Part shown: one piece after another, positions 1-64,000 of the stretch
Position numbering within the stretch: the first letter of the stretch is position 1
Layout: each line of letters opens with the position of its first letter
Assembly (NCBI GenBank): GCA_016209105.1
Contig: JACQWR010000013.1
Coordinates: 30,623-94,622, forward strand
Origin: Deltaproteobacteria bacterium
GTDB lineage: Bacteria > Desulfobacterota > Syntrophia > Syntrophales > JACQWR01
Direction: 5' to 3'
DNA: 64,000 nucleotides
Notes under the pieces: generated by a model
Told to the model about the DNA's origin: nothing
The model's database searches: none
Seen by the model: the letters and a program-made list of their open reading frames with translations, nothing else
Position numbers and translations under genes: made by a program

Positions 1-45
1 TTCTCCAGCAAGGGAGACGGGGGGTCGGTAGTGAAGGAGGAACAC

Positions 46-2010
46 ATGTCAGATTTAGAAAAAAAGAGTATTGATCCGGCGACAATCAGCATGCTGAAAA
101 AGGCCGCGGCGGACGGATGCGAGACGATTTTCGATCGTGCCGAATCCATGAAACCCTGCCCCATCGGGGCAGAGGGCAGCTGCTGTAAGAATTGCGCCAT
201 GGGTCCCTGCCGGGTTCCAGCGCCCAAGAAAAAGGACGCCTCCGGTGATAAAGCTAAGCGAACGGGGCTCTGTGGCGCCACGGCGGAGACGATTTCTGCA
301 CGCAACTTTGCCAGGATGGTGGCCGCCGGAACCGCTGCCCATTCCGATCATGCGCGGGGCGTGGCCGAGGTTTTTCTGGCTGCCGCCAAAGGAGAGATCA
401 AGGAATTCTCCATCAAGGACGAGCAGAAACTGTACCAGGTTGCGGCCGACCTCGAAATCGAGATCGGTGAGCGTTCGATTCAGGAGATCGCCATTGAAGT
501 TGGTCGAAAAGCCATTGCGGAGTTCGGACGCCAGGAGGGGGAGATTCTGTTCACAAAAAGGGCCCCCGCCAAGCGACAGGATATCTGGAGGAAGCTTGGA
601 GTGGTCCCCCGCGGCGTCGATCGGGAAGTGGTGGAACTGATGCACCGCACCCATATGGGCGTGGATCAGGACTACAAAAGCATTCTCACCGCAGCGGCGC
701 GATGCGCCCTGGCCGACGGCTGGGGGGGATCAATGATTTCCACCGATTTACAGGATATCCTCTTCGGGAACCCCGTACCGGTACTGGGCGAGATCAACCT
801 TGGCGTGCTGAAAAAGGACCACGTAAACGTAGTCATGCACGGGCACGAGCCGCTTTTGCCCGAGGTGCTCGTCTCCGTGGTTAATGCCCCGGAGATTCAG
901 CAGGCGGCCGCAGCCGTCGGGGCCAAGGGGATCAACCTGGTGGGCATGTGCTGTTCCGCGAACGAGATCCTGATGCGCCACGGCCTGCCCGTGGCGGGCA
1001 ACTTCCTCCAGCAGGAACTGGCCATCGTCACCGGCGCGGTTGATGCGATGGTTGTGGACGTGCAGTGCGAGATGCAGTCGCTCGCGCAGGTGGCCAAATG
1101 TTACCACACCAAGCTGATCACGACCAACCCCCGCGCAAAGATTGACGGCGCTCTGCACATGGAGTTCGATGAGCACCATGCGTCAGACGTTGCCAAGACG
1201 ATATTGTTGGAGGCGGTGAGTAACTACAAAAACCGTAAGCCAAACATAGATATCCCCTCTAACACCACGGATCAGGTCGTGGGATTCAGCTACGAAACGA
1301 TCAACTACCTGCTGGGAGGCGTGTTCCGGGCCTCGTACCGACCGCTCAACGACAACATCATCAACGGCCGCATCCGCGGCATTGCCGGCGTCGTGGGCTG
1401 CAATAACGCCCGCGTTACGCACGACGATCCCAATCTGACGCTTATCAAGGAATTGATCAAGAACGACGTGATCGTGCTTGCCTCCGGCTGTGCGGCCATG
1501 ACCTGCGGGAAGGCGGGCCTGCTGACGCCGGAAGCGGCCAAAGCGTATGCCGGCTCGGGCCTTGCCTCCGTCTGCGAAGCCGTCGGCATTCCTCCGGTTC
1601 TCCATATGGGCTCTTGCGTGGACAACAGCCGCATCCTTATGGCGGCAACCGCGGTGGTCAAGGCCGGAGGACTGGGCGACGACATCAGCGATCTTCCCGC
1701 AGCCGGAGCGGCTCTGGAATGGATGAGTGAGAAGGCCGTGGCCATCGGCCATTACTTCGTTGCCTCAGGCGTGTACACCGTGTTCGGGGTTACCTGGCCG
1801 ACGACGGGAAGCGACGAGGTGACTAAGCTCCTCTTTGAGGATTTTGAAAACACCTTCAAGGGGAAATGGGGCTTTGAAGCGGATCCCCTGAAGGCAGCCA
1901 AGCTGATGATCGAGCATATTGACAAGAAACGGAAGGCGCTCGGCATTGATAAGGCCAGAGAGCGCGTGCTCTTCGATATGGCAAAACGCCGGGAAATTGA
2001 GGCTGCCTGA
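46..2010 (+). CDS. cooS: Anaerobic Ni-Fe-S carbon monoxide dehydrogenase catalytic subunit (CooS/AcsA type)
   Basis: ORF 31..2010. N-terminal cluster motif CPIGAEGSCCKNCAMGPC, and length typical of CooS. AGGAGG at 34-40 favours ATG 46 over GTG 31. Directly followed by acsB. Confidence 0.92.
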   Translation: MSDLEKKSIDPATISMLKKAAADGCETIFDRAESMKPCPIGAEGSCCKNCAMGPCRVPAPKKKDASGDKAKRTGLCGATAETISARNFARMVAAGTAAHSDHARGVAEVFLAAAKGEIKEFSIKDEQKLYQVAADLEIEIGERSIQEIAIEVGRKAIAEFGRQEGEILFTKRAPAKRQDIWRKLGVVPRGVDREVVELMHRTHMGVDQDYKSILTAAARCALADGWGGSMISTDLQDILFGNPVPVLGEINLGVLKKDHVNVVMHGHEPLLPEVLVSVVNAPEIQQAAAAVGAKGINLVGMCCSANEILMRHGLPVAGNFLQQELAIVTGAVDAMVVDVQCEMQSLAQVAKCYHTKLITTNPRAKIDGALHMEFDEHHASDVAKTILLEAVSNYKNRKPNIDIPSNTTDQVVGFSYETINYLLGGVFRASYRPLNDNIINGRIRGIAGVVGCNNARVTHDDPNLTLIKELIKNDVIVLASGCAAMTCGKAGLLTPEAAKAYAGSGLASVCEAVGIPPVLHMGSCVDNSRILMAATAVVKAGGLGDDISDLPAAGAALEWMSEKAVAIGHYFVASGVYTVFGVTWPTTGSDEVTKLLFEDFENTFKGKWGFEADPLKAAKLMIEHIDKKRKALGIDKARERVLFDMAKRREIEAA

Positions 2011-2089
2011 TTTTAACCATGAATCATTCTGAAGGCGGAGACAAGCCGCCTGCGGGACGAGCTACGATAGCTGGAAGGAGGTTTTTAAC

Positions 2090-4297
2090 GTGTCAAAAAT
2101 TATCTCATCTGCAGCGATACGGGGAGCCCACAAAATTGTGGAGCGGGCGGAAAAAAAATACCAGGAGGCCCTGGCGAAATGGGGACCTGAGCAGGACGTG
2201 GGGTTCCCCGATACGGCCTACTACCTGCCCGTTATTTACGCCATACTGGGCATTCCCGTTCAGAAATTGAAAGATATCAAACCGGTGCTTGAGCGCTGTC
2301 GGGCCCTGTTGCCGCCCCTGGTTAAAGAGAAGACGGCGCTTCCCTATCTTGCGCCCGCCCTCGACGCAGGCATGGCAACGTTTTTTGCCGAGGAGATTAC
2401 CGAAGCGATCCGCTACCTGGAGGATCCCAACTTTTACACGAAACAGGAAGACATCCTGCCGGATAACATCTGGCTCGGCGCTGCCAACGACGTTATCTTC
2501 CGGAAAAGGGGCGTAGAGTTCGTGGACGGCACGGCGCCCGGTTTTGCCGCCATTGTCGGGGCGGCGCCCACTCCGGAGATCGCCAAGAAGATCGCCATCG
2601 AGCTTCAGGAGAAAAACCTCTACATCTTCATGTGCGCCGAGAGCGGAGGGAAGCGCTTTTCGGAGCAGCTCGTGGAGGCTGACGTGCAGATCGGCTGGCC
2701 GACCCGTCTGGTTTCCTACGGGCCCGACATCAGCGCCGCCGTTTTCGCCATGGGGTTCGCCTGTCGCGTTGCCATGGCCTTTGGCGGCATCAAGCCGGGC
2801 GATTACCGAAAGAACCTGCTCTACAACAAGGATCGTACCTTCGCCTTCGTCATGCCCATGGGGTTCGTCACGGATGAATGGTATGCTAATGCCGCGGGGG
2901 CGATCAACTGGGGGTTCCCCACAATCGCCGATAGCCCCATCCCCGAAGTGCTCCCCACGGGTATCTGTACGTATGAGCACGTGGTTTCCAACATCCCCCA
3001 CGACCAGATCGTGCAGAAGGCGGTCGAGGTCCGGGGGCTCAAGGTTACGGTCGCCAACGTTCCGATTCCTGTTTCCTACGGTCCCGCCTTCGAGGGCGAG
3101 AGGGTTCGGGGAGAGGACATTTACCTTGAATGCGGCGGCGGGCGCACGCATGCGGTGGAATGGATCACTACGAAGAACATGGACGAGGTTGAAGACGGCA
3201 AGGTGGAGGTGATCGGCCCCGACGTTGATCAGGTGCAGCCGCCCGCCCAGCTTCCCCTGGCGATTGTGGCCGAAGTCGCGGGAAGGCAGATGCAGGAAGA
3301 TTTCGAACCCATCCTGGAGCGCCAGATTCACCACCTGATCAACTACGCCCAGGGGATCATGCACATCGGTCAGCGCGACATCGCCTGGCTCCGCGTCAGC
3401 AAGAGCGCCGTGCAGAAGGGATTCAAACTTTCCGACCTCGGCAAGATCCTCCATGCGAAACTGCATCAGGATTACGGCGCCATCTTCGACAAGGTCCAGG
3501 TCAAGGTATACACCGAACCGAAGGAAGTGGAAAAGAGGCTTGCCCAGGCGCGGGACGTGTACCATAAACGCGACGCCCGCATCGAAGGCATGACCGATGA
3601 AACGACGGAAACCTTTTACTCCTGCCTTCTGTGCCAGTCATTTGCGCCGAACCACGTGTGCGTCGTCAGTCCTGAACGGACGGGGCTTTGCGGCGCTTAC
3701 AACTGGATGGACTGCAAGGCCGCCTTCGAGATAAGCCCCACGGGTCCCAACCAACCCGTTGTCAAGGGGGACATTACCGACGCGAAACTGGGCCAGTGGA
3801 CGGGCATCAACAAATTCGTCTTCGACGCCTCCCGTCAGAAGATCAATCAGGTGAGCCTCTACAGCCTGATGGTTGATCCCATGACCACCTGCGGCTGCTG
3901 CGAATGCATTGCGGCGGTTCTTCCTACCTGCAATGGCATCATGACCGTCAACCGTGATTACATGGGCATGACCCCCTGCGGGATGAAGTTCACCACCCTG
4001 GCCGGGTCGGCGGGCGGCGGCGCCGTCACCCCGGGCTTCCTGGGCCACAGCAAATACAACATTACCCAGAGGAAGTGGATCGCTGGCGACGGCGGCATCA
4101 AGCGCCTGGTGTGGCTGCCCAAGATGCTGAAAGACGAAGTCCGGGAACGTCTGATCAAGCGCGGCGAGGAAATCGGCATTCCCAATTTCATAGACATGAT
4201 TGCCGATGAAACGATCGGGACCACGGAGGAGGAAATCCTTCCGTTCCTCACGGAAAAGAACCATCCCGCCCTGACGATGGAATCTATCCTCGGTTAA
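2090..4297 (+). CDS. acsB: Acetyl-CoA synthase (CO-methylating) subunit AcsB
   Basis: 735 aa with a GTG start 8 nt after AGGAGG (2076-2081). C-terminal A-cluster region CLLCQSFAPNHVCVVSPERTGLCGA and CGCCECI match the AcsB/CdhC family. Sits between cooS and acsC. Confidence 0.92.
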   Translation: MSKIISSAAIRGAHKIVERAEKKYQEALAKWGPEQDVGFPDTAYYLPVIYAILGIPVQKLKDIKPVLERCRALLPPLVKEKTALPYLAPALDAGMATFFAEEITEAIRYLEDPNFYTKQEDILPDNIWLGAANDVIFRKRGVEFVDGTAPGFAAIVGAAPTPEIAKKIAIELQEKNLYIFMCAESGGKRFSEQLVEADVQIGWPTRLVSYGPDISAAVFAMGFACRVAMAFGGIKPGDYRKNLLYNKDRTFAFVMPMGFVTDEWYANAAGAINWGFPTIADSPIPEVLPTGICTYEHVVSNIPHDQIVQKAVEVRGLKVTVANVPIPVSYGPAFEGERVRGEDIYLECGGGRTHAVEWITTKNMDEVEDGKVEVIGPDVDQVQPPAQLPLAIVAEVAGRQMQEDFEPILERQIHHLINYAQGIMHIGQRDIAWLRVSKSAVQKGFKLSDLGKILHAKLHQDYGAIFDKVQVKVYTEPKEVEKRLAQARDVYHKRDARIEGMTDETTETFYSCLLCQSFAPNHVCVVSPERTGLCGAYNWMDCKAAFEISPTGPNQPVVKGDITDAKLGQWTGINKFVFDASRQKINQVSLYSLMVDPMTTCGCCECIAAVLPTCNGIMTVNRDYMGMTPCGMKFTTLAGSAGGGAVTPGFLGHSKYNITQRKWIAGDGGIKRLVWLPKMLKDEVRERLIKRGEEIGIPNFIDMIADETIGTTEEEILPFLTEKNHPALTMESILG

Positions 4298-4367
4298 CGG
4301 ACAGTCTCCCACGGGGATGCACGGTTGAAATGATACGCACGTTTCTGTTTGGAAAGGAGAGTGAACA

Positions 4368-5714
4368 ATGGCATTAACGGGAATTCAGATTTTTAAACTG
4401 TTACCGAAAACGAACTGCGGCGAATGCGGTGTGCCGACGTGTCTTGCATTCGCCATGAACCTTGCCGCCGGCAAGGCGGAACTGGCTGCGTGCCGGTTTA
4501 TAACCGAAGAGGCAAAGGCGATGCTGTCCGAAGCATCAGCGCCGCCAATCCGGCCGCTCGCCATCGGTGCGGGAGAAAACGTGGTTAAAATCGGCGGGGA
4601 GACCGTGCTCTTCCGGCACGAGAAGACGTTCGTCAACAAGCCGGGCCTCGCCATGCTGATCACCGATGGCATGGCTGCGGCGGAGGTGGATGCGCGGCTC
4701 AAACGTTTCAAGGATCTGAAATACGAATGGGTCGGTCTTACCTTGCGAGCAGAAATGATCGCCGTAAAGAACGAATCGGGAGATGCAGGCAAGTTCGAGG
4801 CGCTGGTCAAAAAAATAAAGACAGAAACAGATGCCGCCCTGATCCTGATGAGCGACAAGGTTGATGCTATGACGGCAGCCGTGAAGGCTTCAGCCGATCG
4901 CGTGCCTCTTCTCTACGCCGCCACCGAGCCGAACTGCGATGCCATGGCTGCTCTGGCTAAGGAGAACAAGTGCCCCCTTGTCGCGAAGGCGGACAGCATG
5001 GAAAAACTGGCAGCCCTTTCCGACAAACTGAGTGCCGCCGGCGTAAAAGACATCGTTCTCGATTCAGGGGCACGGACGTTGCGCAGGGTATTCGAAGATC
5101 AGGTTTTCATCCGCCGGGCTGCGCTCAACCAGAAGAACCGTTCGCTGGGGTTTCCCACGATCACCTTCCCCTGTGAAATGACCGGCGATCTCATGAAGGA
5201 AACCCTTATTGCCTCGACACTCATCGCCAAGTACGCCGGCATCATCGTTCTGTCCGATTTCCAGGGGGAGAGCATCTTCCCGCTCCTGGTCGGTCGTCTC
5301 AATATCTACACGGACCCGCAGCGGCCGATGATGATGCAGCAGGGCATCTACCCGATCGGGAATCCCACGGAGGATTCACCCGTGCTCATCACAACCAATT
5401 TTGCGCTCACCTATTTCATTGTTTCCGGTGAAATCGAGGCAAGCCGTGTTCCGAGCTGGCTCTTGATCATGGATACGGAGGGTCTGTCCGTTCTCACCGC
5501 CTGGGCTGCGGGCAAGTTCGTCGGCGATGCCATGGGCCAGTTCATCAAGAAGTGCGGAATTACGGAGAAGGTGAAACACCGCAAAGTCTGCATCCCCGGC
5601 TTTGTCGCCGCGGTGAGCGGGGACTTGGAAGAGGAACTCGGTCCAGGCTGGGAGGTCAAAATCGGGCCTCGCGAAGCGGCTCATTTGTCCGCATTTCTTA
5701 AGATGGGGGCATAA
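4368..5714 (+). CDS. acsC: Corrinoid iron-sulfur protein large subunit AcsC (CdhE-like)
   Basis: 448 aa. The N-terminus MALTGIQIFKLLPKTNCGECGVPTCLAFAMNLA is the characteristic 4Fe-4S motif of AcsC. The C-terminal TTNFALTYF...GLSVLTAWAAGKF matches the family. Confidence 0.92.
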   Translation: MALTGIQIFKLLPKTNCGECGVPTCLAFAMNLAAGKAELAACRFITEEAKAMLSEASAPPIRPLAIGAGENVVKIGGETVLFRHEKTFVNKPGLAMLITDGMAAAEVDARLKRFKDLKYEWVGLTLRAEMIAVKNESGDAGKFEALVKKIKTETDAALILMSDKVDAMTAAVKASADRVPLLYAATEPNCDAMAALAKENKCPLVAKADSMEKLAALSDKLSAAGVKDIVLDSGARTLRRVFEDQVFIRRAALNQKNRSLGFPTITFPCEMTGDLMKETLIASTLIAKYAGIIVLSDFQGESIFPLLVGRLNIYTDPQRPMMMQQGIYPIGNPTEDSPVLITTNFALTYFIVSGEIEASRVPSWLLIMDTEGLSVLTAWAAGKFVGDAMGQFIKKCGITEKVKHRKVCIPGFVAAVSGDLEEELGPGWEVKIGPREAAHLSAFLKMGA

Positions 5715-5816
5715 CATTCATTCCGGGAACGAAGTGACGCTATTCGGTTTACCGCCAACGGAAACCGGATTTGCGCATTCTTCCCTTTTTGATTACCAAG
5801 AGGAGGTAGAGAGCGT

Positions 5817-6719
5817 ATGATTCGCATTGGCGAGAACCTCAACGTGATGGTGAAGAAAATCGGGGCAGCTATGAAGGACCGTGATCCAAAACCCATCCAG
5901 GAACTGGCAATTGCCGAGACAAAGGCCGGCGTTGATTACATTGACATTAATCTGGGACCGGCACGAAAAGAAGGCGGGCCACTGATGGAATGGGTCGTGA
6001 AAACGGTGCAGGAGGTGACGGACCTGCCTTTGTACCTCGACACGATCAATACAGAGGCCCTCGAGGCGGGGCTCAAGGTTTATAAGAACAAGAAGGGTAG
6101 GGCGGTGATCAATTCTATCATGGCGCGGCCCGAGAGCATGGAAGCAAAATTCCCCCTGGCAAAGAAGTACGATGCCGGTCTGGTTGCCCTTCTCTGGGGC
6201 CCCGCCGGCCTTCCGCGCGATGCGAGCGAGCGCGGCGTCCTGGCGGCGGAATTGATGCAAAAAGCCATGGAGTTTGGAATTCCCAACGAGGATGTCTGGA
6301 TTGATCCCATCGTCACGCCGGTTACCAGTCCGCAGAGCCAGGTACAGGTGCCCAGCCTGGTGGAGTTCATGATGATGTTCAATGACCTCCAGGAGATGAC
6401 ACCGGGACTCAGGTCCACCTGTGGCCTTTCCAACGTTTCCAATGGCGCCCCGGATCATCTCCGTCCCATCATCAATCAGACGTACTTAATGATGCTGCAA
6501 CGGTACGGGATGGCTTCGGCGATCGTGGATGCCTTTGACGATGAGTTGAAAACATTTGCCGACAGCAAGAGGCCCGATCTCTCCGCTCTGGTCTATCGCG
6601 TAATGGATGGCGAAGACATTGACGTAAAATCGCTGAAGAAGGAACAGGCGGATTACGTAAAAACAACCAAGGTGCTGATGGGGAATATCCTTTACTCGGA
6701 TTCCTGGCTGGAACTCTAA
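5817..6719 (+). CDS. acsE: Methyltetrahydrofolate:corrinoid/iron-sulfur protein methyltransferase AcsE (pterin-binding domain)
   Basis: 300 aa. MIRIGENLNVM...DPKPIQELA...DYIDINLGPA...LYLDTIN...GLSNVSNG aligns closely with my recollection of Moorella AcsE (MLIIGERING...). RBS GAGGAGG lies upstream. Confidence 0.88.
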   Translation: MIRIGENLNVMVKKIGAAMKDRDPKPIQELAIAETKAGVDYIDINLGPARKEGGPLMEWVVKTVQEVTDLPLYLDTINTEALEAGLKVYKNKKGRAVINSIMARPESMEAKFPLAKKYDAGLVALLWGPAGLPRDASERGVLAAELMQKAMEFGIPNEDVWIDPIVTPVTSPQSQVQVPSLVEFMMMFNDLQEMTPGLRSTCGLSNVSNGAPDHLRPIINQTYLMMLQRYGMASAIVDAFDDELKTFADSKRPDLSALVYRVMDGEDIDVKSLKKEQADYVKTTKVLMGNILYSDSWLEL

Positions 6720-6796
6720 ATAAAGCCCCCGGTACTTAACAATCGCAGAAACAACTCTTTACGAAGCCATCGTCATAAAGAAAAAGGGAAGTGTCT

Positions 6797-7720
6797 ATGA
6801 AATCAGGAAGCCGTCTTGAAAGAGTTCTCGAAGCCGGTCATTTTGCTTTCACTGGTGAACTTGGCCCGCCTCAGGGGGCCAATGTGGAGGCGATCCGGAA
6901 AAAAGCGAGTCACCTGAAAGGGATCACCGATGCGGTGAACATCACCGATAACCAAACCGCTGTCGTGCGAATGGCAAGCTGGGCGGCTGCCTTGGTTGCC
7001 ATTCAGGAAGGGTTGGAACCAAACTATCAGATGGTCTGTCGAGACCGTAACCGCATCGCCATGCAAAGCGATATCCTGGGAGCCTCTGCTCATGGTATCC
7101 GGAATATGCTCTGTCTGTCCGGTGACCACCAGCAATTTGGCAACCATCCTTCAACCAAGGGGGTCTTCGACATTGACTCCATTCAACTGATCCATATGGT
7201 GAAGGGGATGCGAGATGACAAAAAATTTCTAAACGGCGATGAGATTGACGGATCACCGCAGATCTTCATCGGCGCCGCAGCAAATCCTTTTGCCGAACCG
7301 TTTGAATGGCGGGTCCATCGGTTGGCTAAGAAAATAAGTGCGGGGGCGGACTTTATCCAGACTCAGTGTATTTATGACATGAAACTGTTTCGGGAATGGA
7401 TGAAACAGGCCAACGATATGGGACTGACCGAAAAGGTTCACATCCTGGCGGGAGTGACTCCCCTCAAATCAGGAGGTATGGCCCGATACATGGCGACGAA
7501 TGTCTCCGGCATCATCATTCCCCAGGAAATCATCGACCGCGTAGCGAATGCCCCAAAAGGAAAGGCCGCCGAAGAAGGAATTAAAATCTGCGTTGAGCAG
7601 ATTGAGGAATTGAAAGAAATTAAAGGAGTGCATGGGATTCATCTGATGGCCATTGAATGGGAACACCGGGTGCCGGAAATCGCTGAACGGGCGAAGCTTA
7701 TCCCCAGACCTCAGGTTTAG
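6797..7720 (+). CDS. metF: Methylenetetrahydrofolate reductase, acetogen/MetVF type (copy 1)
   Basis: ORF 6791..7720, with ATG 6797 preferred. Motifs TGELGPP, NITDNQTAVVRM, CRDRNR, LCLSGDH and FIQTQCIYD. At 307 aa it is the same length as copy 2. Confidence 0.88.
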   Translation: MKSGSRLERVLEAGHFAFTGELGPPQGANVEAIRKKASHLKGITDAVNITDNQTAVVRMASWAAALVAIQEGLEPNYQMVCRDRNRIAMQSDILGASAHGIRNMLCLSGDHQQFGNHPSTKGVFDIDSIQLIHMVKGMRDDKKFLNGDEIDGSPQIFIGAAANPFAEPFEWRVHRLAKKISAGADFIQTQCIYDMKLFREWMKQANDMGLTEKVHILAGVTPLKSGGMARYMATNVSGIIIPQEIIDRVANAPKGKAAEEGIKICVEQIEELKEIKGVHGIHLMAIEWEHRVPEIAERAKLIPRPQV

Positions 7721-7797
7721 AACAGGGGAGCAGCCGGCTGACGCCGCCAACCGGGGAGATTTGGCGTTCTTGAAAGAGACCGACTAAGGAGAGATTC

Positions 7798-8463
7798 ATG
7801 TACGATTTGATCGAGGGTCCGTTCTTATCCCTTGCTTTCATCATATTTGTTTTGGGGCTTCTCTACCAGGGGAGCCGATTTTTCCAATTGACGAGGAAAA
7901 AAGAATGGATCGCGCCGCCCCTTCCCGGGGCGGAAAAACGGGTAAAAAAAAGCGTGGGGCAATTCATCATTGATGGCCTTGCTTCCGTGAAAGGGACCCT
8001 GTGGAAAACCGATCCGCTGATGATGATTGTGACATCGGCATTCCATGTCTGTCTGATTCTCGCTCCCATTTTTTTGCTTGCACATAACGTGCTCTTGGAT
8101 CAGTCTTGGGGCATCGGCCTTTGGAGTTTTCCCGAATCGTTCACCGATTGGTTGACGATCGTGGTTCTGATCTGCGTTGCATTTTTCCTGATGCGGCGCC
8201 TTTTTCTGGCTCGGGTTCGGGCCATCACTTCGTTCTATGATTATTTTGTTCTGCTCATTGCAGCAGCCCCCTTCCTCACCGGATACCTGGCCTATCATCA
8301 GTGGTTTGACTATCGTACCGTGATGATCCTTCACATTCTCACAGCAGAGCTCATGCTCATCACCGTTCCATTCACGAAATTAGGTCACATGCTCTTCTTC
8401 TTCCTGTATCGTTTCTTGATTGGAAGCGAGTACAGTTTTACACGGGGAAGCCGAACGTGGTAA
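7798..8463 (+). CDS. Integral membrane NarI/DsrM/HdrE-like cytochrome b subunit
   Basis: 221 aa with about 5 hydrophobic helices. Conserved His residues lie in the helices (SAFHVCLILAPIFLLAHNV, MILHIL). The C-terminal PFTKLGHMLFFF is typical of the nitrate-reductase-gamma-like family. RBS AAGGAGAG. Confidence 0.68.
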   Translation: MYDLIEGPFLSLAFIIFVLGLLYQGSRFFQLTRKKEWIAPPLPGAEKRVKKSVGQFIIDGLASVKGTLWKTDPLMMIVTSAFHVCLILAPIFLLAHNVLLDQSWGIGLWSFPESFTDWLTIVVLICVAFFLMRRLFLARVRAITSFYDYFVLLIAAAPFLTGYLAYHQWFDYRTVMILHILTAELMLITVPFTKLGHMLFFFLYRFLIGSEYSFTRGSRTW

Positions 8464-8516
8464 TGTAGTGGTAATGTAAATGAGATTTCTGAAATAGGGA
8501 ATACGGGGAGAACAAA

Positions 8517-8918
8517 ATGTCCAACCAGAATATAAAGCCCATCAACACCGGAGAGATCAAAGAAATGCTGAATCGCCAAAAAGGCAAAATGAAGCGATAT
8601 TTGTCTTTTTGCGCCCACTGCAGTCTTTGTGCAGATAGCTGTTTCTTATACAGGGCTCATAACAGAGACCCCCAATACATGCCCTCATACAAGGTCATTC
8701 AATCGTTAGGGAAATTATATAAAAAACGGGGTGAAGCGGATCGCCGACTCTTAACAGAGATCAAGGGGATCGTGTGGAGAAACTGTGTTCTCTGTGGCCG
8801 TTGTTATTGCCCGATCGGCATTCATATTCCCAGTATGATTGCTTTTGCCCGCAGCATCTGCCGATCCCAGGATGTCTATCCGCAAGGTGATGAGGCATCT
8901 TCGGAAAGCTGGTTATAA
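8517..8918 (+). CDS. Small 4Fe-4S protein resembling only the N-terminal ferredoxin domain of HdrD/DsrK (no CCG domains)
   Basis: 133 aa. The first cluster motif is CAHCSLCADSC. The second is irregular, CVLCGRCYCPIGI (C-x2-C-x2-C-x1-C-P instead of C-x3-C-P). The ORF ends at TAA with no CCG domain in any downstream frame. Confidence 0.55.
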   Translation: MSNQNIKPINTGEIKEMLNRQKGKMKRYLSFCAHCSLCADSCFLYRAHNRDPQYMPSYKVIQSLGKLYKKRGEADRRLLTEIKGIVWRNCVLCGRCYCPIGIHIPSMIAFARSICRSQDVYPQGDEASSESWL

Positions 8919-8995
8919 ATCCGAACGAGGCTTGAGGGACAGATTTGAAATTTGTCCCCAAGCACCGATGAAGGCTTTTTTGCAGGAGAATGAAC

Positions 8996-9406
8996 ATGAA
9001 ATTGGATTGCATCAGGGTTCTGATGATAATCATGTTGACGACGATGATCGCCTTAACCGGCTCCGTGCTCATGGCGCAGCAGGACAAGATGATTTTAGAT
9101 TCTTCGAATGCCTCTCAGAATAAAGGACGGCCGGCAGTAACGTTTTTCCATAACCGGCATGTTGAAGCAGGATTGGACTGTAAGGCGTGTCATCATCTTT
9201 ATCAAAAGGGGAAAAATATTCTCGACGAAAGTCAACTGGTGGAGGGAAATCCGGCAATCCGTTGTTCTCAGTGCCATGCTGCACAGTTGCGTCTCAATGT
9301 GCAACAGGCCTTTCATAGCCAGTGCATCGGTTGCCACGTAACATACCAGAAGGAAAAGAAAAAAACAGTCCCCCGGTATTGTGGGGAATGCCATGCCCGG
9401 AAATAA
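8996..9406 (+). CDS. Periplasmic tetrahaem cytochrome c (cytochrome c3/class III-like)
   Basis: Four CxxCH motifs (CKACHH, CSQCH, CIGCH, CGECH). Hydrophobic signal peptide LMIIMLTTMIALTGSVLMAQQ, plus the c3-like VTFFHNRH. ATG 8996 sits 7 nt after AGGAG (8984-8988), so it is preferred over ATG 8990. Confidence 0.8.
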   Translation: MKLDCIRVLMIIMLTTMIALTGSVLMAQQDKMILDSSNASQNKGRPAVTFFHNRHVEAGLDCKACHHLYQKGKNILDESQLVEGNPAIRCSQCHAAQLRLNVQQAFHSQCIGCHVTYQKEKKKTVPRYCGECHARK

Positions 9407-9435
9407 ATTTCTCAACATTTACCTGGAGGGGAAAA

Positions 9436-10110
9436 ATGATCGTTGCGGAGAGAAAGCCTATTGATGAAATCAAGGAGATGGTGAAATCGTTCAAGAGAGT
9501 GTTGAATGTTGGTTGTGGAGGGTGTACTTCCATTTGTCATTCTGGTGGTCAAAAGGAAGTTGATCTCTTAAATGAAGAACTAAATAAAGCTTTTGAACTC
9601 GACCATATTCCACTCCAGATCGATAGCTTTACGATTGAGAGGCAATGCAATGCCGATTTTTATCTCCTGTTGGATGAGAAGATGCAATCCTATGACGCTG
9701 TCCTTTCGATGGCGTGCGGCGCCGGGGTCCAATTTCTCTCTGACCGAATTCCTGAAAAACCTGTCTTTCCGGCTTTAAACACTATTTTTGTCGGAGTGGA
9801 TCGTGATCTTGGATGGTTTGAGGAAAACTGCCGTTCCTGTGGAGAATGTGTTCTTGGAAAAACAGGAGGAATATGCCCGGTAACAAGATGTGCCAAGAGT
9901 CTGTTCAACGGACCCTGCGGAGGAACTGCTCATGAAGGTAAATGTGAAGTGAGCAAAGATACCCCCTGTGCCTGGTATGAGATTCATAAACGCTTAAAGC
10001 AACAAAACAGGTTGGAAAACATTCTCCTCATAACACCTGCACGAGAATGGCGAAATCAAACTCGGGGCACTCTGGTTCAGGAAGCGTATAAGGAACGATA
10101 TGCCAAATGA
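9436..10110 (+). CDS. metV: MetV, small Zn/FeS subunit of MetVF-type methylene-THF reductase (MTHFR C-terminal-like domain), copy 1
   Basis: Motifs VGCGGCTSICHSGG, MACGAGVQ, CRSCGECVL and CPVTRCAKSLFNGPCGG. The start was moved from ORF 9322 to ATG 9436, which follows GGAGGGG. The upstream extension overlaps the cytochrome gene. 224 aa against 222 aa for copy 2. Confidence 0.8.
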   Translation: MIVAERKPIDEIKEMVKSFKRVLNVGCGGCTSICHSGGQKEVDLLNEELNKAFELDHIPLQIDSFTIERQCNADFYLLLDEKMQSYDAVLSMACGAGVQFLSDRIPEKPVFPALNTIFVGVDRDLGWFEENCRSCGECVLGKTGGICPVTRCAKSLFNGPCGGTAHEGKCEVSKDTPCAWYEIHKRLKQQNRLENILLITPAREWRNQTRGTLVQEAYKERYAK

Positions 10111-10151
10111 ATAGAGTGGCGCAGAACGTAAGGGAAAAGGTCTGAGTAACG

Positions 10152-11714
10152 ATGTATCAATCCATTATTGAACTGGCGAATGACGGCATACTGGTCTTCA
10201 ATGACCGGCTGCAGGTGGAATATGCAAATCGCGCCATCTCGCAGATCACTGGGTATGACCATGCCAGAATAATGGGAATGAACATTGCCCGGCTCCTCGG
10301 CGACAAAAGCCGAGCGCTGCTGGAAGACATATTTTCCCATCCGGAAACGTACGGCGAAAAGACCTGCACGGAAATTCAGTTTAGCACCGCAGCCGGCAAT
10401 ATCAGATATGCGGAAATCTGCATTGCTCTTTCAATTCCTTCCGACGGCTCCGACAAAGCCAACGCCTATATCCGTGATATAACGGATCAGAAACGGATAG
10501 AGAATGAGCTCCGTGAGGCCAATGAATTTTTTCAGAATCTGATTTCCAGTTCCGTGGACGGGATCATAGCCGCCGATATGAAGGGAAATATCTTTATATT
10601 CAATCAAGCGGCGGAGCAGCTAACGGGTTATTCCGCGGACGAGGTTATCGGCAAAGTGCACATAACACAGCTCTATCCCGAGGGCGTAGCCAGTGATATC
10701 ATGAAGAAACTCCGCAGTTCCAACAATGGGGGTGTCGGTAAATTAAATCCCTCTCAGCTCAATCTGATCAGTAAAACCGGCGAGAAAATTCCCTTTCAGC
10801 TTTCCGCAACATTGATTTATGACGGCACCGGCAGTGAAATTGCAAGCGTGGGGATATTTACCGATTTACGGAAACGCCTCGACATGGAACGCAAGCTTCA
10901 GGAAACGCATATGCAACTCGTCAGTTCCGAGAAGCTCGCATCGTTAGGAAAGCTTGCTGCCGGCATTGCCCACGAGATTAACAATCCTCTCGGCGGGATA
11001 CTTATTTACGCGAGTCTCATGATAGAAGATATTCCCGACGATGACCCCAAACGGCAGGATTTGGTCCGTATCGTTCAGGAAGCGGGCCGTTGCAAGGACA
11101 TCGTGAAAAGTCTTCTTGAGTTTGCGCGCCAGAACGAACCGACGATGGAGCCGGTGGATATCAACCGCGCCATAACCGAAGGGTTATTTTTTCTGGAAAA
11201 CCAGGCTCTTTTTCATAATATCAAGATTGTGAAAAAACTATTGCCGTCACTTCCCTTTGCGCGCGGCAATGCGGGTCAGCTCAAGCAGGTCTTTATGAAT
11301 ATTATCGTCAATGCGGCGGAAGCCATGCACGGTAACGGCACCTTAACGATTTCCACCTCCTTTAATCAGGAACGCAAGCACATAGCCATTGAATTCACCG
11401 ATACCGGCGAAGGCATCCCCGAAGAAAACCTTACCCGGATTTTCGACCCATTTTTTACTACGAAGGAAATCGGCAAGGGAACGGGATTGGGGTTAAGCAC
11501 GTCTTATGGTATCATAGAAGCTCATGGAAGCAAGATAGAGGTGAGAAGCAAAGTGGGTGTCGGCAGTACCTTTGCCATTTTGCTCGCACCGTACCCCGAG
11601 ATACAGCCGATCATCGAAAATTCCTTAAACAATGTGCTCGGCACTCTGGGTAAGCATGACAGGTTTGAGGACGTTAAAGGACACCACGAGCAGACGCAAC
11701 ATCCACCCCTGTGA
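10152..11714 (+). CDS. Cytoplasmic PAS-PAS sensor histidine kinase (paralog 1)
   Basis: Two PAS-like segments, H-box AAGIAHEINNPLGG, N box NIIVNAAEAM, G boxes DTGEGI and GTGLGLS. No transmembrane segments. Confidence 0.85.
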   Translation: MYQSIIELANDGILVFNDRLQVEYANRAISQITGYDHARIMGMNIARLLGDKSRALLEDIFSHPETYGEKTCTEIQFSTAAGNIRYAEICIALSIPSDGSDKANAYIRDITDQKRIENELREANEFFQNLISSSVDGIIAADMKGNIFIFNQAAEQLTGYSADEVIGKVHITQLYPEGVASDIMKKLRSSNNGGVGKLNPSQLNLISKTGEKIPFQLSATLIYDGTGSEIASVGIFTDLRKRLDMERKLQETHMQLVSSEKLASLGKLAAGIAHEINNPLGGILIYASLMIEDIPDDDPKRQDLVRIVQEAGRCKDIVKSLLEFARQNEPTMEPVDINRAITEGLFFLENQALFHNIKIVKKLLPSLPFARGNAGQLKQVFMNIIVNAAEAMHGNGTLTISTSFNQERKHIAIEFTDTGEGIPEENLTRIFDPFFTTKEIGKGTGLGLSTSYGIIEAHGSKIEVRSKVGVGSTFAILLAPYPEIQPIIENSLNNVLGTLGKHDRFEDVKGHHEQTQHPPL

Positions 11715-11722
11715 GGTCATAG

Positions 11723-12286
11723 ATGAACATGAACGAATCAGGAATGCAAACAGGCAGTTCTTTTCTTGAGGAAATAATCAGAGAGAGCAATGTGGATATT
11801 CGGGCATGCTATCAGTGCCAGAAGTGTTCTGCAGGGTGTCCTGTTGTCTCCGCCATGGATATGTATCCCAACCAGGTCATCCGCCAAATTCAGTATGGAC
11901 GGCGTGAAAAGGTGCTCGGCTCAAAAAGTATCTGGGTGTGCGCGTCCTGCCATACCTGCAGTGTCCGCTGTCCCAACGATATTGATTTTGCCAAGGTCAT
12001 GGACACCTTGAGACATATTGCGCTCCGATCAGGCATTATCGCCGGTGAGAAGGACGTGCCTGTTTTTCACATGGTATTTCTGGAGAGCATTAAACGTACG
12101 GGCCGCATCCACGAGTTGTCCCTCATTCTCCGATTCAAATTAAAAACGAGAGATTTCCTCAAGGATGCAGGACTGGGATGGCAGATGTTTCGTCGCGGGA
12201 AAATAAAAATTCTGCCTCAAGTTTATTCCGCTCGAAGGGAGATAAAAGAGCTATTCAACACCTATGAGAAAGGGGCTGCACAGTGA
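11723..12286 (+). CDS. hdrC: Heterodisulfide reductase subunit C-like 4Fe-4S protein
   Basis: CYQCQKCSAGCPV and CASCHTCSVRCPNDID. Its stop overlaps the hdrB start (GTGA). Confidence 0.85.
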   Translation: MNMNESGMQTGSSFLEEIIRESNVDIRACYQCQKCSAGCPVVSAMDMYPNQVIRQIQYGRREKVLGSKSIWVCASCHTCSVRCPNDIDFAKVMDTLRHIALRSGIIAGEKDVPVFHMVFLESIKRTGRIHELSLILRFKLKTRDFLKDAGLGWQMFRRGKIKILPQVYSARREIKELFNTYEKGAAQ

Positions 12287-13134
12287 AAGAAGCAACCTAC
12301 TATCCCGGGTGCTCCCTCCACGGGACAGCCCGCGAATATGACGAATCATTCCGGGGGGTATCGAAACTGCTGGAGGTGAATCTTCACGAATTGGAGGATT
12401 GGACCTGCTGCGGCTCCACCTCCGCGCACTGCACCGACGAGGCATTGTCCGTTGCGCTCCCGGTTCGGAATTTAAATCTTGCCGGGAAATATGACCGGGA
12501 GATGATCGTGCCCTGCGTGGCATGTTACAGTCGCTTTAAAGCCGCCCAACAGGGTGCAAAGGAACACCCGGAATATCTCCCTACTCCTTATGAAGAAAAA
12601 GTTGCCGTCCACTACGCGCTTGACTTTTTTTGTGATTCCTCCATGATTGAAGCGCTGAAAACGAAAACGGCAAAGCCGCTTTCCGGCCTGAAGGTTGCCT
12701 GCTACTACGGCTGCCTTGCCGTCCGGCCTCCCGACCTGACCGGCGTGAAGCAGTATGAAAATCCTGATCATATGGATCGTCTGATGGAGATACTGGGCGC
12801 CGAAGCGGTGCCTTGGTCATACAAAACCGATTGCTGCGGTGCGAGTCTTGTCATGACACGGACCGACATTGTGATCACCCTTAGTCAAAAAATCCTCTCT
12901 ATGGCGCTGGAAGCGGGCGCTGATTGCATCGTAACGGGCTGTACCATGTGTCATGCCAATCTCGATACGCGACAGGCCAGCCTTTCCGATGCTTCAGGCA
13001 ACAAAAATAAAATTCCCGTCTTTTATTTTACTGAACTTATGGGTTTGGCAATGGGGCATCGGGAAGTGAAAAAGTGGCTCAGTCGCCACGTTACTGATCC
13101 GATTAAGCTCCTTTCAAGCAAAGGATTGCTGTAA
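12283..13134 (+). CDS. hdrB: Heterodisulfide reductase subunit B-like protein (two CCG domains)
   Basis: WTCCGSTSAH and KTDCCGASL CCG motifs. YYPGCSLHG N-terminus. GTG start coupled to hdrC. Confidence 0.85.
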   Translation: MKEATYYPGCSLHGTAREYDESFRGVSKLLEVNLHELEDWTCCGSTSAHCTDEALSVALPVRNLNLAGKYDREMIVPCVACYSRFKAAQQGAKEHPEYLPTPYEEKVAVHYALDFFCDSSMIEALKTKTAKPLSGLKVACYYGCLAVRPPDLTGVKQYENPDHMDRLMEILGAEAVPWSYKTDCCGASLVMTRTDIVITLSQKILSMALEAGADCIVTGCTMCHANLDTRQASLSDASGNKNKIPVFYFTELMGLAMGHREVKKWLSRHVTDPIKLLSSKGLL

Positions 13135-13314
13135 AATAAGAGATCTCTTCTCATGAGCAGAAATCGAGCTTTATGCGGACGTGTCAAGCCGGATGGTGAA
13201 CGTGCTGCGTAACCCCGCTCTGATTTTTGAAAAATGATATCCGCATTATACATCACCAAGATTTAGCTATACGACGACATTGTAAGCAACATCTGAGGCG
13301 CATTTTTTCGCCGT

Positions 13315-13335
13315 CGCCCCTATTAAACGGGGGCG
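13315..13335 (+). terminator. Candidate intrinsic terminator / hairpin after hdrB
   Basis: Stem CGCCCC (13315-13320) pairs with GGGGCG (13330-13335), followed by CGTTTCTTT. A second hairpin is TGAGCCC (13344-13350) with GGGCTCA (13363-13369). The T-tract is imperfect. Confidence 0.3.
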
Positions 13336-13448
13336 CGTTTCTTTGAGCCCCGCTTGGTAGACGGGCTCAATGGCGCAAGAGAAGCAATGATATCCTCACA
13401 GGGAAGCTTTGCCCTCAAGGGAGGGGAGCTTCATAAAAGGAAACGGGT

Positions 13449-16400
13449 ATGGATGTGAAAGTCGGGGCAGTGATGGTTGTGGGCGGAGGGATAGCCGGCA
13501 TTCAGGCTTCCCTCGATCTGGCGGAATCCGGTTACTACGTTTATCTCATCGAATCTTCCCCTGCCATTGGCGGCCGCATGGCGCAGTTGGACAAGACGTT
13601 TCCGACGAACGATTGCGCCATGTGTATCGTATCTCCGAAGTTGGTAGAGGCGGGTCGTCATTTAAACATCGAGATTCTCACCAATTCCGAATTAATTTCC
13701 TTAGGAGGAGAGCCGGGCCGCTTTACGGCGCGCGTGCGTCGTGCACCCCGTTATGTGGATACGGCGAAATGTACGGGTTGCGCCGATTGCGTAGCGGTAT
13801 GCCCGGTCGGGTTATCGAACGAATTTAATGAGGGATTGGATGAGCGGAAGGCAATCTATCGTCCCTATCCACAGGCGGTTCCCAATTCATTTTTGGTGAC
13901 GAAGCGCGGGACGAGTCCCTGCAAGGCTGCGTGCCCTGCGGAGACGAGCGCCCAGGGGTACGTTGCGTTGATCCAGGCCGGTCACTACGAGGAGGCGCTG
14001 GAGGTAATACGGGAATACAATCCCTTTCCCGCTTCGGTGGGGAGGGTATGCACGCATCCCTGTGAGAGGGAATGCAGTCGCGGGAAGGTTGATGCGCCGG
14101 TATCAATATGCGCTTTGAAGCGGTTTACCGCGGACTGGGTGTACGAGCACGGCAGCTCATTGAACAAGGCGGCAGGTGTCGGCGACGGCATTTCGGGGAG
14201 GCCCGAGGCAAAGGTGGCGGTAGTTGGTTCCGGACCCGCCGGTTTGAGTTGCGCGCATCATCTGGTTCGAATGGGGTACGGGGCAGTGGTATTCGAGTCA
14301 TTGCCGGTTGCTGGCGGCATGATGCGGGTAGGGATACCGGCATACCGTTTACCGCGAGAGGTGTTGCAGCGGGAGATTGATGTCATCGTTTCCGAGGGCG
14401 TGGAGATACGCCTGAACAGCCCCGTTCGGGACATAAACGGGTTATTTGCTGAGGGATACAGCGCGGTATTTTTGGCAATAGGCGCGCATGAGCCGCAACG
14501 TTTGGGCATCGAGGGAGAGGATGCGATCGGGGTATATCACGGCGTTCCTTTTTTACAGTCGGTGAGCTTGGGCGGTAAGGGGGGGACATTGCCCACCGTG
14601 GGCGATCGGGTGGTGGTCGTCGGAGGCGGCAACACGGCGGTGGATGCGGCGCGCACCTCACTTCGTTTGGGAGCCCGCGAGGTGGTGATGCTCTATCGTC
14701 GTTCCCGGGAGGAGATGCCGGCGAGCGGCTGGGAGATAGAACAGGCCGAGCAGGAGGGCGTCAAACTGGAATTGCTGACAGCTCCCGTGGCGGTAGAGGT
14801 AAAGGAGGGCCGGGTCGTCGGGGTAACGTGTCAGCGCATGGAGTTGGGCGAGCCTGACGAGAGCGGGCGCAGGCGTCCCGTGCCGGTGGCTGGTTCGGAA
14901 TTTTCCATTGGAGCGGACACGATGATCGCAGCGGTCGCGCAGGCGCCTGAGATATCGTTTTTGGATTCATCCCACGGTTTGGAGGTAAGTTCCCGTGGCA
15001 CCTTTGTGGTTGATCAAAAGACGCTGGCCACGAAGCGTGCGGGTGTTTTTGCCGGGGGCGATGTCCATCGCGGCCCGGGGATACTGATCGAGGCAATCGC
15101 GGATGGCAGGCGAGGCGCCCTTTCCATTGATCGCTATTTGAGAGGGGTTGATCTCCTCACCGCTCGTGAGGAGGTTCCCCTGCCGGTAGTCGCACTTACG
15201 GACGATGAGATAGACCATATCATTGAGGCGGGGAAGGTGGATTTATCTTCGCGGGTGTCCGTGGCCACGGCGCCGATTTCGGAACGCGTGCAAGATTTCC
15301 GCGAGGTGGAACTCTCATTGACGGAGGAGGAAGCAAAGCGTGAAGCTGCGCGTTGTCTTGAATGCGGGATCTGTTCGGAGTGCCATTTGTGTGTTCGGGT
15401 TTGCAAGGCAGGTGCGATAGATCACCAGGAGGCGGCTCGTGAGGATGAACTTCTGGTGGGGTCGGTGATTTTGGCGCCGGGGTATTCCTTATATGATCCC
15501 GGGTTGTCGCCGGAGTTGGGGTACGGCCGCTACGCGAACGTGGTGACGAGCATGGAGTTCGAGCGGATCCTCTCCGCCTCCGGACCTTTTGCGGGTCATG
15601 TGACCCGACCTTCGGATCATCGGGAGCCGAAGAAGATCGCCTTTTTGCAGTGCGTCGGCTCCCGGAACAAGGACAATGACTACTGCAGCTCGGTGTGCTG
15701 CATGTACGCCACAAAGGAAGCGGTTATTCTGAAAGAGCACCTGCCCGCTGCGGAGCCCACCATCTTCTATATGGACATCCGCGCCCAGGGAAAAGATTTT
15801 GATCTTTATTACGAACGGGCAAAAAAGGATTACGGCGTCCGTTACGTCCATTCCCATATCTCCCGCATCGCGGAGAAACCGGCGAGCGGTAATCTTCTGA
15901 TCAGGTATATAGATGCCGAGAAGGGGATACAGGAAGAAGAGTTCGACATGGCGGTTCTTTCCGTGGGCATGAAACCGGCGCCGCAGGCGCGGGAGCTTGC
16001 CGGGAGGCTCGGCGTCTCCCTCGACGGGAACGGGTTCTGCCTCTCCGATGGCTTTTCACCGCTCAACACCTCGGTGCCGGGCGTCTTTGCCTGCGGGGTA
16101 TTTCAAGGTCCCAAGGATATTCCGGAAACGGTCGTTCAGGCAGGCGCTGCGGCCGAGGCCGCTTCTGCCTTCCTTGCCGAGGCGAGAGGAACCCTCACGA
16201 GAAAGAAAGAGTATCCACCGGAGCGCGATGTAACCGCCCAGGAGGCCCGTATCGGCGTCTTCGTATGCCATTGCGGGATCAACATTGGGGGCATTGTCAA
16301 CGTTCCGGAGGTGAAGGAGTATGCACGAACGCTTCCCAACGTGTTCCATGTTGACGAGAACCTCTACACCTGTTCTCAGGACACGCAGGAGAAGATCAAG

Positions 16401-17927
16401 AAGGCCGTAGATGAATACCATTTAAATCGCGTCGTGGTGGCTTCCTGTTCGCCCCGCACCCATGAACCGCTCTTTCGGGAAACCATCCGGGAGATTGGCC
16501 TGAATAAATATCTTTTCGAGATGGCGAACATCCGCGATCAGTGTTCCTGGGTGCACATGAAACTTCCCCTCGAGGCCACTCAGAAGGCAAAAGAGTTGCT
16601 CAGCATGACGGTGGCAAAAGCCCGCTTGATCAGGGCGCTGGACGAGCCGCTTATGGAAATTAACAAGAAAGCCCTCGTCATCGGCGGCGGCCTGGCGGGA
16701 ATGAAGGCGGCTCTCGGTCTGGCGGAACAGGGTTTTGCCTCCGTCCTGGTGGAGCGGGAGAAAGAGCTTGGGGGAAACCTACGCCATATTTATCATACCC
16801 TGGAAGGAAAGGACGTTCAGCAATTTCTCGAGAGTTCCGTCCGGGAAGTTTTATCCAATCCCCTGATAGAAGTTGTAACGGACGCAGAGATAAAGAGCAT
16901 CAACGGCTACCTGGGCAACTTCCACACGGCGATATCGGCGGGAGGCAGCGAACGGGAATATGAACATGGGGTCGTGATCGTTTCTGTAGGAGCGCAGGAA
17001 AGCCGCCCGTCCGAATATCTCTATGGAAAGGACAACCGCGTCGTCACGCAGAGCGAACTGGAAGAGCGGATTGCCCGCCGGCCTGAAGAAGTAAAGACCT
17101 ATCGAAATATTGTGATGATCCAGTGCGTCGGTTCCCGCATTCCCGAACGACCCAATTGCAGTCGCATCTGTTGTTCCGTGGCGGTGAAAAACGCCCTCGC
17201 GCTCAAGGAGATTTCCCCTGATGCGAATATAACCGTCATCTACCGGGATATGCGCACCTATGGGCTCATGGAGCAGTATTACACGCTGGCTCGAAAAAAA
17301 GGCGTCACCTTTATCCCCTACGACGTGGAGGCAAAGCCGGAACTGAGTGCCGCCGGGGGTGATCTGAATCTGAGCGTGCGGGACAGGATGGTGAACGAGG
17401 AACAGCTCATCACCCCCGATCTTGTCGTGCTCTCCAGTGCGGTTGTGCCCTATGAGAATGACACTTTGGCAAAGATGCTGAAGGTGCCTCTGACGGCAGA
17501 TAAATTCTTCCTCGAAGCGCATATGAAACTGCGGCCGGTGGATTTTGCCACCGATGGCGTATTTCTTGCCGGCATGGCGCACTTCCCCAAGACCATCAGC
17601 GAGACAATAGCGCAGGCAGGAGCGGCCGTGTCGCGGGCTACCGCTGCCATCGCCAAAGGCTTTGTAAGCGTCCTTCCCACGATCTCCTGCGTAGACCAGA
17701 GCCGTTGCGTCGGCTGCGGCCTTTGCGAATCCCTCTGTCCGTTCAATGCCATCCGGGTGGGCGAGACGGAAAAAGGGAAGAAGGCCGAGACGATTGCGGC
17801 ATCGTGCAAAGGCTGCGGCATCTGCGCTGCCAGTTGCCCCCAGAAGGCAGCCGCTATACATCATTTTACGGACGAAGAGTTATACGCTCAAATAGAGGCA
17901 TTGAAAGATATCGCGGTAATGCAGTGA
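13449..17927 (+). CDS. Giant HdrA-class flavoprotein with inserted NfnB/GltD-like NAD(P)H oxidoreductase module and a second HdrA-like half (HdrL-type), copy 1
   Basis: 1492 aa.
- HdrA start: VVGGGIAGIQASLDLA, FPTNDCAMCI, CTGCADCVAVCP.
- GltD/NfnB-like part: SPCKAACPAETSAQGY, VAVVGSGPAGLSCAHHL, VVVVGGGNTAVDAART, GVFAGGDV.
- Then CLECGICSECHLCVRVC.
- Second half: GVFVCHCGINIGG, ALVIGGGLAGMKAAL.
- C-terminal 2x4Fe-4S: CVGCGLCESLCP, CKGCGICAASCP. Confidence 0.85.
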   Translation: MDVKVGAVMVVGGGIAGIQASLDLAESGYYVYLIESSPAIGGRMAQLDKTFPTNDCAMCIVSPKLVEAGRHLNIEILTNSELISLGGEPGRFTARVRRAPRYVDTAKCTGCADCVAVCPVGLSNEFNEGLDERKAIYRPYPQAVPNSFLVTKRGTSPCKAACPAETSAQGYVALIQAGHYEEALEVIREYNPFPASVGRVCTHPCERECSRGKVDAPVSICALKRFTADWVYEHGSSLNKAAGVGDGISGRPEAKVAVVGSGPAGLSCAHHLVRMGYGAVVFESLPVAGGMMRVGIPAYRLPREVLQREIDVIVSEGVEIRLNSPVRDINGLFAEGYSAVFLAIGAHEPQRLGIEGEDAIGVYHGVPFLQSVSLGGKGGTLPTVGDRVVVVGGGNTAVDAARTSLRLGAREVVMLYRRSREEMPASGWEIEQAEQEGVKLELLTAPVAVEVKEGRVVGVTCQRMELGEPDESGRRRPVPVAGSEFSIGADTMIAAVAQAPEISFLDSSHGLEVSSRGTFVVDQKTLATKRAGVFAGGDVHRGPGILIEAIADGRRGALSIDRYLRGVDLLTAREEVPLPVVALTDDEIDHIIEAGKVDLSSRVSVATAPISERVQDFREVELSLTEEEAKREAARCLECGICSECHLCVRVCKAGAIDHQEAAREDELLVGSVILAPGYSLYDPGLSPELGYGRYANVVTSMEFERILSASGPFAGHVTRPSDHREPKKIAFLQCVGSRNKDNDYCSSVCCMYATKEAVILKEHLPAAEPTIFYMDIRAQGKDFDLYYERAKKDYGVRYVHSHISRIAEKPASGNLLIRYIDAEKGIQEEEFDMAVLSVGMKPAPQARELAGRLGVSLDGNGFCLSDGFSPLNTSVPGVFACGVFQGPKDIPETVVQAGAAAEAASAFLAEARGTLTRKKEYPPERDVTAQEARIGVFVCHCGINIGGIVNVPEVKEYARTLPNVFHVDENLYTCSQDTQEKIKKAVDEYHLNRVVVASCSPRTHEPLFRETIREIGLNKYLFEMANIRDQCSWVHMKLPLEATQKAKELLSMTVAKARLIRALDEPLMEINKKALVIGGGLAGMKAALGLAEQGFASVLVEREKELGGNLRHIYHTLEGKDVQQFLESSVREVLSNPLIEVVTDAEIKSINGYLGNFHTAISAGGSEREYEHGVVIVSVGAQESRPSEYLYGKDNRVVTQSELEERIARRPEEVKTYRNIVMIQCVGSRIPERPNCSRICCSVAVKNALALKEISPDANITVIYRDMRTYGLMEQYYTLARKKGVTFIPYDVEAKPELSAAGGDLNLSVRDRMVNEEQLITPDLVVLSSAVVPYENDTLAKMLKVPLTADKFFLEAHMKLRPVDFATDGVFLAGMAHFPKTISETIAQAGAAVSRATAAIAKGFVSVLPTISCVDQSRCVGCGLCESLCPFNAIRVGETEKGKKAETIAASCKGCGICAASCPQKAAAIHHFTDEELYAQIEALKDIAVMQ
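13480..15720 (+). repeat. Dispersed repeat, copy A (5' ~2.2 kb of HdrL-type gene 1), highly similar to 30780-33040
   Basis: Line-by-line comparison gives 55/60 identical nt for 13561-13620 vs 30871-30930 and again for 13621-13680 vs 30931-30990. An 82-nt stretch has one mismatch. Boundaries are approximate. Confidence 0.75.
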
Positions 17928-17968
17928 ATAGTTAGTAGTGAATAGTTCATTGAACACAGGGTGCAACC

Positions 17969-18724
17969 ATGAGTTTTGAGCCGAAGATATTGACGTTCCT
18001 GTGCAACTGGTGCGCATATGCCGGCGCCGATCTTGCCGGCATTTCCCGCTTCCAGTATCAGCCGAACACCCGCGTCATACGGGTGATGTGTTCCGGCCGG
18101 ATTGACCCGGTGTTTATCCCCCGCGCTTTTCTTGCCGGCTTTGACGGGGTCATGATTCTCGGCTGCCATCCCGGCGATTGCCACTACTTGAGCGGCAACA
18201 TCCAGGCGGAACGCAAGATAAACCTTCTCAAGAAACTCCTGACCGACGAAGGGGTAGGCAGCGAGAGGCTCCTTCTGGACTGGGTTTCTGCCGGTGAAGC
18301 GCAACGGTTCGCCCTGCTTGTCAACCAGTTTACGGAGCAGATACGGGCTTGCGGACCGCTGCCTCAGGCAAAAGATTTTGAAGAGCGGCTGCGGGCTGTC
18401 GCCGCATCGCTTGAAGGAGAAAAGATCCGCTGGATGGCGGGCAAGGGGCCCGAACTCCTGGAGAAGGAAAACGTGTACGGCGAGCGCGTTGATCCGGAAA
18501 AGATCAATGCGGTTATGGAAAGTACCGTCAGAGAGGAGTTGGCGAAGAACCGCATCCTTATTCTGCTCGAAACGACCCCCCTCACGGCTAAAGAAATCAG
18601 TATGAAACTTGAGCTTCCCCTGAAGCAAACACTCTCCTATACCGTTTCTCTGGTCGGCGAGGGCAGGATCGGGTTCGATCCCTCAGAGGAAACTCATTAT
18701 CCGCGCTATGTAAGGAGTGCGTAA
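17969..18724 (+). CDS. mvhD: MvhD/FlpD-like protein fused to a C-terminal winged-helix-like domain (Cys form)
   Basis: The N-terminal 130 aa carry the MvhD motifs LCNWCAYAGADLAG, VMCSGRIDP and GCHPGDCHY. The C-terminal ~110 aa include NRILILLETTPLTAKEISMKLELPLKQTLSYTVSLVGEGRI, which resembles an ArsR/TrmB-type wHTH. Confidence 0.82.
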   Translation: MSFEPKILTFLCNWCAYAGADLAGISRFQYQPNTRVIRVMCSGRIDPVFIPRAFLAGFDGVMILGCHPGDCHYLSGNIQAERKINLLKKLLTDEGVGSERLLLDWVSAGEAQRFALLVNQFTEQIRACGPLPQAKDFEERLRAVAASLEGEKIRWMAGKGPELLEKENVYGERVDPEKINAVMESTVREELAKNRILILLETTPLTAKEISMKLELPLKQTLSYTVSLVGEGRIGFDPSEETHYPRYVRSA

Positions 18725-18741
18725 AAGTTAATGAGGAAAGA

Positions 18742-21700
18742 ATGAATACTGTTCCGGACAAACCCGTTGGCGCCGTACTGGTGGTAGGCGGCGGCATCGG
18801 CGGCATGCAGGCCTCCCTCGATCTGGCGGAATCGGGCTTTTATGTGTATCTCGTAGACAGCGCGCCGACCATCGGCGGCGTCATGTCGCAACTCGACAAG
18901 ACCTTTCCCACGAACGACTGCGCCATGTGCATCATGTCGCCGAAGCTGGTGGGTACGGGCTCTCACCGGAATATCCGCCTGATCACGAACGCCTCCGTGA
19001 AGGAAATCGTCGGTCCCGCCGGCAATTTCGAGGCCCGGATCACCAGAAAAGCCCGGTATATCCGTCCCGACAAGTGCACCGGCTGCGGAGAATGCGCCAA
19101 ACACTGCCCCGTTATCGCCGGTGATGATTATAACGTGGGAATGAGCAGAAGGTCGGCGGTGTACCTGCGCTATCCCCAGGCCATCCCCAAGGTGTTTCTC
19201 ATCGACCGGGAGGCCTGTATCGGCTGCGGTCTCTGCGAGCGGGTTTGCCTCGCCAACGCCGTGGACTATGCCGATCAGGATACGGAAGAGACCCTGTCCG
19301 TCGGTTCCGTCATCTTGGCGCCCGGCTTCGAGGTATTTGATGCGAGGCGCCGCCCGGAGTTCGGCTATGGCGTCTATCCCAACGTCCTGACGAGTATCGA
19401 GTTTGAGCGGATCCTGAGCGCCACCGGCCCCCATCGGAGTCACCTGCTTCGTCCCTCCGACGGTTCCATCCCCGAAAGGATCGCCTTTATCCAGTGCGTC
19501 GGCTCCCGTGATACGAGCTGCGGCAATGACTACTGTTCTTCCATCTGCTGCATGTACGCGACCAAAGAGGCCATCATCGCCAAAGAGCATGTCCACTTCG
19601 TCAAGCCGACGATCTTCTATATGGATATCAGGGCCTACGGCAAGGGATTCGATGCCTATTATGAACGCGCCAAGGCCGACTATGGCGTCCGGTTCATCAA
19701 GTCCATGGTCTCGAAGGTCAGGGAAGATCCGCGGACCGATAATCTCCTGATTACCTATCTGAATGAGGAGGGGGAGAGGCTCGAAGAGGAATTCGAGCTG
19801 GTGGTTCTTTCCGTCGGCGTGGTTCCCTCGACGTCCGTTCGCGAGATGGCGAAGCGTCTGGACGTGGATGTGGACCGCTTCGGTTTCTGTGAGACGGATA
19901 CCTTCGCTCCCGTCGCCACGTCGAGAGAGGGAATCTACGTCTGCGGCGCCTTCGAGAGTCCCCGGGATATTCCGGAAACCGTTTCCCAGGCCAGCGGCGC
20001 GGTTGCCGCGGCCACGGGCATCATCGCCTCGGCGCGGGGAACCCTGGCGTTAAAAAAAGAATACCCGCCCGAGGATGAGGTCAAGCCGGAAGAGGAACCG
20101 CGGATCGGCGTCTTCGTCTGCCACTGCGGCATCAATATCGGGGGCGTGATCAATGTCCCGTCGGTCAAGGAGTACGCCGGGACGCTGCCCAACGTGGTCC
20201 ACGTGGATGAGAACCTCTACACCTGCTCGCAGGACACGCAGGAAAAGATAAAAAATGCCGTCAAGGAACGGGGCTTGAACCGGGTCATCGTCGCCTCCTG
20301 TTCCCCGCGAACCCATGAGCCCATGTTCCGGGAAACCATCCGGGATGCCGGGCTGAATAAGTTTCTCTTCGAGATGGCCAATATCCGCGACCAATGCTCC
20401 TGGGTGCACATGCGGCAGAAGGCGGAGGCAACGGAGAAGGCCAAGAAGCTTGTCCGGATGGCCGTGGGCAATGTGCGCTTGAACCAGGCATTGACGGAGA
20501 CATCCGTGCCGGTGGTCCAGCGGGGCCTGGTAATCGGCGGCGGCGTTGCGGGCATGACGGCCGCCCTCCAGCTTGCTGAACAGGGGTTTGAAGTGTTTCT
20601 GGTGGAAAAGGAAAGCCGGCTGGGAGGCAACCTCTGGAACCTCCATTATACTCTCGACGGCAAAGACATCGAGGCCTTCCTCCTCGATTTGATTGCGAAG
20701 GTCTCAAACAATCCGCTGATCCGGGTGCTGCTGAACAGCCTGATTGTGGATTTTACCGGTGTCCGGGGAAACTTCACCACCGGTGTCATGACGGCGCCTG
20801 CCATGTACTATCAGAAGATCGAGCACGGCATCACCGTCATGGCAACGGGCGCCGAAGAGGAGAAGCCGCATGAATACGGTTACGGCGAGGACGAGCGCGT
20901 CCTGACGCAGCTTGAACTGGAAGGCCGTATCGCGGGGGCGGATACGGGGATAAGTGGGATCAAAGAAGTGGTCATGATCCAGTGCGTGGGTTCCCGGAAT
21001 GAGCAGCACCCCTCCTGCAGCCGCACCTGCTGCGCCACGGCCATCAAGAACGCGCTCAAGCTCAAAGAACTGAACCCTGCGATCCGCATTCACATTCTCT
21101 ATCGTGATATCCGCACCTACGGCCTGATGGAGCCGTACTATGCCCGGGCGCGCAAGGAAGGCATCCTGTTTGTCCGCTATGAGCCGGCGGAAGGTCCTGA
21201 AGTAACGGTGAACGAAAACAAGCTCTCGGTATCCTATGACGATAAAATGTTAAAGGAACGGATCACCATTACCCCTGATCTTCTCGTTCTGTCATCGGCA
21301 ACCGTCCCGCGGGAAAACAAGGAACTTGCCAATCTCTTGAAGGTGCCCCGGACGGCAGAAGGCTTCTTCCTCGAGGCTCACATGAAGCTGCGCCCCGTGG
21401 ATTTCGCCAGTGACGGCATCTACCTTTGCGGGGGCGCCCATGCCCCGAAATTGATCAGTGAGACCATATCCCAGGCAGGCGCCGCAGTGGCGAGGGCCTG
21501 CACCATCCTTTCGAAGGAAAACCTCTCCGTTGGCGGGGTCGTGGCCGTGGTTACGGGTGAGCAATGCGCCGCCTGTCTTACCTGTGTGCGGGTATGCCCC
21601 TACGATGTGCCGGTTATCAATATCCGGGGAGAGGCGGAGATAGATATCATCAAGTGCAAAGGATGCGGCACCTGTGCGGCGGAATGCCCGGCCCGGGCGA

Positions 21701-21774
21701 TAGATTTGATGCATTTTCGCGGCAGTCAACTCGAGGCGAAGATCGGAGCCTTGATCAGCGCGCAGGTTAGTTAG
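18742..21774 (+). CDS. hdrA: Double-length HdrA-like heterodisulfide reductase subunit A flavoprotein (no NfnB-like insert)
   Basis: 1010 aa. LVVGGGIGGMQASLDLA, FPTNDCAMCI, CTGCGECAKHCP, CIGCGLCERVC, GVFVCHCGINIGG, LVIGGGVAGMTAAL, CAACLTCVRVCP, CKGCGTCAAECP. RBS GAGGA. Confidence 0.88.
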   Translation: MNTVPDKPVGAVLVVGGGIGGMQASLDLAESGFYVYLVDSAPTIGGVMSQLDKTFPTNDCAMCIMSPKLVGTGSHRNIRLITNASVKEIVGPAGNFEARITRKARYIRPDKCTGCGECAKHCPVIAGDDYNVGMSRRSAVYLRYPQAIPKVFLIDREACIGCGLCERVCLANAVDYADQDTEETLSVGSVILAPGFEVFDARRRPEFGYGVYPNVLTSIEFERILSATGPHRSHLLRPSDGSIPERIAFIQCVGSRDTSCGNDYCSSICCMYATKEAIIAKEHVHFVKPTIFYMDIRAYGKGFDAYYERAKADYGVRFIKSMVSKVREDPRTDNLLITYLNEEGERLEEEFELVVLSVGVVPSTSVREMAKRLDVDVDRFGFCETDTFAPVATSREGIYVCGAFESPRDIPETVSQASGAVAAATGIIASARGTLALKKEYPPEDEVKPEEEPRIGVFVCHCGINIGGVINVPSVKEYAGTLPNVVHVDENLYTCSQDTQEKIKNAVKERGLNRVIVASCSPRTHEPMFRETIRDAGLNKFLFEMANIRDQCSWVHMRQKAEATEKAKKLVRMAVGNVRLNQALTETSVPVVQRGLVIGGGVAGMTAALQLAEQGFEVFLVEKESRLGGNLWNLHYTLDGKDIEAFLLDLIAKVSNNPLIRVLLNSLIVDFTGVRGNFTTGVMTAPAMYYQKIEHGITVMATGAEEEKPHEYGYGEDERVLTQLELEGRIAGADTGISGIKEVVMIQCVGSRNEQHPSCSRTCCATAIKNALKLKELNPAIRIHILYRDIRTYGLMEPYYARARKEGILFVRYEPAEGPEVTVNENKLSVSYDDKMLKERITITPDLLVLSSATVPRENKELANLLKVPRTAEGFFLEAHMKLRPVDFASDGIYLCGGAHAPKLISETISQAGAAVARACTILSKENLSVGGVVAVVTGEQCAACLTCVRVCPYDVPVINIRGEAEIDIIKCKGCGTCAAECPARAIDLMHFRGSQLEAKIGALISAQVS

Positions 21775-21820
21775 CAGGAAACCAATATAGTCTTTTATTA
21801 CATTTGGCATTGGTATTACT

Positions 21821-23548
21821 ATGAAATTACAAGCAATTTCTGTTTCGCAATATAGAAGCATCTCTTCTGCTAAACGAATTCGTCTAGAACGTTCAACTAT
21901 TTTAATTGGACCGAATAATGAAGGTAAATCAAACATTCTTCGTGGATTAGTTCTTGCGATGACAGTTTTGACTAGAGGTCGTCACCGCATGATGTTGAGG
22001 GACCGATTTCGGGCAACTTATAATGCACTTGGATACAATTGGGAGAAGGATTATCCTATTAATCTTCAAAAAAAGAACCCGAACGGGGAGACAGAAATAG
22101 TCCTAGAATTTGCGCTTGAGAATGAAGAATATGAAGAATTTTATAGGGAGGTCAAGAGTAGAATAACTGGGAGTTTGCCGATTCGAATAGGAATTGGCAA
22201 GAATGATGTATCAATTAAATTCAATAAAAAAGGCAAAGGCTCTGCAGCATTATCTAAGAAGTCTGCTGTAATTGCTGATTTCGTTTCCAGTAGAATTGAG
22301 TTTGAGCATATACCGGCTGTGCGAACCGCCCAATCTGCACAAAATATTGTATCAGATCTCGTTAGTCGTGAATTATATGGATTAGAAAATAATCCTGATT
22401 ATAAATTAGCGTTACAAAAAATTGAGGAACTTCAAACGCCGATTTTAAAAACGCTTTCAGATAGTATATTTAATACACTCAAACAATTTTTACCTCAGGT
22501 TAAAAAGGTAAAAATAGAATTACCACAATCAGAGAGGATTCAGGCATTTCGTAGAGGCACCGAAATTTCGGTTGATGATGGAACGATGACACCTTTGCAG
22601 TACAAAGGTGATGGAGTGCAAAGTTTAGCGGCCTTAGGAATAATTCGCCATGCATCTGATAAATCCGCAAAAGGCAAGAAGTTTGTTATTGCTATAGAGG
22701 AGCCAGAATCTCATCTACATCCCAATGCGATCCATGAACTAAAGGAAGTCATCGATGGGCTCAGTGAGAAACATCAAATTATTATTACATCACATAACCC
22801 ACTATTTGTGGATAGGCGGATTATATCCAACAATATAATTGTTAATGATCGCAAAGCAAAGCCAGCCAAGAATGTTGAAGAAATAAGAAAGATATTAGGT
22901 GTTCGTGCATCTGACAATCTTAGAAATGCCGAGATGGTCTTGGTGGTCGAGGGCGAAGATGACATTATTAGCCTAAAAGCTATTATTCAAGAATATTCTG
23001 GATATTTGAAGGACGCTATTAAAAATGGATCACTTGCTTTCGATTCATTGAATGGCGGCACAAACCTGTCATATAAAATATCCTTACTCCGCGATGCAAT
23101 TTGTCTGTACCATGTATTCATAGACGATGATCGCTGCGGAAGGGAATCCTATAAGAAAGCTAAAGATAGTGGCTTGCTTGAAGATGGCCAGATTAATTTT
23201 GCAAAAGCTCACGGTAGGAACGAAAGCGAAATCGAAGATTTGTTTAATCCAGATGTGTATAAGGCAGCAATCGAAAATAAATATCGTATTAAACTTTCAA
23301 TTCCCAAATTTCGGGGGAATAAGAAGTGGTCCGAAAGAGTGAAAGATGTTTTTGGTGCGCATGGTAAACCTTGGGATGATTCCATTGAGAAAGATTTAAA
23401 GTATATAGTTGCCAAGCTAGTTTCATCAAATCCACAGGACGTGATAAATAACCATGACAAAATGATCATTGATTCACTTATAATGGCATTGGAAGGCAGA
23501 TTAAAGGAAAGGGCAGAGGCCCAACGAGCCGCTTCAGTGGATGACTGA
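21821..23548 (+). CDS. OLD-family nuclease (N-terminal ABC-like ATPase + C-terminal TOPRIM), orphan / class-1-like
   Basis: 575 aa. Walker A GPNNEGKSN, signature-like YKGDGVQSL, Walker B FVIAIEEPESHLHP, SHNPLF. TOPRIM MVLVVEGEDDIISLK and VFIDDDRCG. AT-rich: sampled 60-nt lines give 28-37% G+C. No adjacent helicase gene. Confidence 0.8.
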   Translation: MKLQAISVSQYRSISSAKRIRLERSTILIGPNNEGKSNILRGLVLAMTVLTRGRHRMMLRDRFRATYNALGYNWEKDYPINLQKKNPNGETEIVLEFALENEEYEEFYREVKSRITGSLPIRIGIGKNDVSIKFNKKGKGSAALSKKSAVIADFVSSRIEFEHIPAVRTAQSAQNIVSDLVSRELYGLENNPDYKLALQKIEELQTPILKTLSDSIFNTLKQFLPQVKKVKIELPQSERIQAFRRGTEISVDDGTMTPLQYKGDGVQSLAALGIIRHASDKSAKGKKFVIAIEEPESHLHPNAIHELKEVIDGLSEKHQIIITSHNPLFVDRRIISNNIIVNDRKAKPAKNVEEIRKILGVRASDNLRNAEMVLVVEGEDDIISLKAIIQEYSGYLKDAIKNGSLAFDSLNGGTNLSYKISLLRDAICLYHVFIDDDRCGRESYKKAKDSGLLEDGQINFAKAHGRNESEIEDLFNPDVYKAAIENKYRIKLSIPKFRGNKKWSERVKDVFGAHGKPWDDSIEKDLKYIVAKLVSSNPQDVINNHDKMIIDSLIMALEGRLKERAEAQRAASVDD

Positions 23549-23694
23549 CGTTGCCCTTAAGCTTATTGTTCACTGCTTTTTATCGGTAATCTGCGTTTCT
23601 AATTGTACCTTGGCAGTCAACAGTGCTAGGTGAACGAGAGAAAAGTACGCAAGAACCGGATGAAACGGGTATAATCACAGGGAGGATAGCAAAT

Positions 23695-24132
23695 ATGGCG
23701 GACAGTGCAGGGAACGGATTTGAGCCTGAGGTTATTGCAATCTGCTGTGAGCATTGAGCTTACAGCGCTGCGGACCTGGCAGGTTCGATGAGACTGAGTT
23801 ATCCCAGTAATGTGAAGGTGGTGAAAGTACCCTGCACCGGCCGTGTGGATATTTTGTTGATCTTGCACGCCTTTGAAAATGGGGTGGACGGCGTTTACCT
23901 GGCCGGATGCCTGGAGGGCGAGTGCCATTTTTTGAAGGGAAACCTGCGGGCAAAAAAGCGGGTGCAGTATGTGAAAGGTTTGCTGGAAGAGGTCGGCATA
24001 GGCGGTGAACGGGTGGAGATGTTTAACATGAGCGCATCCCAGGGTCAGCGGTTTGCACAGTGTGCGCAGGAAATGACGGAACGCGTGCGTTCGTTGGGAC
24101 CGTCGCCGGTAAAGGGAGGTTCAAAAAAATGA
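23695..24132 (+). CDS. mvhD: MvhD/FlpD-like protein, predicted selenoprotein (in-frame UGA at 23755-23757)
   Basis: RBS GGAGGA (23681-23686) lies 8 nt before ATG 23695. Read-through gives MADSAGNGFEPEVIAICCEH-U-AYSAADLAGSMRLSYPSNVKVVKVPCTGRVD. This aligns with paralog 1, FEPKILTFLCNWCAYAGADLAG...VMCSGRID, with U opposite the second Cys. The track ORF 23788..24132 is the in-frame continuation and would lack the Cys motif. Confidence 0.75.
23755..23757 (+). other. Putative selenocysteine (UGA) recoding site in mvhD copy 2
   Basis: The TGA is in frame between ATG 23695 and ATG 23788. It aligns with Cys of CNWCAY in the paralog at 17969. I could not confidently fold a SECIS hairpin by eye. Confidence 0.65.
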
Positions 24133-24797
24133 TCGTAGGTAATCGCAAGGAATTTCAGGAGATCGTGGGGATGCTGGGCTCCAACAGGCGGGTGCTTCTG
24201 TTGGGGTGCAATGAGTGCGTGACGGTTTGCGGCGTGGGCGGCGAGAAGGAAGTAGGGGTGCTCGCATCGGAATTGCGCATTCACTGGAAGACAGCCGGGG
24301 AGACCTTCGAGGTCAAAGAGCATACGCTGGAGCGGCAGTGTGATTACGAGTACATAGATCAGGTGCGCGGTTTTGTCGGCGATTATGACGTCATTTTATC
24401 GATGGCCTGCGGGGCTGGGGTTCAATATGTCGCGGAGGCCTATAAGACAAAACTGGTGATGCCGGCGGTGAATACGACCTTTCTGGGAGTCACCCTGGAG
24501 CAGGGGGTATGGAGTGAGCGCTGCCAGGGCTGCGGCGCCTGCATCCTCGATATGACGGGGGGAGTCTGTCCCATCGCACGCTGCGCGAAGAGTCTCATGA
24601 ACGGCCCCTGCGGCGGTTCGTCGGGAGGGAAGTGCGAGGTGGACAAGGAGGTGGATTGCGGCTGGCAGTTGATAATTGACCGTCTCACGGAGCTTGGACA
24701 GTTGGATCGTTACGAAGATATCATACCGGTAAAGGATTGGCGCAGCAGCCGCGAAGCAGGTCCGCGCAAGAGAATAAGGGAGGATTTGAGACTGTGA
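24129..24797 (+). CDS. metV: MetV small subunit of MetVF-type methylene-THF reductase, copy 2
   Basis: LGCNECVTVCGVGG, MACGAGVQ, CQGCGACIL and CPIARCAKSLMNGPCGG. ATG 24129 overlaps the mvhD stop (ATGA), so the ORF 24060 extension was rejected. Confidence 0.82.
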   Translation: MIVGNRKEFQEIVGMLGSNRRVLLLGCNECVTVCGVGGEKEVGVLASELRIHWKTAGETFEVKEHTLERQCDYEYIDQVRGFVGDYDVILSMACGAGVQYVAEAYKTKLVMPAVNTTFLGVTLEQGVWSERCQGCGACILDMTGGVCPIARCAKSLMNGPCGGSSGGKCEVDKEVDCGWQLIIDRLTELGQLDRYEDIIPVKDWRSSREAGPRKRIREDLRL

Positions 24798-25717
24798 AGA
24801 CGAATTCAAAAATAGAGAAGATATGGGACTCCGGTGGGTTCATCGTCACGTCGGAATGCGGCCCCCCGCGTGGGGCGGACGCTGAGATTGTTCGTAAAAA
24901 GGGAGAGTATTTACGGGGTGTGGTAGATGGCGTGAACGTCACGGACAATCAGACCTCGGTGGTGCGCATGTCTTCCCTTTCCGCCTGTGCGATATTGAAG
25001 GGTATGGGCCTGGAGCCCATTTTACAGATGGTCTGCCGCGACCGGAACCGGATCGCCTTGCAGAGCGACATTTTGGGCGCCGCCGCCCTGGGGATAAACA
25101 ACATGCTCTGTTTATCCGGCGATCATCAAAAGTTCGGCGATCATCCCCAGGGCAAGAATGTCTATGATATTGATTCCATGCAGTTGATACAGACGGTCCG
25201 TCAGATGCGTGATGAGGGAAAATTTCTGGGCGGCGACGAGATAAAGGGAAAGCCGGTGATCTTTATCGGCGCGGCGGAAAATCCCTTTGCCGATCCCTTC
25301 GAGATACGGGCGGCCAGGCTGGGAAAAAAGGTAAAGTCGGGTTGCCAGTTTATTCAGACGCAATGCATCTATAATTTAGAGAAGTTCAGCCGCTGGATGC
25401 AGATGGTCTGCGACCGCGGCTTGCATGAGAAGTGCGCCATTCTGGCCGGGGTAACGCCGATGAAATCGGCGGGCATGGCGAATTATATGAAAAAAAATGT
25501 TCCCGGAATGGATGTCCCTGACGCCCTGATTGAACGAATGAAAGGGACGCCCAAAGAGAAGCAGGCGGAAGAGGGGATCAATATCTGTGTAGAGTCCATA
25601 CAGCAGTTGAGGGAAATGCCGGGTGTGCGGGGCATTCACATCATGGCGATAGAATGGGAAGAGAAGGTAGCGGAAATCGTCAAAGCTGCCGGATTATTTC
25701 CGAGACCGGAAGTGTAA
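24794..25717 (+). CDS. metF: Methylenetetrahydrofolate reductase MetF, copy 2
   Basis: TSECGPP, NVTDNQTSVVRM, CRDRNR, LCLSGDH and FIQTQCIYN. GTG 24794 overlaps the metV stop (GTGA) and follows GGGAGGA. 307 aa, like copy 1. Confidence 0.87.
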   Translation: MKTNSKIEKIWDSGGFIVTSECGPPRGADAEIVRKKGEYLRGVVDGVNVTDNQTSVVRMSSLSACAILKGMGLEPILQMVCRDRNRIALQSDILGAAALGINNMLCLSGDHQKFGDHPQGKNVYDIDSMQLIQTVRQMRDEGKFLGGDEIKGKPVIFIGAAENPFADPFEIRAARLGKKVKSGCQFIQTQCIYNLEKFSRWMQMVCDRGLHEKCAILAGVTPMKSAGMANYMKKNVPGMDVPDALIERMKGTPKEKQAEEGINICVESIQQLREMPGVRGIHIMAIEWEEKVAEIVKAAGLFPRPEV

Positions 25718-25795
25718 CAACAAAATGCCGCAGTGAGAATGCAGAATACAGAATAGAAAGTGTTTCTTACGTCCTTTTGTGAAAAGGAGCTGCCG

Positions 25796-27232
25796 ATGAA
25801 TTTAGCAATAAGTTCCGATCTGGCCAGTCAGATCCGCAGGCAGTGCGGTGAAAACGTCTTCTTGTGTTATCAGTGCCAGAAGTGCTCCTCCGGGTGTCCT
25901 GTCGCCGAATATTTCGACCTTGCCCCCAACCAGCTTATGCGTGCCCTTCAACTGGGACAGAAAGACATGGTTCTGAAGTCAAGGACCTTATGGCTTTGCG
26001 CCATGTGCGAGACCTGCGCCGTTCGGTGTCCTCATGACATAAATATCACCAGGATCATGGATGTCCTCAAGATCATGGCCCAGCAGGAAGGACTCTCTTC
26101 GCCCCTTCCCTCCGCGGTGCTGTTGAATCAAGCTGCCATGAGAGGCATCCGCCTCTTCGGGCGGATGTATGAAGCAGGCCTCATGGGTGAAATCTATTTC
26201 CGTCAGATGCTCTCAGGCACGCTCGACTTCCGCCGGCTCCTTCGAATAGATCTTCCCTTGGCGTCAAAAATGATCCGGAAAAGGAAACTGAAGCTCCTTC
26301 CGTCCTTCGGGAAGACCGCCTTATCGAAGAAAAACACGAAACAAGGAGAAGGGATCGCCTATTACCCCGGCTGCAGCCTCCACGGCACATCGAGTGAATA
26401 CGATCTTTCCACCCGCGCGGTACTTTCCCGGCTGGGCGTTACGCTTCAGGAACCACAGAGCTGGAACTGCTGCGGAAGCACCCCCGCCCACTCAACGGAT
26501 CACTATCTTTCCGTACTGCTTCCCCTGAGGACCCTGCAGACCATTGATAAGGCGGGATTCGACACCCTAACCACACCGTGTCCTTCCTGTTTTATTCGCC
26601 TGAGAACAGCGCAGAGAGAATGTCGGGATGAAGGGATCAAACAGCGGCTTCAAGCCGAAGTAGGAGAACTCCCCTCAGCGGATTTGAAGATTGAACATCT
26701 CCTGCAGACCGTCTCGGAAAGGATCGGATACGAGAAGGTAAGGGAAGCTGTCGTTCGTCCCCTCAGGGGATTAAAGGTAGTCTGCTACTATGGCTGCATC
26801 ATCACCAGGCCTCCGAAAATTACCGGGGTTCAGGATTATGAATATCCTACCGCCATGGAACGGATAATGAAAACAGTGGGCGCTACTCCTCTTGACTGGT
26901 CGTACAAAACCCGCTGTTGCGGTGCAACCCTCAGTATTTCAAAACCGGCAATCGCTCTTAACCTTACCGGGAAAATCCTCCAAAACGCAAAAAACGTGGG
27001 CGCCGACGCCATTGTTGTAGCCTGTCCGCTGTGCCAAATAAACCTCGATGTCCGTCAGCAACAGATCAGCGAAGAGGGGGGAAAGCCGTTTTCTATCCCT
27101 ATTATGTATTTTACCCAGTTGATGGGACTGGCTTTCGACATGAGTGCTTCAGAACTGGGACTTGGAAAACATTTTGTCGATGCCGGGACCATAGTCGCTC
27201 AAAGCGCACCTGCTCAATTCTCATGCCCTTAA
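25796..27232 (+). CDS. Fused HdrC-HdrB-like protein
   Basis: The N-terminal part has CYQCQKCSSGCPV and CAMCETCAVRCPHDIN. The C-terminal part has YYPGCSLHG, WNCCGSTPAH and KTRCCGATL. ATG 25796 follows AAAGGAG. Confidence 0.85.
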   Translation: MNLAISSDLASQIRRQCGENVFLCYQCQKCSSGCPVAEYFDLAPNQLMRALQLGQKDMVLKSRTLWLCAMCETCAVRCPHDINITRIMDVLKIMAQQEGLSSPLPSAVLLNQAAMRGIRLFGRMYEAGLMGEIYFRQMLSGTLDFRRLLRIDLPLASKMIRKRKLKLLPSFGKTALSKKNTKQGEGIAYYPGCSLHGTSSEYDLSTRAVLSRLGVTLQEPQSWNCCGSTPAHSTDHYLSVLLPLRTLQTIDKAGFDTLTTPCPSCFIRLRTAQRECRDEGIKQRLQAEVGELPSADLKIEHLLQTVSERIGYEKVREAVVRPLRGLKVVCYYGCIITRPPKITGVQDYEYPTAMERIMKTVGATPLDWSYKTRCCGATLSISKPAIALNLTGKILQNAKNVGADAIVVACPLCQINLDVRQQQISEEGGKPFSIPIMYFTQLMGLAFDMSASELGLGKHFVDAGTIVAQSAPAQFSCP

Positions 27233-27244
27233 GGAGGCATTCCT

Positions 27245-29185
27245 ATGGCACGGGAGCGAGACCGTACAGCGTTGGAACGCAAGATCGTTGCCCTTGAGAA
27301 ACGCTTGGCGAAATATGAGCAGGAAAAAGGCGGCGATGACATGCGGGGGATCGCCGAACGCCTTGAAAAAATAGTCGAGATGGGAGACGACGGCATTATC
27401 GTTTTCGATGAAGATTCCCGGATCGATTTTGCCAATCAGATGGCTTCCGATATTCTCGGCGTTTACAAAGGGAGCATAATCGGCAGCGAATTTTATCGGC
27501 TTATCGGAAAAAGCGACCAGGAGTTTCTGAAGGACATGGTGACACGCGGCAAGGGCGTCGGCCAGAAGTTCTGTACGGAAATGGCAATCAAAACACCCCG
27601 CGGAGACCTTATACAAACGGAAGTGTGCATAGCCCCGTCGCATACGGATGATGGAAAGAGTGTAACGTACGCCTATATCAGGGACATAACGGAGAGAAAA
27701 AAATATGAAAAGGATTTAAAAGAGTCGGAAGAGAAATATCGCAATCTTTTTGAACGGGTGCGGCACGGTATTTACGGAAGCAGCAAAGAAGGACGATTCA
27801 TAGACTGCAACCCAACCCTCCTGGAGATGCTGGGTTATGAAACCAGGGAAGAATTCCTGAAGATAGACATAGTCCATGACCTTTACACAAAACCGGAAGA
27901 CCGGGTTGCTTTTCAAAAGCTCATAGAAAAACAAGGATTTGTAAAAGATCTGGAGGTGGAATTTAAAAAGAAAAATAAGGAAACGATTACCGTGCTCCTG
28001 ACAGCCCATGTCAAGATGGACGACCGCAGGTCGATTACCGGCTATGAAGGCCTCATCATCGATATTTCCGACAGAAAACGGATGGAAAAGGAGCTGCGGG
28101 AGGCGAACGAATTTTTGACCAGACTGATTGAAAGCTCTGTGGACGGCATCATTGTGGCGGATACGGAGGGGAAGGTGCTCATCTTCAACAGGGGCGCCGA
28201 AAATATGCTTGGTTACAAAGCGGAAGAGGTGGTGGGGAAAATGAACATCCGCGGCATCTACCCGACCGGTGTGGCCAGGGAGGTTATGCAGAAGCTCAGG
28301 AGCAATGACTTCGGCGGTGTGGGAAAGCTTACCTCGTTTCCCCTTCTTGTCCGCAGAAAAGACGGCGAGCTTATCGAAGGCGACCTTTCCGCTACGCTCA
28401 TTTATGATGAAATGGGGAACGAGCTGGTGAGTGTCGGGATATTCAAGGATTTGCGGGAAAGGCTGGGAATTGAGCGGGAACTCAGGAAAACGCAGGAAGC
28501 GCTTCTTCAGGCAGAGAAGCTCGCCGCCATGGGAAGACTTACCTCGCAGATCGCACACGAGTTGAATAATCCGATCTACGGAATTATGAATACCCTGGAG
28601 TTGCTCAAATCCGAGGTTCCGCTGGAGAGCAAACGGAGACGCATATTGGAGTTGTCTCTTTCCGAAACGGTCAGACTTTCCGAAATGCTCCGCAGCATGC
28701 TCAGTTTTTCCAAGCCGGAAGAGGAGAAAAGAACGCCGACAAAAATTAACGAGCTCATTGAGGGAATCCTGCTCGTTATGGAAAAGCAGATGCGGGAAGA
28801 GAATATCCGGGTAACAACGGCTTTTGCCAAAAACGTTCCCGAAGTCATGGCTTCCACCAATCAAATCAGGCAGGTCATGCTCAACATGATCAAGAATGCA
28901 AAGGAAAGCATGCCTACGGGGGGAGTCCTGAACATCAGGACGATGCATAACACCGGGAAAATCCTTATTATTATCCGTGATACGGGGGCTGGAATACCCG
29001 AGGATATCCGCGATAAGATATTTGAAGCTTTCTTCACCACCAAGCAAAAAGTAAAGGGCGTGGGATTGGGATTGTCCGTCTGTTACGGCATCATCAAAGA
29101 CCACGGTGGCGAAATCAGTGTAGAGAGCGAAGTCGGCAAGGGCACAACCTTTATCATCAGTTTGCCTGTTCAGGGGAAAACGTAG
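27245..29185 (+). CDS. Cytoplasmic multi-PAS sensor histidine kinase (paralog 2)
   Basis: Three PAS-like segments. H-box TSQIAHELNNPIYG, then NMIKNAKESM, DTGAGIP and GVGLGLS. The PAS-HK core is clearly paralogous to 10152..11714 (RMEKELREANEFLTRLIESSVDGIIVAD vs RIENELREANEFFQNLISSSVDGIIAAD). Confidence 0.85.
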   Translation: MARERDRTALERKIVALEKRLAKYEQEKGGDDMRGIAERLEKIVEMGDDGIIVFDEDSRIDFANQMASDILGVYKGSIIGSEFYRLIGKSDQEFLKDMVTRGKGVGQKFCTEMAIKTPRGDLIQTEVCIAPSHTDDGKSVTYAYIRDITERKKYEKDLKESEEKYRNLFERVRHGIYGSSKEGRFIDCNPTLLEMLGYETREEFLKIDIVHDLYTKPEDRVAFQKLIEKQGFVKDLEVEFKKKNKETITVLLTAHVKMDDRRSITGYEGLIIDISDRKRMEKELREANEFLTRLIESSVDGIIVADTEGKVLIFNRGAENMLGYKAEEVVGKMNIRGIYPTGVAREVMQKLRSNDFGGVGKLTSFPLLVRRKDGELIEGDLSATLIYDEMGNELVSVGIFKDLRERLGIERELRKTQEALLQAEKLAAMGRLTSQIAHELNNPIYGIMNTLELLKSEVPLESKRRRILELSLSETVRLSEMLRSMLSFSKPEEEKRTPTKINELIEGILLVMEKQMREENIRVTTAFAKNVPEVMASTNQIRQVMLNMIKNAKESMPTGGVLNIRTMHNTGKILIIIRDTGAGIPEDIRDKIFEAFFTTKQKVKGVGLGLSVCYGIIKDHGGEISVESEVGKGTTFIISLPVQGKT

Positions 29186-29262
29186 GTTTCTTCCCTGACG
29201 GTAATATAAATGTAATGTCATGGGGAAAAGGTGACGTAAACAATTTCAATGAGGATAACACC

Positions 29263-29835
29263 ATGGAAATGTTAACGGTATCCCAGGCAAGCAAGTACTG
29301 TTCTGTTCCAACGAAAACGATACTGAGCTGGATTGAATCGGGCGATCTTTCCGCCCAGAAAACCGTCGGCGGCCATCGCCGCATCAGGAAGGAAGACCTT
29401 GACACCGTTCTGGTGAAGAAGGGCATCCCGCTCCCTGGTAATGCAAAAAAAGAGGCGAGAAAAAAAATACTGGTGGTTGATGACGATAGAATTATCGTGG
29501 AGACGATCGTTCAAGCGCTGGAGGAAGATGAATACGGATACGAGATGATTTCGGCATCCGACGGTTTCGAGGCGGGTCTGCAGGTCAGTCATTTCAAACC
29601 CGATCTCCTTATCCTTGACATCATGATGCCCGACATAAACGGATACGAGGTCTGCAGAAGAATCAAAGAGAATGCCGCGATAAAGGATATTAAGATTATT
29701 GTGTTATCGGCCTATCTCAATGAAGAGGCATTTGATCAGATGAAGACGTATGGGGCGGACGCCTGTTTTTCCAAACCCCTGCCGCTCGCCCAGTTGAAGC
29801 ATGAGGTTGCAAAGCTTTTAGGACTGAAAACGTGA
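29263..29835 (+). CDS. Response regulator with N-terminal excisionase/MerR-type HTH and C-terminal receiver domain
   Basis: The HTH is LTVSQASKYCSVPTKTILSWIESGDLSAQKTVGGHRRIRKEDL. The receiver is KILVVDDD...LLILDIMMPDINGYEVCRRIK...KIIVLSA. ATG 29263 follows GAGGA (29251-29255). Confidence 0.75.
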   Translation: MEMLTVSQASKYCSVPTKTILSWIESGDLSAQKTVGGHRRIRKEDLDTVLVKKGIPLPGNAKKEARKKILVVDDDRIIVETIVQALEEDEYGYEMISASDGFEAGLQVSHFKPDLLILDIMMPDINGYEVCRRIKENAAIKDIKIIVLSAYLNEEAFDQMKTYGADACFSKPLPLAQLKHEVAKLLGLKT

Positions 29836-29842
29836 GGAGATT

Positions 29843-30724
29843 ATGCGGTTAGCAGAAAATCTGAAAAAGAAAAAGTTTGTCGTTACCTCGGAACTTCAGC
29901 CTCCTATCGGCATGGGAGCGGGTGAGTTCGTCCAAAATGTGGAGCGGGCACGGGGAAGGGTGGATGCCTTTACCGTGCCCGAACTGAAAATTGAAGGGCT
30001 GGTTGCCGATACGATGGGGACCTGCAAGATACTGAGGGAGCATCAATTCGATCCGATCCTGCAAACCGCCTGCCGCGACAGGAACAGGGTGGAACTCCAA
30101 GAGTACCTTCTCAAGGCATCGGAGGCGGGCATAGAAAATATCCTTACCTTTACGGAGGACTACCGTATCACCGGTGACAGCCTGCAGGAAATTATGTTCT
30201 TTCATGTGGATTCGGGCAAGCTTTTTTCCGTTGTGGAGAATATGAGCCGGGGACAGGATATTTCCGGGAAGGAATTGCCCGCCAAGGCCACTTTCTGCAT
30301 TGGTTCCGGCATTGATTCCCGATGGGGCAGACAAGTGCCGGATATGCAACTCAAGGAAATGGAATCGCTGGCGGGTTTTGGCGCCCAGTATTTCCTCTCC
30401 ACGCCGGTGTTTGATCTCGATTCCTTCAATCAATTCATGAAACGCCTGGCGCCTCTCCGGGTTCCGGTCATCGCCGAAATCATACTCGTGAGAACCGCCG
30501 AGATGGGGATCTTTCTTAACAAACACATGAGGAGTGGGATCGTCCCCCCGCATATCATTGAGAAATTAGCCAAGGCTCCGGACAAGGAAAAAGCGAGCAT
30601 CGAAATCGTCAGCGATCTGGTGAAAGGGCTGAAGGATCTCTGTCAGGGGGTGCACCTCATCCCCTTCGGCGCGGAGGACCGGATTGCAAAGTACCTTGAG
30701 GCTGCAAAACTTTCATCCCTGTAA
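29843..30724 (+). CDS. Divergent MetF/MTHFR-family protein (copy 3, motifs altered)
   Basis: Retains TSELQPP and CRDRNR. NITDNQ is replaced by TVPELK, LCLSGDH by LTFTEDY, and FIQTQCIYD by YFLSTPVFD. RBS GAGGAG. Lies immediately upstream of HdrL-type gene 2. Confidence 0.7.
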   Translation: MRLAENLKKKKFVVTSELQPPIGMGAGEFVQNVERARGRVDAFTVPELKIEGLVADTMGTCKILREHQFDPILQTACRDRNRVELQEYLLKASEAGIENILTFTEDYRITGDSLQEIMFFHVDSGKLFSVVENMSRGQDISGKELPAKATFCIGSGIDSRWGRQVPDMQLKEMESLAGFGAQYFLSTPVFDLDSFNQFMKRLAPLRVPVIAEIILVRTAEMGIFLNKHMRSGIVPPHIIEKLAKAPDKEKASIEIVSDLVKGLKDLCQGVHLIPFGAEDRIAKYLEAAKLSSL

Positions 30725-30747
30725 CGGGAAGGGGAACCTTTGACGGT

Positions 30748-33700
30748 ATGAATTTGCGGGAAAACCAAAAAATAGGAGCCGCCCTGGTTATCGGTGGGGG
30801 GATAGCGGGCGTTCAGGCGTCTCTGGACCTGGCCAATTCGGGCATCAAGGTTTATCTTCTCGAATCTTCGCCTGCCATTGGCGGTCGGATGGCTCAGTTG
30901 GACAAGACGTTTCCTACGAACGATTGCGCCATGTGCATTGTATCGCCGAAGTTGGTAGAGGCGGGTCGTCATCTGAACATCGAGATTCTCACCAATTCCA
31001 AGTTAGTATCATTATCGGGCATTCCGGGTTCATTTCGGGCGCGTATTCGTCATTCGCCGCGGTACATTGATGTGGGGAAGTGCACGGGTTGTGCCGATTG
31101 CGCGGAGGTTTGTCCGGTTGTGTTGTCGAACGAGTTCAATGAGGGGTTGGACGAGCGGAGGGCCATTTATCGTCCTTACCCCCAGGCGGTTCCGAATTCA
31201 TTTTTAGTAACGAAGCGGGGGACAAGTCCCTGCAAGGCGGCCTGTCCTGCGGAGACGAGCGCACAGGGGTATGTTGCCTTGATTGGCGCCGGTCGGTATG
31301 AGGAGGCATTGGAGGTAATTCGGGAGTACAATCCCTTTCCTGCCTCGGTGGGGAGGGTATGCACGCATCCGTGTGAGGAGGAGTGCAGTCGGGGGAAGGT
31401 TGATTCTCCCGTGGGGATTTGCGCCTTGAAGAGATTTGTTGCGGACTGGGTATATGAGCACGGCGGTTCATCGGAGAAGGCGATAGGGATTGGTGACGGG
31501 ATTACGGGGAGGCCCGAGGCGAAGGTAGCGGTGGTCGGTTCCGGTCCTGCTGGCATGAGTTGTGCTCATCATCTGGTTCGGATGGGATATGGGGTTACGG
31601 TTTATGAGTCATTGCCGGTAGCGGGGGGGATGATGCGGGTGGGGATACCTGCGTACCGGTTGCCGCGGGAGGTATTGCAGCGGGAGATAGACGCCATTGT
31701 AGCCGAGGGTGTGGAGTTGAGGTTAAACACTCCGGTTCGGGACATAAACGGGTTATTTGAGGAAGGCTACCGCGCGGTATTTCTGGCGATGGGCGCTCAT
31801 GAGCCTCAGCGCCTGGGGATTGAGGGCGAGGATGCCAGGGGGGTATATCATGGCGTTCCTTTTTTGCAGTCGGTGAGCTTGGGTGACGGCGGCGGGGAGT
31901 TGCCCCGGACGGGTGAGCGGGTAGTAGTGATTGGCGGCGGCAACACGGCGATTGACTCGGCGCGCACGGCACTTCGTCTGGGGGCGAGGGAGGTGATGCT
32001 GGTTTATCGTCGTTCGCGGGAGGAGATGCCGGCGAACGACTGGGAGGTAGAAGAGGCGGAGCGTGAGGGCGTCAAGCTTGAGTTGTTGACGGCGCCGGTG
32101 TCGGTGGAGACGCGGGAGGGCAGGATTGTCGGCGTTCGGTGTTTGCGTATGGAGTTGGGGGAGGCGGACGCGAGCGGGCGGAGGCGTCCGGTTCCGGTTC
32201 CCGGTTCTGAGTTTGTGATTGCGGCGGACACGATGATTGCGGCGGTTGCTCAGGCGCCGGAGATATCTTTTTTGGATGAGTCGCACGGTTTGGAGATAAG
32301 TTCGCGGGGGACATTTGTCGTTGATCAAAAGACTCTGGCCACGAAGCGTGCGGGGATATTTGCCGGGGGCGATGTTCACCGGGGCCCGGGGATATTGATT
32401 GAGGCCATAGCGGACGGTCGGCGGGGCGCGCTTTCGATAGACCGGTATTTACGGGGGGTTGATCTCCTCACCGCTCGTGAGGAGGTTCCCCTGCCGGTAG
32501 TCGCGCTTACGGACGATGAGATAGACCATATCATTGCGGCGGGGAAGGTGGATTTATCGCCGCGGGTGACGGCACCGACCTCGCCAGTTTCGGAGCGTAT
32601 TCGTGATTTTCGCGAGGTTGAGCTGTCGTTGACGGAGGCCGAGGCAAGGCGAGAGGCTGCTCGTTGTCTCGAATGCGGGATCTGTTCGGAGTGTCATTTA
32701 TGCGTGCGGGTGTGCAAGGCGGGTGCGATAGATCACCAGGATGCGGCGCGGGAGGAAGAGCTTTCGGTGGGATCGGTGATAGCGGCGCCGGGGTACTCGT
32801 TATATGACCCGGGGTTGTCTCCGGAGCTGGGATATGGTCGTTATGCCAATGTGGTCACGAGCATGGAGTTTGAGCGGATGCTTTCCGCCTCCGGCCCGTT
32901 CGGGGGACACGTGACCCGTCCCTCGGATCACCGGGAGCCGAAGAAGATCGCTTTTCTCCAGTGCGTCGGCTCCCGCGACAAGGACCATGATTACTGTAGC
33001 TCCGTATGCTGCATGTACGCCACAAAGGAAGCTGTGCTTGCCATGGAGCACATACCGGGTGTGGAGTGCATAATATTTCAGATGGACATGCGTGCCTTCA
33101 GCAAGGGGTTTGACGCCTATTACGAGAGAGGGAAGGAAAAAGGCGTACGCTATATTCCCTGCAGGATTTCCGCTCTGGAGGAGGACCCCCGGACAAAGGA
33201 AATTCTTATTCGCTACCGCAATGGAAGCGAAGATCCCTCCATTCGTGAGGAACGGGTTGATATGGCGATACTGAGTATCGGCATGTCGCCGCCTTCCCGG
33301 ATCGGGGAATTTGCGGAGATCGCAGGCATTGAACTCAACGCCCACCGGTTTTGCTCGACCCGTGACTTTTATCCCCTCGAAACAAGCCGTCCCGGTGTTT
33401 ATGTGTGCGGTACTTTTGCTGAACCAAAGGACATCCCGGACACCGTCATCCAGGCAAGCGGCGCGGCGGCAAAAGCCCTTGCCCTGCTGGGGGAATCCCG
33501 CGGAACCCTGATTCGCAAAAAAGACTATCCTCCCGAGCAGGAATGTCCTGCCGGTGAAGAGCCGCGGATCGGCGTATTTGTTTGCAGTTGCGGTTCAAAT
33601 ATTGCGGGAACGGTAGCGGTAAAAGATGTGGTGAACTATGTGGGCGCTCTTCCCGGCGTCGTCCATGTGGAAAACACAACCTATACCTGTTCGGCCGATT

Positions 33701-35253
33701 CGCTGGTTCTGATCCAGAAAAGGATGCGGGAGTTGAACTTGAACCGGCTGGTGGTCGCTTCCTGCTCGCCGCGCACCCATGAACCGCTTTTCCGGGAAAC
33801 GATCCGGGAGGTTGGCATCAACCCTTACCTTTTCGAGATGGCAAATATCCGCGATCAGTGCTCCTGGGTGCATATGGGCAGAAATGAAGAGGCTACGGAA
33901 AAGGCAAAACACCTCACCGGGATGGCTGTTGCCTGCGCGTCCAATCTGGAGCCCCTCCACCGCACGGAGCGGAGTCTGATCAACAAGTGCCTTGTGGTAG
34001 GGGGCGGTTTGGCCGGAATGACGAGCGCAGTAAATCTGGCGGATCAGGGCTTCTTCGTTTATCTGCTCGAACGGGAAAAAGAACTTGGCGGTGCGCTCAG
34101 GCATATTCATTTCAGCGCGGAAGGAGGCGATCCACAGCTTTTCTTGACGGATTTGATCAACCGCGTTGAAACCCATCCGCTCATAGAGGTCCTGCCCGGT
34201 TACCAGGTGGCGGACCATTCGGGAGGAGTGGGAAACTTTCAGACGAAAGTTGCCGAGGTAAACGGTCCCCGCCAGATGGTCATCGAACATGGAACCACGA
34301 TCATTGCCACCGGCGGTAGAGAGTACCGCGGAAGGAGTTCCCGCCTGAATGACGACAAACAAGTCATGACCCAAATGGACTTGGAGGCGAAAATCGCCGG
34401 CCAAGATCAAACCGTTGCCGAAGCGAAATCGGTGGTGATGATACAGTGCGCAGGCCCCTGGGACGATGATCCGACGATTCCCTTTTATTGCAGCCGCATT
34501 TGCTGCACACTGGCGCTCAAGAATGCCTTGAAGCTGAAGGAATTGAATCCGGAGCTTTCCCTTGTCATTTTATACAAAGATATGAGAACCTATGGATTCA
34601 AAGAAAGCATCTACACCCGGGCCAGAGAGAAGGGCATACTGTTCGTCCGTTTTGACGACATGCATAAACCAAAAGTCACGTCTTCAGACGGCAGAATTTC
34701 AGTCGAGGTACTGGAGCCTATGCTCCGCCTGCCGCTGATTCTGACGCCGGATATTCTCGTGCTTTCCCAAGCTATCGTCCCCCAGGAGGACAGCAAAGAA
34801 TTGGCCAATATCTTTAAATTCCCTCGCAGCGCCGAGGGCTTCTTTCTGGAAGCGCACATGAAGCTCCGGCCCGTGGATTTTGCCGCCGACGGCCTTTATC
34901 TCTGTGGTATGGCACATTATCCGAAAACGATAAATGAAAGCATTGCCCAAGCCCAAGCCGCCGCAGCCAGATCTGCCACCGTCCTTTCCCGTGATTCGCT
35001 TCTCGTCGGAGGGGTTGTGGCCGTTGTTTCCGGTGAGCGTTGCGCCGCCTGTTTGACCTGTGTTCGCCTGTGTCCTTACGGAGTTCCCGTAATAAATGCC
35101 CAGGGAGAAGCGGAGATTGACGTGGGGCTGTGCAAGGGATGCGGCACCTGCGTCGCGGAGTGTCCCGCTCGTGCCATTGATTTGATGCATTTTCGCTTCA
35201 GTCAGCTTGAAGCAAAAGTGGGGGCATTGGCGGCAGGTACCGGGGGAGGGTAG
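30748..35253 (+). CDS. Giant HdrA-class flavoprotein with NfnB/GltD-like insert (HdrL-type), copy 2
   Basis: 1501 aa with the same architecture as 13449..17927. The N-terminal ~745 aa are nearly identical to copy 1. The C-terminal end (CAACLTCVRLCPYGVPVINAQGEAEID..CKGCGTCVAECPARAIDLMHFR) resembles the hdrA gene at 18742 instead. Confidence 0.85.
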   Translation: MNLRENQKIGAALVIGGGIAGVQASLDLANSGIKVYLLESSPAIGGRMAQLDKTFPTNDCAMCIVSPKLVEAGRHLNIEILTNSKLVSLSGIPGSFRARIRHSPRYIDVGKCTGCADCAEVCPVVLSNEFNEGLDERRAIYRPYPQAVPNSFLVTKRGTSPCKAACPAETSAQGYVALIGAGRYEEALEVIREYNPFPASVGRVCTHPCEEECSRGKVDSPVGICALKRFVADWVYEHGGSSEKAIGIGDGITGRPEAKVAVVGSGPAGMSCAHHLVRMGYGVTVYESLPVAGGMMRVGIPAYRLPREVLQREIDAIVAEGVELRLNTPVRDINGLFEEGYRAVFLAMGAHEPQRLGIEGEDARGVYHGVPFLQSVSLGDGGGELPRTGERVVVIGGGNTAIDSARTALRLGAREVMLVYRRSREEMPANDWEVEEAEREGVKLELLTAPVSVETREGRIVGVRCLRMELGEADASGRRRPVPVPGSEFVIAADTMIAAVAQAPEISFLDESHGLEISSRGTFVVDQKTLATKRAGIFAGGDVHRGPGILIEAIADGRRGALSIDRYLRGVDLLTAREEVPLPVVALTDDEIDHIIAAGKVDLSPRVTAPTSPVSERIRDFREVELSLTEAEARREAARCLECGICSECHLCVRVCKAGAIDHQDAAREEELSVGSVIAAPGYSLYDPGLSPELGYGRYANVVTSMEFERMLSASGPFGGHVTRPSDHREPKKIAFLQCVGSRDKDHDYCSSVCCMYATKEAVLAMEHIPGVECIIFQMDMRAFSKGFDAYYERGKEKGVRYIPCRISALEEDPRTKEILIRYRNGSEDPSIREERVDMAILSIGMSPPSRIGEFAEIAGIELNAHRFCSTRDFYPLETSRPGVYVCGTFAEPKDIPDTVIQASGAAAKALALLGESRGTLIRKKDYPPEQECPAGEEPRIGVFVCSCGSNIAGTVAVKDVVNYVGALPGVVHVENTTYTCSADSLVLIQKRMRELNLNRLVVASCSPRTHEPLFRETIREVGINPYLFEMANIRDQCSWVHMGRNEEATEKAKHLTGMAVACASNLEPLHRTERSLINKCLVVGGGLAGMTSAVNLADQGFFVYLLEREKELGGALRHIHFSAEGGDPQLFLTDLINRVETHPLIEVLPGYQVADHSGGVGNFQTKVAEVNGPRQMVIEHGTTIIATGGREYRGRSSRLNDDKQVMTQMDLEAKIAGQDQTVAEAKSVVMIQCAGPWDDDPTIPFYCSRICCTLALKNALKLKELNPELSLVILYKDMRTYGFKESIYTRAREKGILFVRFDDMHKPKVTSSDGRISVEVLEPMLRLPLILTPDILVLSQAIVPQEDSKELANIFKFPRSAEGFFLEAHMKLRPVDFAADGLYLCGMAHYPKTINESIAQAQAAAARSATVLSRDSLLVGGVVAVVSGERCAACLTCVRLCPYGVPVINAQGEAEIDVGLCKGCGTCVAECPARAIDLMHFRFSQLEAKVGALAAGTGGG
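30780..33040 (+). repeat. Dispersed repeat, copy B (5' ~2.2 kb of HdrL-type gene 2)
   Basis: See copy A at 13480-15720. It is a direct repeat about 17.3 kb away. Confidence 0.75.
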
Positions 35254-35312
35254 GCAGAAAAGCAGAGGTATTTTCAAGCGACCAACGAATAAACCCTATA
35301 CGGAGGATTACC

Positions 35313-35699
35313 ATGGCAAAAAAGATTTTGGTGGTTGACGATGATCCGGATCTTGTGGAAGCGACAACAATGATTTTAAAATCAAAAAATTATGACGTTA
35401 TTGCCGCATATGGCGGCGTCGAAGGACTTGCGAAGGCAAAATCAGAAAAACCGAACCTCATCGTCCTGGACGTCATGATGCCCGATAAAGACGGGTATAG
35501 GGTTTGCAGGGAGATGAAGGCCGATCCTGTTCTCAGCGAGATCCCGATCTTGCTGCTGACGGCGGTGGTATCTCACATCTCCACCACCCGTTACACCCAC
35601 CAGATGGGGATGGAGACCGAGGCCGATGATTACATGGACAAGCCGGTTGAACCCGCAGAGCTCGTAAAGCGTATTGAAGCTCTTCTTTCCAGGGAGTAG
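35313..35699 (+). CDS. Single-domain response regulator (CheY-like receiver)
   Basis: KILVVDDDPD, LIVLDVMMPDKDGY, PILLLTA and DDYMDKP. RBS GGAGGA. Confidence 0.85.
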   Translation: MAKKILVVDDDPDLVEATTMILKSKNYDVIAAYGGVEGLAKAKSEKPNLIVLDVMMPDKDGYRVCREMKADPVLSEIPILLLTAVVSHISTTRYTHQMGMETEADDYMDKPVEPAELVKRIEALLSRE

Positions 35700-35760
35700 A
35701 CCCTAACAGCATGGGGACAAGATTGCGCTTGTCTGCGCTTTGCCTCCTGAAGGAGGAGTG

Positions 35761-37269
35761 ATGCCTGAGCAGGTAAAAATACTGGTTATTGATGACGAGC
35801 AGATCATGCGGGATGGGTGCATCCGCATCCTGTGTAAAAAAGGCTGTTCCGTGGTTCCGGCAGAAAACGGAGCTGACGGCCTGAAAGAGCTTGAAAAGTC
35901 ACCGGAGGCGTTCGACATTATCCTGCTTGACCTGATGATGCCCGGGATGAGCGGCATGGAAGTCCTGGAAAAAATCCGGGTTCTGGATGACTCGCTGCTC
36001 GTCATCGTCATTACCGGTTATGCCACGGTGGAATCGGCCGTCGAGGCGATGAAAAAAGGGGCCTATGATTTTATCGCCAAACCCTTTGCTCCCGATCAAC
36101 TGCGCATTGTCGTAAAAAGAGCCCTGGAGCGGAGGATGCTGCAGAAGGAGGCAGAATTCCTGCGCAGTGAACGGGAGCGCTCCCTCCGGGACGTGGCAAC
36201 GGAAAAATCCCGGGTCAAAACGATCATCAATTGCATGGGTGACGGAATACTCGTCTGCGACCGGGACAGCTGCATCGTCCTTACGAACCCCGCAGCCAGC
36301 CGTATGCTTGAAATTCCCGAATCACGTCTGCTGGGGAACCATGTTTCGCGATCCAACCTGCATCGGGATTTATCCGAAACAATTGAAGGCAGTCTCAGGA
36401 CCGAAGGCAGCGCCTACTCCTCCATATCGCAGGAATTCAGCATAGGCGAATCAGGGAAAATGTTTCTCCGCGCCCATACGGCACCGGTGCGTAATGATCG
36501 GGGCGAGATCATGGGGGCCGTCACTGTTTTGCAGGATATCAGCTACCTGAAAGAACTGGATAAGATGAAGTCGGAGTTTATCGCCATGGTGGCACATGAG
36601 CTACGGGCGCCCATCGCCACGGTAGAACAGCAATTGACGGTTATCTTGAGCAGCATGGCTGGTGAGCTGAACAATACGCAGGGACAGCTTATTGCCCGTG
36701 CCAAGGAGAGGACGCGGGGCGTGCTGACGCTGATTAAAGATCTGCTTGATCTTTCCAAGATCGAGGCAGGAAAAATGGTGCAGTACAAGGAACCCCTGTC
36801 GCTTGCCGAAGTGATCACCCGCGTGGCGGAAATGATGAAAACGGATGCCGAGGTAAAAAACATCCGCATTGATTTTTTGTTTCCGGAGAATATTCCCACA
36901 ATTCATGCCGACCGGAACAGCATGGAAGGCATCTTTACCAACCTTATTTCAAATGCCGTCAAATATACGCCCGACGGGGGAAAGGTAACGATCGCTCTCA
37001 ACGATCATAGCGGTTTTGTGAAGGTTTCCGTTGCCGATAACGGTATCGGCATCAAGAGCGAGGATATTCCTCGGATATTCGATAGATTTTACCGGGTAAA
37101 ATCATCGGAAACACGCCAGATCGTCGGGACCGGTTTGGGGCTCTCCATCGTAAAAAGCATCGTGGAAGCGCATCTCGGGACGATTTCCGTGGAAAGCGCG
37201 GAGGGGCAGGGAACAACCTTCAACGTCTTGTTGCCGAAGGCGGTAGGCTTGGCAAGCTGCGGGGAATAA
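35761..37269 (+). CDS. Hybrid receiver-PAS-histidine kinase
   Basis: Receiver: ILVIDDE, IILLDLMMPGMSG, VIVITGY, AYDFIAKP. Followed by a PAS segment and H-box MVAHELRAPI. Then NLISNAVKYTP, DNGIGI and GTGLGLS. ATG 35761 follows AGGAGG. Confidence 0.85.
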   Translation: MPEQVKILVIDDEQIMRDGCIRILCKKGCSVVPAENGADGLKELEKSPEAFDIILLDLMMPGMSGMEVLEKIRVLDDSLLVIVITGYATVESAVEAMKKGAYDFIAKPFAPDQLRIVVKRALERRMLQKEAEFLRSERERSLRDVATEKSRVKTIINCMGDGILVCDRDSCIVLTNPAASRMLEIPESRLLGNHVSRSNLHRDLSETIEGSLRTEGSAYSSISQEFSIGESGKMFLRAHTAPVRNDRGEIMGAVTVLQDISYLKELDKMKSEFIAMVAHELRAPIATVEQQLTVILSSMAGELNNTQGQLIARAKERTRGVLTLIKDLLDLSKIEAGKMVQYKEPLSLAEVITRVAEMMKTDAEVKNIRIDFLFPENIPTIHADRNSMEGIFTNLISNAVKYTPDGGKVTIALNDHSGFVKVSVADNGIGIKSEDIPRIFDRFYRVKSSETRQIVGTGLGLSIVKSIVEAHLGTISVESAEGQGTTFNVLLPKAVGLASCGE

Positions 37270-37286
37270 CAGGAACCTGCCAAGGG

Positions 37287-37916
37287 CTACCCTCTCGCCA
37301 ATGCCATCAGTTTATAGACAAGGTTTCCCGACAGGAAGGCAATTTCCTCCGCGTTGAAAAAAGCGGCAATGCTTGCATCGTACAGAATATTCCCCTCCGG
37401 CGGAAATTCCGCGTCTCCGCGCCACAGCACAAGGGTTATGGGAACTTTCGGGAAGAAGGGGAATGTCATTGACACGTCCCCCATGTCGGCTTTTTCTCCG
37501 CCCACTGTTTTACCAATAGTCAGCAGCTGTTCCGGCGCTGCCCCGAATGTATTCACCAGGGGCAGCTGCGCCCGCTTGCGAAACGGTTCGTAGTAAAAGT
37601 CGCCGGAGGGTATCTCCCGGAATGTTATTGTCCTGCCGCTGAGCGCCGCCCCTGTCGTATTCGAAAGATAATGCAGAAGTGAAACCTGTTCCTGGAGCGA
37701 CGGCTCCTCTCCGGTATCTATGTAACGCACGACACCTTCTGGCAAGGTTATTCCGACTTTCCGGTTGAGCAGGCTTAAGATAATTTTCTTTTCCGCTCCC
37801 GCGGTATCCAATACGCCTCCTGCATAAAGGGCAATATCAGTGGGATTCTTCTGAAGCAACGTTTCGCGGGCTATGCTGCGTGCATTGAGGTAATCATCGG
37901 TCTTCGGCACAAACAA
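37287..37916 (-). CDS. DUF3786-like protein (function unknown)
   Basis: 209 aa. ITFREIPSGDFYYEPFRKRA and VLWRGDAEFPPEGNILYD resemble my recollection of the DUF3786 family. No database check was done. Confidence 0.55.
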   Translation of the reverse strand: MFVPKTDDYLNARSIARETLLQKNPTDIALYAGGVLDTAGAEKKIILSLLNRKVGITLPEGVVRYIDTGEEPSLQEQVSLLHYLSNTTGAALSGRTITFREIPSGDFYYEPFRKRAQLPLVNTFGAAPEQLLTIGKTVGGEKADMGDVSMTFPFFPKVPITLVLWRGDAEFPPEGNILYDASIAAFFNAEEIAFLSGNLVYKLMALARG

Positions 37917-37978
37917 TCTCCTTCCGCTTTTCCCTGGTCATCGTCTTCCCGCCTGCGCGGGGAAAACCTCGGCGAGAA

Positions 37979-38566
37979 TCACGACGGGGCTTCAATCCTT
38001 TCCAGATCCTCTTTCGTATTCACATTAAGGAACATCTGATCCTGGGGGTCAAACTCTTTCACCGTCTTCTCCGGAATCAGCCGGACGTTCAATCCCCGGT
38101 AAAGAGCACTGATTTTCAGTTCATTCTTCTTAAGAAGATTCCTGATCGGGGGCAGGCAGTTCCTGGAATATACGGCATGCAGAGGCTCCATCCATCCTAT
38201 CGGTTTACTAACCTTTTCCGGCACGACGATATCGTAGTGCTCAATGTTCTCGACCATATACTTGATGAATGCTTCATTTAAAAACGGCATGTCACAGGCG
38301 GCAATGAAGCAATGGCTGGAGGCGGCATAAAAAATTCCGGAATAGATTCCCCCCAAGGCACCCTTTCCCTTGATAACGTCGCTGACAATGGTGACGTTCA
38401 GATCGAGATAGGGCAGGGGGGCATTGGTTACAATGATGACCTCGTCGAAAATCCCCTTAAAGAGCTTCACGGTTCTATCAATCAAGCGCTCGCCATTGAT
38501 CTCGATGAAGGCCTTGTTTGTGCCCATCCTTGTGTTTTTGCCGCCTGACAAGATTACACCCGTCAT
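37979..38566 (-). CDS. mobA: Molybdenum cofactor guanylyltransferase
   Basis: MTGVILSGGKNTRMGTNKAFIEINGERLIDR and CDMPFL are typical of MobA. Confidence 0.85.
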   Translation of the reverse strand: MTGVILSGGKNTRMGTNKAFIEINGERLIDRTVKLFKGIFDEVIIVTNAPLPYLDLNVTIVSDVIKGKGALGGIYSGIFYAASSHCFIAACDMPFLNEAFIKYMVENIEHYDIVVPEKVSKPIGWMEPLHAVYSRNCLPPIRNLLKKNELKISALYRGLNVRLIPEKTVKEFDPQDQMFLNVNTKEDLERIEAPS

Positions 38567-38593
38567 CTAACATCACTCCCTTGGTTATGTGTT

Positions 38594-38950
38594 TTACGCG
38601 CCAAATATCCTGCTGCGAAAGAGGAAAAAGACTGCGCCGAGCAGGCACAGTCCCGCCCACAAGTAATCCAGAGACAATTTCTCTTTCATGTACACCAGTG
38701 AAAATGGAACAAACACGGAAAGCGTGATGACCTCCTGCAGAATCTTCAATTGACCAATGCTCATGACATGATGGCCGATTCGATTTGCAGGAACTTGGAG
38801 TAAGTATTCAAAGAAGGCTATTCCCCAGCTCAGGAGAGCTGCCAGAATCCATGACTTGTGAGACAGATTCCTCAAATGGCCGTACCACGCAAACGTCATA
38901 AAAACGTTGCTCAAGAAAAGTAAAATAATAGTAAGCAAATAGCGATCCAT
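38594..38950 (-). CDS. Small DMT-superfamily membrane protein (DUF486-like)
   Basis: SNVFMTFAWYGHLR, WGIAFFEYLLQVPANRIG and QLKILQEVITLSVF. ATG at 38950 is preferred over the TTG at 38965. Confidence 0.75.
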   Translation of the reverse strand: MDRYLLTIILLFLSNVFMTFAWYGHLRNLSHKSWILAALLSWGIAFFEYLLQVPANRIGHHVMSIGQLKILQEVITLSVFVPFSLVYMKEKLSLDYLWAGLCLLGAVFFLFRSRIFGA

Positions 38951-39110
38951 ACTGTTCTCACGCAAAAATAGGTCTACAGTCTCCGTGCAACAATGGGGGG
39001 TACCATATCATTTTTGCCTTCCTTTGTGAATGTCATACATGTAATATTCTGCCGCTCGTTCGATCATCTGCGAATACCGAGCAGACCGTAATTATCCTGA
39101 TGAATTTACT

Positions 39111-39138
39111 TTGACAAATTCGTCTGAACTGATATAGA
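39111..39138 (+). promoter_or_regulatory. Candidate sigma70-type promoter upstream of hom
   Basis: TTGACA (39111-39116), a 16-nt spacer, then TATAGA (39133-39138). It lies about 60 nt upstream of the hom ATG. Confidence 0.3.
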
Positions 39139-39196
39139 AACGGGGCTCACCGGGTATGGGTTATTCAACGTAAATCCAGCTACGAGGCATGGCATC

Positions 39197-40507
39197 ATGA
39201 AAGAAATATCGGTAGGCCTGATAGGCTTCGGCACCATCGGCGCCGGGGTGGTGAAACTGCTCGAGGACAATCGGGAATTAATCGCGGGGAGGCTGGGGGC
39301 GCGGCTGAATTTAAAGAAAATAGCCGATCTCGATATAACGACGCCGCGGGTTGTCGCAGTCAGGAAAGAGATGTTGACCACGAATGTCGAAGAAATACTA
39401 AAGGACCCCGGTATCGAGATTGTCATTGAACTCATGGGCGGCTACGAACCTGCGCGTTCATTCCTCCTGGAGGCTATGCGCCATAAGAAACAGGTGGTTA
39501 CGGCCAACAAGGCGCTGCTTGCCACGCATGGGGATGAGATATTTCGGACCGCCGAGGCTGAAGGGGTGAATATCGGATTTGAAGCGAGCGTTGGCGGCAC
39601 CATACCGATTATCAAGACCCTGCGGGAAAGCCTGACGGGAAACGGAATAAAGTCCATCTTCGGCATCATGAACGGCACGGCAAACTTCATCCTTACGAAG
39701 ATGTCGGATGAGGGAAAACCGTTCGATGTAGTGCTGAAAGAGGCGCAGTCCCTCGGTTTTGCCGAGGCAGACCCCACCTTCGACATAGAGGGGATTGACA
39801 CAGCCCATAAGCTGGCCATCGTGCTCTCACTGGCATACGGGAAACGGGTGAATCTGAAAGACATTTACCGGGAAGGTATTTCGGGCATCAGTAGGCTGGA
39901 CATCGAATTTGCGCGGGAACTGAACTACCGGATTAAACTTCTGGCTATTGCCATCGCCAGGGGAGACAGTGTCGAGGCGAGAATCCATCCCACCATGATT
40001 CCCCTGGATAACCTGCTTGCAAACGTGAACAGCAATTATAACGCCTTTCATATCGTCGGCGATGCATCGGGTTCAATTTTCCTCTATGGCCAGGGCGCCG
40101 GCATGATGCCCACAGCGAGCGCGGTAGTGGGCGATCTTACGGATATCTCGCGGCAACTCCTGAAGGGGGTGTCGGGGTGTGTTCCCGCGCGGGCCTTACG
40201 GGAAGACCTCATTCAGAATATCGCGCTGATGCCCCAGGAGGACATGGTTACGAGCTACTATTTCCGGTTTTCTGCGGTGGATCGTCCCGGCGTTCTTTCC
40301 CGCATATCGGGTATTTTGGGGACAAACAATATCAGCATCGCTGCGGTGATCCAGAAGGGCAGGAAGGAAAGCGGGGCCGTACCCGTCGTTATCACGACCT
40401 ATAAGTCGCGGGAAAAAGATGTGCGAAATGCCCTGCAGGAGATAGATAAGCTTGACGTGGTCCTCGACAAGACCGTGGTTATTAGGATAGAGGACGATAA
40501 ACTCTGA
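39197..40507 (+). CDS. hom: Homoserine dehydrogenase
   Basis: VGLIGFGTIGAGVVKLL, NKALLA, GIMNGTANFIL, EADPTFDIEGID and a C-terminal ACT-like domain. Confidence 0.92.
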   Translation: MKEISVGLIGFGTIGAGVVKLLEDNRELIAGRLGARLNLKKIADLDITTPRVVAVRKEMLTTNVEEILKDPGIEIVIELMGGYEPARSFLLEAMRHKKQVVTANKALLATHGDEIFRTAEAEGVNIGFEASVGGTIPIIKTLRESLTGNGIKSIFGIMNGTANFILTKMSDEGKPFDVVLKEAQSLGFAEADPTFDIEGIDTAHKLAIVLSLAYGKRVNLKDIYREGISGISRLDIEFARELNYRIKLLAIAIARGDSVEARIHPTMIPLDNLLANVNSNYNAFHIVGDASGSIFLYGQGAGMMPTASAVVGDLTDISRQLLKGVSGCVPARALREDLIQNIALMPQEDMVTSYYFRFSAVDRPGVLSRISGILGTNNISIAAVIQKGRKESGAVPVVITTYKSREKDVRNALQEIDKLDVVLDKTVVIRIEDDKL

Positions 40508-40530
40508 ATAGGTGTTAAGGTATTGCGCTG

Positions 40531-41757
40531 ATGAAATATCTGATTTTGCTCGGTGACGGCATTGCCGACTATCCGCTGGAAAAATTAGGCAACAAGACAC
40601 CCCTTGAATACGCCCATACCCCCAATATGGACCGCATGGCGGGGGAGGGGACAATCGGATTGATTGACACAGCCGCAGCCGGCCTTGCTCCCGGCAGTGA
40701 CGTGGCGAACCTGACCGTACTGGGATATGACGCGGGCAAGATTTACTCCGGCCGCGGCCCTCTCGAAGCGGCTAACATGGGGGTAAAGCTGGGTCCCGAC
40801 GATGTTGCCTTCCGGTGCAACCTGATCACGCTTGGCGGCGGCGATATCTCTGTCATGGAGGACTTTACCGCGGGACACATATCATCCGGAGAAGCCAAGG
40901 AGATAATCGAGCATATTGGAAAGAATCTGGGGTCGGATGAGTTTCAATTCTACCCCGGCGTCAGCTACCGACACCTCCTCGTGTGGAGAAATGGAAAGGA
41001 CTTGCTGAAAACAGTCCCTCCGCACAATATTACGGGCCGCACGGTCGGGGAGCATCTGCCCCGGGGAGAGGGAGCAGACCGGATCCGCCAGTTGATGAAG
41101 GATGCGGAGGGCGTTCTGCAGGCCCATCCCGTCAATAAGGCGCGCCAGGCTGCGGGGAAGAAGATTGCCAATGCCATCTGGCTCTGGGGGCAGGGCAAAG
41201 CGCCGAATATCCTGCCCATCACCAATCAATACCGGTTGCGGGGTGGAATGATATCGGCGGTAGATCTTTTAAACGGCATCGCCATCTATGCAGGGCTTGA
41301 AGTTCTCAATGTGGCGGGCGCAACAGGATATACGGATACAAACTACGTGGGGAAGGCGCATAAAGCGCTGGAGGCGCTAACAAGACTGGATTTCGTCTTC
41401 CTGCACGTGGAAGCGCCCGACGAAATGGGGCATGAGGGGAATATCGAGGGAAAGGTCCGCGCCATCGAGGATTTCGACGAGAAGGTAGTGGGAACCGTCT
41501 TGAAGGGCATGGATACCCTAAAACCCATGCGGGTAATGGTTTTAAGCGATCACCCCACACCGGTCACCCTGATGAACCATGCCAGCGATCCCAGCCCCTT
41601 TGCCGTGCTCTCTTCCATTAAGGGGGAAAACCGCAGGTCCGGGGCGTTTTTCGGGGAGGAAGCGGCGCGGAGGGCGGGAATACTTGTCTCGCCCGGACAC
41701 CTGCTTATGAATATCTTTATCAATAACTGGGGGAGTTTTATTGAAAAATATCGCTAA
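40531..41757 (+). CDS. Cofactor-independent phosphoglycerate mutase family protein (archaeal ApgM-like)
   Basis: MKYLILLGDGIADYP...TPNMDRMA, FRCNL and HVEAPDEMGHEG, characteristic of the ApgM/metalloenzyme superfamily. Located directly after hom. Confidence 0.82.
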   Translation: MKYLILLGDGIADYPLEKLGNKTPLEYAHTPNMDRMAGEGTIGLIDTAAAGLAPGSDVANLTVLGYDAGKIYSGRGPLEAANMGVKLGPDDVAFRCNLITLGGGDISVMEDFTAGHISSGEAKEIIEHIGKNLGSDEFQFYPGVSYRHLLVWRNGKDLLKTVPPHNITGRTVGEHLPRGEGADRIRQLMKDAEGVLQAHPVNKARQAAGKKIANAIWLWGQGKAPNILPITNQYRLRGGMISAVDLLNGIAIYAGLEVLNVAGATGYTDTNYVGKAHKALEALTRLDFVFLHVEAPDEMGHEGNIEGKVRAIEDFDEKVVGTVLKGMDTLKPMRVMVLSDHPTPVTLMNHASDPSPFAVLSSIKGENRRSGAFFGEEAARRAGILVSPGHLLMNIFINNWGSFIEKYR

Positions 41758-42184
41758 AGTGCGCGTGACGTACGCGGAAACCGATGCCATGGCCGTAGTT
41801 TATCACACCAATTACATAAAATGGTTTGAATTTGGCCGGGCGGAATTGATGCGCGCAATGGGCGTCGTCTATGCCGATTTGGCAAAGCAGGACTACCACC
41901 TGCCCCTGACGGAAGTGCATTGCTATTATTTGGCGCCCGCCCGATATGATCAGCTTTTGCTTGTGGAAACAGAGATTGAGTATGTGAGAAGGGCAAGCAT
42001 AAAGTTTCTTTCCACCATATGGGATGAAAAGAAAGAAACGATCTATGTAGAGGGATATACCGTTCATGCCTGCACCAACGGGCAGGGAAAGATCGTCCGG
42101 CTTCCGCTGGATGTTGTTGAGAAAATCAAACCCCATTCAAGAGCTGTATCTGGAGGAGGAGTTGTTCATGGCGGGAAAACGTGA
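41741..42184 (+). CDS. YbgC/4HBT-family acyl-CoA thioesterase
   Basis: VRVTYAETDAMAVVYHTNYIKWFEFGRAELMRAMG. TTG start after GGGAG. Overlaps the end of the previous gene. Confidence 0.78.
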   Translation: MKNIAKVRVTYAETDAMAVVYHTNYIKWFEFGRAELMRAMGVVYADLAKQDYHLPLTEVHCYYLAPARYDQLLLVETEIEYVRRASIKFLSTIWDEKKETIYVEGYTVHACTNGQGKIVRLPLDVVEKIKPHSRAVSGGGVVHGGKT

Positions 42185-42836
42185 TGACATTGTGAATAAA
42201 CCGGACCCATTCCGCGTTTTTTTTGAGCGGGTAATCCGCTATTTTACCGTAAATATCATGCAGGCCTATGCCTTGTTGGGAGTGATTGCTCTATTGTTTG
42301 TCGGCTCAGCGGGCTGGTATCTCTACAGCGCTAATTATGAAAATAGCGCCCGTATCCTTTATGATAAAGCGCTTACCGCCAGCATAACGGGGACAATGGA
42401 CCGGAAGGCTATTCTAAAGGTGTATCAGGACGTGGTGGGGGAGTATCCCCGTAGCAAGGCCGCAGTCATTGCGTCCTATCTTATAGGGAACCTGTACTAC
42501 AATCTCAATGATATTGACGCGGCAATCAAGTCCTATAAGGAATTTCTGAAGAGAGCGCCATCAGACAACACCCTTACTGCCTTTGTTTATAGCGGTCTTG
42601 GCTACTGCTACGAAGCAAAAAAGGATTATAAAAATGCCCTCTCTGCTTACGAGGATGCCCTTAAAAACACCGGAAGCAGTCAGTTCGCAGTAATGAATTA
42701 CCGGAATGCAGCCCGCATCTGCGAATCCCTGAATAATCCCGCAAAGGCGTTGGAATACTACAAGAAAGCGCTTATGAATAACACGGACCCAGCGCTTGAT
42801 ATACTCATAAAAAAGAAGATGTCAACACTCGGTTGA
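42168..42836 (+). CDS. Membrane-anchored TPR protein (YfgM-like)
   Basis: ATG 42168 follows GGAGGAGG. One transmembrane segment (AYALLGVIALLFVGSAGWYLY), then TPR-like repeats. Confidence 0.6.
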   Translation: MAGKRDDIVNKPDPFRVFFERVIRYFTVNIMQAYALLGVIALLFVGSAGWYLYSANYENSARILYDKALTASITGTMDRKAILKVYQDVVGEYPRSKAAVIASYLIGNLYYNLNDIDAAIKSYKEFLKRAPSDNTLTAFVYSGLGYCYEAKKDYKNALSAYEDALKNTGSSQFAVMNYRNAARICESLNNPAKALEYYKKALMNNTDPALDILIKKKMSTLG

Positions 42837-42860
42837 TGCACGCAACCCTTATCGAGGCCA

Positions 42861-43793
42861 ATGCCTGGAAAAATCCTCCTATTCCTGCTCGTGTTCTTGA
42901 CTCTCTCCCTTACCTGTTTTGTTTGGGAGGCAAGAGGGGAGGGGAGCAACGATGCAGAAATGCAGTTCGCATTTGCGGAGAGGCTTTTCGAGGAAGGAGA
43001 TTATTACCGGGCTATCGGGGAGTACAAGCGCTATATTTTCCTCTACCCGCAAGAGAAATCCACGGAAAAGGCTTTTTTCCGCATAGCGGAATCCTATTAT
43101 CGGGCGGAAAAATGGAAAGAGGCGACGGATGCCTTTAAAAAGTTTGTCGCCAAGTATCCGGCAAGCACTCTTTGCCCCGACACCCTCTATCAACAGGGGC
43201 TTTCCGAAAAGCAGCTCCATCGCTTCGATGATGCCTTTTTAACCTTTGAAATCCTCTCAAAAATTCAAGCGGGGCGTTACTTCGACAAGGCGATTTACGA
43301 GATGGCCCTGATTTTGGTTGAGAAAGAAGACTGGTCGGGGGCGAGAAATCTCTTCACGCTGGTGCCGGGAAAGAGCGCGCTCTATGGACCTGCGCAACGC
43401 TATTATATAGAATTGGATGAGATCGAGAATCTTCCCCGGAAATCTCCCGCGGCAGCAGGAACCCTGGCAGCGATCCTTCCCGGGGCAGGGCACCTTTACG
43501 CGGAAAGACCGAGAGATGCGCTCGTTGCCTTTCTCCTGAATGCCTCATTCATCTGGGCATCCATCGAACTATTTAATAATGGCAACGAGGTGGCCGGGGG
43601 TATTGTTGCTTTTTTTGAACTGGGATGGTACACCGGCAACATCTACAGCGCCGTCGGCAGCGCACACAAATACAACGAGCGTAACAAGAAGGACTTCCTT
43701 CAGAACTTGAAAGACATGAGCAGTTTGTCTTTTTATAAAGACGGGAAAAGTGCTGAGCATTACCTAATGTACTGTGTAAGATATCAATTTTAA
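42861..43793 (+). CDS. TPR-repeat protein with signal peptide and C-terminal membrane segments
   Basis: N-terminal hydrophobic LLFLLVFLTLSLTCFVW, followed by TPR-like repeats. C-terminal GTLAAILPGAGHLY...FLLNASFIWASIELF. Confidence 0.55.
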   Translation: MPGKILLFLLVFLTLSLTCFVWEARGEGSNDAEMQFAFAERLFEEGDYYRAIGEYKRYIFLYPQEKSTEKAFFRIAESYYRAEKWKEATDAFKKFVAKYPASTLCPDTLYQQGLSEKQLHRFDDAFLTFEILSKIQAGRYFDKAIYEMALILVEKEDWSGARNLFTLVPGKSALYGPAQRYYIELDEIENLPRKSPAAAGTLAAILPGAGHLYAERPRDALVAFLLNASFIWASIELFNNGNEVAGGIVAFFELGWYTGNIYSAVGSAHKYNERNKKDFLQNLKDMSSLSFYKDGKSAEHYLMYCVRYQF

Positions 43794-43794
43794 C

Positions 43795-44211
43795 ATGCGG
43801 CAATATTTAACGATATTTATTATTGTCTCTTTCTGCAATCTCTTCGCCGTAACAGGGGAGGCTGCCGAGTTTGTCCCCTGGAACTTTAATCGCCCTGCGT
43901 TAGGGGAGGCGCTTGACTCACCCAGGGAGCTGTCATTGGCCGCATACCTGATGTACCAGGGATCCCTTTTCTTCAGCAGATACATCTCGCCGGTGGATGG
44001 AGACCGATGCGCCATGTACCCCACATGCAGCGCCTATAGTCGGCAGGCAATTGCCAAGCACGGATTCTTTATCGGCTCTATCATGACTGCGGACAGATTA
44101 ATCCATGAAAATAATGAGATAGATATGGCACAGGAGGTAGAGATAGGAAAATCATACCGCTATAGCGATTCTGTGGCGGAGAATGATTTCTGGTGGTATA
44201 AACACCGTTAA
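43795..44211 (+). CDS. yidD: YidD-family membrane protein insertion efficiency factor-like protein (extended)
   Basis: The core FSRYISPVDGDRCAMYPTCSAYSRQAIAKHG matches YidD/DUF37. It carries an N-terminal signal-like extension. Confidence 0.7.
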   Translation: MRQYLTIFIIVSFCNLFAVTGEAAEFVPWNFNRPALGEALDSPRELSLAAYLMYQGSLFFSRYISPVDGDRCAMYPTCSAYSRQAIAKHGFFIGSIMTADRLIHENNEIDMAQEVEIGKSYRYSDSVAENDFWWYKHR

Positions 44212-44347
44212 TATTGACAAAATCAAGGTGATTAGTATCATAAAGTAAATTAGAATTCATTCCAAGGAAACTACAAGCCGGTATTTACGAGTATTTGCTT
44301 GATTCCTGCCTATGCGGGGATAGCGATAATGACGGGTGAGGGGCATA

Positions 44348-45280
44348 ATGGCCGAAGATTATTACAAAGTACTGGGTGTTGCTAAAGATGCCTCGCAGGA
44401 GGCAATAAAGAAAGCCTATCGGAAGCTTGCCCTTAAATATCACCCGGATAAAAATCCTGGAAACAAAGAAGCGGGAGAAAAATTCAAAAAAATCAGCGAG
44501 GCCTACGCAGTTCTCAGTAGTGCTGAAAAACGCAAGCAATACGATAACTTTGGATCTGACAATTTCAGCCAGCACTACAGCCAGGAAGACATCTTCCGCG
44601 GTTTTGATATAAACGAGATATTGCGGGATTTGGGCTATGGCGGAGGAGGTTTCCGGAGTGGCGGGCGGAGACGCACCTATACAAGTCAGGGCGGCATGGA
44701 TCCCTTTGCCGATCTTTTCGGCGGGGGTCATCAGCAACATCCCCGAAATATGCCGCAACAGGGTCATGATCTTCAATATAATCTGGCGATAACCCTGGAA
44801 GAATCGGTATTCGGAGCGGAGAAGAAACTTGCCCTCCAGAAGGAGGACAGCGTAGATGAGGTTAGTATAAAGGTTCCTGCGGGAATTAACACCGGCAAGA
44901 AGCTGAGACTTACCGGGAAGGGCGGTCCCGGCATAAACGGCGGACCTCCCGGAGATTTATATTTGAACATTAATGTTCTTCCTCATCCTATTTACGCGAG
45001 GGATGGAAACGACGTCTATGTGGACAAGACGATTACGTACACCCAAGCTGTTCTCGGGACCACGATCGAGGTTCCCGTCCTTGAAGGCGTAACGAAAAGG
45101 ATCAAGATACCGGCCGGCACTCAGAATAATACAAAGATCCGGATGAAGGGTTATGGTGTCCCCGGTTTCAAAGGCAGCGCCAAAGGGGATCAGTACGTAA
45201 AAATCCTGGTAGATGTTCCTCGCAAGCTTACGGACAAACAAACACAGCTCATCAAAAAATTATCTGAAGAGGGGCTTTAA
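44348..45280 (+). CDS. J-domain co-chaperone without zinc finger (CbpA-like DnaJ homolog)
   Basis: DYYKVLGV...[16 protein letters not shown]...EAYAVL, followed by a G-rich linker. The C-terminal DnaJ_C domains lack a CxxCxGxG region. Confidence 0.85.
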
Positions 45281-45373
45281 TGCGGGGCTCTTTACAGATG
45301 ATTGTCTTATAAGATATGTTATGTAAACTTTAAAGAACAATATGAGGGGGAACACCTGGATAAAGTATAAATC

Positions 45374-48300
45374 CTACAGGAACCGCGTGGAACCAGCTCC
45401 GAGTATGTGGTCGGCTTCTTTTTTTATGGCGGGTGTAATATTGATTTGGATATCTCTGCCGAGATAGACAACCGTTTCGCTTTTCTCATCCATCAGGTGA
45501 ATGTATCCATCGCATTTGCCACGGTGCTGTGCGAACAGCGAGTAAAGTGATTCAATATCGGCAGATGATGTTTTGGTTATATCCACCGTAAAATGAACCG
45601 CGCTTAATACGCTCCCTTCAGCGAGCGTCAACGCACTTATCTCGTTGGCAATTACCTTTACACTGTCTTCCCCCACGTCCAGTGTCCCCTGTATCAAAAT
45701 CGGTTCCTCATCATGCAGTAAGGAGTAGGCTTTTTTATAAAGTTCGGGGAAGATTATGACCGTCACCGATCCCTTGAGATCTTCAATTGTCGCGTAGGCC
45801 ATGATTTCTTTTCTTCTCGTGGTAACTTCGCGTATACCGCTTACAACCCCTCCGAACAGCACTGTTTCCTTGTCGTTTTTGTCTGACATACCCGCGGAAT
45901 CCGTGTTGGCAATCATGGCCAGCCTGTCTGCATAACGTAAAAGCGGGTGCCCGGTGATATAAAAACCCAACGTTTCTTTCTCATAACCGAGGAGTTCCTT
46001 GTGGTCCCATTCGGAAATATCCGGGATCCGGTTGTATTGCGAGAGAGTTTCCCCGATCTTATCGTGAGCGGAAGAACCTCCCGCCAGATCGAAGAGGCTG
46101 GTTTGACCGTTTGACTCCTCTTTATGGCGTTTCTGTACCGCCTCCATTATTTCCTCGCAGCAGGTCATCAGTTGGCGTCGATTATGCCCCATGGAATCGA
46201 AGGCACCGCATTTGATAAGACTTTCCACTACCCTTTTGTTGACCTTCCGCATGTCTACACGGTTACAAAAATCATGAAACGAAAGAAATTTTCCGTCTTT
46301 ATCCCTTGCAGCGATAATTGTTTCGATGGCGCCGACACCGACATTTTTTACTGCGGCCAGTCCGAACCGTATCCTGTCACCGCTTACACTGAAGTCACTG
46401 AGAGATTCGTTGATATCGGGGGGCAGGACATCAATCCCCATATCCTTGCATCCGCTGATATGTTTGATTATTTTATCCCTGTTGTCCTTTTCACTGGTGA
46501 GGAGCGCCGCCATAAATTCTACGGGATAATGGGCTTTAAGGTAGGCAGTCTGGTATGAAATCATTGCATAGGCGGTGCTATGCGACTTGTTGAAGCCATA
46601 TTCCGCAAATGTTTCCATCTGTTCCCAGATTTTCCTGGTCTTGACCTCAGAGACCTTATTTTTTTTGGCCCCTTCGAGAAATTTTGGCTTCTCCTTTTCC
46701 ATTTCGGAAGTTTTTTTCTTGCTCATAACCTTCCGCAGGGTATCCGCTTCCGCCATCGAGTAGTTGCCGATGGTCACAGCTATCTGCATCACCTGCTCCT
46801 GGTAAAGAATGACGCCGTATGTTTCTCGCAGAATATCTTCCAGTTCCGGAGTTTCGTAGATAATTTTTGTCTTGCCCTGCTTGCGGGTAATAAATTCCGG
46901 CACCATGTTCATAGGACCGGGCCGATACAGGGCAATCAGGGCGATGACATCCTCGATACGGTCCGGCTTCATGCGCAGCAGGATATCCTTCATCCCGGAG
47001 CTTTCCAATTGGAATACGCCGTCCGTATCCCCCCTCATAAGTAGTTGATACGCCTTAGCATCATTCAGCGGGAGGTTCTTAATGTCAATTTCTTCTTTTC
47101 TGTTTAGTTTTATAAAAATAAGGGTATTCTTTATGACGGTAAGGGTCTTTAAGCCCAGAAAGTCAAATTTTGTGAGTCCCAGTTTCTGGATGTCGTTCAT
47201 GGGATACTGGGTGACAACGTCCTTATTAGGAGCACACAGCGGCACCCTCTCTACCAGAGGAACGTCCGATATAACGACGCCCGCGGCATGCGTCGAGGCA
47301 TGGCGGTTCAGACCCTCAAGGGCACGGGAGAGATCCAGGAGCTTTTTTATCTTCGGATTCTTCCTCTCCTCTTCTTGGAGACGGGGTTCCTTCTTTATGG
47401 CATCCTCAAGTGATATATTAAGAATGTTTGGTATCATCTTGGCGATACTGTCCACCTCGCCATAGGAGATATTGAGCGCCCGTCCCACATCCCGGATAAC
47501 CGCCCTCGCCTGCATTTTCCCGAAGGTGATTATCTGGGCAACTTTATCGCTGCCGTATTTTTCGGTAACATATCGAATGATTTCATCACGCCCTTCAGGA
47601 CAGAAATCAATGTCTATATCGGGCATGCTTATCCGGTCCGGATTAAGAAACCTCTCAAAGAACAAACTGTACCGTATCGGATCTATTTCCGTAATGCCGA
47701 TCGCATAGGCAACCAGGCTCCCGGCGGCAGAACCGCGTCCGGGCCCCACGGGTATATTTTTTTGCTTTGCGTAACTGACAAAATCGGAAACGATCAGGAA
47801 ATACCCGGCAAACCCCATGGACTTGATGATTTCTAATTCACGGTGCAGCCGCTGTTCATATTTTGTGCGCAGATCGGGACTGCCGTCCTTAAGTATACTG
47901 GACATTAATTTTTGAAGCCCTTGCTCGGCTGCCTTCTTCAGGCGCTCATCAAGGGTCTCATCGGGATCGATCTCAAAATGGGGGAGGAAAAAACTGCCGA
48001 AGTCCAGCGTCAGGTTACATCTCTCAGCAATATTTATTGTATTTGCAATAGCTTCTGGGCAGTAGCTGAACAATTGCTTCATGTCTTCCGGCGAACGCAC
48101 GTAGAATTGATCCGTAGCGAAACGCATCCGGTCCTGGTCTTCGATGGTCTTACCCGTCTGGATGCAAAGCAGCACTTCATGGGCCTCCGCGTCTCCACGG
48201 TTCAGGTAATGGCAATCGTTCGTAGCGACCAGAGGAATGGAGAGCTCCCCGCTGATTTCGATTAAACCGGTGTTTGCCTTCTTCTGCTCAGGCAGGCCGT

Positions 48301-48844
48301 TTTCCATAATTTCAAGATAAAAATTGTCCTCTCCCCCAAAGATGTCACGGTATTCTGCGGCCACCCTTTTCGCGGCATCGCGGTTTCCCTTGAGCAGAAG
48401 GTCGGATATTTCACCGTGGAGACAGGCGCTCATCGCAATAAGCCCCTCATGATGTTTCTTGAGGATTTCTTTATCAACGCGGGGACGGTAGTAAAAACCT
48501 TCCAAATAACCGGCGGTGGTGAGCTTCATCAGATTCTTGTATCCCTGCATGTTCTTCACCAGAAGCACTAGGTGTCTCGTGGCGTCCCTGGCTCTTTCGG
48601 TCGTCTTGTCCAGGCGGCTGTTGGGAGCGACGTATATTTCACAACCAATAATGGGCTTGATGCCGTATTTATATGCATGCTGGAAAAAGTCTATAGAGCC
48701 GAACATATTGCCATGATCGGTCATGGCGATAGCAGGCATTCGATATTCCTTGGCTTTTTTGAAAAGGTCATCCAGACGTACGGTCCCGTCTAAGAGACTG
48801 TACTGTGTATGTAAATGCAGATGAACGAAATCGGCGTGTTTCAT
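45374..48844 (-). CDS. dnaE: DNA polymerase III alpha subunit
   Basis: 1156 aa. The PHP domain is FVHLHLHTQYSLLDG. Also GPGRGSAAGSLVAYAIGIT, PDIDIDF and NKSHSTAYA. Confidence 0.95.
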   Translation of the reverse strand: MKHADFVHLHLHTQYSLLDGTVRLDDLFKKAKEYRMPAIAMTDHGNMFGSIDFFQHAYKYGIKPIIGCEIYVAPNSRLDKTTERARDATRHLVLLVKNMQGYKNLMKLTTAGYLEGFYYRPRVDKEILKKHHEGLIAMSACLHGEISDLLLKGNRDAAKRVAAEYRDIFGGEDNFYLEIMENGLPEQKKANTGLIEISGELSIPLVATNDCHYLNRGDAEAHEVLLCIQTGKTIEDQDRMRFATDQFYVRSPEDMKQLFSYCPEAIANTINIAERCNLTLDFGSFFLPHFEIDPDETLDERLKKAAEQGLQKLMSSILKDGSPDLRTKYEQRLHRELEIIKSMGFAGYFLIVSDFVSYAKQKNIPVGPGRGSAAGSLVAYAIGITEIDPIRYSLFFERFLNPDRISMPDIDIDFCPEGRDEIIRYVTEKYGSDKVAQIITFGKMQARAVIRDVGRALNISYGEVDSIAKMIPNILNISLEDAIKKEPRLQEEERKNPKIKKLLDLSRALEGLNRHASTHAAGVVISDVPLVERVPLCAPNKDVVTQYPMNDIQKLGLTKFDFLGLKTLTVIKNTLIFIKLNRKEEIDIKNLPLNDAKAYQLLMRGDTDGVFQLESSGMKDILLRMKPDRIEDVIALIALYRPGPMNMVPEFITRKQGKTKIIYETPELEDILRETYGVILYQEQVMQIAVTIGNYSMAEADTLRKVMSKKKTSEMEKEKPKFLEGAKKNKVSEVKTRKIWEQMETFAEYGFNKSHSTAYAMISYQTAYLKAHYPVEFMAALLTSEKDNRDKIIKHISGCKDMGIDVLPPDINESLSDFSVSGDRIRFGLAAVKNVGVGAIETIIAARDKDGKFLSFHDFCNRVDMRKVNKRVVESLIKCGAFDSMGHNRRQLMTCCEEIMEAVQKRHKEESNGQTSLFDLAGGSSAHDKIGETLSQYNRIPDISEWDHKELLGYEKETLGFYITGHPLLRYADRLAMIANTDSAGMSDKNDKETVLFGGVVSGIREVTTRRKEIMAYATIEDLKGSVTVIIFPELYKKAYSLLHDEEPILIQGTLDVGEDSVKVIANEISALTLAEGSVLSAVHFTVDITKTSSADIESLYSLFAQHRGKCDGYIHLMDEKSETVVYLGRDIQINITPAIKKEADHILGAGSTRFL

Positions 48845-48868
48845 TATAAGATAAATCGGTTTCTCCGG

Positions 48869-50329
48869 TTAGTCGAGCCAATAGTTGGGGGCTTCTTTGG
48901 TGATAATAACGTCGTGCACATGACTTTCACGGAGACCGGCGGAAGTGATGCGGACAAATTTAGTCTTCTCTCTCAATTCTTTTATCGCCTTACAGCCGAC
49001 ATACCCCATACCTGCCTTCAAACCACCGACCAACTGATGGATGCTTGCCGACAGCGAGCCCCGGAACGGCACCCTGCCCTCAATCCCCTCCGGCACCAGC
49101 TTGAGATTGCTTTCAATGTCGTCTTGATAATATCTGTCCTTGCTCCCCGCCTTCATGGCCTCAAGTGACCCCATACCCCGGTATACCTTGTAACTTCGAC
49201 CTTGGAACAGGATGGTTTCTCCGGGGCTTTCCTCGGTCCCGGCAAAAAGGCCGCCTATCATGACGGCATAAGCACCGGCGGCAAGCGCTTTTACGATGTC
49301 GCCGGAAAACTTGATGCCCCCGTCGGCGATCACCGGGATACCGGAGCGTGAGGCGATCTTGAAAGAGTCTCTGATGGCGCTCATCTGGGGTACACCGATA
49401 CCGGCAATGACGCGGGTGGTACATATCGAGCCCGGCCCCACCCCTACTTTGACGGCGTCAACACCCGCATCAATCAGTGCCTTGGCGCCTTCAGAGGTGG
49501 CCACGTTGCCAGCAATAAGCTCACATTTCGGGAAATTCTTCTTGGTGTCCCGTATAGCATCGAGAACGGTATGCGAATGTCCATGCGACGTATCAATGAC
49601 AATTACGTCGGCGCCGGCAGTCAGCAGCGCATCAACCCGTGCTTCACGATCAAGTACGCCGACCGCCCCACCTACCCGCAATCTCCCCATCGGGTCCTTA
49701 CAGGCATGGGGATATTTCTTGATCTTTTCGATGTCCTTAATGGTAATCAATCCCTTGAGATTGTAATCGCTGTCCACTACCAAAAGCTTTTCGATACGGT
49801 GTTTATGAAGCAGTTTCTTCGAGTCTTCCAGCGAAATGCTCGATGATACCGTAACCAGATTATCCTTGGTCATGACATTGGCTACGGGTTGATCAAGGTT
49901 TGTTTCAAAGCGGAGATCGCGGTTTGTGAGGATGCCCGCCAGTTTGTTTTTTTTAACGACCGGAACCCCCGATATCTTGTACCGGTGCATCAGCTCAAGG
50001 GCGGCCTGCACCTTTTGTTCCGGTTCAATGGTAATAGGATCAACGATCATACCGCTTTCTGATTTCTTGACCTTATCCACTTCGATAGCCTGTCTCTCAA
50101 TGCTCATGTTACGGTGGATTATCCCAATGCCGCCTTCCTGTGCCAGGCATATGGCCGTGCTGGATTCGGTCACCGTATCCATGGCCGCGCTTATGATCGG
50201 AATATTAAGAGCGATATTCTTCGTAAGCAGCGTCGTTGTTTCCACCTCTTTGGGATGGATGGCGGATTCTGCCGGTACCAGAAGAAGATCGTCAAAGGTA
50301 AGCGCCTCTTTTACATTATCATCCAACAT
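48869..50329 (-). CDS. guaB: IMP dehydrogenase
   Basis: [10 protein letters not shown], a CBS pair, [11 protein letters not shown] and [11 protein letters not shown] at 50329 follows GGAGG, so the longer ORF extension was rejected. Confidence 0.93.
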
Positions 50330-50393
50330 GATTGCCTCCGTTTGGTGTGCGTATGAATTGCTGGTGCATATCGAGGTTGTTCCGCGCATTTGT

Positions 50394-50846
50394 TCATATG
50401 CGTGCCTTGTCCACATGATATGAACGTCCGTTTATTACGACATAATACCGGCCATCGTTGTCGTCGTGCGTTATATAGTTTGCCAGTTGGTAATACGCCG
50501 GACGTGAAAAACGGGCCCTAAATTTATTGTTCTTTACCCTACAATAGAGAATATTGGCGTCGGAAATGCTCAGGCTGTTCAGATCGAGATCCTCAATACT
50601 GTCGTCAGACAAAAGGATGGAGAAAAAATCCCTGCCGGTATTTTCAGTGAATGATACTTTTTTAACTACAAAAGGAGTGTCTTCAACCTCAACGGGAGAT
50701 CGTTCATTATTCAATTCGATCAGGTAGTTGCCCGCCTCATCGCACGTGAGATTCTGGGCAAAAAACATAATAATATCTTTCCTGATCATCTCAGCGTTGT
50801 TATAATACCATACTCCTTCCTTGTCAATCCGGATGCCGGATCCCAT
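50394..50846 (-). CDS. DUF1285-like protein
   Basis: [25 protein letters not shown]...[11 protein letters not shown] resembles the DUF1285 family signature as I recall it. Confidence 0.6.
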
Positions 50847-51322
50847 TACTCGCCGTCCTGAAGACGCTTCCGGCTGTCTATCAACATGGTTACCGGACCG
50901 TCATTGATGAGCGCCACTTTCATCATGGCTTGAAATTCTCCCGCTGCAACCCGCCGAATCCTGGCTGACGCACTCTTTAAAAAATAATCGTATAGCACCC
51001 TCGCCCGTGCCGGTTCCTCCGCATCCGTAAAGGAAGGCCTCCTGCCCTTCGCCGTATCGGCAAGAAGTGTGAATTGCGATACAAGAAGCATTTCACCCGG
51101 CACTTCAACTAAGGAACGGTTCATTTTCCCGGCATCATCTTCGAATATGCGCAGATTGATGATCTTATTGAGGAGATACTCGGCATCGGCTCGTTCATCT
51201 CCCTTCGCAACACCAAGGAATACAAGCACTCCCCTGTCAATGGCGGCCACCACATTCCCGTCAATGGTTACGCTTGCACACTCAACTCTCTGCACTACCG
51301 ATCGCACGCTTTTTAACTCCAT
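50846..51322 (-). CDS. dtd: D-aminoacyl-tRNA deacylase
   Basis: RSVVQRV, LVFLGV, LLVSQFTLLADT.KGRRPSF and GPVT. The start is uncertain: ATG 51322, or the GTG at 51307. Confidence 0.87.
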   Translation of the reverse strand: MELKSVRSVVQRVECASVTIDGNVVAAIDRGVLVFLGVAKGDERADAEYLLNKIINLRIFEDDAGKMNRSLVEVPGEMLLVSQFTLLADTAKGRRPSFTDAEEPARARVLYDYFLKSASARIRRVAAGEFQAMMKVALINDGPVTMLIDSRKRLQDGE

Positions 51323-51453
51323 TTTTATGATTAGTACTTCTACCAACAAATATTCTCTCCTTCAAGTTATTTTATGAATTTGGTGGTTGTTGCAGAGTAG
51401 CGACAGCAATGCTATTATGCGCGCTCAGTGAAAAGACCGTTTTCAGGAGGGGT

Positions 51454-52845
51454 ATGCACGTTACGGGAAACACAAATATCCTGTTCATCAATCCATGGAT
51501 ACATGATTTTGCCGCTTATGATTTCTGGATCAAACCGCTGGGGCTTCTCTCTATAGCCTCTTTGCTTCGCGCCAACAATTATAACGTCGCGCTGATTGAT
51601 TGCCTTAATCCCCTGCACCCCCAACTTGCCCAGGAGCCGGGGATTCTTCTCTCTAAGCGAAAATCTTCCGGACACGGCAAGTTTCCGAAGGCAGTTATCC
51701 CCAAGCCGGAGCCGTTGCAGCACATACCCAAACGATATCATCGCTACGGCATTACCCCCCGTTTATTCAGGCAAGCGCTTGATGATCATCCGCGACCGTC
51801 GCTTGTCTTGGTGACATCCATGATGACCTACTGGTATCCGGGGGTGTTTGAAGCGATCCGCATCGTGCGGGAAGCCCTTCCGGGAGTACCGATTGTACTG
51901 GGCGGCAACTACGTCAACCTCTGTCCGGACCATGCAACGGCGTCTGGCGCGGATTTTACGGTCCAGGGCGCCGGCGAAAAGGTTATCCCCTCGCTCTTAC
52001 GCACCATATTGGGGAGAGGGGATTTATCCTTTATGCCGGATTATAAAAATCTCGATACCTATCCTTACCCTGCTTTCGATCTCCTGGATTTGAAGGATCA
52101 GGTCCCGATTCTTACCTCCCGGGGATGTCCCTATTGTTGTACCTACTGCGCTTCTCATCTTTTGAATGAGACGTTTCTCAGGCGAGATCCCGGCAAGGTG
52201 GCAGATGAAATATCCTACTGGCACAAAAGATTTGGTATCCGTCACTTCTCCTTTTATGATGATGCCCTTCTGGTCAATCCCCATGAAATGATAATTCCCC
52301 TTCTGAAAGAAGTAATCAGACAAAACCGGGACTGCCAGTTTCATTGCCCCAACGGCATGCATTTGCGGGAGATTACGCCGGAAATAAGCAAATTGATGTT
52401 CCGGGCCGGATTCAAAACAATCCGTTTTGGTTTCGAGACCTCGGATGAAAACAATCAGGAAAAAACAGGGGGCAAGGTAAACAATGCACATTTCATTCAA
52501 GCAGTGTCATACCTGAAAGAGGCCGGTTATGAACGTTCGGATATCGGGATTTATATCCTGTGCGGTCTGCCGGGACAGGCATGCCGTGAGGTGCGCGATA
52601 CCATAGAGTACGTCCATGCAAAGGGGGCAAAACCTGTTATCGCCGAGTATTCGCCTATCCCGGGAACAGCCTTGTGGCCGGAGGCTGTCAAGAGTTCCCG
52701 GTACGACATCTCCTCTGACCCTTTATTTCACAACAATTCCCTCCTTCCCTGTCAGGGGGAGGCCCTGACCTTTGATATGTACAACGATTTAAAATCCCTG
52801 ACCAGAACACGTTCAGAACGGCAGGGAATGCGCTCGCTCCCCTAA
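51454..52845 (+). CDS. B12-binding-domain radical SAM protein
   Basis: The N-terminal Rossmann-like ILFINPW...LGLLSIASLL is followed by radical SAM SRGCPYCCTYC (CxxxCxxC). ATG 51454 follows AGGAGG. Confidence 0.78.
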   Translation: MHVTGNTNILFINPWIHDFAAYDFWIKPLGLLSIASLLRANNYNVALIDCLNPLHPQLAQEPGILLSKRKSSGHGKFPKAVIPKPEPLQHIPKRYHRYGITPRLFRQALDDHPRPSLVLVTSMMTYWYPGVFEAIRIVREALPGVPIVLGGNYVNLCPDHATASGADFTVQGAGEKVIPSLLRTILGRGDLSFMPDYKNLDTYPYPAFDLLDLKDQVPILTSRGCPYCCTYCASHLLNETFLRRDPGKVADEISYWHKRFGIRHFSFYDDALLVNPHEMIIPLLKEVIRQNRDCQFHCPNGMHLREITPEISKLMFRAGFKTIRFGFETSDENNQEKTGGKVNNAHFIQAVSYLKEAGYERSDIGIYILCGLPGQACREVRDTIEYVHAKGAKPVIAEYSPIPGTALWPEAVKSSRYDISSDPLFHNNSLLPCQGEALTFDMYNDLKSLTRTRSERQGMRSLP

Positions 52846-52881
52846 CATCCCCGGCGTTCTCCTCTTTGGGAAAAATCGGCC

Positions 52882-52910
52882 TTGACAGACGGTCATGAGC
52901 ATCCTATATT
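52882..52910 (+). promoter_or_regulatory. Candidate strong sigma70 promoter
   Basis: TTGACA (52882-52887), a 17-nt spacer, then TATATT (52905-52910). It lies about 60 nt upstream of the zinc-ribbon gene. Confidence 0.45.
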
Positions 52911-52971
52911 CGGACACGTATAACGGGATTGAGTCAAAGGCATATGCTTTAAATAAGGAAAGGGAAAGGCG

Positions 52972-53178
52972 ATGCCCATATACGAATTTGCATGCAAGAA
53001 ATGCGGGCACAACTTCGAGGTTCTATACCGTGCGAGCGATGGGACCTCTATGCCTTTCTGCCCCGCCTGTAAGTCGAAGAAAACGGAAAAGCTGATGTCC
53101 ATCTTTGGCGGAAAGTTCGGCAACGCCTCCGCGGGAGGCGGTAAATCCTGCAGCGCCACGTCCTGTCCGCCGTCCTGA
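52972..53178 (+). CDS. FmdB-family zinc-ribbon protein
   Basis: MPIYEFACKKCGHNFEVL....CPACKS is the CxxC...CxxC FmdB signature. Confidence 0.8.
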   Translation: MPIYEFACKKCGHNFEVLYRASDGTSMPFCPACKSKKTEKLMSIFGGKFGNASAGGGKSCSATSCPPS

Positions 53179-53298
53179 TCTTGCTAAATCACGCGGCAGG
53201 TTGCCGTGGCGGCAAACAAGCACATCCAGCACTTGACCAATGCGCCGGGAAACTGTTAATCTTCTAACTGAACTTCTATCAATCATTCGAGGTGCATT

Positions 53299-53973
53299 AT
53301 GAACATACTTATTTTCGGTCCCAACGGCAGCGGCAAGGGTACGCAAGGAGCTATTGTACAGAAGAAATTCGGCGTACCCCATATCGAAACGGGAGTGATT
53401 TTTCGGGAGAACATTTCCAAGGGAACAGAACTGGGCACAAAGGCAAAATCTTACATTGACAAGGGGGAGTTGGTTCCTGATGGAATCACCATACCCATGA
53501 TCCTCAACCGTCTTAAGGCAGATGATTGTCTGAAGGGTTGGCTCCTCGACGGTTTTCCCCGCAACCTGGCGCAGGCAGAGGCCCTCTGGCAGGCCCTGCA
53601 AAAGGAGAAGATCAAACTGGACTACGTAATTGAAATAGTGCTGGACAGGAAAACGGCGAAGAAGCGGATCATGGGACGGAGGCTCTGCGCCACCGACAAT
53701 AACCACCCCAACAACATATTCATTGACGCCATCAAGCCGACCGAAAAGGACGGAAAGATAGTTTGCCGAGTCTGCGGCAGCGATAAGCTGACCACCCGCG
53801 CTGATGACCAGGATGAGGCCGCAATTGACAAAAGGCACGGCATTTACTACGACTCTCAAACGGGAACCATGGCCGCTGTTAATTTCTTCAGGGATAAGAC
53901 ACGGGTGATCGAGATAAGCGGTCTCCCCGGCGTCAAGGAGGTGACTGAAGATCTCCTCAAGAAGCTTAAGTAA
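53299..53973 (+). CDS. adk: Adenylate kinase
   Basis: ILIFGPNGSGKGTQ and GWLLDGFPRN, with a lid carrying CxxD....CxxCG. Confidence 0.93.
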   Translation: MNILIFGPNGSGKGTQGAIVQKKFGVPHIETGVIFRENISKGTELGTKAKSYIDKGELVPDGITIPMILNRLKADDCLKGWLLDGFPRNLAQAEALWQALQKEKIKLDYVIEIVLDRKTAKKRIMGRRLCATDNNHPNNIFIDAIKPTEKDGKIVCRVCGSDKLTTRADDQDEAAIDKRHGIYYDSQTGTMAAVNFFRDKTRVIEISGLPGVKEVTEDLLKKLK

Positions 53974-53996
53974 CACCGGCACACTTCTGTCTCAAA

Positions 53997-54027
53997 AGCC
54001 TTCCTTTGCTTGCGGAGGGCTTTTTTT
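53997..54027 (+). terminator. Rho-independent terminator after adk
   Basis: Stem AGCCTTCC (53997-54004) pairs with GGAGGGCT (54014-54021), giving 8 bp with one G-U. The loop is 9 nt and is followed by TTTTTTT (54021-54027). Confidence 0.65.
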
Positions 54028-54052
54028 ATAAACCAGGACGCGATCGTTTAAG

Positions 54053-55849
54053 ATGGACAACATCCGTAATTTCAGCATCATCGCCCATATAGACCACGGC
54101 AAATCTACGCTTGCCGATCGGCTGATCCAATTTACGGGTGTGTCTAATGAGCGCACCTTCAAGGATCAGATCCTCGATAACATGGATATCGAGCGGGAGC
54201 GGGGCATTACGATCAAGAGCCAGGCAGTTGCCCTGCCCTATCGCGCGCTTGATGGAAAAGAGTACACGCTCAACCTGATTGACACGCCGGGTCATGTGGA
54301 TTTCTCCTACGAAGTTTCCCGCTCGCTTGCGTCCTGCGAGGGGGTTCTCCTTCTCATTGACGCCGCCCAGGGCGTACAGGCGCAGACCCTTGCCAACCTC
54401 TACCTTGCAATGGAGCACTCACTGGAGGTCATCCCCGTCATCAACAAGATAGACCTTCCGTCCGCCGATGTGGAACGGGTGCTGGAGCAGATAGATGCGG
54501 AGCTGGGGCTTGACCCCGACACCCATCTGAAGTGTTCCGCTAAAGAAGGCACGGGCATTGAAGAGATTCTGGAGGCGATTGTGGAGCGTATCCCTCCTCC
54601 GAAGGGAAGTACGGAAGCGCCGCTCGCCGCCTTGATATTCGACGCGCAGTACGATTCCTACCGGGGCACGGTCATCCACTGCCGCGTCTTCGACGGCACC
54701 GTGAAAAGCGGCGATATTATACGCTTCATGTATAACAACTCCACCTACAAGGTGGAGGAAGTGGGTCATTTTCTGCTCTTACGGCAAAAACGGGAAAGTC
54801 TCTCCGCCGGAGAGGTTGGCTACATCATCGCCGGCGTGAAAACCGTTTCCGATGTCCGCACGGGCGATACGATCACCCTCAATGAACGTCCCTGCAGTGT
54901 TCCCCTGCCGGGCTTTAAGGAAATAAAGCCCGTTGTCTTCGCATCCATCTACCCGATCGCCTCCGACGATTACGAAGACCTGGCTTCCTCGCTGGAAAAA
55001 TACACGCTTAACGACGCCTCCTTCGTTTATCAAAAGGATTCTTCTGTAGCACTCGGACAGGGATTCCGCTGCGGCTTTCTGGGGCTTCTCCATCTTGAGA
55101 TCGTTCAGGAGCGGCTGGAACGGGAGTATGACCTCTCCATCATTCTGTCCGTGCCCAGCGTCCGTTTCCGTTTCACGCTGAGAGACGGGAGCCTCATAGA
55201 AGTGGATAACCCGGCGCACTACCCCGATCCCTCATCCATTCAGGAATCGGAGGAACCCTATATCCGGGCCGCCATGATGCTGCCCGAACGCTATCTGGGC
55301 GCCGTCATGAAACTCTGCATGGACAAGCGGGGGGTAAATTCCACCCTCAACTACCCGGCGCCCGGAAGGGCGGAGCTTACCTACGAGATGCCGCTTGCCG
55401 AGGTGATCTATGACTTCTACGACCGCTTCAAGTCCGTGACCCAGGGCTACGGCTCCTTCGACTATGACCTGATTGATTACCGGTTGAGCAATCTTGTTCT
55501 GCTGGATATACTGGTAAACGGCGAAAAGGTGGATGCCCTCTCCCAGATCGTGCACCGCGAACGGGCGCGGGCGCGGGGTCTGCAGGCCTGCGAACGGCTC
55601 AAGGAGGAAATCCCCCGGCAGATGTTCAAGATCGCGATCCAGGCGGCCATCGGGGGCGAGATCATCGCCCGGACAACGGTCAACGCCTTCCGCAAGGACG
55701 TTATCGCCAAATGTTACGGCGGCGATATCAGCAGGAAGCGAAAACTCCTGGAAAAACAGAAAAAGGGCAAAAAGCGGATGAAGATGATCGGGTCGGTAAG
55801 CATTCCGCAGAGCGCCTTCCTGGCCGTCCTCAAGTCCGACGGGGATTAA
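54053..55849 (+). CDS. lepA: Elongation factor 4
   Basis: IRNFSIIAHIDHGKSTLADR, DTPGHVDF, NKID, and the LepA-specific C-terminus KCYGGDISRKRKLLEKQKKGKKRMK. Confidence 0.95.
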   Translation: MDNIRNFSIIAHIDHGKSTLADRLIQFTGVSNERTFKDQILDNMDIERERGITIKSQAVALPYRALDGKEYTLNLIDTPGHVDFSYEVSRSLASCEGVLLLIDAAQGVQAQTLANLYLAMEHSLEVIPVINKIDLPSADVERVLEQIDAELGLDPDTHLKCSAKEGTGIEEILEAIVERIPPPKGSTEAPLAALIFDAQYDSYRGTVIHCRVFDGTVKSGDIIRFMYNNSTYKVEEVGHFLLLRQKRESLSAGEVGYIIAGVKTVSDVRTGDTITLNERPCSVPLPGFKEIKPVVFASIYPIASDDYEDLASSLEKYTLNDASFVYQKDSSVALGQGFRCGFLGLLHLEIVQERLEREYDLSIILSVPSVRFRFTLRDGSLIEVDNPAHYPDPSSIQESEEPYIRAAMMLPERYLGAVMKLCMDKRGVNSTLNYPAPGRAELTYEMPLAEVIYDFYDRFKSVTQGYGSFDYDLIDYRLSNLVLLDILVNGEKVDALSQIVHRERARARGLQACERLKEEIPRQMFKIAIQAAIGGEIIARTTVNAFRKDVIAKCYGGDISRKRKLLEKQKKGKKRMKMIGSVSIPQSAFLAVLKSDGD

Positions 55850-56001
55850 TCAGCAGGCTGCTGAAAAGTGCCATCTGCTGCGTTTCCCTCATCCTTTGGC
55901 ATTCGACGTACGAACCAGTACGCCTCATGGCTCAGGATTTCTGGGGCCTTGCAGCTGGACACTTTTGAACCGCCTGCAAAAACGACTTTTTCAGCTGAAG
56001 G

Positions 56002-57138
56002 ATGGCATCCAACATGAATGAGCCTGCCGGCCTCTATGTCCATATTCCTTTCTGCAAGAGCAAATGCGGCTACTGCAATTTCTATTCGATTCCCTCTACC
56101 GCCGATATGCCCTTTTTTATCAATGCCCTGAGCGCGGAATTAAAGATGTATGCTGAAACCTTCAGCCGCTTTGACACCCTGTATATCGGCGGAGGCACGC
56201 CTTCCCTGCTCGCTCCCATTGACTTGGCGAGAATCATCTCGGAGCTTGATGATGTCTTTGCCTTCAGCACGGACAGCGAGGTCACCCTGGAGGTGAATTC
56301 CGCGGACTGTACGCCTATTTATCTCCGCGGTGCCCGCCGGATGGGGATCAACCGCCTCAACATCGGCGTGCAGGCCTTTGATGGCGCCATCCTGGATTTC
56401 CTGGAACGGAGACACAGTCCCGAACAATCGCTTCGTGCGTTCGAGATCGCCCGCGGGGCGGGTTTTGATAATATCGGACTTGATTTGATATACGGCATTC
56501 CTGGACAGGAAATGGAGTCGTGGCTTGCCGGACTTGACTTGGCAGTCTCTCTTAACGTCGAACATCTCTCCTGCTATCAGCTCACACTTGAACCCGGAAC
56601 TCCTCTGGGCAAACGGCACGCAGACGGAGAATTCGCCCTGCCTGATGGGGATCGTCAGGCGGAGTTTTTTCTCAAAACCTCGAAAACGCTTGAAGACTCC
56701 GGCTATATCCACTACGAGGTTTCCAACTTCGCCAGAAATGAAGGCCTGATATCACGACACAACAGCAAATATTGGGACCATACCCCTTACCTCGGCCTCG
56801 GTCCCTCGGCACATTCGTTTCAAGACAACAGACGTTGGGAGAATCACCCCTCTCTCCCGCTTTACCTGGAAGAGATCAAGATGGGGAAGGCACCGGTTGC
56901 TTCCTCCGAAACACTGACGGGTGAAGAATTGCAGCTTGAATCTCTCTACCTTGGCCTCCGTACGAAAAAGGGCATCCATCTGGAGGATTTCAAGAAGCTC
57001 CATGGATACGATCTTATGTTGGAAAAGGGCAAGACCCTTGCGGCGCTGGAAAAAGAAGGACTGGTAGAGGTGTCCGGCGGTTACTTACGACCTACACGGG
57101 CAGGGCTCGCCGTCGCCGACAGCCTGGCATTGATATAG
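56002..57138 (+). CDS. hemW: Radical SAM haem chaperone HemW (HemN-like)
   Basis: LYVHIPFCKSKCGYCNF and LYIGGGTPS, plus a HemN_C-like C-terminus. The start is ATG 56002 or 56014. Confidence 0.87.
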   Translation: MASNMNEPAGLYVHIPFCKSKCGYCNFYSIPSTADMPFFINALSAELKMYAETFSRFDTLYIGGGTPSLLAPIDLARIISELDDVFAFSTDSEVTLEVNSADCTPIYLRGARRMGINRLNIGVQAFDGAILDFLERRHSPEQSLRAFEIARGAGFDNIGLDLIYGIPGQEMESWLAGLDLAVSLNVEHLSCYQLTLEPGTPLGKRHADGEFALPDGDRQAEFFLKTSKTLEDSGYIHYEVSNFARNEGLISRHNSKYWDHTPYLGLGPSAHSFQDNRRWENHPSLPLYLEEIKMGKAPVASSETLTGEELQLESLYLGLRTKKGIHLEDFKKLHGYDLMLEKGKTLAALEKEGLVEVSGGYLRPTRAGLAVADSLALI

Positions 57139-57144
57139 ACTCCA

Positions 57145-58149
57145 TCAAACATTTTCCCGAAAGGTCTCCATCGCCTCATCGGACAGGATATCGCCTTCGC
57201 CCTTGTATTTCGGGGAATAGTGGAACGGCACCATGCGTTTTGCCTCCGCGCTCTTTGCCAGGACTCCCGCCTGCCGTGCCGTGAGGTGGCATTTCCTTGC
57301 GGCTGTATCGGCATCCTCCTCGATAAATGACGCCTCGATAAATATCAGCTCCGAACCGCGGGCAAGCTCGATGATCCGGCGGGCATTCTCCTCACTATAG
57401 AGGACATCGGTTATATAGGATATCTTCTGCCCCGGCGTGATCTTTACGACCTTGTCCCTCAGGATGCCGAGAGGGATCATTTTCTCGTCCGTTCGCCCCT
57501 CGCCTTGGCGCCACCAGACCCGCACGGGCAAATCGTCGGGCTCTCCCCTCATAATGTGCGCCTTTAAGTCCAGCAACCAGGGCCCCGTGGGTAGTCCCAT
57601 CTCCTGCAACACATTCTTCTTGATATTGATCCGGGTGTTTTCCTCGAAACTAAACGCGAGACAGGGCGTGCCATGGTCAAGGAATGCCGCCCGGACGGAA
57701 AAGGATTCCCCTCGAACGAGCGTGCCGTCAAAATCGCCCCGTTCCTCGTCCTCCGGCTTAAAGGCGTTCCGGCAACGGTACCGTCTACAGATACTGTAAG
57801 TCGGATGGACTTCCGTCACCTGTATTTCGAAGTCGTTGGTATAATTGCCGACCAGGTTCCAGGTATAGGAGCGGAGTTTATCCTCAACGTTCTGCAGGAA
57901 ATTGGGTGGTCCATAGAGACAAATACGCCGGTCCCTTCCCAGGGAAACCCTGAGCAGATGATCAAATCCGATGAAATGGTCCATGTGCGTGTGGGAAACG
58001 AAGATATAATCTATTTTCAGGAGCTGGCGCGGCGGCAGCCGATGCAAATCGCCGAGATCAAAAAGCAGCGCCGCACGCCGGTACTTGATGGATACATATA
58101 CGCCGGGATCTCCGAAGGGGTCATTGATTAAAAAGGCGCTGTGAATCAT
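57145..58149 (-). CDS. MBL-fold metallo-hydrolase (RNase Z-like)
   Basis: The VSHTHMDHFIGFDHLLR motif, at 334 aa. Confidence 0.78.
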   Translation of the reverse strand: MIHSAFLINDPFGDPGVYVSIKYRRAALLFDLGDLHRLPPRQLLKIDYIFVSHTHMDHFIGFDHLLRVSLGRDRRICLYGPPNFLQNVEDKLRSYTWNLVGNYTNDFEIQVTEVHPTYSICRRYRCRNAFKPEDEERGDFDGTLVRGESFSVRAAFLDHGTPCLAFSFEENTRINIKKNVLQEMGLPTGPWLLDLKAHIMRGEPDDLPVRVWWRQGEGRTDEKMIPLGILRDKVVKITPGQKISYITDVLYSEENARRIIELARGSELIFIEASFIEEDADTAARKCHLTARQAGVLAKSAEAKRMVPFHYSPKYKGEGDILSDEAMETFRENV

Positions 58150-58252
58150 GATTCACCATCCGCTTATTCCTGTTTTGAGTCTCCTCTATCCTATCATCTC
58201 CGCCTCCCCCGCCTTCGCGGCGGTAAATACCGGCGAGAATCCATCCCTCAGC

Positions 58253-58306
58253 CATACCGCGTACGCAAGAATCAATCCTGTTGTCATTCCCACGTAGGCA
58301 GGAATC
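58253..58306. repeat. Two tandem REP-like imperfect palindromes
   Basis: CATACCGCGTACGCAAGAATC (58253-58273) and CATTCCCACGTAGGCAGGAATC (58285-58306). The minus-strand translation gives the junk-ORF peptides SCVRGM / SCLRGND seen in many genomes. Confidence 0.4.
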
Positions 58307-58402
58307 CATTATGAAATAGTATAGCATTCCCAGTATAGCATTGAGCACCGATTTCCGCTAATATGATGAGCATCAAATGATGATCACTTTAGGGAGGAAT
58401 AT

Positions 58403-58690
58403 ATGAAGTCATACCGGAAGGAGCTTTTTTTAACCTGCCCTCAAGGCGGGACTTCGTAAATACTACACCGCAGGTGGAACAGTGTCTGAGGGAAAGCGAC
58501 GTCGCGTAAGGCCTCGTGCTTGTGAATGCCATGCACATCACGGCATCGGTGTTCATCAATGACGATGAATCCGGACTCCACCAGGACTACGAAGAGTGAC
58601 TCGAAGGGCTTGCGCCGCACGAGCCCGTATCCCGCTATCGCCACAACCGCATCGGCGAAGACAACGGCGACGCCCTCCTCAAGGGTAGTG
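58403..58690 (+). pseudogene. YjbQ/UPF0047-family gene remnant (frameshift, in-frame TGA, 3' truncation)
   Basis: RBS GGGAGG, then ATG 58403 giving MKSYRKELF... with TAA at 58457. Homology continues in another frame: [73 protein letters not shown]. The stop at 58597-58599 falls where the family has Trp. Homology is lost near 58690, next to the IS remnant. Confidence 0.65.
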
Positions 58691-58731
58691 TCAAGATTCT
58701 TTCGCTTTTTTTTGCAGTGCCCCTTTGGGTA

Positions 58732-59395
58732 TTAGATTGCCTCCTCCAGTTCAAATTTCTGATTCAGTTCCTGTTCCCTGAGCAGATCCATGTTCAGGTA
58801 CCGTTTCGATCCCCACCGAGTTCCGGCAACGTGCCGAAGCTGGGCTGCACCCAGCATCAGTGCCGAGGGCCCGTCCGGGAATGCTCCGACCACCTTCGTG
58901 CGACGCCGTATCTCCTTCATGATCCGTTCCAGGGCATTATTCGTCCTGATCCTGATCCGGTGTTCGTGGGGAAAATCATAATAGGTTAGCGTCTCTCCAA
59001 TTGATTCCCGTACCTTCCTCGCCGCATCTCTCAGTACGGGAAAAGTGCACCATGCAACGCTGCCACCTGGCCTCGGGATAAAAATCGGCAAGAGACTCCA
59101 CCAGCCCCATGCAGGCGTCCGTGATGAACAACCTCACCCCCCAGGACCGCTTCAATACAATTCCATCCAGGTAAACATAGGGGAACACCCCCCTCAAGAG
59201 GCTGGTTCCGCCATGCCTCATCTTCTTGTAGACCTTCTTGTGGAGATTGCTGATCGTGCCCGGGCTCACCCGCGTACCCCAGAGGGCATCCGTTATCCCT
59301 TCCACCCGACGCACCGACACTCCCGCCAGATACATCTCGATCAGAGCCTCTTCAACTGACGCCTCCCGGCGCCGGCACCGCTCGATTATTGTGCC
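58732..59395 (-). mobile_element. IS256-family (mutator-type) transposase remnant, pseudogene
   Basis: Two overlapping out-of-frame ORFs. One carries EEALIEMYLAGVSVRRVEGITDALWG..., FPYVYLDG and ARWQRCMVHF. The other carries [38 protein letters not shown]. The N-terminal ~130 aa are missing, and an internal deletion follows YLDGIVLK. Confidence 0.7.
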
Positions 59396-59830
59396 CCACC
59401 CCCGAAACAGTGGATACACCGAAGAGCAAATGATGATAGAGAGGCAAAGGAGGTGTGTCCATGGCAAGGAAGTATGATCGAGAATTTAAGGTAGCGGCGG
59501 TTCGGATGGCCTCGGAACCGGGGGTAACGGCAAGCGAGGTAGAGGCACGGCTGGGGATCGGCCAGGGGATTCTGTCCCGGTGGAAGAGGCAGCTTCGGGA
59601 GAGAGGCAACAAGGCATTTCCGGGGAAGGGGCATATGCCGGCCCCGGAGGAGCGGGTTCGGCGGTTAGAGCGGGAATGTGAGCGACTTCGCCGGGAGCGA
59701 GACATCTTAAAAAAGCAGTAGCCATCTTCTCGAAGGACCCGCATCGATATTCGGGTTCATAAGGGAGCACCGCATGATGTTTCGCGTTGGGGAGCTGAAA
59801 ACGTCCGCCGCATGCTCCATGCGTGTTGTC
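59390..59830 (+). mobile_element. IS3-family element remnant (intact orfA 59455..59721, slippery A6G, truncated orfB)
   Basis: OrfA is MARKYDREFKVAAVRM...SEVEARLGIGQGILSRWKRQL, with a leucine-zipper-like end. AAAAAAG lies at 59709-59715. The -1 frame gives KKAVAIFSKDP, then FGFIREHRMMFRVGEL in yet another frame. Homology ends at about 59830, and no DDE domain is present. Confidence 0.72.
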
Positions 59831-60317
59831 ACTTTTTTATCGCTTCCATTTTTTCTTTTAATTGGATGAGTTCCTCGCTGGTTTCCCTGAGTCGTTCGGC
59901 CAAGACCATGGATAGAAGATTGTAAAATATGGCGCTGAATGTCAATTTGTCTTCGGGATTCATGCTGTCTACAAAGGAAACGTCCGTTGCGAGACACGTC
60001 GTATCATCAACGGCAATAACCGTTGCCGACCGGGCGGATCCGTCAATAACGGACATTTCACCAAAAATATCGCCCGTACGGTGAAGGATGATAATTTCTT
60101 CGCCATGCTTCACGACTTTTACCTTCCCCATAATGAGGAAATACACCCAATTGTCAAAACTGCCCTCTTCAATAATGCAGTCGCCTGGTTTGTAATTTTT
60201 GATCTTGCTGTAACATAATATCTTGCTAAGATCCTTTTTTTCAAAAAATCGCAGCGTTGGAATTTCCTTCAACTTTGTAATTAAATCCAAATTTTCATTT
60301 ATGGCTTCCATGTCCAT
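59829..60317 (-). CDS. Stand-alone cyclic-nucleotide-binding domain protein (no HTH)
   Basis: FFEKKDLSKIL...YKPGDCIIEEGSFDNWVYFLIMGKVKV...GDIFGEMSVIDGSARSATVIA. AT-rich: one sampled line gives 32% G+C. ATG 60317 follows AGGAGGG. Confidence 0.75.
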   Translation of the reverse strand: MDMEAINENLDLITKLKEIPTLRFFEKKDLSKILCYSKIKNYKPGDCIIEEGSFDNWVYFLIMGKVKVVKHGEEIIILHRTGDIFGEMSVIDGSARSATVIAVDDTTCLATDVSFVDSMNPEDKLTFSAIFYNLLSMVLAERLRETSEELIQLKEKMEAIKK

Positions 60318-60340
60318 ATGATTCCCTCCTGACAAAAAGG

Positions 60341-61003
60341 TTAGTTTTCAAATCTCACATCATCAAAGTTAATGTGCCCCCAGCCTCCACCCGATGCGTC
60401 AATAAGCCGGAGCTGCGCTGACCGTCCCAAAAACTGAAAAACGTTCAAACGGACCCGTTCCATGGTTTCCGTGCATTTCCCCGTGGCCTTCAGGACAGGC
60501 TGCCCGTCTATCAACAACTCAACGCGCTCGGTATTGAGATCGCACCCCCCGCCCAGAAGAAAACTGATGTACTGAGAAGAAATGACGAATGGTTGTGAGG
60601 TCAGCGTCCCTTGCGGTCCGTCACCCTGAATTTGGCCCGGGGGATCAGAAGAAGAGTGCCTCTTCTCATAACCGCCGATCCAATAATCTCCCTGATGATT
60701 GGATGGCTGTCCCCGGTGCCGGGCAGTTGGGTTATCGCCCAAGGTGGGCTGAAAATTAAAAGCATTGCCTGTTTTGGTCCACCCCTCCAAGTTCCCAGTC
60801 TCGAAATTCCAATCGATCCCTCCTGATGTCGCAAGAGAATCTTCAAAAGAGATACTCAGGATATCCTGCTTGTTTACCGGCACGCTGATGACCTTTCCAT
60901 CCTTTAACTCGATTTTCACCTCAGCCTGAGCTCCGGTAAACGTAAAAAAGAAAAATATTCCTATAAGAACCACCATAACGGACATCCTTCTGTACTTGAC
61001 CAT
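60341..61003 (-). CDS. Secreted protein with a lectin/LamG-like beta-sandwich domain (function unknown)
   Basis: Signal peptide MSVMVVLIGIFFFFTFTGAQA. GWTKTGNAF...GDYWIGGYE...GTLTSQPFVISSQYISFLLGGG resembles an uncharacterised beta-sandwich seen at the N-termini of some GH32-type proteins. This rests on recollection only. ATG 61003 follows AGGAGG. Confidence 0.45.
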   Translation of the reverse strand: MVKYRRMSVMVVLIGIFFFFTFTGAQAEVKIELKDGKVISVPVNKQDILSISFEDSLATSGGIDWNFETGNLEGWTKTGNAFNFQPTLGDNPTARHRGQPSNHQGDYWIGGYEKRHSSSDPPGQIQGDGPQGTLTSQPFVISSQYISFLLGGGCDLNTERVELLIDGQPVLKATGKCTETMERVRLNVFQFLGRSAQLRLIDASGGGWGHINFDDVRFEN

Positions 61004-61077
61004 TTGATCCTCCTGAACACGGATTTTGCTCCGGTTCAATATGCAACATTGAACCCGCCTTGTCCAAAATTTCTCAG

Positions 61078-61201
61078 GTAGTGTTTCAGTTATATGATGT
61101 CATATCGACCAAAGGGAGATATTTTTTAATGGTTTATTCTCGTTAAGATTTCTCGCTTTGCTCGAAATGACGGCATTGTAAAGTCTTTACTGAAACACTA
61201 C
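61078..61201. repeat. 124-bp element bounded by perfect 13-bp inverted repeats (MITE-like or structured RNA)
   Basis: GTAGTGTTTCAGT (61078-61090) and ACTGAAACACTAC (61189-61201) are exact reverse complements. The interior holds the palindrome ATATGATGTCATAT and a REP-like hairpin, ATTTCTCGCTTTGCTCGAAAT. Confidence 0.5.
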
Positions 61202-61319
61202 ACTATCAATCTTAAGTTTTTCTCCGAAGTGCCGATAACTTATATGTAAGTTCAGAAATTTCCCCTCATGGGGAACATGCTAAAACAGCAAAACTGTAGA
61301 AAAAACAGTAGGAAAGAAC

Positions 61320-61457
61320 ATGCATACCATCGTTTATCCCCGGTACACCCTGGTGGAAAAAGTTATCATGGGCATTCTATCCCTCATCACCTGGCCACTC
61401 CAGTGGGTGGTTGACAAAGCGAGGGAGAAAATGCACGAACTGGAAATCGAGGAATAA
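61320..61457 (+). CDS. Possible 45-aa small hydrophobic protein
   Basis: ATG follows AGGAAAG. The product is MHTIVYPRYTLVEKVIMGILSLITWPLQWVVDKAREKMHELEIEE. No recognisable family, and it is below the ORF-track cutoff. Confidence 0.2.
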   Translation: MHTIVYPRYTLVEKVIMGILSLITWPLQWVVDKAREKMHELEIEE

Positions 61458-61481
61458 GAAAAAGGATTGACAAGGGGAAAA

Positions 61482-62930
61482 TCATTTTTCCCCGACAACC
61501 AATGCCAGTCTTTTTAAAAGCTTTTCCCTGCCCAGGATGGAAAATATCCGATCCAGCTCAGGCCCCTGCGTCGAACCGGTAATTGCCGCCCTCAACGGCA
61601 TATAAAGCTCCCGTCCCTTAGCCCCCGATTCTTTGCGCACCTTCTGCACTACGGCGTTATATAAATCGTCATCAGGCAGATTGCCGGGCAGCAGGGCATT
61701 GTAAAACAATTTTATCACCTCTGGCGCCCTGCCCTGCCGGAGAAGCTCCGCTGCCTCATCGGAAATTACACATCGCTGACCGTAAAAGAGATCAAGGTAT
61801 CCTCCTATATCGGCCAATAGCGTCAGGTTCCCCTGCACAGCCGCCACAACGGAATGCAGCCATCCCCGCTCAAATAAATTCGGATCGTAACCGGCTTTCC
61901 GGACAAAAGGCGCCAGAGCCTCGGTCAGTTCCTCGACGCTGTAACTCCTTATGTAGGCACCGTTGATCCATTTGAGTTTATCCTCATCAAATACGGCGGA
62001 AGCTTTGCCAGTTTTCTCCAGCGAAAACTCGCGGATAATCCGGTCGGGCGGAAATATCTCCTGCCCCTCGCCAAAGGAACTGCCCAGCAGGGACAGGTAA
62101 TTTATGATCGCCTCCGGTAGAAATCCCCGTTCTCGGAATTCACGGACAGAAACCGACCCGTGACGTTTGCTGAGCTTGGCGCGGTCTTTGCCCGTTATCA
62201 GAGAATGATGGGCAAAAACAGGAGGTTCAAAACCAAGTGCCTTGTACAGCAGAATCTGAGACGCCGTGTTGGAAAGATGATCTTCCCCCCGGATGACATG
62301 GGTTATCTTCATGAGATGATCATCCACCACTACGGCAAAATTATAGGCGGGCGTACCGTCGGAGCGCATAATGATGAAATCGCCGAGGGCACCGCAATCA
62401 AATTTCATGGCGCCGCGGATCAAATCGCTGAATTCTGCCTGGCCTTCCCCCACCTTGAAACGGAAAGCGGGTTGCCCGCACACCCGTTCCTTTTCTTTCC
62501 TTTCCTCATCAGTCAGGTTCCGGCATTTCCCGCCGTAACGGGGCGGCATTTTCCCCGCTATCAGCCCCATCCTCTCCGCCTCCAGTTCATCAGCCGTACA
62601 GTAGCAGGGATAGGCCAAACCGGCCTGACGTAATTTATTCAGATAGGGTTCATACATGCCCGCCCGCTGTGACTGGTGATAGGGACCGAACTGGCCTTCT
62701 TTCCCCGGCCCCTCGTCCCAGTCGAGGGACAGCCACTTCAGGTCTGCCAGGATGTTCTTTTCATAAACCGCGGACGTCCGCACCTGATCCGTGTCCTCGA
62801 TCCGGAGAAGAAACGCCCCTCCGTTATGCCTGGCAAAAAGCCAGTTGAAGAGAGCTGTTCTTGCATTGCCGATGTGAAGTTCGCCTGTGGGCGATGGGGC
62901 AAACCGGACCCGCAGTTTCAACCCTGTCAT
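61482..62930 (-). CDS. gltX: Glutamate--tRNA ligase
   Basis: RFAPSPTGELHIGNARTALFNW and KLSKRHG (HIGH and KMSKS motifs). 482 aa. Confidence 0.95.
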   Translation of the reverse strand: MTGLKLRVRFAPSPTGELHIGNARTALFNWLFARHNGGAFLLRIEDTDQVRTSAVYEKNILADLKWLSLDWDEGPGKEGQFGPYHQSQRAGMYEPYLNKLRQAGLAYPCYCTADELEAERMGLIAGKMPPRYGGKCRNLTDEERKEKERVCGQPAFRFKVGEGQAEFSDLIRGAMKFDCGALGDFIIMRSDGTPAYNFAVVVDDHLMKITHVIRGEDHLSNTASQILLYKALGFEPPVFAHHSLITGKDRAKLSKRHGSVSVREFRERGFLPEAIINYLSLLGSSFGEGQEIFPPDRIIREFSLEKTGKASAVFDEDKLKWINGAYIRSYSVEELTEALAPFVRKAGYDPNLFERGWLHSVVAAVQGNLTLLADIGGYLDLFYGQRCVISDEAAELLRQGRAPEVIKLFYNALLPGNLPDDDLYNAVVQKVRKESGAKGRELYMPLRAAITGSTQGPELDRIFSILGREKLLKRLALVVGEK

Positions 62931-64000
62931 GGAGTACCCCGCTTGTTGACGGTAACGACGGCAAAGGCGGCGATGCCCTCCTTGCGTCCCACAAATCCCA
63001 TGCCTTCATTCGTTTTGGCTTTGATATTGATCTGTTCTGAAGGAATCGCCAGTGAACGGGAAATATTTAGAACCATGCTCTCCACGTATTCCCTCATCCG
63101 CGGCTCTTCCATCACTACCGTCGCATCCAGGTTATTGACGGAAAATCCCCGCTCTTTTACCAAAACCGCTATTCGGTCCAGCAATTTCAGACTGGAAATG
63201 TTTTTATAGGCGGGGTCCGTATCAGGAAAAAAAGCCCCGATATCGCCGGCGCCGATGGCGCCGATCAGCGCATCACCGATGGCATGGAGAAGCACGTCGG
63301 CATCCGAATGACCGAGAAGCCCCTTCTCATACGGCACTTTCACCCCGCCCAGTATCAAAGCCCTGTCCCCCACCAGCCGGTGGCTGTCGTAGCCAAAACC
63401 AGTGTGCATGAGCTTCTCACCTCCCTTTTTCCTCATAAGCGCCTCGCCTATCAGGAGATCGTTCTGTGTTGTTATTTTGATATTATCAGAGGAGCCGGGG
63501 ATCATCTTCACCGGCACCCCCATTCTTTCCACAAGAACTGCGTCATCGGTACCGATAAAATTGTCCTCATAGGCTTTTTCATAGGCCTTTTTTATCACCT
63601 GCCGTTGAAAGGCCTGCGGTGTCTGTACCAGCCAAATAGAATCACGGTTGAGTGTCTCGCTCACCAAATCATCACCACCGGCCCGCTTAACCGTGTCTTT
63701 CGCCGTCATTCCAATGGCCACTGCCCCTGCAACCCTCGCACCTTCGACGGCAAGGCGGATCAAGTCGCCGGTTATAAAGGGCCGGACGGCATCATGGATG
63801 ACAACGATATCATGGTTATCGTCCACCATCCGGAGGCCATTTCGCACAGAATCTTGCCTTTCCCTGCCTCCTGCCAGCACGCGGCTGACCTTAGAGATGC
63901 GGCACTCATTCTCGAGCATGGAACGGACTACGGCAACGTCATCAGGGGGAACAATAAGAAATATCTCATCAATATAGGGAGATTCATGGAATATCTTCAG
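62927..64000 (-). CDS. ispDF: Bifunctional IspD/IspF (MEP cytidylyltransferase / MEcPP synthase), 5' end beyond window
   Basis: The C-terminal IspF part has GFGYDSHRL and GHSDADVLLHAIGDA. The upstream IspD part has VIHDAVRPF. The frame stays open to position 64000 (..LKIFHESPYIDEIFLIVPPDD..). Its stop overlaps the gltX start. Confidence 0.9.
   Translation of the reverse strand: MKIFHESPYIDEIFLIVPPDDVAVVRSMLENECRISKVSRVLAGGRERQDSVRNGLRMVDDNHDIVVIHDAVRPFITGDLIRLAVEGARVAGAVAIGMTAKDTVKRAGGDDLVSETLNRDSIWLVQTPQAFQRQVIKKAYEKAYEDNFIGTDDAVLVERMGVPVKMIPGSSDNIKITTQNDLLIGEALMRKKGGEKLMHTGFGYDSHRLVGDRALILGGVKVPYEKGLLGHSDADVLLHAIGDALIGAIGAGDIGAFFPDTDPAYKNISSLKLLDRIAVLVKERGFSVNNLDATVVMEEPRMREYVESMVLNISRSLAIPSEQINIKAKTNEGMGFVGRKEGIAAFAVVTVNKRGTP

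Follow-up and report, generated by a model that had tools for sequence, protein, structure and literature searches.

Within the 64,000-nucleotide stretch of DNA analysed here (the window), the second of two mvhD genes carries a TGA triplet in frame after only 20 codons. Does this triplet end the protein, as the automated gene call implies, or is it read as selenocysteine (Sec)? A first-pass annotation, made from the letters alone, had proposed Sec. Judged on sequence comparisons, UGA 23755-23757 is very probably a genuine Sec codon with its own bacterial SECIS element (bSECIS). This reading is supported by a Sec/Cys pair among the orthologues, by an RNA-level constraint that is specific to the TGA forms and falls on a bSECIS-like hairpin, and by the known occurrence of CxxU in the family.

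The frame that opens at ATG 23695 reads MADSAGNGFEPEVIAICCEH, then the TGA, then AYSAADLAGSMRLSYPSNVKVVKVPCTGRVD and onwards to a stop at TGA 24130-24132 (Table 1). UGA would thus be used twice in the same gene, as Sec at 23755 and as a stop at 24130. The predicted motif is C18-E-H-U21, and the other conserved cysteines are residues 17, 47, 72 and 77. When the 145-residue read-through protein, with Cys standing in for residue 21, was searched against Pfam, it matched the FlpD/MvhD family PF02662 over the whole profile (positions 1-123 of 123, residues 13-135, E 1.7e-48; 164 bits against a cut-off of 22.3). As the match begins at residue 13, the FlpD domain starts eight codons upstream of the UGA. 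Six MvhD/VhuD sequences from the PDB also matched, with E values from 5e-34 to 5e-41.

The mechanical ORF list begins mvhD at ATG 23788 and gives a protein of 114 aa, which is without the first 19 positions of the FlpD profile and without the CCxxU block, and the sole RBS-like signal upstream of that ATG is a weak AGG. The first-pass annotation had placed the ribosome-binding site, the ATG and the in-frame TGA where we find them; it had also described the 114-aa call as a fragment, with a start that lacks a proper ribosome-binding site and would remove the conserved Cys motif, and each of these statements agrees with the sequence. At the other end of the gene, the mvhD stop overlaps the metV start in an ATGA at 24129-24132, which suggests translational coupling.

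Table 1 Features of the window around the Sec-form mvhD gene, with coordinates in the window.
Feature	Position	Strand	Basis or remark
CODH	31-2010		Wood-Ljungdahl region
acsB	2090-4297		Wood-Ljungdahl region
CdhD-type corrinoid protein subunit	4368-5714		
Methyltransferase	5817-6719		
metF	6791-7720		
metV	9322-10110		
hdrC, hdrB	11723-13134		
hdrL-type fusion, 1492 aa	13449-17927	+	
Long Cys-type mvhD, 251 aa	17969-18724	+	
hdrA, presumed partner of Sec-MvhD	18742-21774	+	Translation, Pfam on the identical gene of locus L082, synteny
Low-GC ATPase gene	21821-23548	+	
Shine-Dalgarno GGAGGA	23681-23686	+	8 nt upstream of ATG 23695; read from the sequence
Sec-form mvhD CDS (predicted)	23695-24132	+	145 residues, Sec = residue 21; translation, Pfam, PDB matches, orthologue alignment
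In-frame UGA, codon 21, read as Sec (predicted)	23755-23757	+	TGA in 42/42 Sec-form sequences
Candidate bacterial SECIS	block 23770-23787, hairpin 23771-23787	+	18-nt block GCGGACCUGGCAGGUUCG
Internal Met32 codon, wrong start of the ORF callers	23788-23790	+	Abuts the 3' end of the hairpin
metV, C-terminal-type methylene-THF reductase subunit	24129-24797	+	Pfam DUF5981/MTHFR_C, E 2.8e-37; L082 gene call
metF, methylene-THF reductase	24794-25717	+	Pfam MTHFR, E 6e-40; start from the L082 gene call
Fused hdrC-hdrB, Fer4 and two CCG domains	25796-27232	+	Pfam CCG, Fer4_17; L082 call of 478 aa

A scan with one genome per species returned 80 loci, and the aligned codon was located in each of them. 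A TGA stands at codon 21 in 42 distinct sequences (the window and 41 related loci), with the frame conserved on both sides, and TGC or TGT in the 23 more distant, Cys-form orthologues that were scored in detail. According to their record titles, the TGA forms belong to Syntrophobacterales, Syntrophaceae/Syntrophales, Syntrophorhabdaceae, Acidobacteriota, Desulfarculus/Desulfarculaceae (Desulfarculales) and some Desulfobacterales, and the scored Cys forms to Desulfocapsaceae, Desulfobacterales/Desulfobacteraceae, Dehalococcoidia and other Chloroflexota, Actinomycetota and Bacillota. The TGA forms share the consensus FEPEIxAFCCEx*AYSAADLAG around the UGA codon (asterisk). In the twelve codons 5' of the TGA the amino acids are kept and the synonymous sites vary freely; the region is therefore coding, which settles an earlier concern that the upstream codons might be noncoding. 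Kept amino acids with free synonymous variation mark the flanks on either side of the TGA as coding.

In the orthologue alignment (A1), C47, C72 and C77 are invariant, and C18 and U21 fall on the CxxC of the full-length homologues. The same correspondence had been noticed within the window: the paralogue at 17969 reads FEPKILTFLCNWCAYAGADLAG, and the UGA indeed stands opposite the second Cys of its CxxC. The closest relatives in the protein collection (86-100% identity) are fragments of 114-122 aa beginning MRLSYP, with one exception (P0001). Members of the next tier of homologues (62-83% identity, P0001 included) are full length and carry CCEYCAY or CCHYCAY.

The first-pass annotation had called for a SECIS search downstream of the UGA and had folded no convincing element by eye; a hairpin is present there nonetheless. 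Beginning 13 nt past the UGA, it has a 7-bp stem (C-G, G-C, G-U, A-U, C-G, C-G, U-A) and an apical GGC loop at 23778-23780, 20 nt from the UGA; its folding energy is -6.9 kcal/mol over 17 nt, or -8.2 kcal/mol over 19 nt. The bSECIS model, as quoted in PMC13188914, has a loop of 3-9 nt with a G in its first two positions (usually N1-G-[G/U]-N-N2), an upper stem of 4-16 bp, a UGA-to-loop spacing of 16-37 nt and a minimum free energy of at most -7.5 kcal/mol. Our hairpin agrees with all four published criteria (GGC or UGGCA loop, 7 bp, 20 nt and -8.2 kcal/mol for the 19-nt form, the 17-nt core alone slightly missing the energy threshold), and its loop, written as U-G-G-C-A, fits the usual pattern.

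Constraint on the hairpin was measured as per-codon synonymous-codon entropy, normalised by amino-acid degeneracy. Codons +5 to +10 (GCG GAC CTG GCA GGT TCG) have a mean entropy of 0.05 in the 42 TGA forms, where the median six-codon window of the gene scores 0.84 and the lowest non-overlapping window 0.66. In the 23 Cys forms, where they specify identical amino acids, these six codons score 0.79, and third positions elsewhere in the TGA-form gene are saturated (median pairwise identity 0.44). This synonymous freeze at +5 to +10, present in the TGA forms only, points to a constraint at the RNA level that is tied to the TGA.

Across the 42 TGA forms the stem is nearly invariant and shows almost no covariation, so the proposed structure rests on the fit to the model and on the synonymous freeze, not on compensatory changes. 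The sole compensatory change is found in L045 (TGA at 4562), in which the basal pair is G-C for C-G and Gly replaces Ala at +5. Five other loci (L015, L040, L050, L052 and L053) have a TCC Ser codon at +10, which puts a C-C mismatch at the base and shortens the stem to 6 bp. Taken as a whole, the 76 nt that follow the UGA show no folding advantage over shuffled sequences (z = -0.33), a test that says little because the signal sits in a short hairpin. Rfam gave no match in the whole window at gathering thresholds, and the Plastid-ycf2 hit from a permissive scan of 23680-23860 (18.8 vs 65.7 bits) was sub-threshold and was taken as chance.

The closest full-length Cys orthologue is found in a JGI metagenome (3300063152; L081, 158-592; 82-83% identity) and has TGT at the Sec column. 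Its SECIS block is intact apart from a single synonymous GAC-to-GAT substitution, by which a C-G pair becomes U-G. From its sequence, this block appears to be a relic SECIS left by a recent conversion from Sec to Cys.

Three other accounts of the TGA were weighed against Sec. The codon might be read through with a near-cognate Trp or Cys, or under a reassigned code, the downstream block then acting as a stimulator or in another RNA or DNA role. Such an account could appeal to the stem, which is invariant and does not covary, to the fact that Sec insertion is predicted from sequence, and to the Sec machinery: ARAGORN detected no tRNA-Sec in the 64-kb window or the 42 related loci, and selA, selB and selD were not found in the window (Pfam scans, 42 ORFs) or in the fetched related loci. 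We nevertheless hold it to be very unlikely. TGA terminates 15 of the 41 Pfam-supported genes in the window, mvhD included, and as an ordinary stop it speaks against any reassignment of the code; codon 21 aligns with Cys, never with Trp or Gly, in all the Cys forms; the hairpin fits constraints that are specific to bSECIS elements, among them the GG at the loop start and the spacing; and Sec occupies the corresponding position in an archaeal VhuD of solved structure and reportedly also in BamF.

We rate lower still the probability that a nonsense mutation has killed mvhD, or that its product is simply the 114-residue protein from ATG 23788, even though the ORF callers do give that 114-aa ORF and the Sec machinery was not seen in the window. 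A dead or shortened gene is hard to reconcile with a TGA kept in 42 distinct sequences that span several orders and two or more phyla, downstream of twelve codons under purifying selection, and a nonsense mutation would leave the freeze of the synonymous sites behind it unexplained. The truncated product would lose 19 domain positions together with the conserved CCxxC/U block, and its ATG lies immediately 3' of the hairpin with nothing better than the weak AGG before it. Least probable of all, to the point of being negligible, is an error of sequencing or assembly; this is an a priori possibility for any metagenome-derived sequence and nothing more, while an identical stretch of 151 nt including the TGA occurs in five independent SRA assemblies and 41 further loci in public genome assemblies share the TGA.

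A mechanical scan of the window for other TGA-bridged frames brought up no further credible selenoprotein: the TPR pair at 42066-43793 consists of two adjacent genes, and the remaining bridged frames are antisense to, or overlap, known genes. As to the wider setting, Syntrophobacter fumaroxidans has 39 selenoprotein genes (PMC9312934), and by analogy such selenoprotein-rich deltaproteobacterial anaerobes of similar kind provide context, not proof, for Sec at this locus.

Taking the UGA as Sec, we infer that the codon would be recoded during translation when the hairpin at 23771-23787, through its GGC loop, recruits the SelB-GTP-Sec-tRNA(Sec) complex; a ribosome without this recruitment would stop after 20 residues. 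The full product would carry C-x-x-U, with Sec in place of a conserved fifth Cys that lies near the [2Fe-2S] cluster and is probably not one of its ligands. In PDB sequence searches, residue 21 falls opposite the non-standard residue X of Methanococcus maripaludis VhuD (9SFI chain K, 9sfi_K), so that the comparison with a known Sec-containing homologue proposed at the outset comes out in favour of Sec, and opposite Cys16 of the 141-residue M. marburgensis MvhD chain (9SW2, 9sw2_D). Cys16 of MvhD, with Cys202 and Cys205 of HdrA, has been named among the "conserved additional cysteine residues" (PMC13580544), and the equivalent residue of BamF is Sec19 (BCRII preprint).

The family has five conserved Cys positions, numbered here 18, 21, 47, 72 and 77, and the [2Fe-2S] ligands were assigned from these two sources through alignment numbering, not from coordinates. 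On this assignment U21 is likeliest the fifth, non-ligand and redox-active position beside the cluster. The UGA had initially been placed opposite a cluster-ligand Cys, which is probably not correct, as it aligns with the "additional" Cys16 near the [2Fe-2S] cluster. Sec-MvhD would then act as a small [2Fe-2S] adaptor subunit supplying HdrA with electrons and, more speculatively, its selenol might help move electrons from the cluster to the HdrA cysteine pair and the FAD.

Pfam matches and gene order place hdrA, hdrB, hdrC, mvhD, metV and metF together at 18742-27232, in the same window as the CODH/ACS genes at 31-6719. The order hdrL, long mvhD, hdrA, Sec-mvhD, metV, metF is kept in three related loci (L001, L003 and L005), where hdrA directly adjoins Sec-mvhD. 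Related loci also share the order hdrA-mvhD-metV-metF-hdrCB. Because of this synteny, we infer that Sec-MvhD would be the [2Fe-2S] adaptor of a complex of the HdrABC-MvhD-MetVF type. The region 3' of the fused hdrCB contains a two-component system, a third metF-like gene and a second hdrL.

In the window, a gene for a 575-aa OLD-family ATPase/nuclease-like protein (21821-23548) lies between hdrA and Sec-mvhD. PADLOC ranks 'Old' first (E 4.7e-34), ahead of AriA and GajA, and its Pfam matches are AAA_15 and AAA_21. The GC content of this region is 0.35-0.39, compared with about 0.55-0.60 in the flanks, and the gap between hdrA and Sec-mvhD is about 60-150 nt in L001, L003 and L005, which together identify this as a foreign insertion of ~1.9 kb in the operon (about 21775-23694). 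All five SRA assemblies of the source population contain it.

Several of the neighbouring genes occur more than once. The HdrA/glutamate-synthase-type (HdrL) fusions at 13449-17927 and 30748-35253, both on the + strand, are 1492 and 1501 aa long and 68% identical; the first is followed by mvhD and the second by a response regulator. There are three MetF-like genes (6791-7720, 24794-25717 and 29843-30724) and two metV genes (9322-10110 and 24129-24797). Between the upstream metF and metV, at 7798-9406 (+), are three genes that form an unusual set for a Wood-Ljungdahl cluster: a membrane protein with a weak nitrate-reductase-gamma-like match, a small 4Fe-4S protein and a class III (c3-type) cytochrome. 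Since the longest metV ORF and the cytochrome ORF overlap, the start of this metV (9322-10110) is probably further downstream.

The Cys-type paralogue at 17969-18724 is 40% identical to Sec-MvhD and 106 residues longer. It consists of an FlpD domain and a C-terminal extension of ~120 residues with a weak winged-helix-like match (PF0610-like_N, E 8e-4), and its pairing with a Sec-type mvhD is also kept in related loci. We considered whether the two genes could be Cys and Sec isoforms of one protein and rejected this, given the 40% identity, the unequal lengths and the conservation of the pairing in relatives; by sequence, the Cys gene is a distant, longer paralogue from a different subfamily. 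The first-pass annotation had found the coexistence of both forms in one cluster notable. Both are indeed present, although they do not make an isoform pair and mixed paralogues were already reported in 2009.

For annotation, the gene should be entered as a 145-residue selenoprotein and not as a 114-residue fragment, and the same error affects essentially all the close homologues searched, every close database entry but one being a fragment of 114-122 aa. We regard it as possible, though doubtful, that the metVF-linked MvhD clade is a widespread and systematically mis-annotated selenoprotein subfamily. The 18-nt SECIS block is identical across Desulfobacterota-type lineages and Acidobacteriota, which would suggest either lateral spread of the module or a very narrow recognition code of SelB. 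By implication, the Wood-Ljungdahl methylene-THF reductase complex of this organism would depend on selenium.

[quoted passage not shown] Current understanding is left unchanged, as family, motif and recoding mechanism were all known already. The points of modest interest are the SECIS that does not vary across phyla, the clade truncated throughout the databases, the linkage to MetVF and the Sec on the Cys proposed as the relay of HdrA-type bifurcation.

Among known systems, PF02662 (MvhD/VhuD) with CxxU is listed as an established prokaryotic selenoprotein family (PMC13188914), as the first reading of this DNA had maintained. A close parallel is VhuD, the delta subunit of the F420-non-reducing hydrogenase of M. 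maripaludis and M. jannaschii, which shares PF02662 (E 5e-41, residues 10-140), has Sec in the same CxxU column and plays the same [2Fe-2S] adaptor role, docking on HdrA, as is proposed here. VhuD differs in carrying another Sec in the column that holds Cys72 of Sec-MvhD, and the archaeal SECIS is located in the 3' UTR, whereas the candidate element described here lies within the coding sequence just past the UGA. VhuD works for a hydrogenase or a formate dehydrogenase, while in our locus metV and metF adjoin and mvhA and mvhG are absent. Nor is the Cys paralogue of this cluster a selenium-free backup, unlike the arrangement of Vhc and Vhu.

The Moorella HdrABC-MvhD-MetVF complex (2014, as cited in PMC5736913 and PMC6085437) has the same neighbourhood of hdrA, mvhD, metV, metF and hdrB/C beside Wood-Ljungdahl genes. 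Homologues labelled Clostridia or Moorellaceae are 63-68% identical to Sec-MvhD but have Cys (CCxYCAY) where Sec is predicted here, and in our window hdrC and hdrB are fused and lie 3' of metF.

Desulfobacterium autotrophicum HRM2 was described in 2009 with four Sec mvhD genes (mvhD1, 2, 3 and 5) alongside Cys paralogues (PMC2702500), and the Sec-mvhD of Desulfococcus multivorans is split into two locus tags, dmul_C28840/50, which flank the UGA (PMC5109826). In both organisms, which we liken to ours by description only, mvhD genes with an in-frame UGA lie by hdrA or hdrL and occur with Cys paralogues. BamF of the class II benzoyl-CoA reductase of Geobacter metallireducens, also compared by description, is an adaptor of the MvhD type in which the position of the Cys beside the [2Fe-2S] cluster is Sec19, with a proposed selenenylsulfide role (BCRII preprint). 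It is more than 100 residues longer than Sec-MvhD and has a winged-helix domain in addition to two others, so that its architecture recalls not the Sec gene but the Cys paralogue at 17969-18724, with Cys in that paralogue in place of Sec.

Follow-up and report, generated by a model that had tools for sequence, protein, structure and literature searches.

A divergent methylenetetrahydrofolate reductase paralog, apparently devoid of canonical flavin contacts and linked to a response regulator, as a candidate folate co-sensor

The gene at positions 29843..30724 (+ strand) of the window, that is, the whole stretch of 64,000 nucleotides analyzed here, encodes a 293-aa MTHFR-fold paralog, denoted MetF3, which has retained two of the three residues that contact the pterin and from which the canonical flavin contacts appear to be gone. 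The constant genomic partner of MetF3 is an HTH_17-receiver response regulator rather than HdrL. Proteins of this subfamily are annotated everywhere as 'methylenetetrahydrofolate reductase', yet MetF3 probably is not one. The reading that we tentatively prefer, although we rate it at somewhat less than an even chance, is that MetF3 binds folate without holding a flavin and acts as a co-sensor for the two-component system governing metVF/hdr expression.

The genome in question (2.7 Mb, 92% complete) carries exactly three genes with a PF02219 domain, all inside the window. MetF1 (6791-7720; Pfam MTHFR match) belongs to this set together with MetF3 and MetF2 (24737..25717, +), a canonical MetFV-type MTHFR (Pfam MTHFR, 137 bits) with the signature E-G-D-K-Q-G. 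MetF2 is the partner of MetV2 (24060..24797, +; Pfam DUF5981, 126 bits) and is followed by an HdrC-HdrB fusion protein containing two CCG domains and Fer4 (25760..27232, +), the soluble histidine kinase HK2, with three PAS domains, HisKA and HATPase_c (27245..29185, +), and the DNA-binding response regulator (RR; 29215..29835, +), in which Pfam detects HTH_17 (excisionase/MerR-like) at residues 19-65 and Response_reg at residues 85-198. HK2 is presumed to be the cognate kinase of RR. The true start of RR is probably near 29263; the alignment of its orthologs begins only at residue 8-19. At the RR-MetF3 junction TGAGGAGATTATG (29833..29845, +), the RR stop codon TGA (29833-29835) overlaps the GGAG Shine-Dalgarno sequence, 7 nt ahead of the MetF3 ATG, which indicates translational coupling. 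Downstream of MetF3 lies its lineage-specific neighbour HdrL2 (30748..35253, +; 1501 aa), which combines HdrA-like with GltD/NAD(P)H modules, and the cluster ends with the stand-alone receiver protein RR2 (35313..35699, +) and the hybrid REC-PAS histidine kinase HK3 (35740..37269, +). An earlier note on this DNA was correct in placing MetF3 23 nt ahead of HdrL2 and in finding no metV beside it, the nearest one being metV2, already paired with metF2. Promoter and terminator scans around MetF3 in this genome and in two relatives returned matches at chance level.

The MTHFR fold of MetF3, previously recognized from the motifs TSELQPP and ACRDRNR, both of which are present, is upheld by profile and structure comparisons. 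The protein matches the Pfam MTHFR profile PF02219 with 59.8 bits (cut-off 24) over 282 of the 287 profile positions, compared to 135-137 bits for MetF1 and MetF2, and hhalign pairs it with canonical MetF with a probability of 100. The AF2 model (pLDDT 87, pTM 0.88) retrieves with Foldseek best PDB matches that are all MTHFRs (TM 0.65-0.73); a single-sequence search of the PDB yielded nothing useful, and MTHFR structures were reached only by the family profile. The strong divergence of MetF3 is equally evident, with 25% identity to MetF1 in a three-way alignment versus 60% between MetF1 and MetF2, and the three replaced blocks listed in the earlier note are indeed replaced: NITDNQTxVVRM by TVPELKIEGLVAD, LCLSGDH by LTFTEDY, and FIQTQCIY by YFLSTPVF. 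MetF3 also falls below the cut-offs of the NCBIfam MTHFR equivalogs (TIGR00676, 27.6 vs 293.7 bits; PRK08645, 137 vs 453), although this is a weak test given that MetF2 (75 and 224 bits, respectively) and MetF1 fall below them too.

A low Pfam score and the disappearance of residues that are canonical in MTHFRs could suggest a decaying, functionless duplicate or an annotation artefact, but this explanation has next to no probability. Homologs number more than 2,400; the top 120 are 73-89% identical to MetF3, and over 100 close ones have an intact reading frame of 290-293 aa. The dN/dS values between MetF3 and its four closest orthologs are 0.06-0.08, and 51 positions are invariant across 41 family members with identity to the window protein down to 50%; together with the confident AF2 model, these observations argue against decay, and the selection and conservation data rule out a pseudogene. 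In the phylogenetic tree, MetF3 and its orthologs are monophyletic and branch, as one clade on a long stem, from within MetFV-type MetF. Distant members of this clade had been suspected in a 280-290-bit group within one family, f42, which proved to consist of canonical, MetV-paired MetF.

The conserved MetF3 sequence departs from that of canonical MetF at the flavin site. Residue equivalences were derived from a MAFFT L-INS-i alignment of E. coli MetF (b3941) with the 41 MetF3 family members, using the published list of FAD contacts of the E. coli enzyme (PMC11271092) and its phosphate-binding region 165-172 (PMC8765232). Among the 19 listed FAD-contact residues, Asp120 alone is identical between MetF3 and E. 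coli MetF; a few further contacts match the MetFV-type consensus instead (Gln88, Thr118, Phe131 and Gly150). Asn168 and Lys170 are both replaced by Glu in 41/41 family members, Arg171 by Glu, Ala or Ser, Lys172 by Leu or Met, Gly119 by Glu (36/41), and the Ala132/Asp position is occupied by His (41/41). Gly210, which is invariant in canonical MetF and yet absent from the FAD-contact list, is likewise Glu in 41/41. In the window protein, T187, E105, L176 and E212 thus stand for Q183, G119, K172 and G210, and the basic phosphate-binding helix has become E169/E172/E174/(E175)/L176; the net charge of the segment 163-173 is about -3.3 in MetF3 compared to about +1.5 in 81 canonical representatives. 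Judging from these alignments, MetF3 lacks most of the flavin-contact residues, those of the phosphate-binding helix included, and we infer that canonical FMN/FAD binding has been lost. The absence of the folate-binding Gln, first noticed in the earlier note, is borne out by both hhalign and MAFFT L-INS-i: the position of E. coli Q183 is occupied by Thr in 40/41 family members, T187 of the window protein among them, and by Ser in the remaining one.

The pterin side of the site has fared differently. The catalytic acid Glu28 (E17 in MetF3) and Asp120, which binds pterin N3/NH2 (D106), are retained in 41/41 family members; the His273 equivalent (H271 in the window protein) and a Gln at the His88 position are kept as well. 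Phe223, which in E. coli MetF provides aromatic stacking on the pABA ring (residue roles from PMC11094777), corresponds to a Leu/Ile column, and F224 (40/41) is located one column before it in a loop where the alignment is uncertain by one residue. The invariant residues of MetF3, among them a new polar set (Y107, R108, E116, H121, D123, K126, E172, E174 and E212), are concentrated where the beta strands reach their C-terminal ends. Within the family, conservation is highest on the active-site, or ligand, face of the barrel. Such conservation favours a specific ligand site over a passive scaffold, and we propose that MetF3 still presents a conserved pterin-type pocket.

A pocket of this kind, with catalytic Glu and pterin-binding Asp both invariant, could belong to an active methylene-tetrahydropterin reductase or oxidase that has exchanged its redox partner or C1 carrier, whether for a newly bound cofactor, for which the new polar set might form the site, for a hydride donor that is neither FMN nor FAD, or for a modified pterin. 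A flavin-free precedent within the fold does exist: mycobacterial Mfr (PDB 8BGR; Foldseek TM 0.58) combines the MTHFR fold and a catalytic Glu with the absence of the canonical flavin site. In Mfr, Glu9 and Gln177 are conserved and NADH takes the place of FAD (bioRxiv 10.1101/2022.11.18.516900; PMC11094777). However, the Gln183 that is retained even in Mfr and Mer is Thr in MetF3, and loss of this residue in E. coli MetF raises the Km more than 250-fold (PMC11094777). Furthermore, the acidic helix, located where a nucleotide phosphate would bind, disfavours FMN, FAD, NAD(P)H and F420 at the usual place, no MetV-type iron-sulfur donor is adjacent, and a canonical MetF/MetV pair is already available in the same cluster. 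Hence a redox enzyme of this type appears improbable. The specific case of an Mfr-like NADH enzyme is ruled out by the acidic helix and the missing Gln; the match to Mfr is at the fold level only, no sequence similarity having been detected in the PDB search. The suggestion in the earlier note that MetF3 might have a non-canonical substrate or cofactor, or be non-catalytic, is nonetheless reasonable given the loss of Gln and of the flavin contacts.

Among the closest characterized enzymes, the MetFV-type methylene-THF reductases include MetFV of Clostridium ljungdahlii and MetFV-HdrABC-MvhD of Moorella thermoacetica (PMC8515935). MetF3 shares with them the (beta-alpha)8 fold, the type of gene cluster (MetV, Hdr and MvhD) and the equivalents of Glu28, Asp120, Gln88 and His273, and differs in the lack of an adjacent MetV, the response regulator that is always upstream, the signature E-E-D-L/M-T-E in place of E-G-D-K-Q-G, the charge-reversed flavin-phosphate helix, and the replacement of the TDNQ loop by VPELK. 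With the FAD-dependent E. coli MetF (PDB 1ZP3/1ZP4), it has in common the fold (Foldseek probability 1.0, TM ~0.65), the catalytic acid and the Asp120 pterin ligand, at a sequence identity of 15-18% and with Thr for Gln183.

Across the loci compared, the response regulator is the invariant partner of MetF3. The HTH_17-REC regulator gene immediately precedes MetF3, in the same orientation, in all 63 MetF3 loci with at least 700 nt of upstream sequence. Of 401 genomes sampled evenly from the phylum, 38, about a tenth, carry MetF3-type genes scoring at least 350 bits; regulator orthologs (at least 58% identity) were identified in these 38 and in one more, where a contig end truncates MetF3, so that the two genes co-occur in 39/39 carriers. 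This co-inheritance holds without exception over at least 14 GTDB families, although the enzyme partners change. Of the 43 loci with enough sequence, 34 encode an HK2-type kinase in the 9 kb that precede MetF3. The MetF3-regulator linkage, kept through every rearrangement, is therefore tighter than that between regulator and kinase, and of the kinase/regulator context described in the earlier note, the regulator is the invariant part and the kinase the less constant one. Signalling adjacency in itself is weaker evidence here than it usually is because two-component genes occur among metVF/hdr genes even where MetF3 is absent, both in relatives of the window and in the window, where HK1 is located in cluster 1 among such genes.

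Relatives of MetF3 are tied to signalling as well. The sister group of MetF3, 'group B' MetF-like genes with heterogeneously eroded signatures, is found directly beside PAS kinases in 5/5 loci examined. In two genomes, a second copy of MetF3 precedes a REC-like-MTHFR-MetV fusion protein, and paralogous HTH_17-REC regulators (~40% identity) have signalling accessories directly after them, namely a CheD-HDOD fusion and CheR.

The gene downstream of MetF3 varies. Among 60 loci, the next gene encodes HdrL in 33, an FDH/NuoG-like protein in 16, HdrC in two, HdrCB, HdrA and Fhs in one each, and is unrelated or missing in five. The pairing of MetF3 with HdrL, proposed in the earlier note from the window, is thus lineage-specific, an obligate HdrL partner is ruled out, and a general role of MetF3 as a scaffold for the giant flavoprotein, suggested there, is unlikely. 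MetV is never adjacent to MetF3 (0/69 loci); its partner is in every case a canonical MetF distinct from MetF3.

These neighbourhoods bear on another explanation, in which MetF3 would serve a MetVF-Hdr/Nuo reductase complex as a structural subunit without flavin. It could act as a pseudo-MetF pairing with catalytic MetF, or dock the complex to HdrL or to the FDH/NuoEF module, and would follow the regulator merely as the first gene of the operon that the regulator controls. MTHFRs are normally oligomers (PMC3156243), MetV and canonical MetF are present in 11/11 MetF3 loci with long flanks on both sides, and MetF3 is conserved like the catalytic subunits of the same loci: in locus L005, the identity to the window proteins is 76% for MetF3, 79% for MetF2 and 77% for MetV2. 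In addition, MetF3 overlaps the downstream structural gene (ATGA in locus L065, position 10876) or is separated from it by 6-26 nt in many loci of the FDH/NuoG type and by 23 nt in the window, and accordingly may be co-produced with the enzyme complex. However, no structural gene accompanies MetF3 throughout: in Spirochaetota, the gene order is GltD-MetV-MetF-HK-RR-MetF3 with unrelated genes after it, and in locus L030, MetF3 also closes the cluster and unrelated genes come next. Where HdrL does follow, the spacer ranges from 2 to 386 nt and often holds palindromic repeats; alignment of the long spacers revealed no shared operator, only lineage-specific palindromic repeats. Conservation peaks on the ligand face of the barrel and not on the outer surface, and perfect co-inheritance with a single regulator family is unexpected for an ordinary first structural gene. 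On balance, we regard a structural subunit as the main rival of the co-sensor reading, somewhat less probable than the latter and clearly more probable than a redox enzyme.

Under the preferred co-sensor reading, MetF3 would be a neofunctionalised MTHFR-fold protein that no longer holds FMN or FAD in the canonical manner and that, with the upstream HTH_17-receiver regulator and the PAS kinase, would make up a three-part regulatory module. As the metabolite-sensing arm of this module, MetF3 would bind methyl- or methylene-tetrahydrofolate as its reduced-folate ligand, thereby signal how heavily the methyl branch is loaded with C1 units, and then alter the activity of the regulator or the kinase; the regulator output would set the expression of the adjacent metV-metF and their electron-transfer partners, which are HdrL/HdrCB/MvhD here and an FDH/NuoG-like + NuoE + NuoF-GltD set in other lineages. 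Folate binding, and contact with the regulator or the kinase, are what we infer from the residue pattern and the gene linkage. A separate point, which counts against a sensor, is that mere binding does not call for an invariant catalytic Glu.

Comparable arrangements are known. In Bacillus subtilis, glutamine synthetase acts with the MerR-type regulators TnrA/GlnR as an enzyme co-sensor, and in Staphylococcus, the co-sensor gene nreA shares an operon with the kinase and regulator genes of NreBC. The logic proposed for MetF3 would be the same, with a metabolic-enzyme fold reporting a metabolite to a regulator or kinase; to our knowledge, MetF3 has no homology to either system, and we know of no description of a TIM-barrel folate enzyme as a co-sensor. 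Literature searches on HdrL with MetF, on MetV/HdrA phylogeny and on MTHFR with response regulators turned up no description of the MetF3 subfamily, which is also not included in the four-type and five-group classifications of MTHFRs, so that no characterized MTHFR variant found in these searches matches it. With somewhat greater reserve than for MetF3 itself, it may be suggested that MetF3 and group B represent a new class of receptors for small molecules, cytoplasmic and descended from a TIM-barrel folate enzyme. On binding methyl-/methylene-tetrahydrofolate, MetF3 would signal directly to a response regulator, and the group B proteins to PAS histidine kinases.

Thermodynamically, the methylene-THF/methyl-THF step is the pivot on which acetogenesis and acetyl-CoA oxidation turn, and its control and electron partners in anaerobes are an open problem of Wood-Ljungdahl bioenergetics. 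Metabolic reconstructions that count MetF3 as a third MTHFR are probably wrong. Should MetF3 be a flavin-less subunit, the subunit model of the HdrL- and NuoEF-linked MetVF complexes would change; should it be a folate-sensing partner of the regulator, it would offer a first handle on the regulation of the pathway and a new case of an enzyme fold recruited to signalling. If the receptor class proposed above is real, two-component systems in Thermodesulfobacteriota and Spirochaetota would sense how far the folate pool is charged with C1 units, and would in this way adjust how strongly, or in which direction, the Wood-Ljungdahl methyl branch runs.

The MetF3 gene (29843-30724, forward strand) encodes a 293-aa protein that covers nearly the full Pfam MTHFR profile with a score of 59.8 bits, compared with 135-137 bits for the canonical MTHFRs MetF1 (6791-7720) and MetF2 (24737-25717); these are the only three MTHFR-family genes in the source genome, and all lie inside the window. 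Identity in a three-way alignment is 60% between MetF1 and MetF2 and 25% between MetF3 and MetF1, and the three motif blocks of MetF1 and MetF2 that the earlier note had described as replaced in MetF3 are replaced exactly so. The block bearing the folate-binding Gln183 of Escherichia coli MetF was said to be among them, and when the actual E. coli metF and canonical proteins were aligned to the 41-member MetF3 family alignment, Gln183 fell opposite Thr187 by both hhalign (canonical MetF against the MetF3 family, probability 100) and MAFFT L-INS-i. The initial observation on MetF3 is confirmed, down to the HdrL2 gene (1501 aa, 30748-35253) starting 23 nt past the MetF3 stop; upstream, the stop codon of the response regulator gene overlaps the MetF3 Shine-Dalgarno sequence (TGAGGAGATTATG).

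A word-indexed search yielded more than 2,400 homologs, and the best 120 (290-293 aa, 73-89% identity), whose named members are Thermodesulfobacteriota, Syntrophaceae and 'Deltaproteobacteria' MAGs, are all labeled plainly as 'methylenetetrahydrofolate reductase'; the relatives surveyed are MAGs without exception. Against the four closest orthologs, dN/dS is 0.06-0.08, and 51 positions are invariant among 41 sequences with identity to the window protein down to 50%, including the signature block FTEDYRITGDSLQEIMFFHVDSGKL as well as YFLTTPVFD, PVIAEV and CQGVH. A decaying gene copy is excluded. No family with these features appears in the classification of MTHFRs into types 1-4 (PMC11868366) or in that of five groups with four MetFV branches (PMC8515935), and a literature search for links of MetF to HdrL or response regulators found nothing relevant.

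An AlphaFold2 model built from the family alignment is a confident (beta-alpha)8 barrel (pLDDT 87, pTM 0.88) whose best PDB matches are MTHFRs only (TM 0.65-0.73, 15-18% identity); Mfr, the flavin-free enzyme of mycobacteria, is a weaker match (TM 0.58). In the alignment and the model, the invariant residues lie at the C-terminal strand ends, the ligand face of the barrel. We mapped onto the family alignment the four essential residues of the E. coli enzyme, Glu28, Asp120, Gln183 and Phe223 (PMC11868366; PMC11094777), its FAD-contacting residues (PMC11271092) and the nucleotide-phosphate-binding region, residues 165-172 (PMC8765232). Glu28 (E17), Asp120 (D106) and His273 (H271) are retained in 41 of 41 members, His88, which is Gln in the MetFV type, corresponds to Q74 (38/41), and the Phe223 region has F224 one column earlier (40/41). 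Gln183 is replaced by Thr (40/41), Gly119 by Glu (36/41), Ala132, which is Asp in the MetFV type, by His (41/41), Asn168, Lys170 and Gly210 each by Glu (41/41), Arg171 by Glu, Ala or Ser, and Lys172 by Leu or Met. At E. coli positions 28, 119, 120, 172, 183 and 210, the canonical signature in 81 representatives is E-G-D-K-Q-G, and their segment 163-173 has a net charge near +1.5; the corresponding values in the MetF3 members are E-E-D-L/M-T-E and about -3.3. We take this residue mapping and these charges to mean that the usual site for FMN/FAD has probably been lost, together with any nucleotide-phosphate site there, and that a modified pterin-type pocket has been kept. An enzyme that is still catalytic with an unconventional cofactor is improbable, because the Gln is absent and the phosphate-binding helix is acidic.

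The neighborhood table comprises 69 loci, 65 from a pattern search (Syntrophales, Desulfobacterales-type lineages and Spirochaetota) and four obtained independently from the genome sample. In all 63 loci whose upstream sequence extends for 700 nt or more, an HTH_17-receiver response regulator (29215-29835 in the window) directly precedes MetF3 on the same strand, and a PAS kinase (in the window HK2, 27245-29185) is encoded no more than 9 kb upstream in 34 of 43 loci. Across 401 genomes sampled evenly over the phylum, with the MetF3 profile and the regulator protein as queries, MetF3 scores are bimodal, reaching at least 350 bits in 38 genomes of at least 14 GTDB families; regulator identity is likewise bimodal, with orthologs of at least 58% in 39 genomes and the next tier at most 44%. 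The two sets of genomes coincide save for one (L082), in which the contig ends 333 nt from the regulator, with the initial 92 MetF3 codons visible, and the two genes are adjacent in every carrier. Co-occurrence, which the earlier note had proposed to survey for HdrL-type genes, singles out the regulator as the universal partner. In the GTDB order to which the window belongs, all 13 sampled genomes lack both genes, and both are present in at least 14 other families within the phylum, a patchy distribution that points to lateral transfer of the module, as into Spirochaetota. Paralogous HTH_17-receiver regulators (~40% identity) in other genomes head clusters, conserved as such, of a CheD-HDOD fusion and CheR (L083 6217-9257, L085 3742-6710, L088 3834-6654), with a large kinase next in L088; these genes are signaling accessories rather than metabolic targets.

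Downstream of MetF3, HdrL is found in 33 of 60 loci, so that the pairing noted earlier stands for these; however, it is lineage-specific rather than general because the neighbor varies. Sixteen loci have an FDH/NuoG-like gene, then NuoE, a NuoF-GltD fusion, MetV and MetF, two have HdrC, one each HdrCB, HdrA and Fhs, five an unrelated gene or none, and in one MetF3 is split. In L063 (10001-11192, a Desulfobacteraceae MAG), the MetF3 match falls into residues 1-185 and 153-290, ~220 nt apart, which could reflect an insertion, duplication or frameshift. In the FDH/NuoG-type clusters (L065 10001-17177; L048, L053, L055, L061), which resemble the 'X-type' MTHFR of Yi et al. (2021), itself a predicted type (PMC8515935), MetF3 overlaps the molybdopterin protein gene (ATGA) or ends 6-26 nt before it, and NuoE, the 1087-aa NuoF-GltD fusion, MetV and MetF follow. 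Longer MetF3-HdrL spacers in relatives (L007 2659-2859, L009 1693-1938, L024 10873-11022, L046 2506-2892, L018 3398-3558, L019 10882-11036) are full of long palindromic REP/MITE-like repeats, AT-rich (AAACTC..CCTAAA / TTTAGAGTTTAGG type) or GC-rich (CCCCTCCCC...GGGGAGGG type), which might serve as elements of mRNA stability or attenuation. All 11 loci with long flanks on both sides contain MetV and a canonical MetF. The window order, MetV2-MetF2-HdrCB-HK2-RR-MetF3-HdrL2 (RR, the regulator), is related by circular permutation to the order commoner in Syntrophales, HK-RR-MetF3-HdrL-MvhD-MetV-MetF-HdrCB; in Spirochaetota, GltD-like, MetV, MetF, HK, RR and MetF3 are followed by unrelated genes. 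The tight coupling to a downstream structural gene in many loci favors the main rival explanation, in our estimation somewhat less likely than the regulatory role proposed below, that MetF3 serves the reductase complex as a structural subunit lacking flavin and is only by chance the first gene of a regulated operon.

A tree was built from 173 rows, comprising members of the family, representatives of 50%-identity clusters taken from an exhaustive HMMER scan, MetF1, MetF2 and a MetV-linked MetF, with E. coli MetF as the outgroup. In it the 44 rows of MetF3 form a single, long-stemmed clade (SH-aLRT 97), inside a 67-row clade (SH-aLRT 97) shared with a looser group of MetF-like proteins (group B) and placed within the MetFV-type MetF radiation. 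Spirochaetota sequences are nested among those of Thermodesulfobacteriota, which implies lateral transfer. Group B proteins, which share 35-40% identity with MetF3 and as much as 49% with intermediate-clade representatives, have variously eroded catalytic signatures (e.g., EGDKNG, EGEETG, EGEQPG), and their genes directly adjoin PAS kinases in all five loci inspected, four with the layout MetV1-group B-HK (757-806 aa) and then HdrC-HdrB where the sequence reaches far enough. The corresponding cluster in relatives (L074 6328-11349, L076 7277-11324) comprises MetV1, a group B gene (290-304 aa), a ~800-aa PAS kinase, HdrC and HdrB; in the window (9322-11714), MetV1 directly precedes the 520-aa HK1 with the group B gene absent, and that gene may have been deleted along with the kinase's 5' part. 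A second MetF3 copy, 63-66% identical and without the HTH regulator, occurs in two genomes (L080 8620-9495, reverse strand; same layout in L081) and is followed by a 668-aa protein (6388-8394, reverse strand) in which a receiver-like N-terminus is joined to MTHFR and MetV (DUF5981) domains. The HMMER scan also contained natural fusions of canonical-type MetF: P0130 (423 aa), with a C-terminal extension that lacks a Pfam match and by eye is receiver-like without the phospho-acceptor Asp, and P0177 (607 aa), a MetF-FolD fusion (THF_DHG_CYH domains).

The best fit to the data is a protein that, judged by its sequence, would have given up flavin chemistry and kept a folate-type pocket, and that would work jointly with the response regulator. 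We therefore tentatively propose that MetF3 may be a folate-sensing co-regulator of a two-component module controlling the metVF/hdr, or metVF/nuo-fdh, genes.
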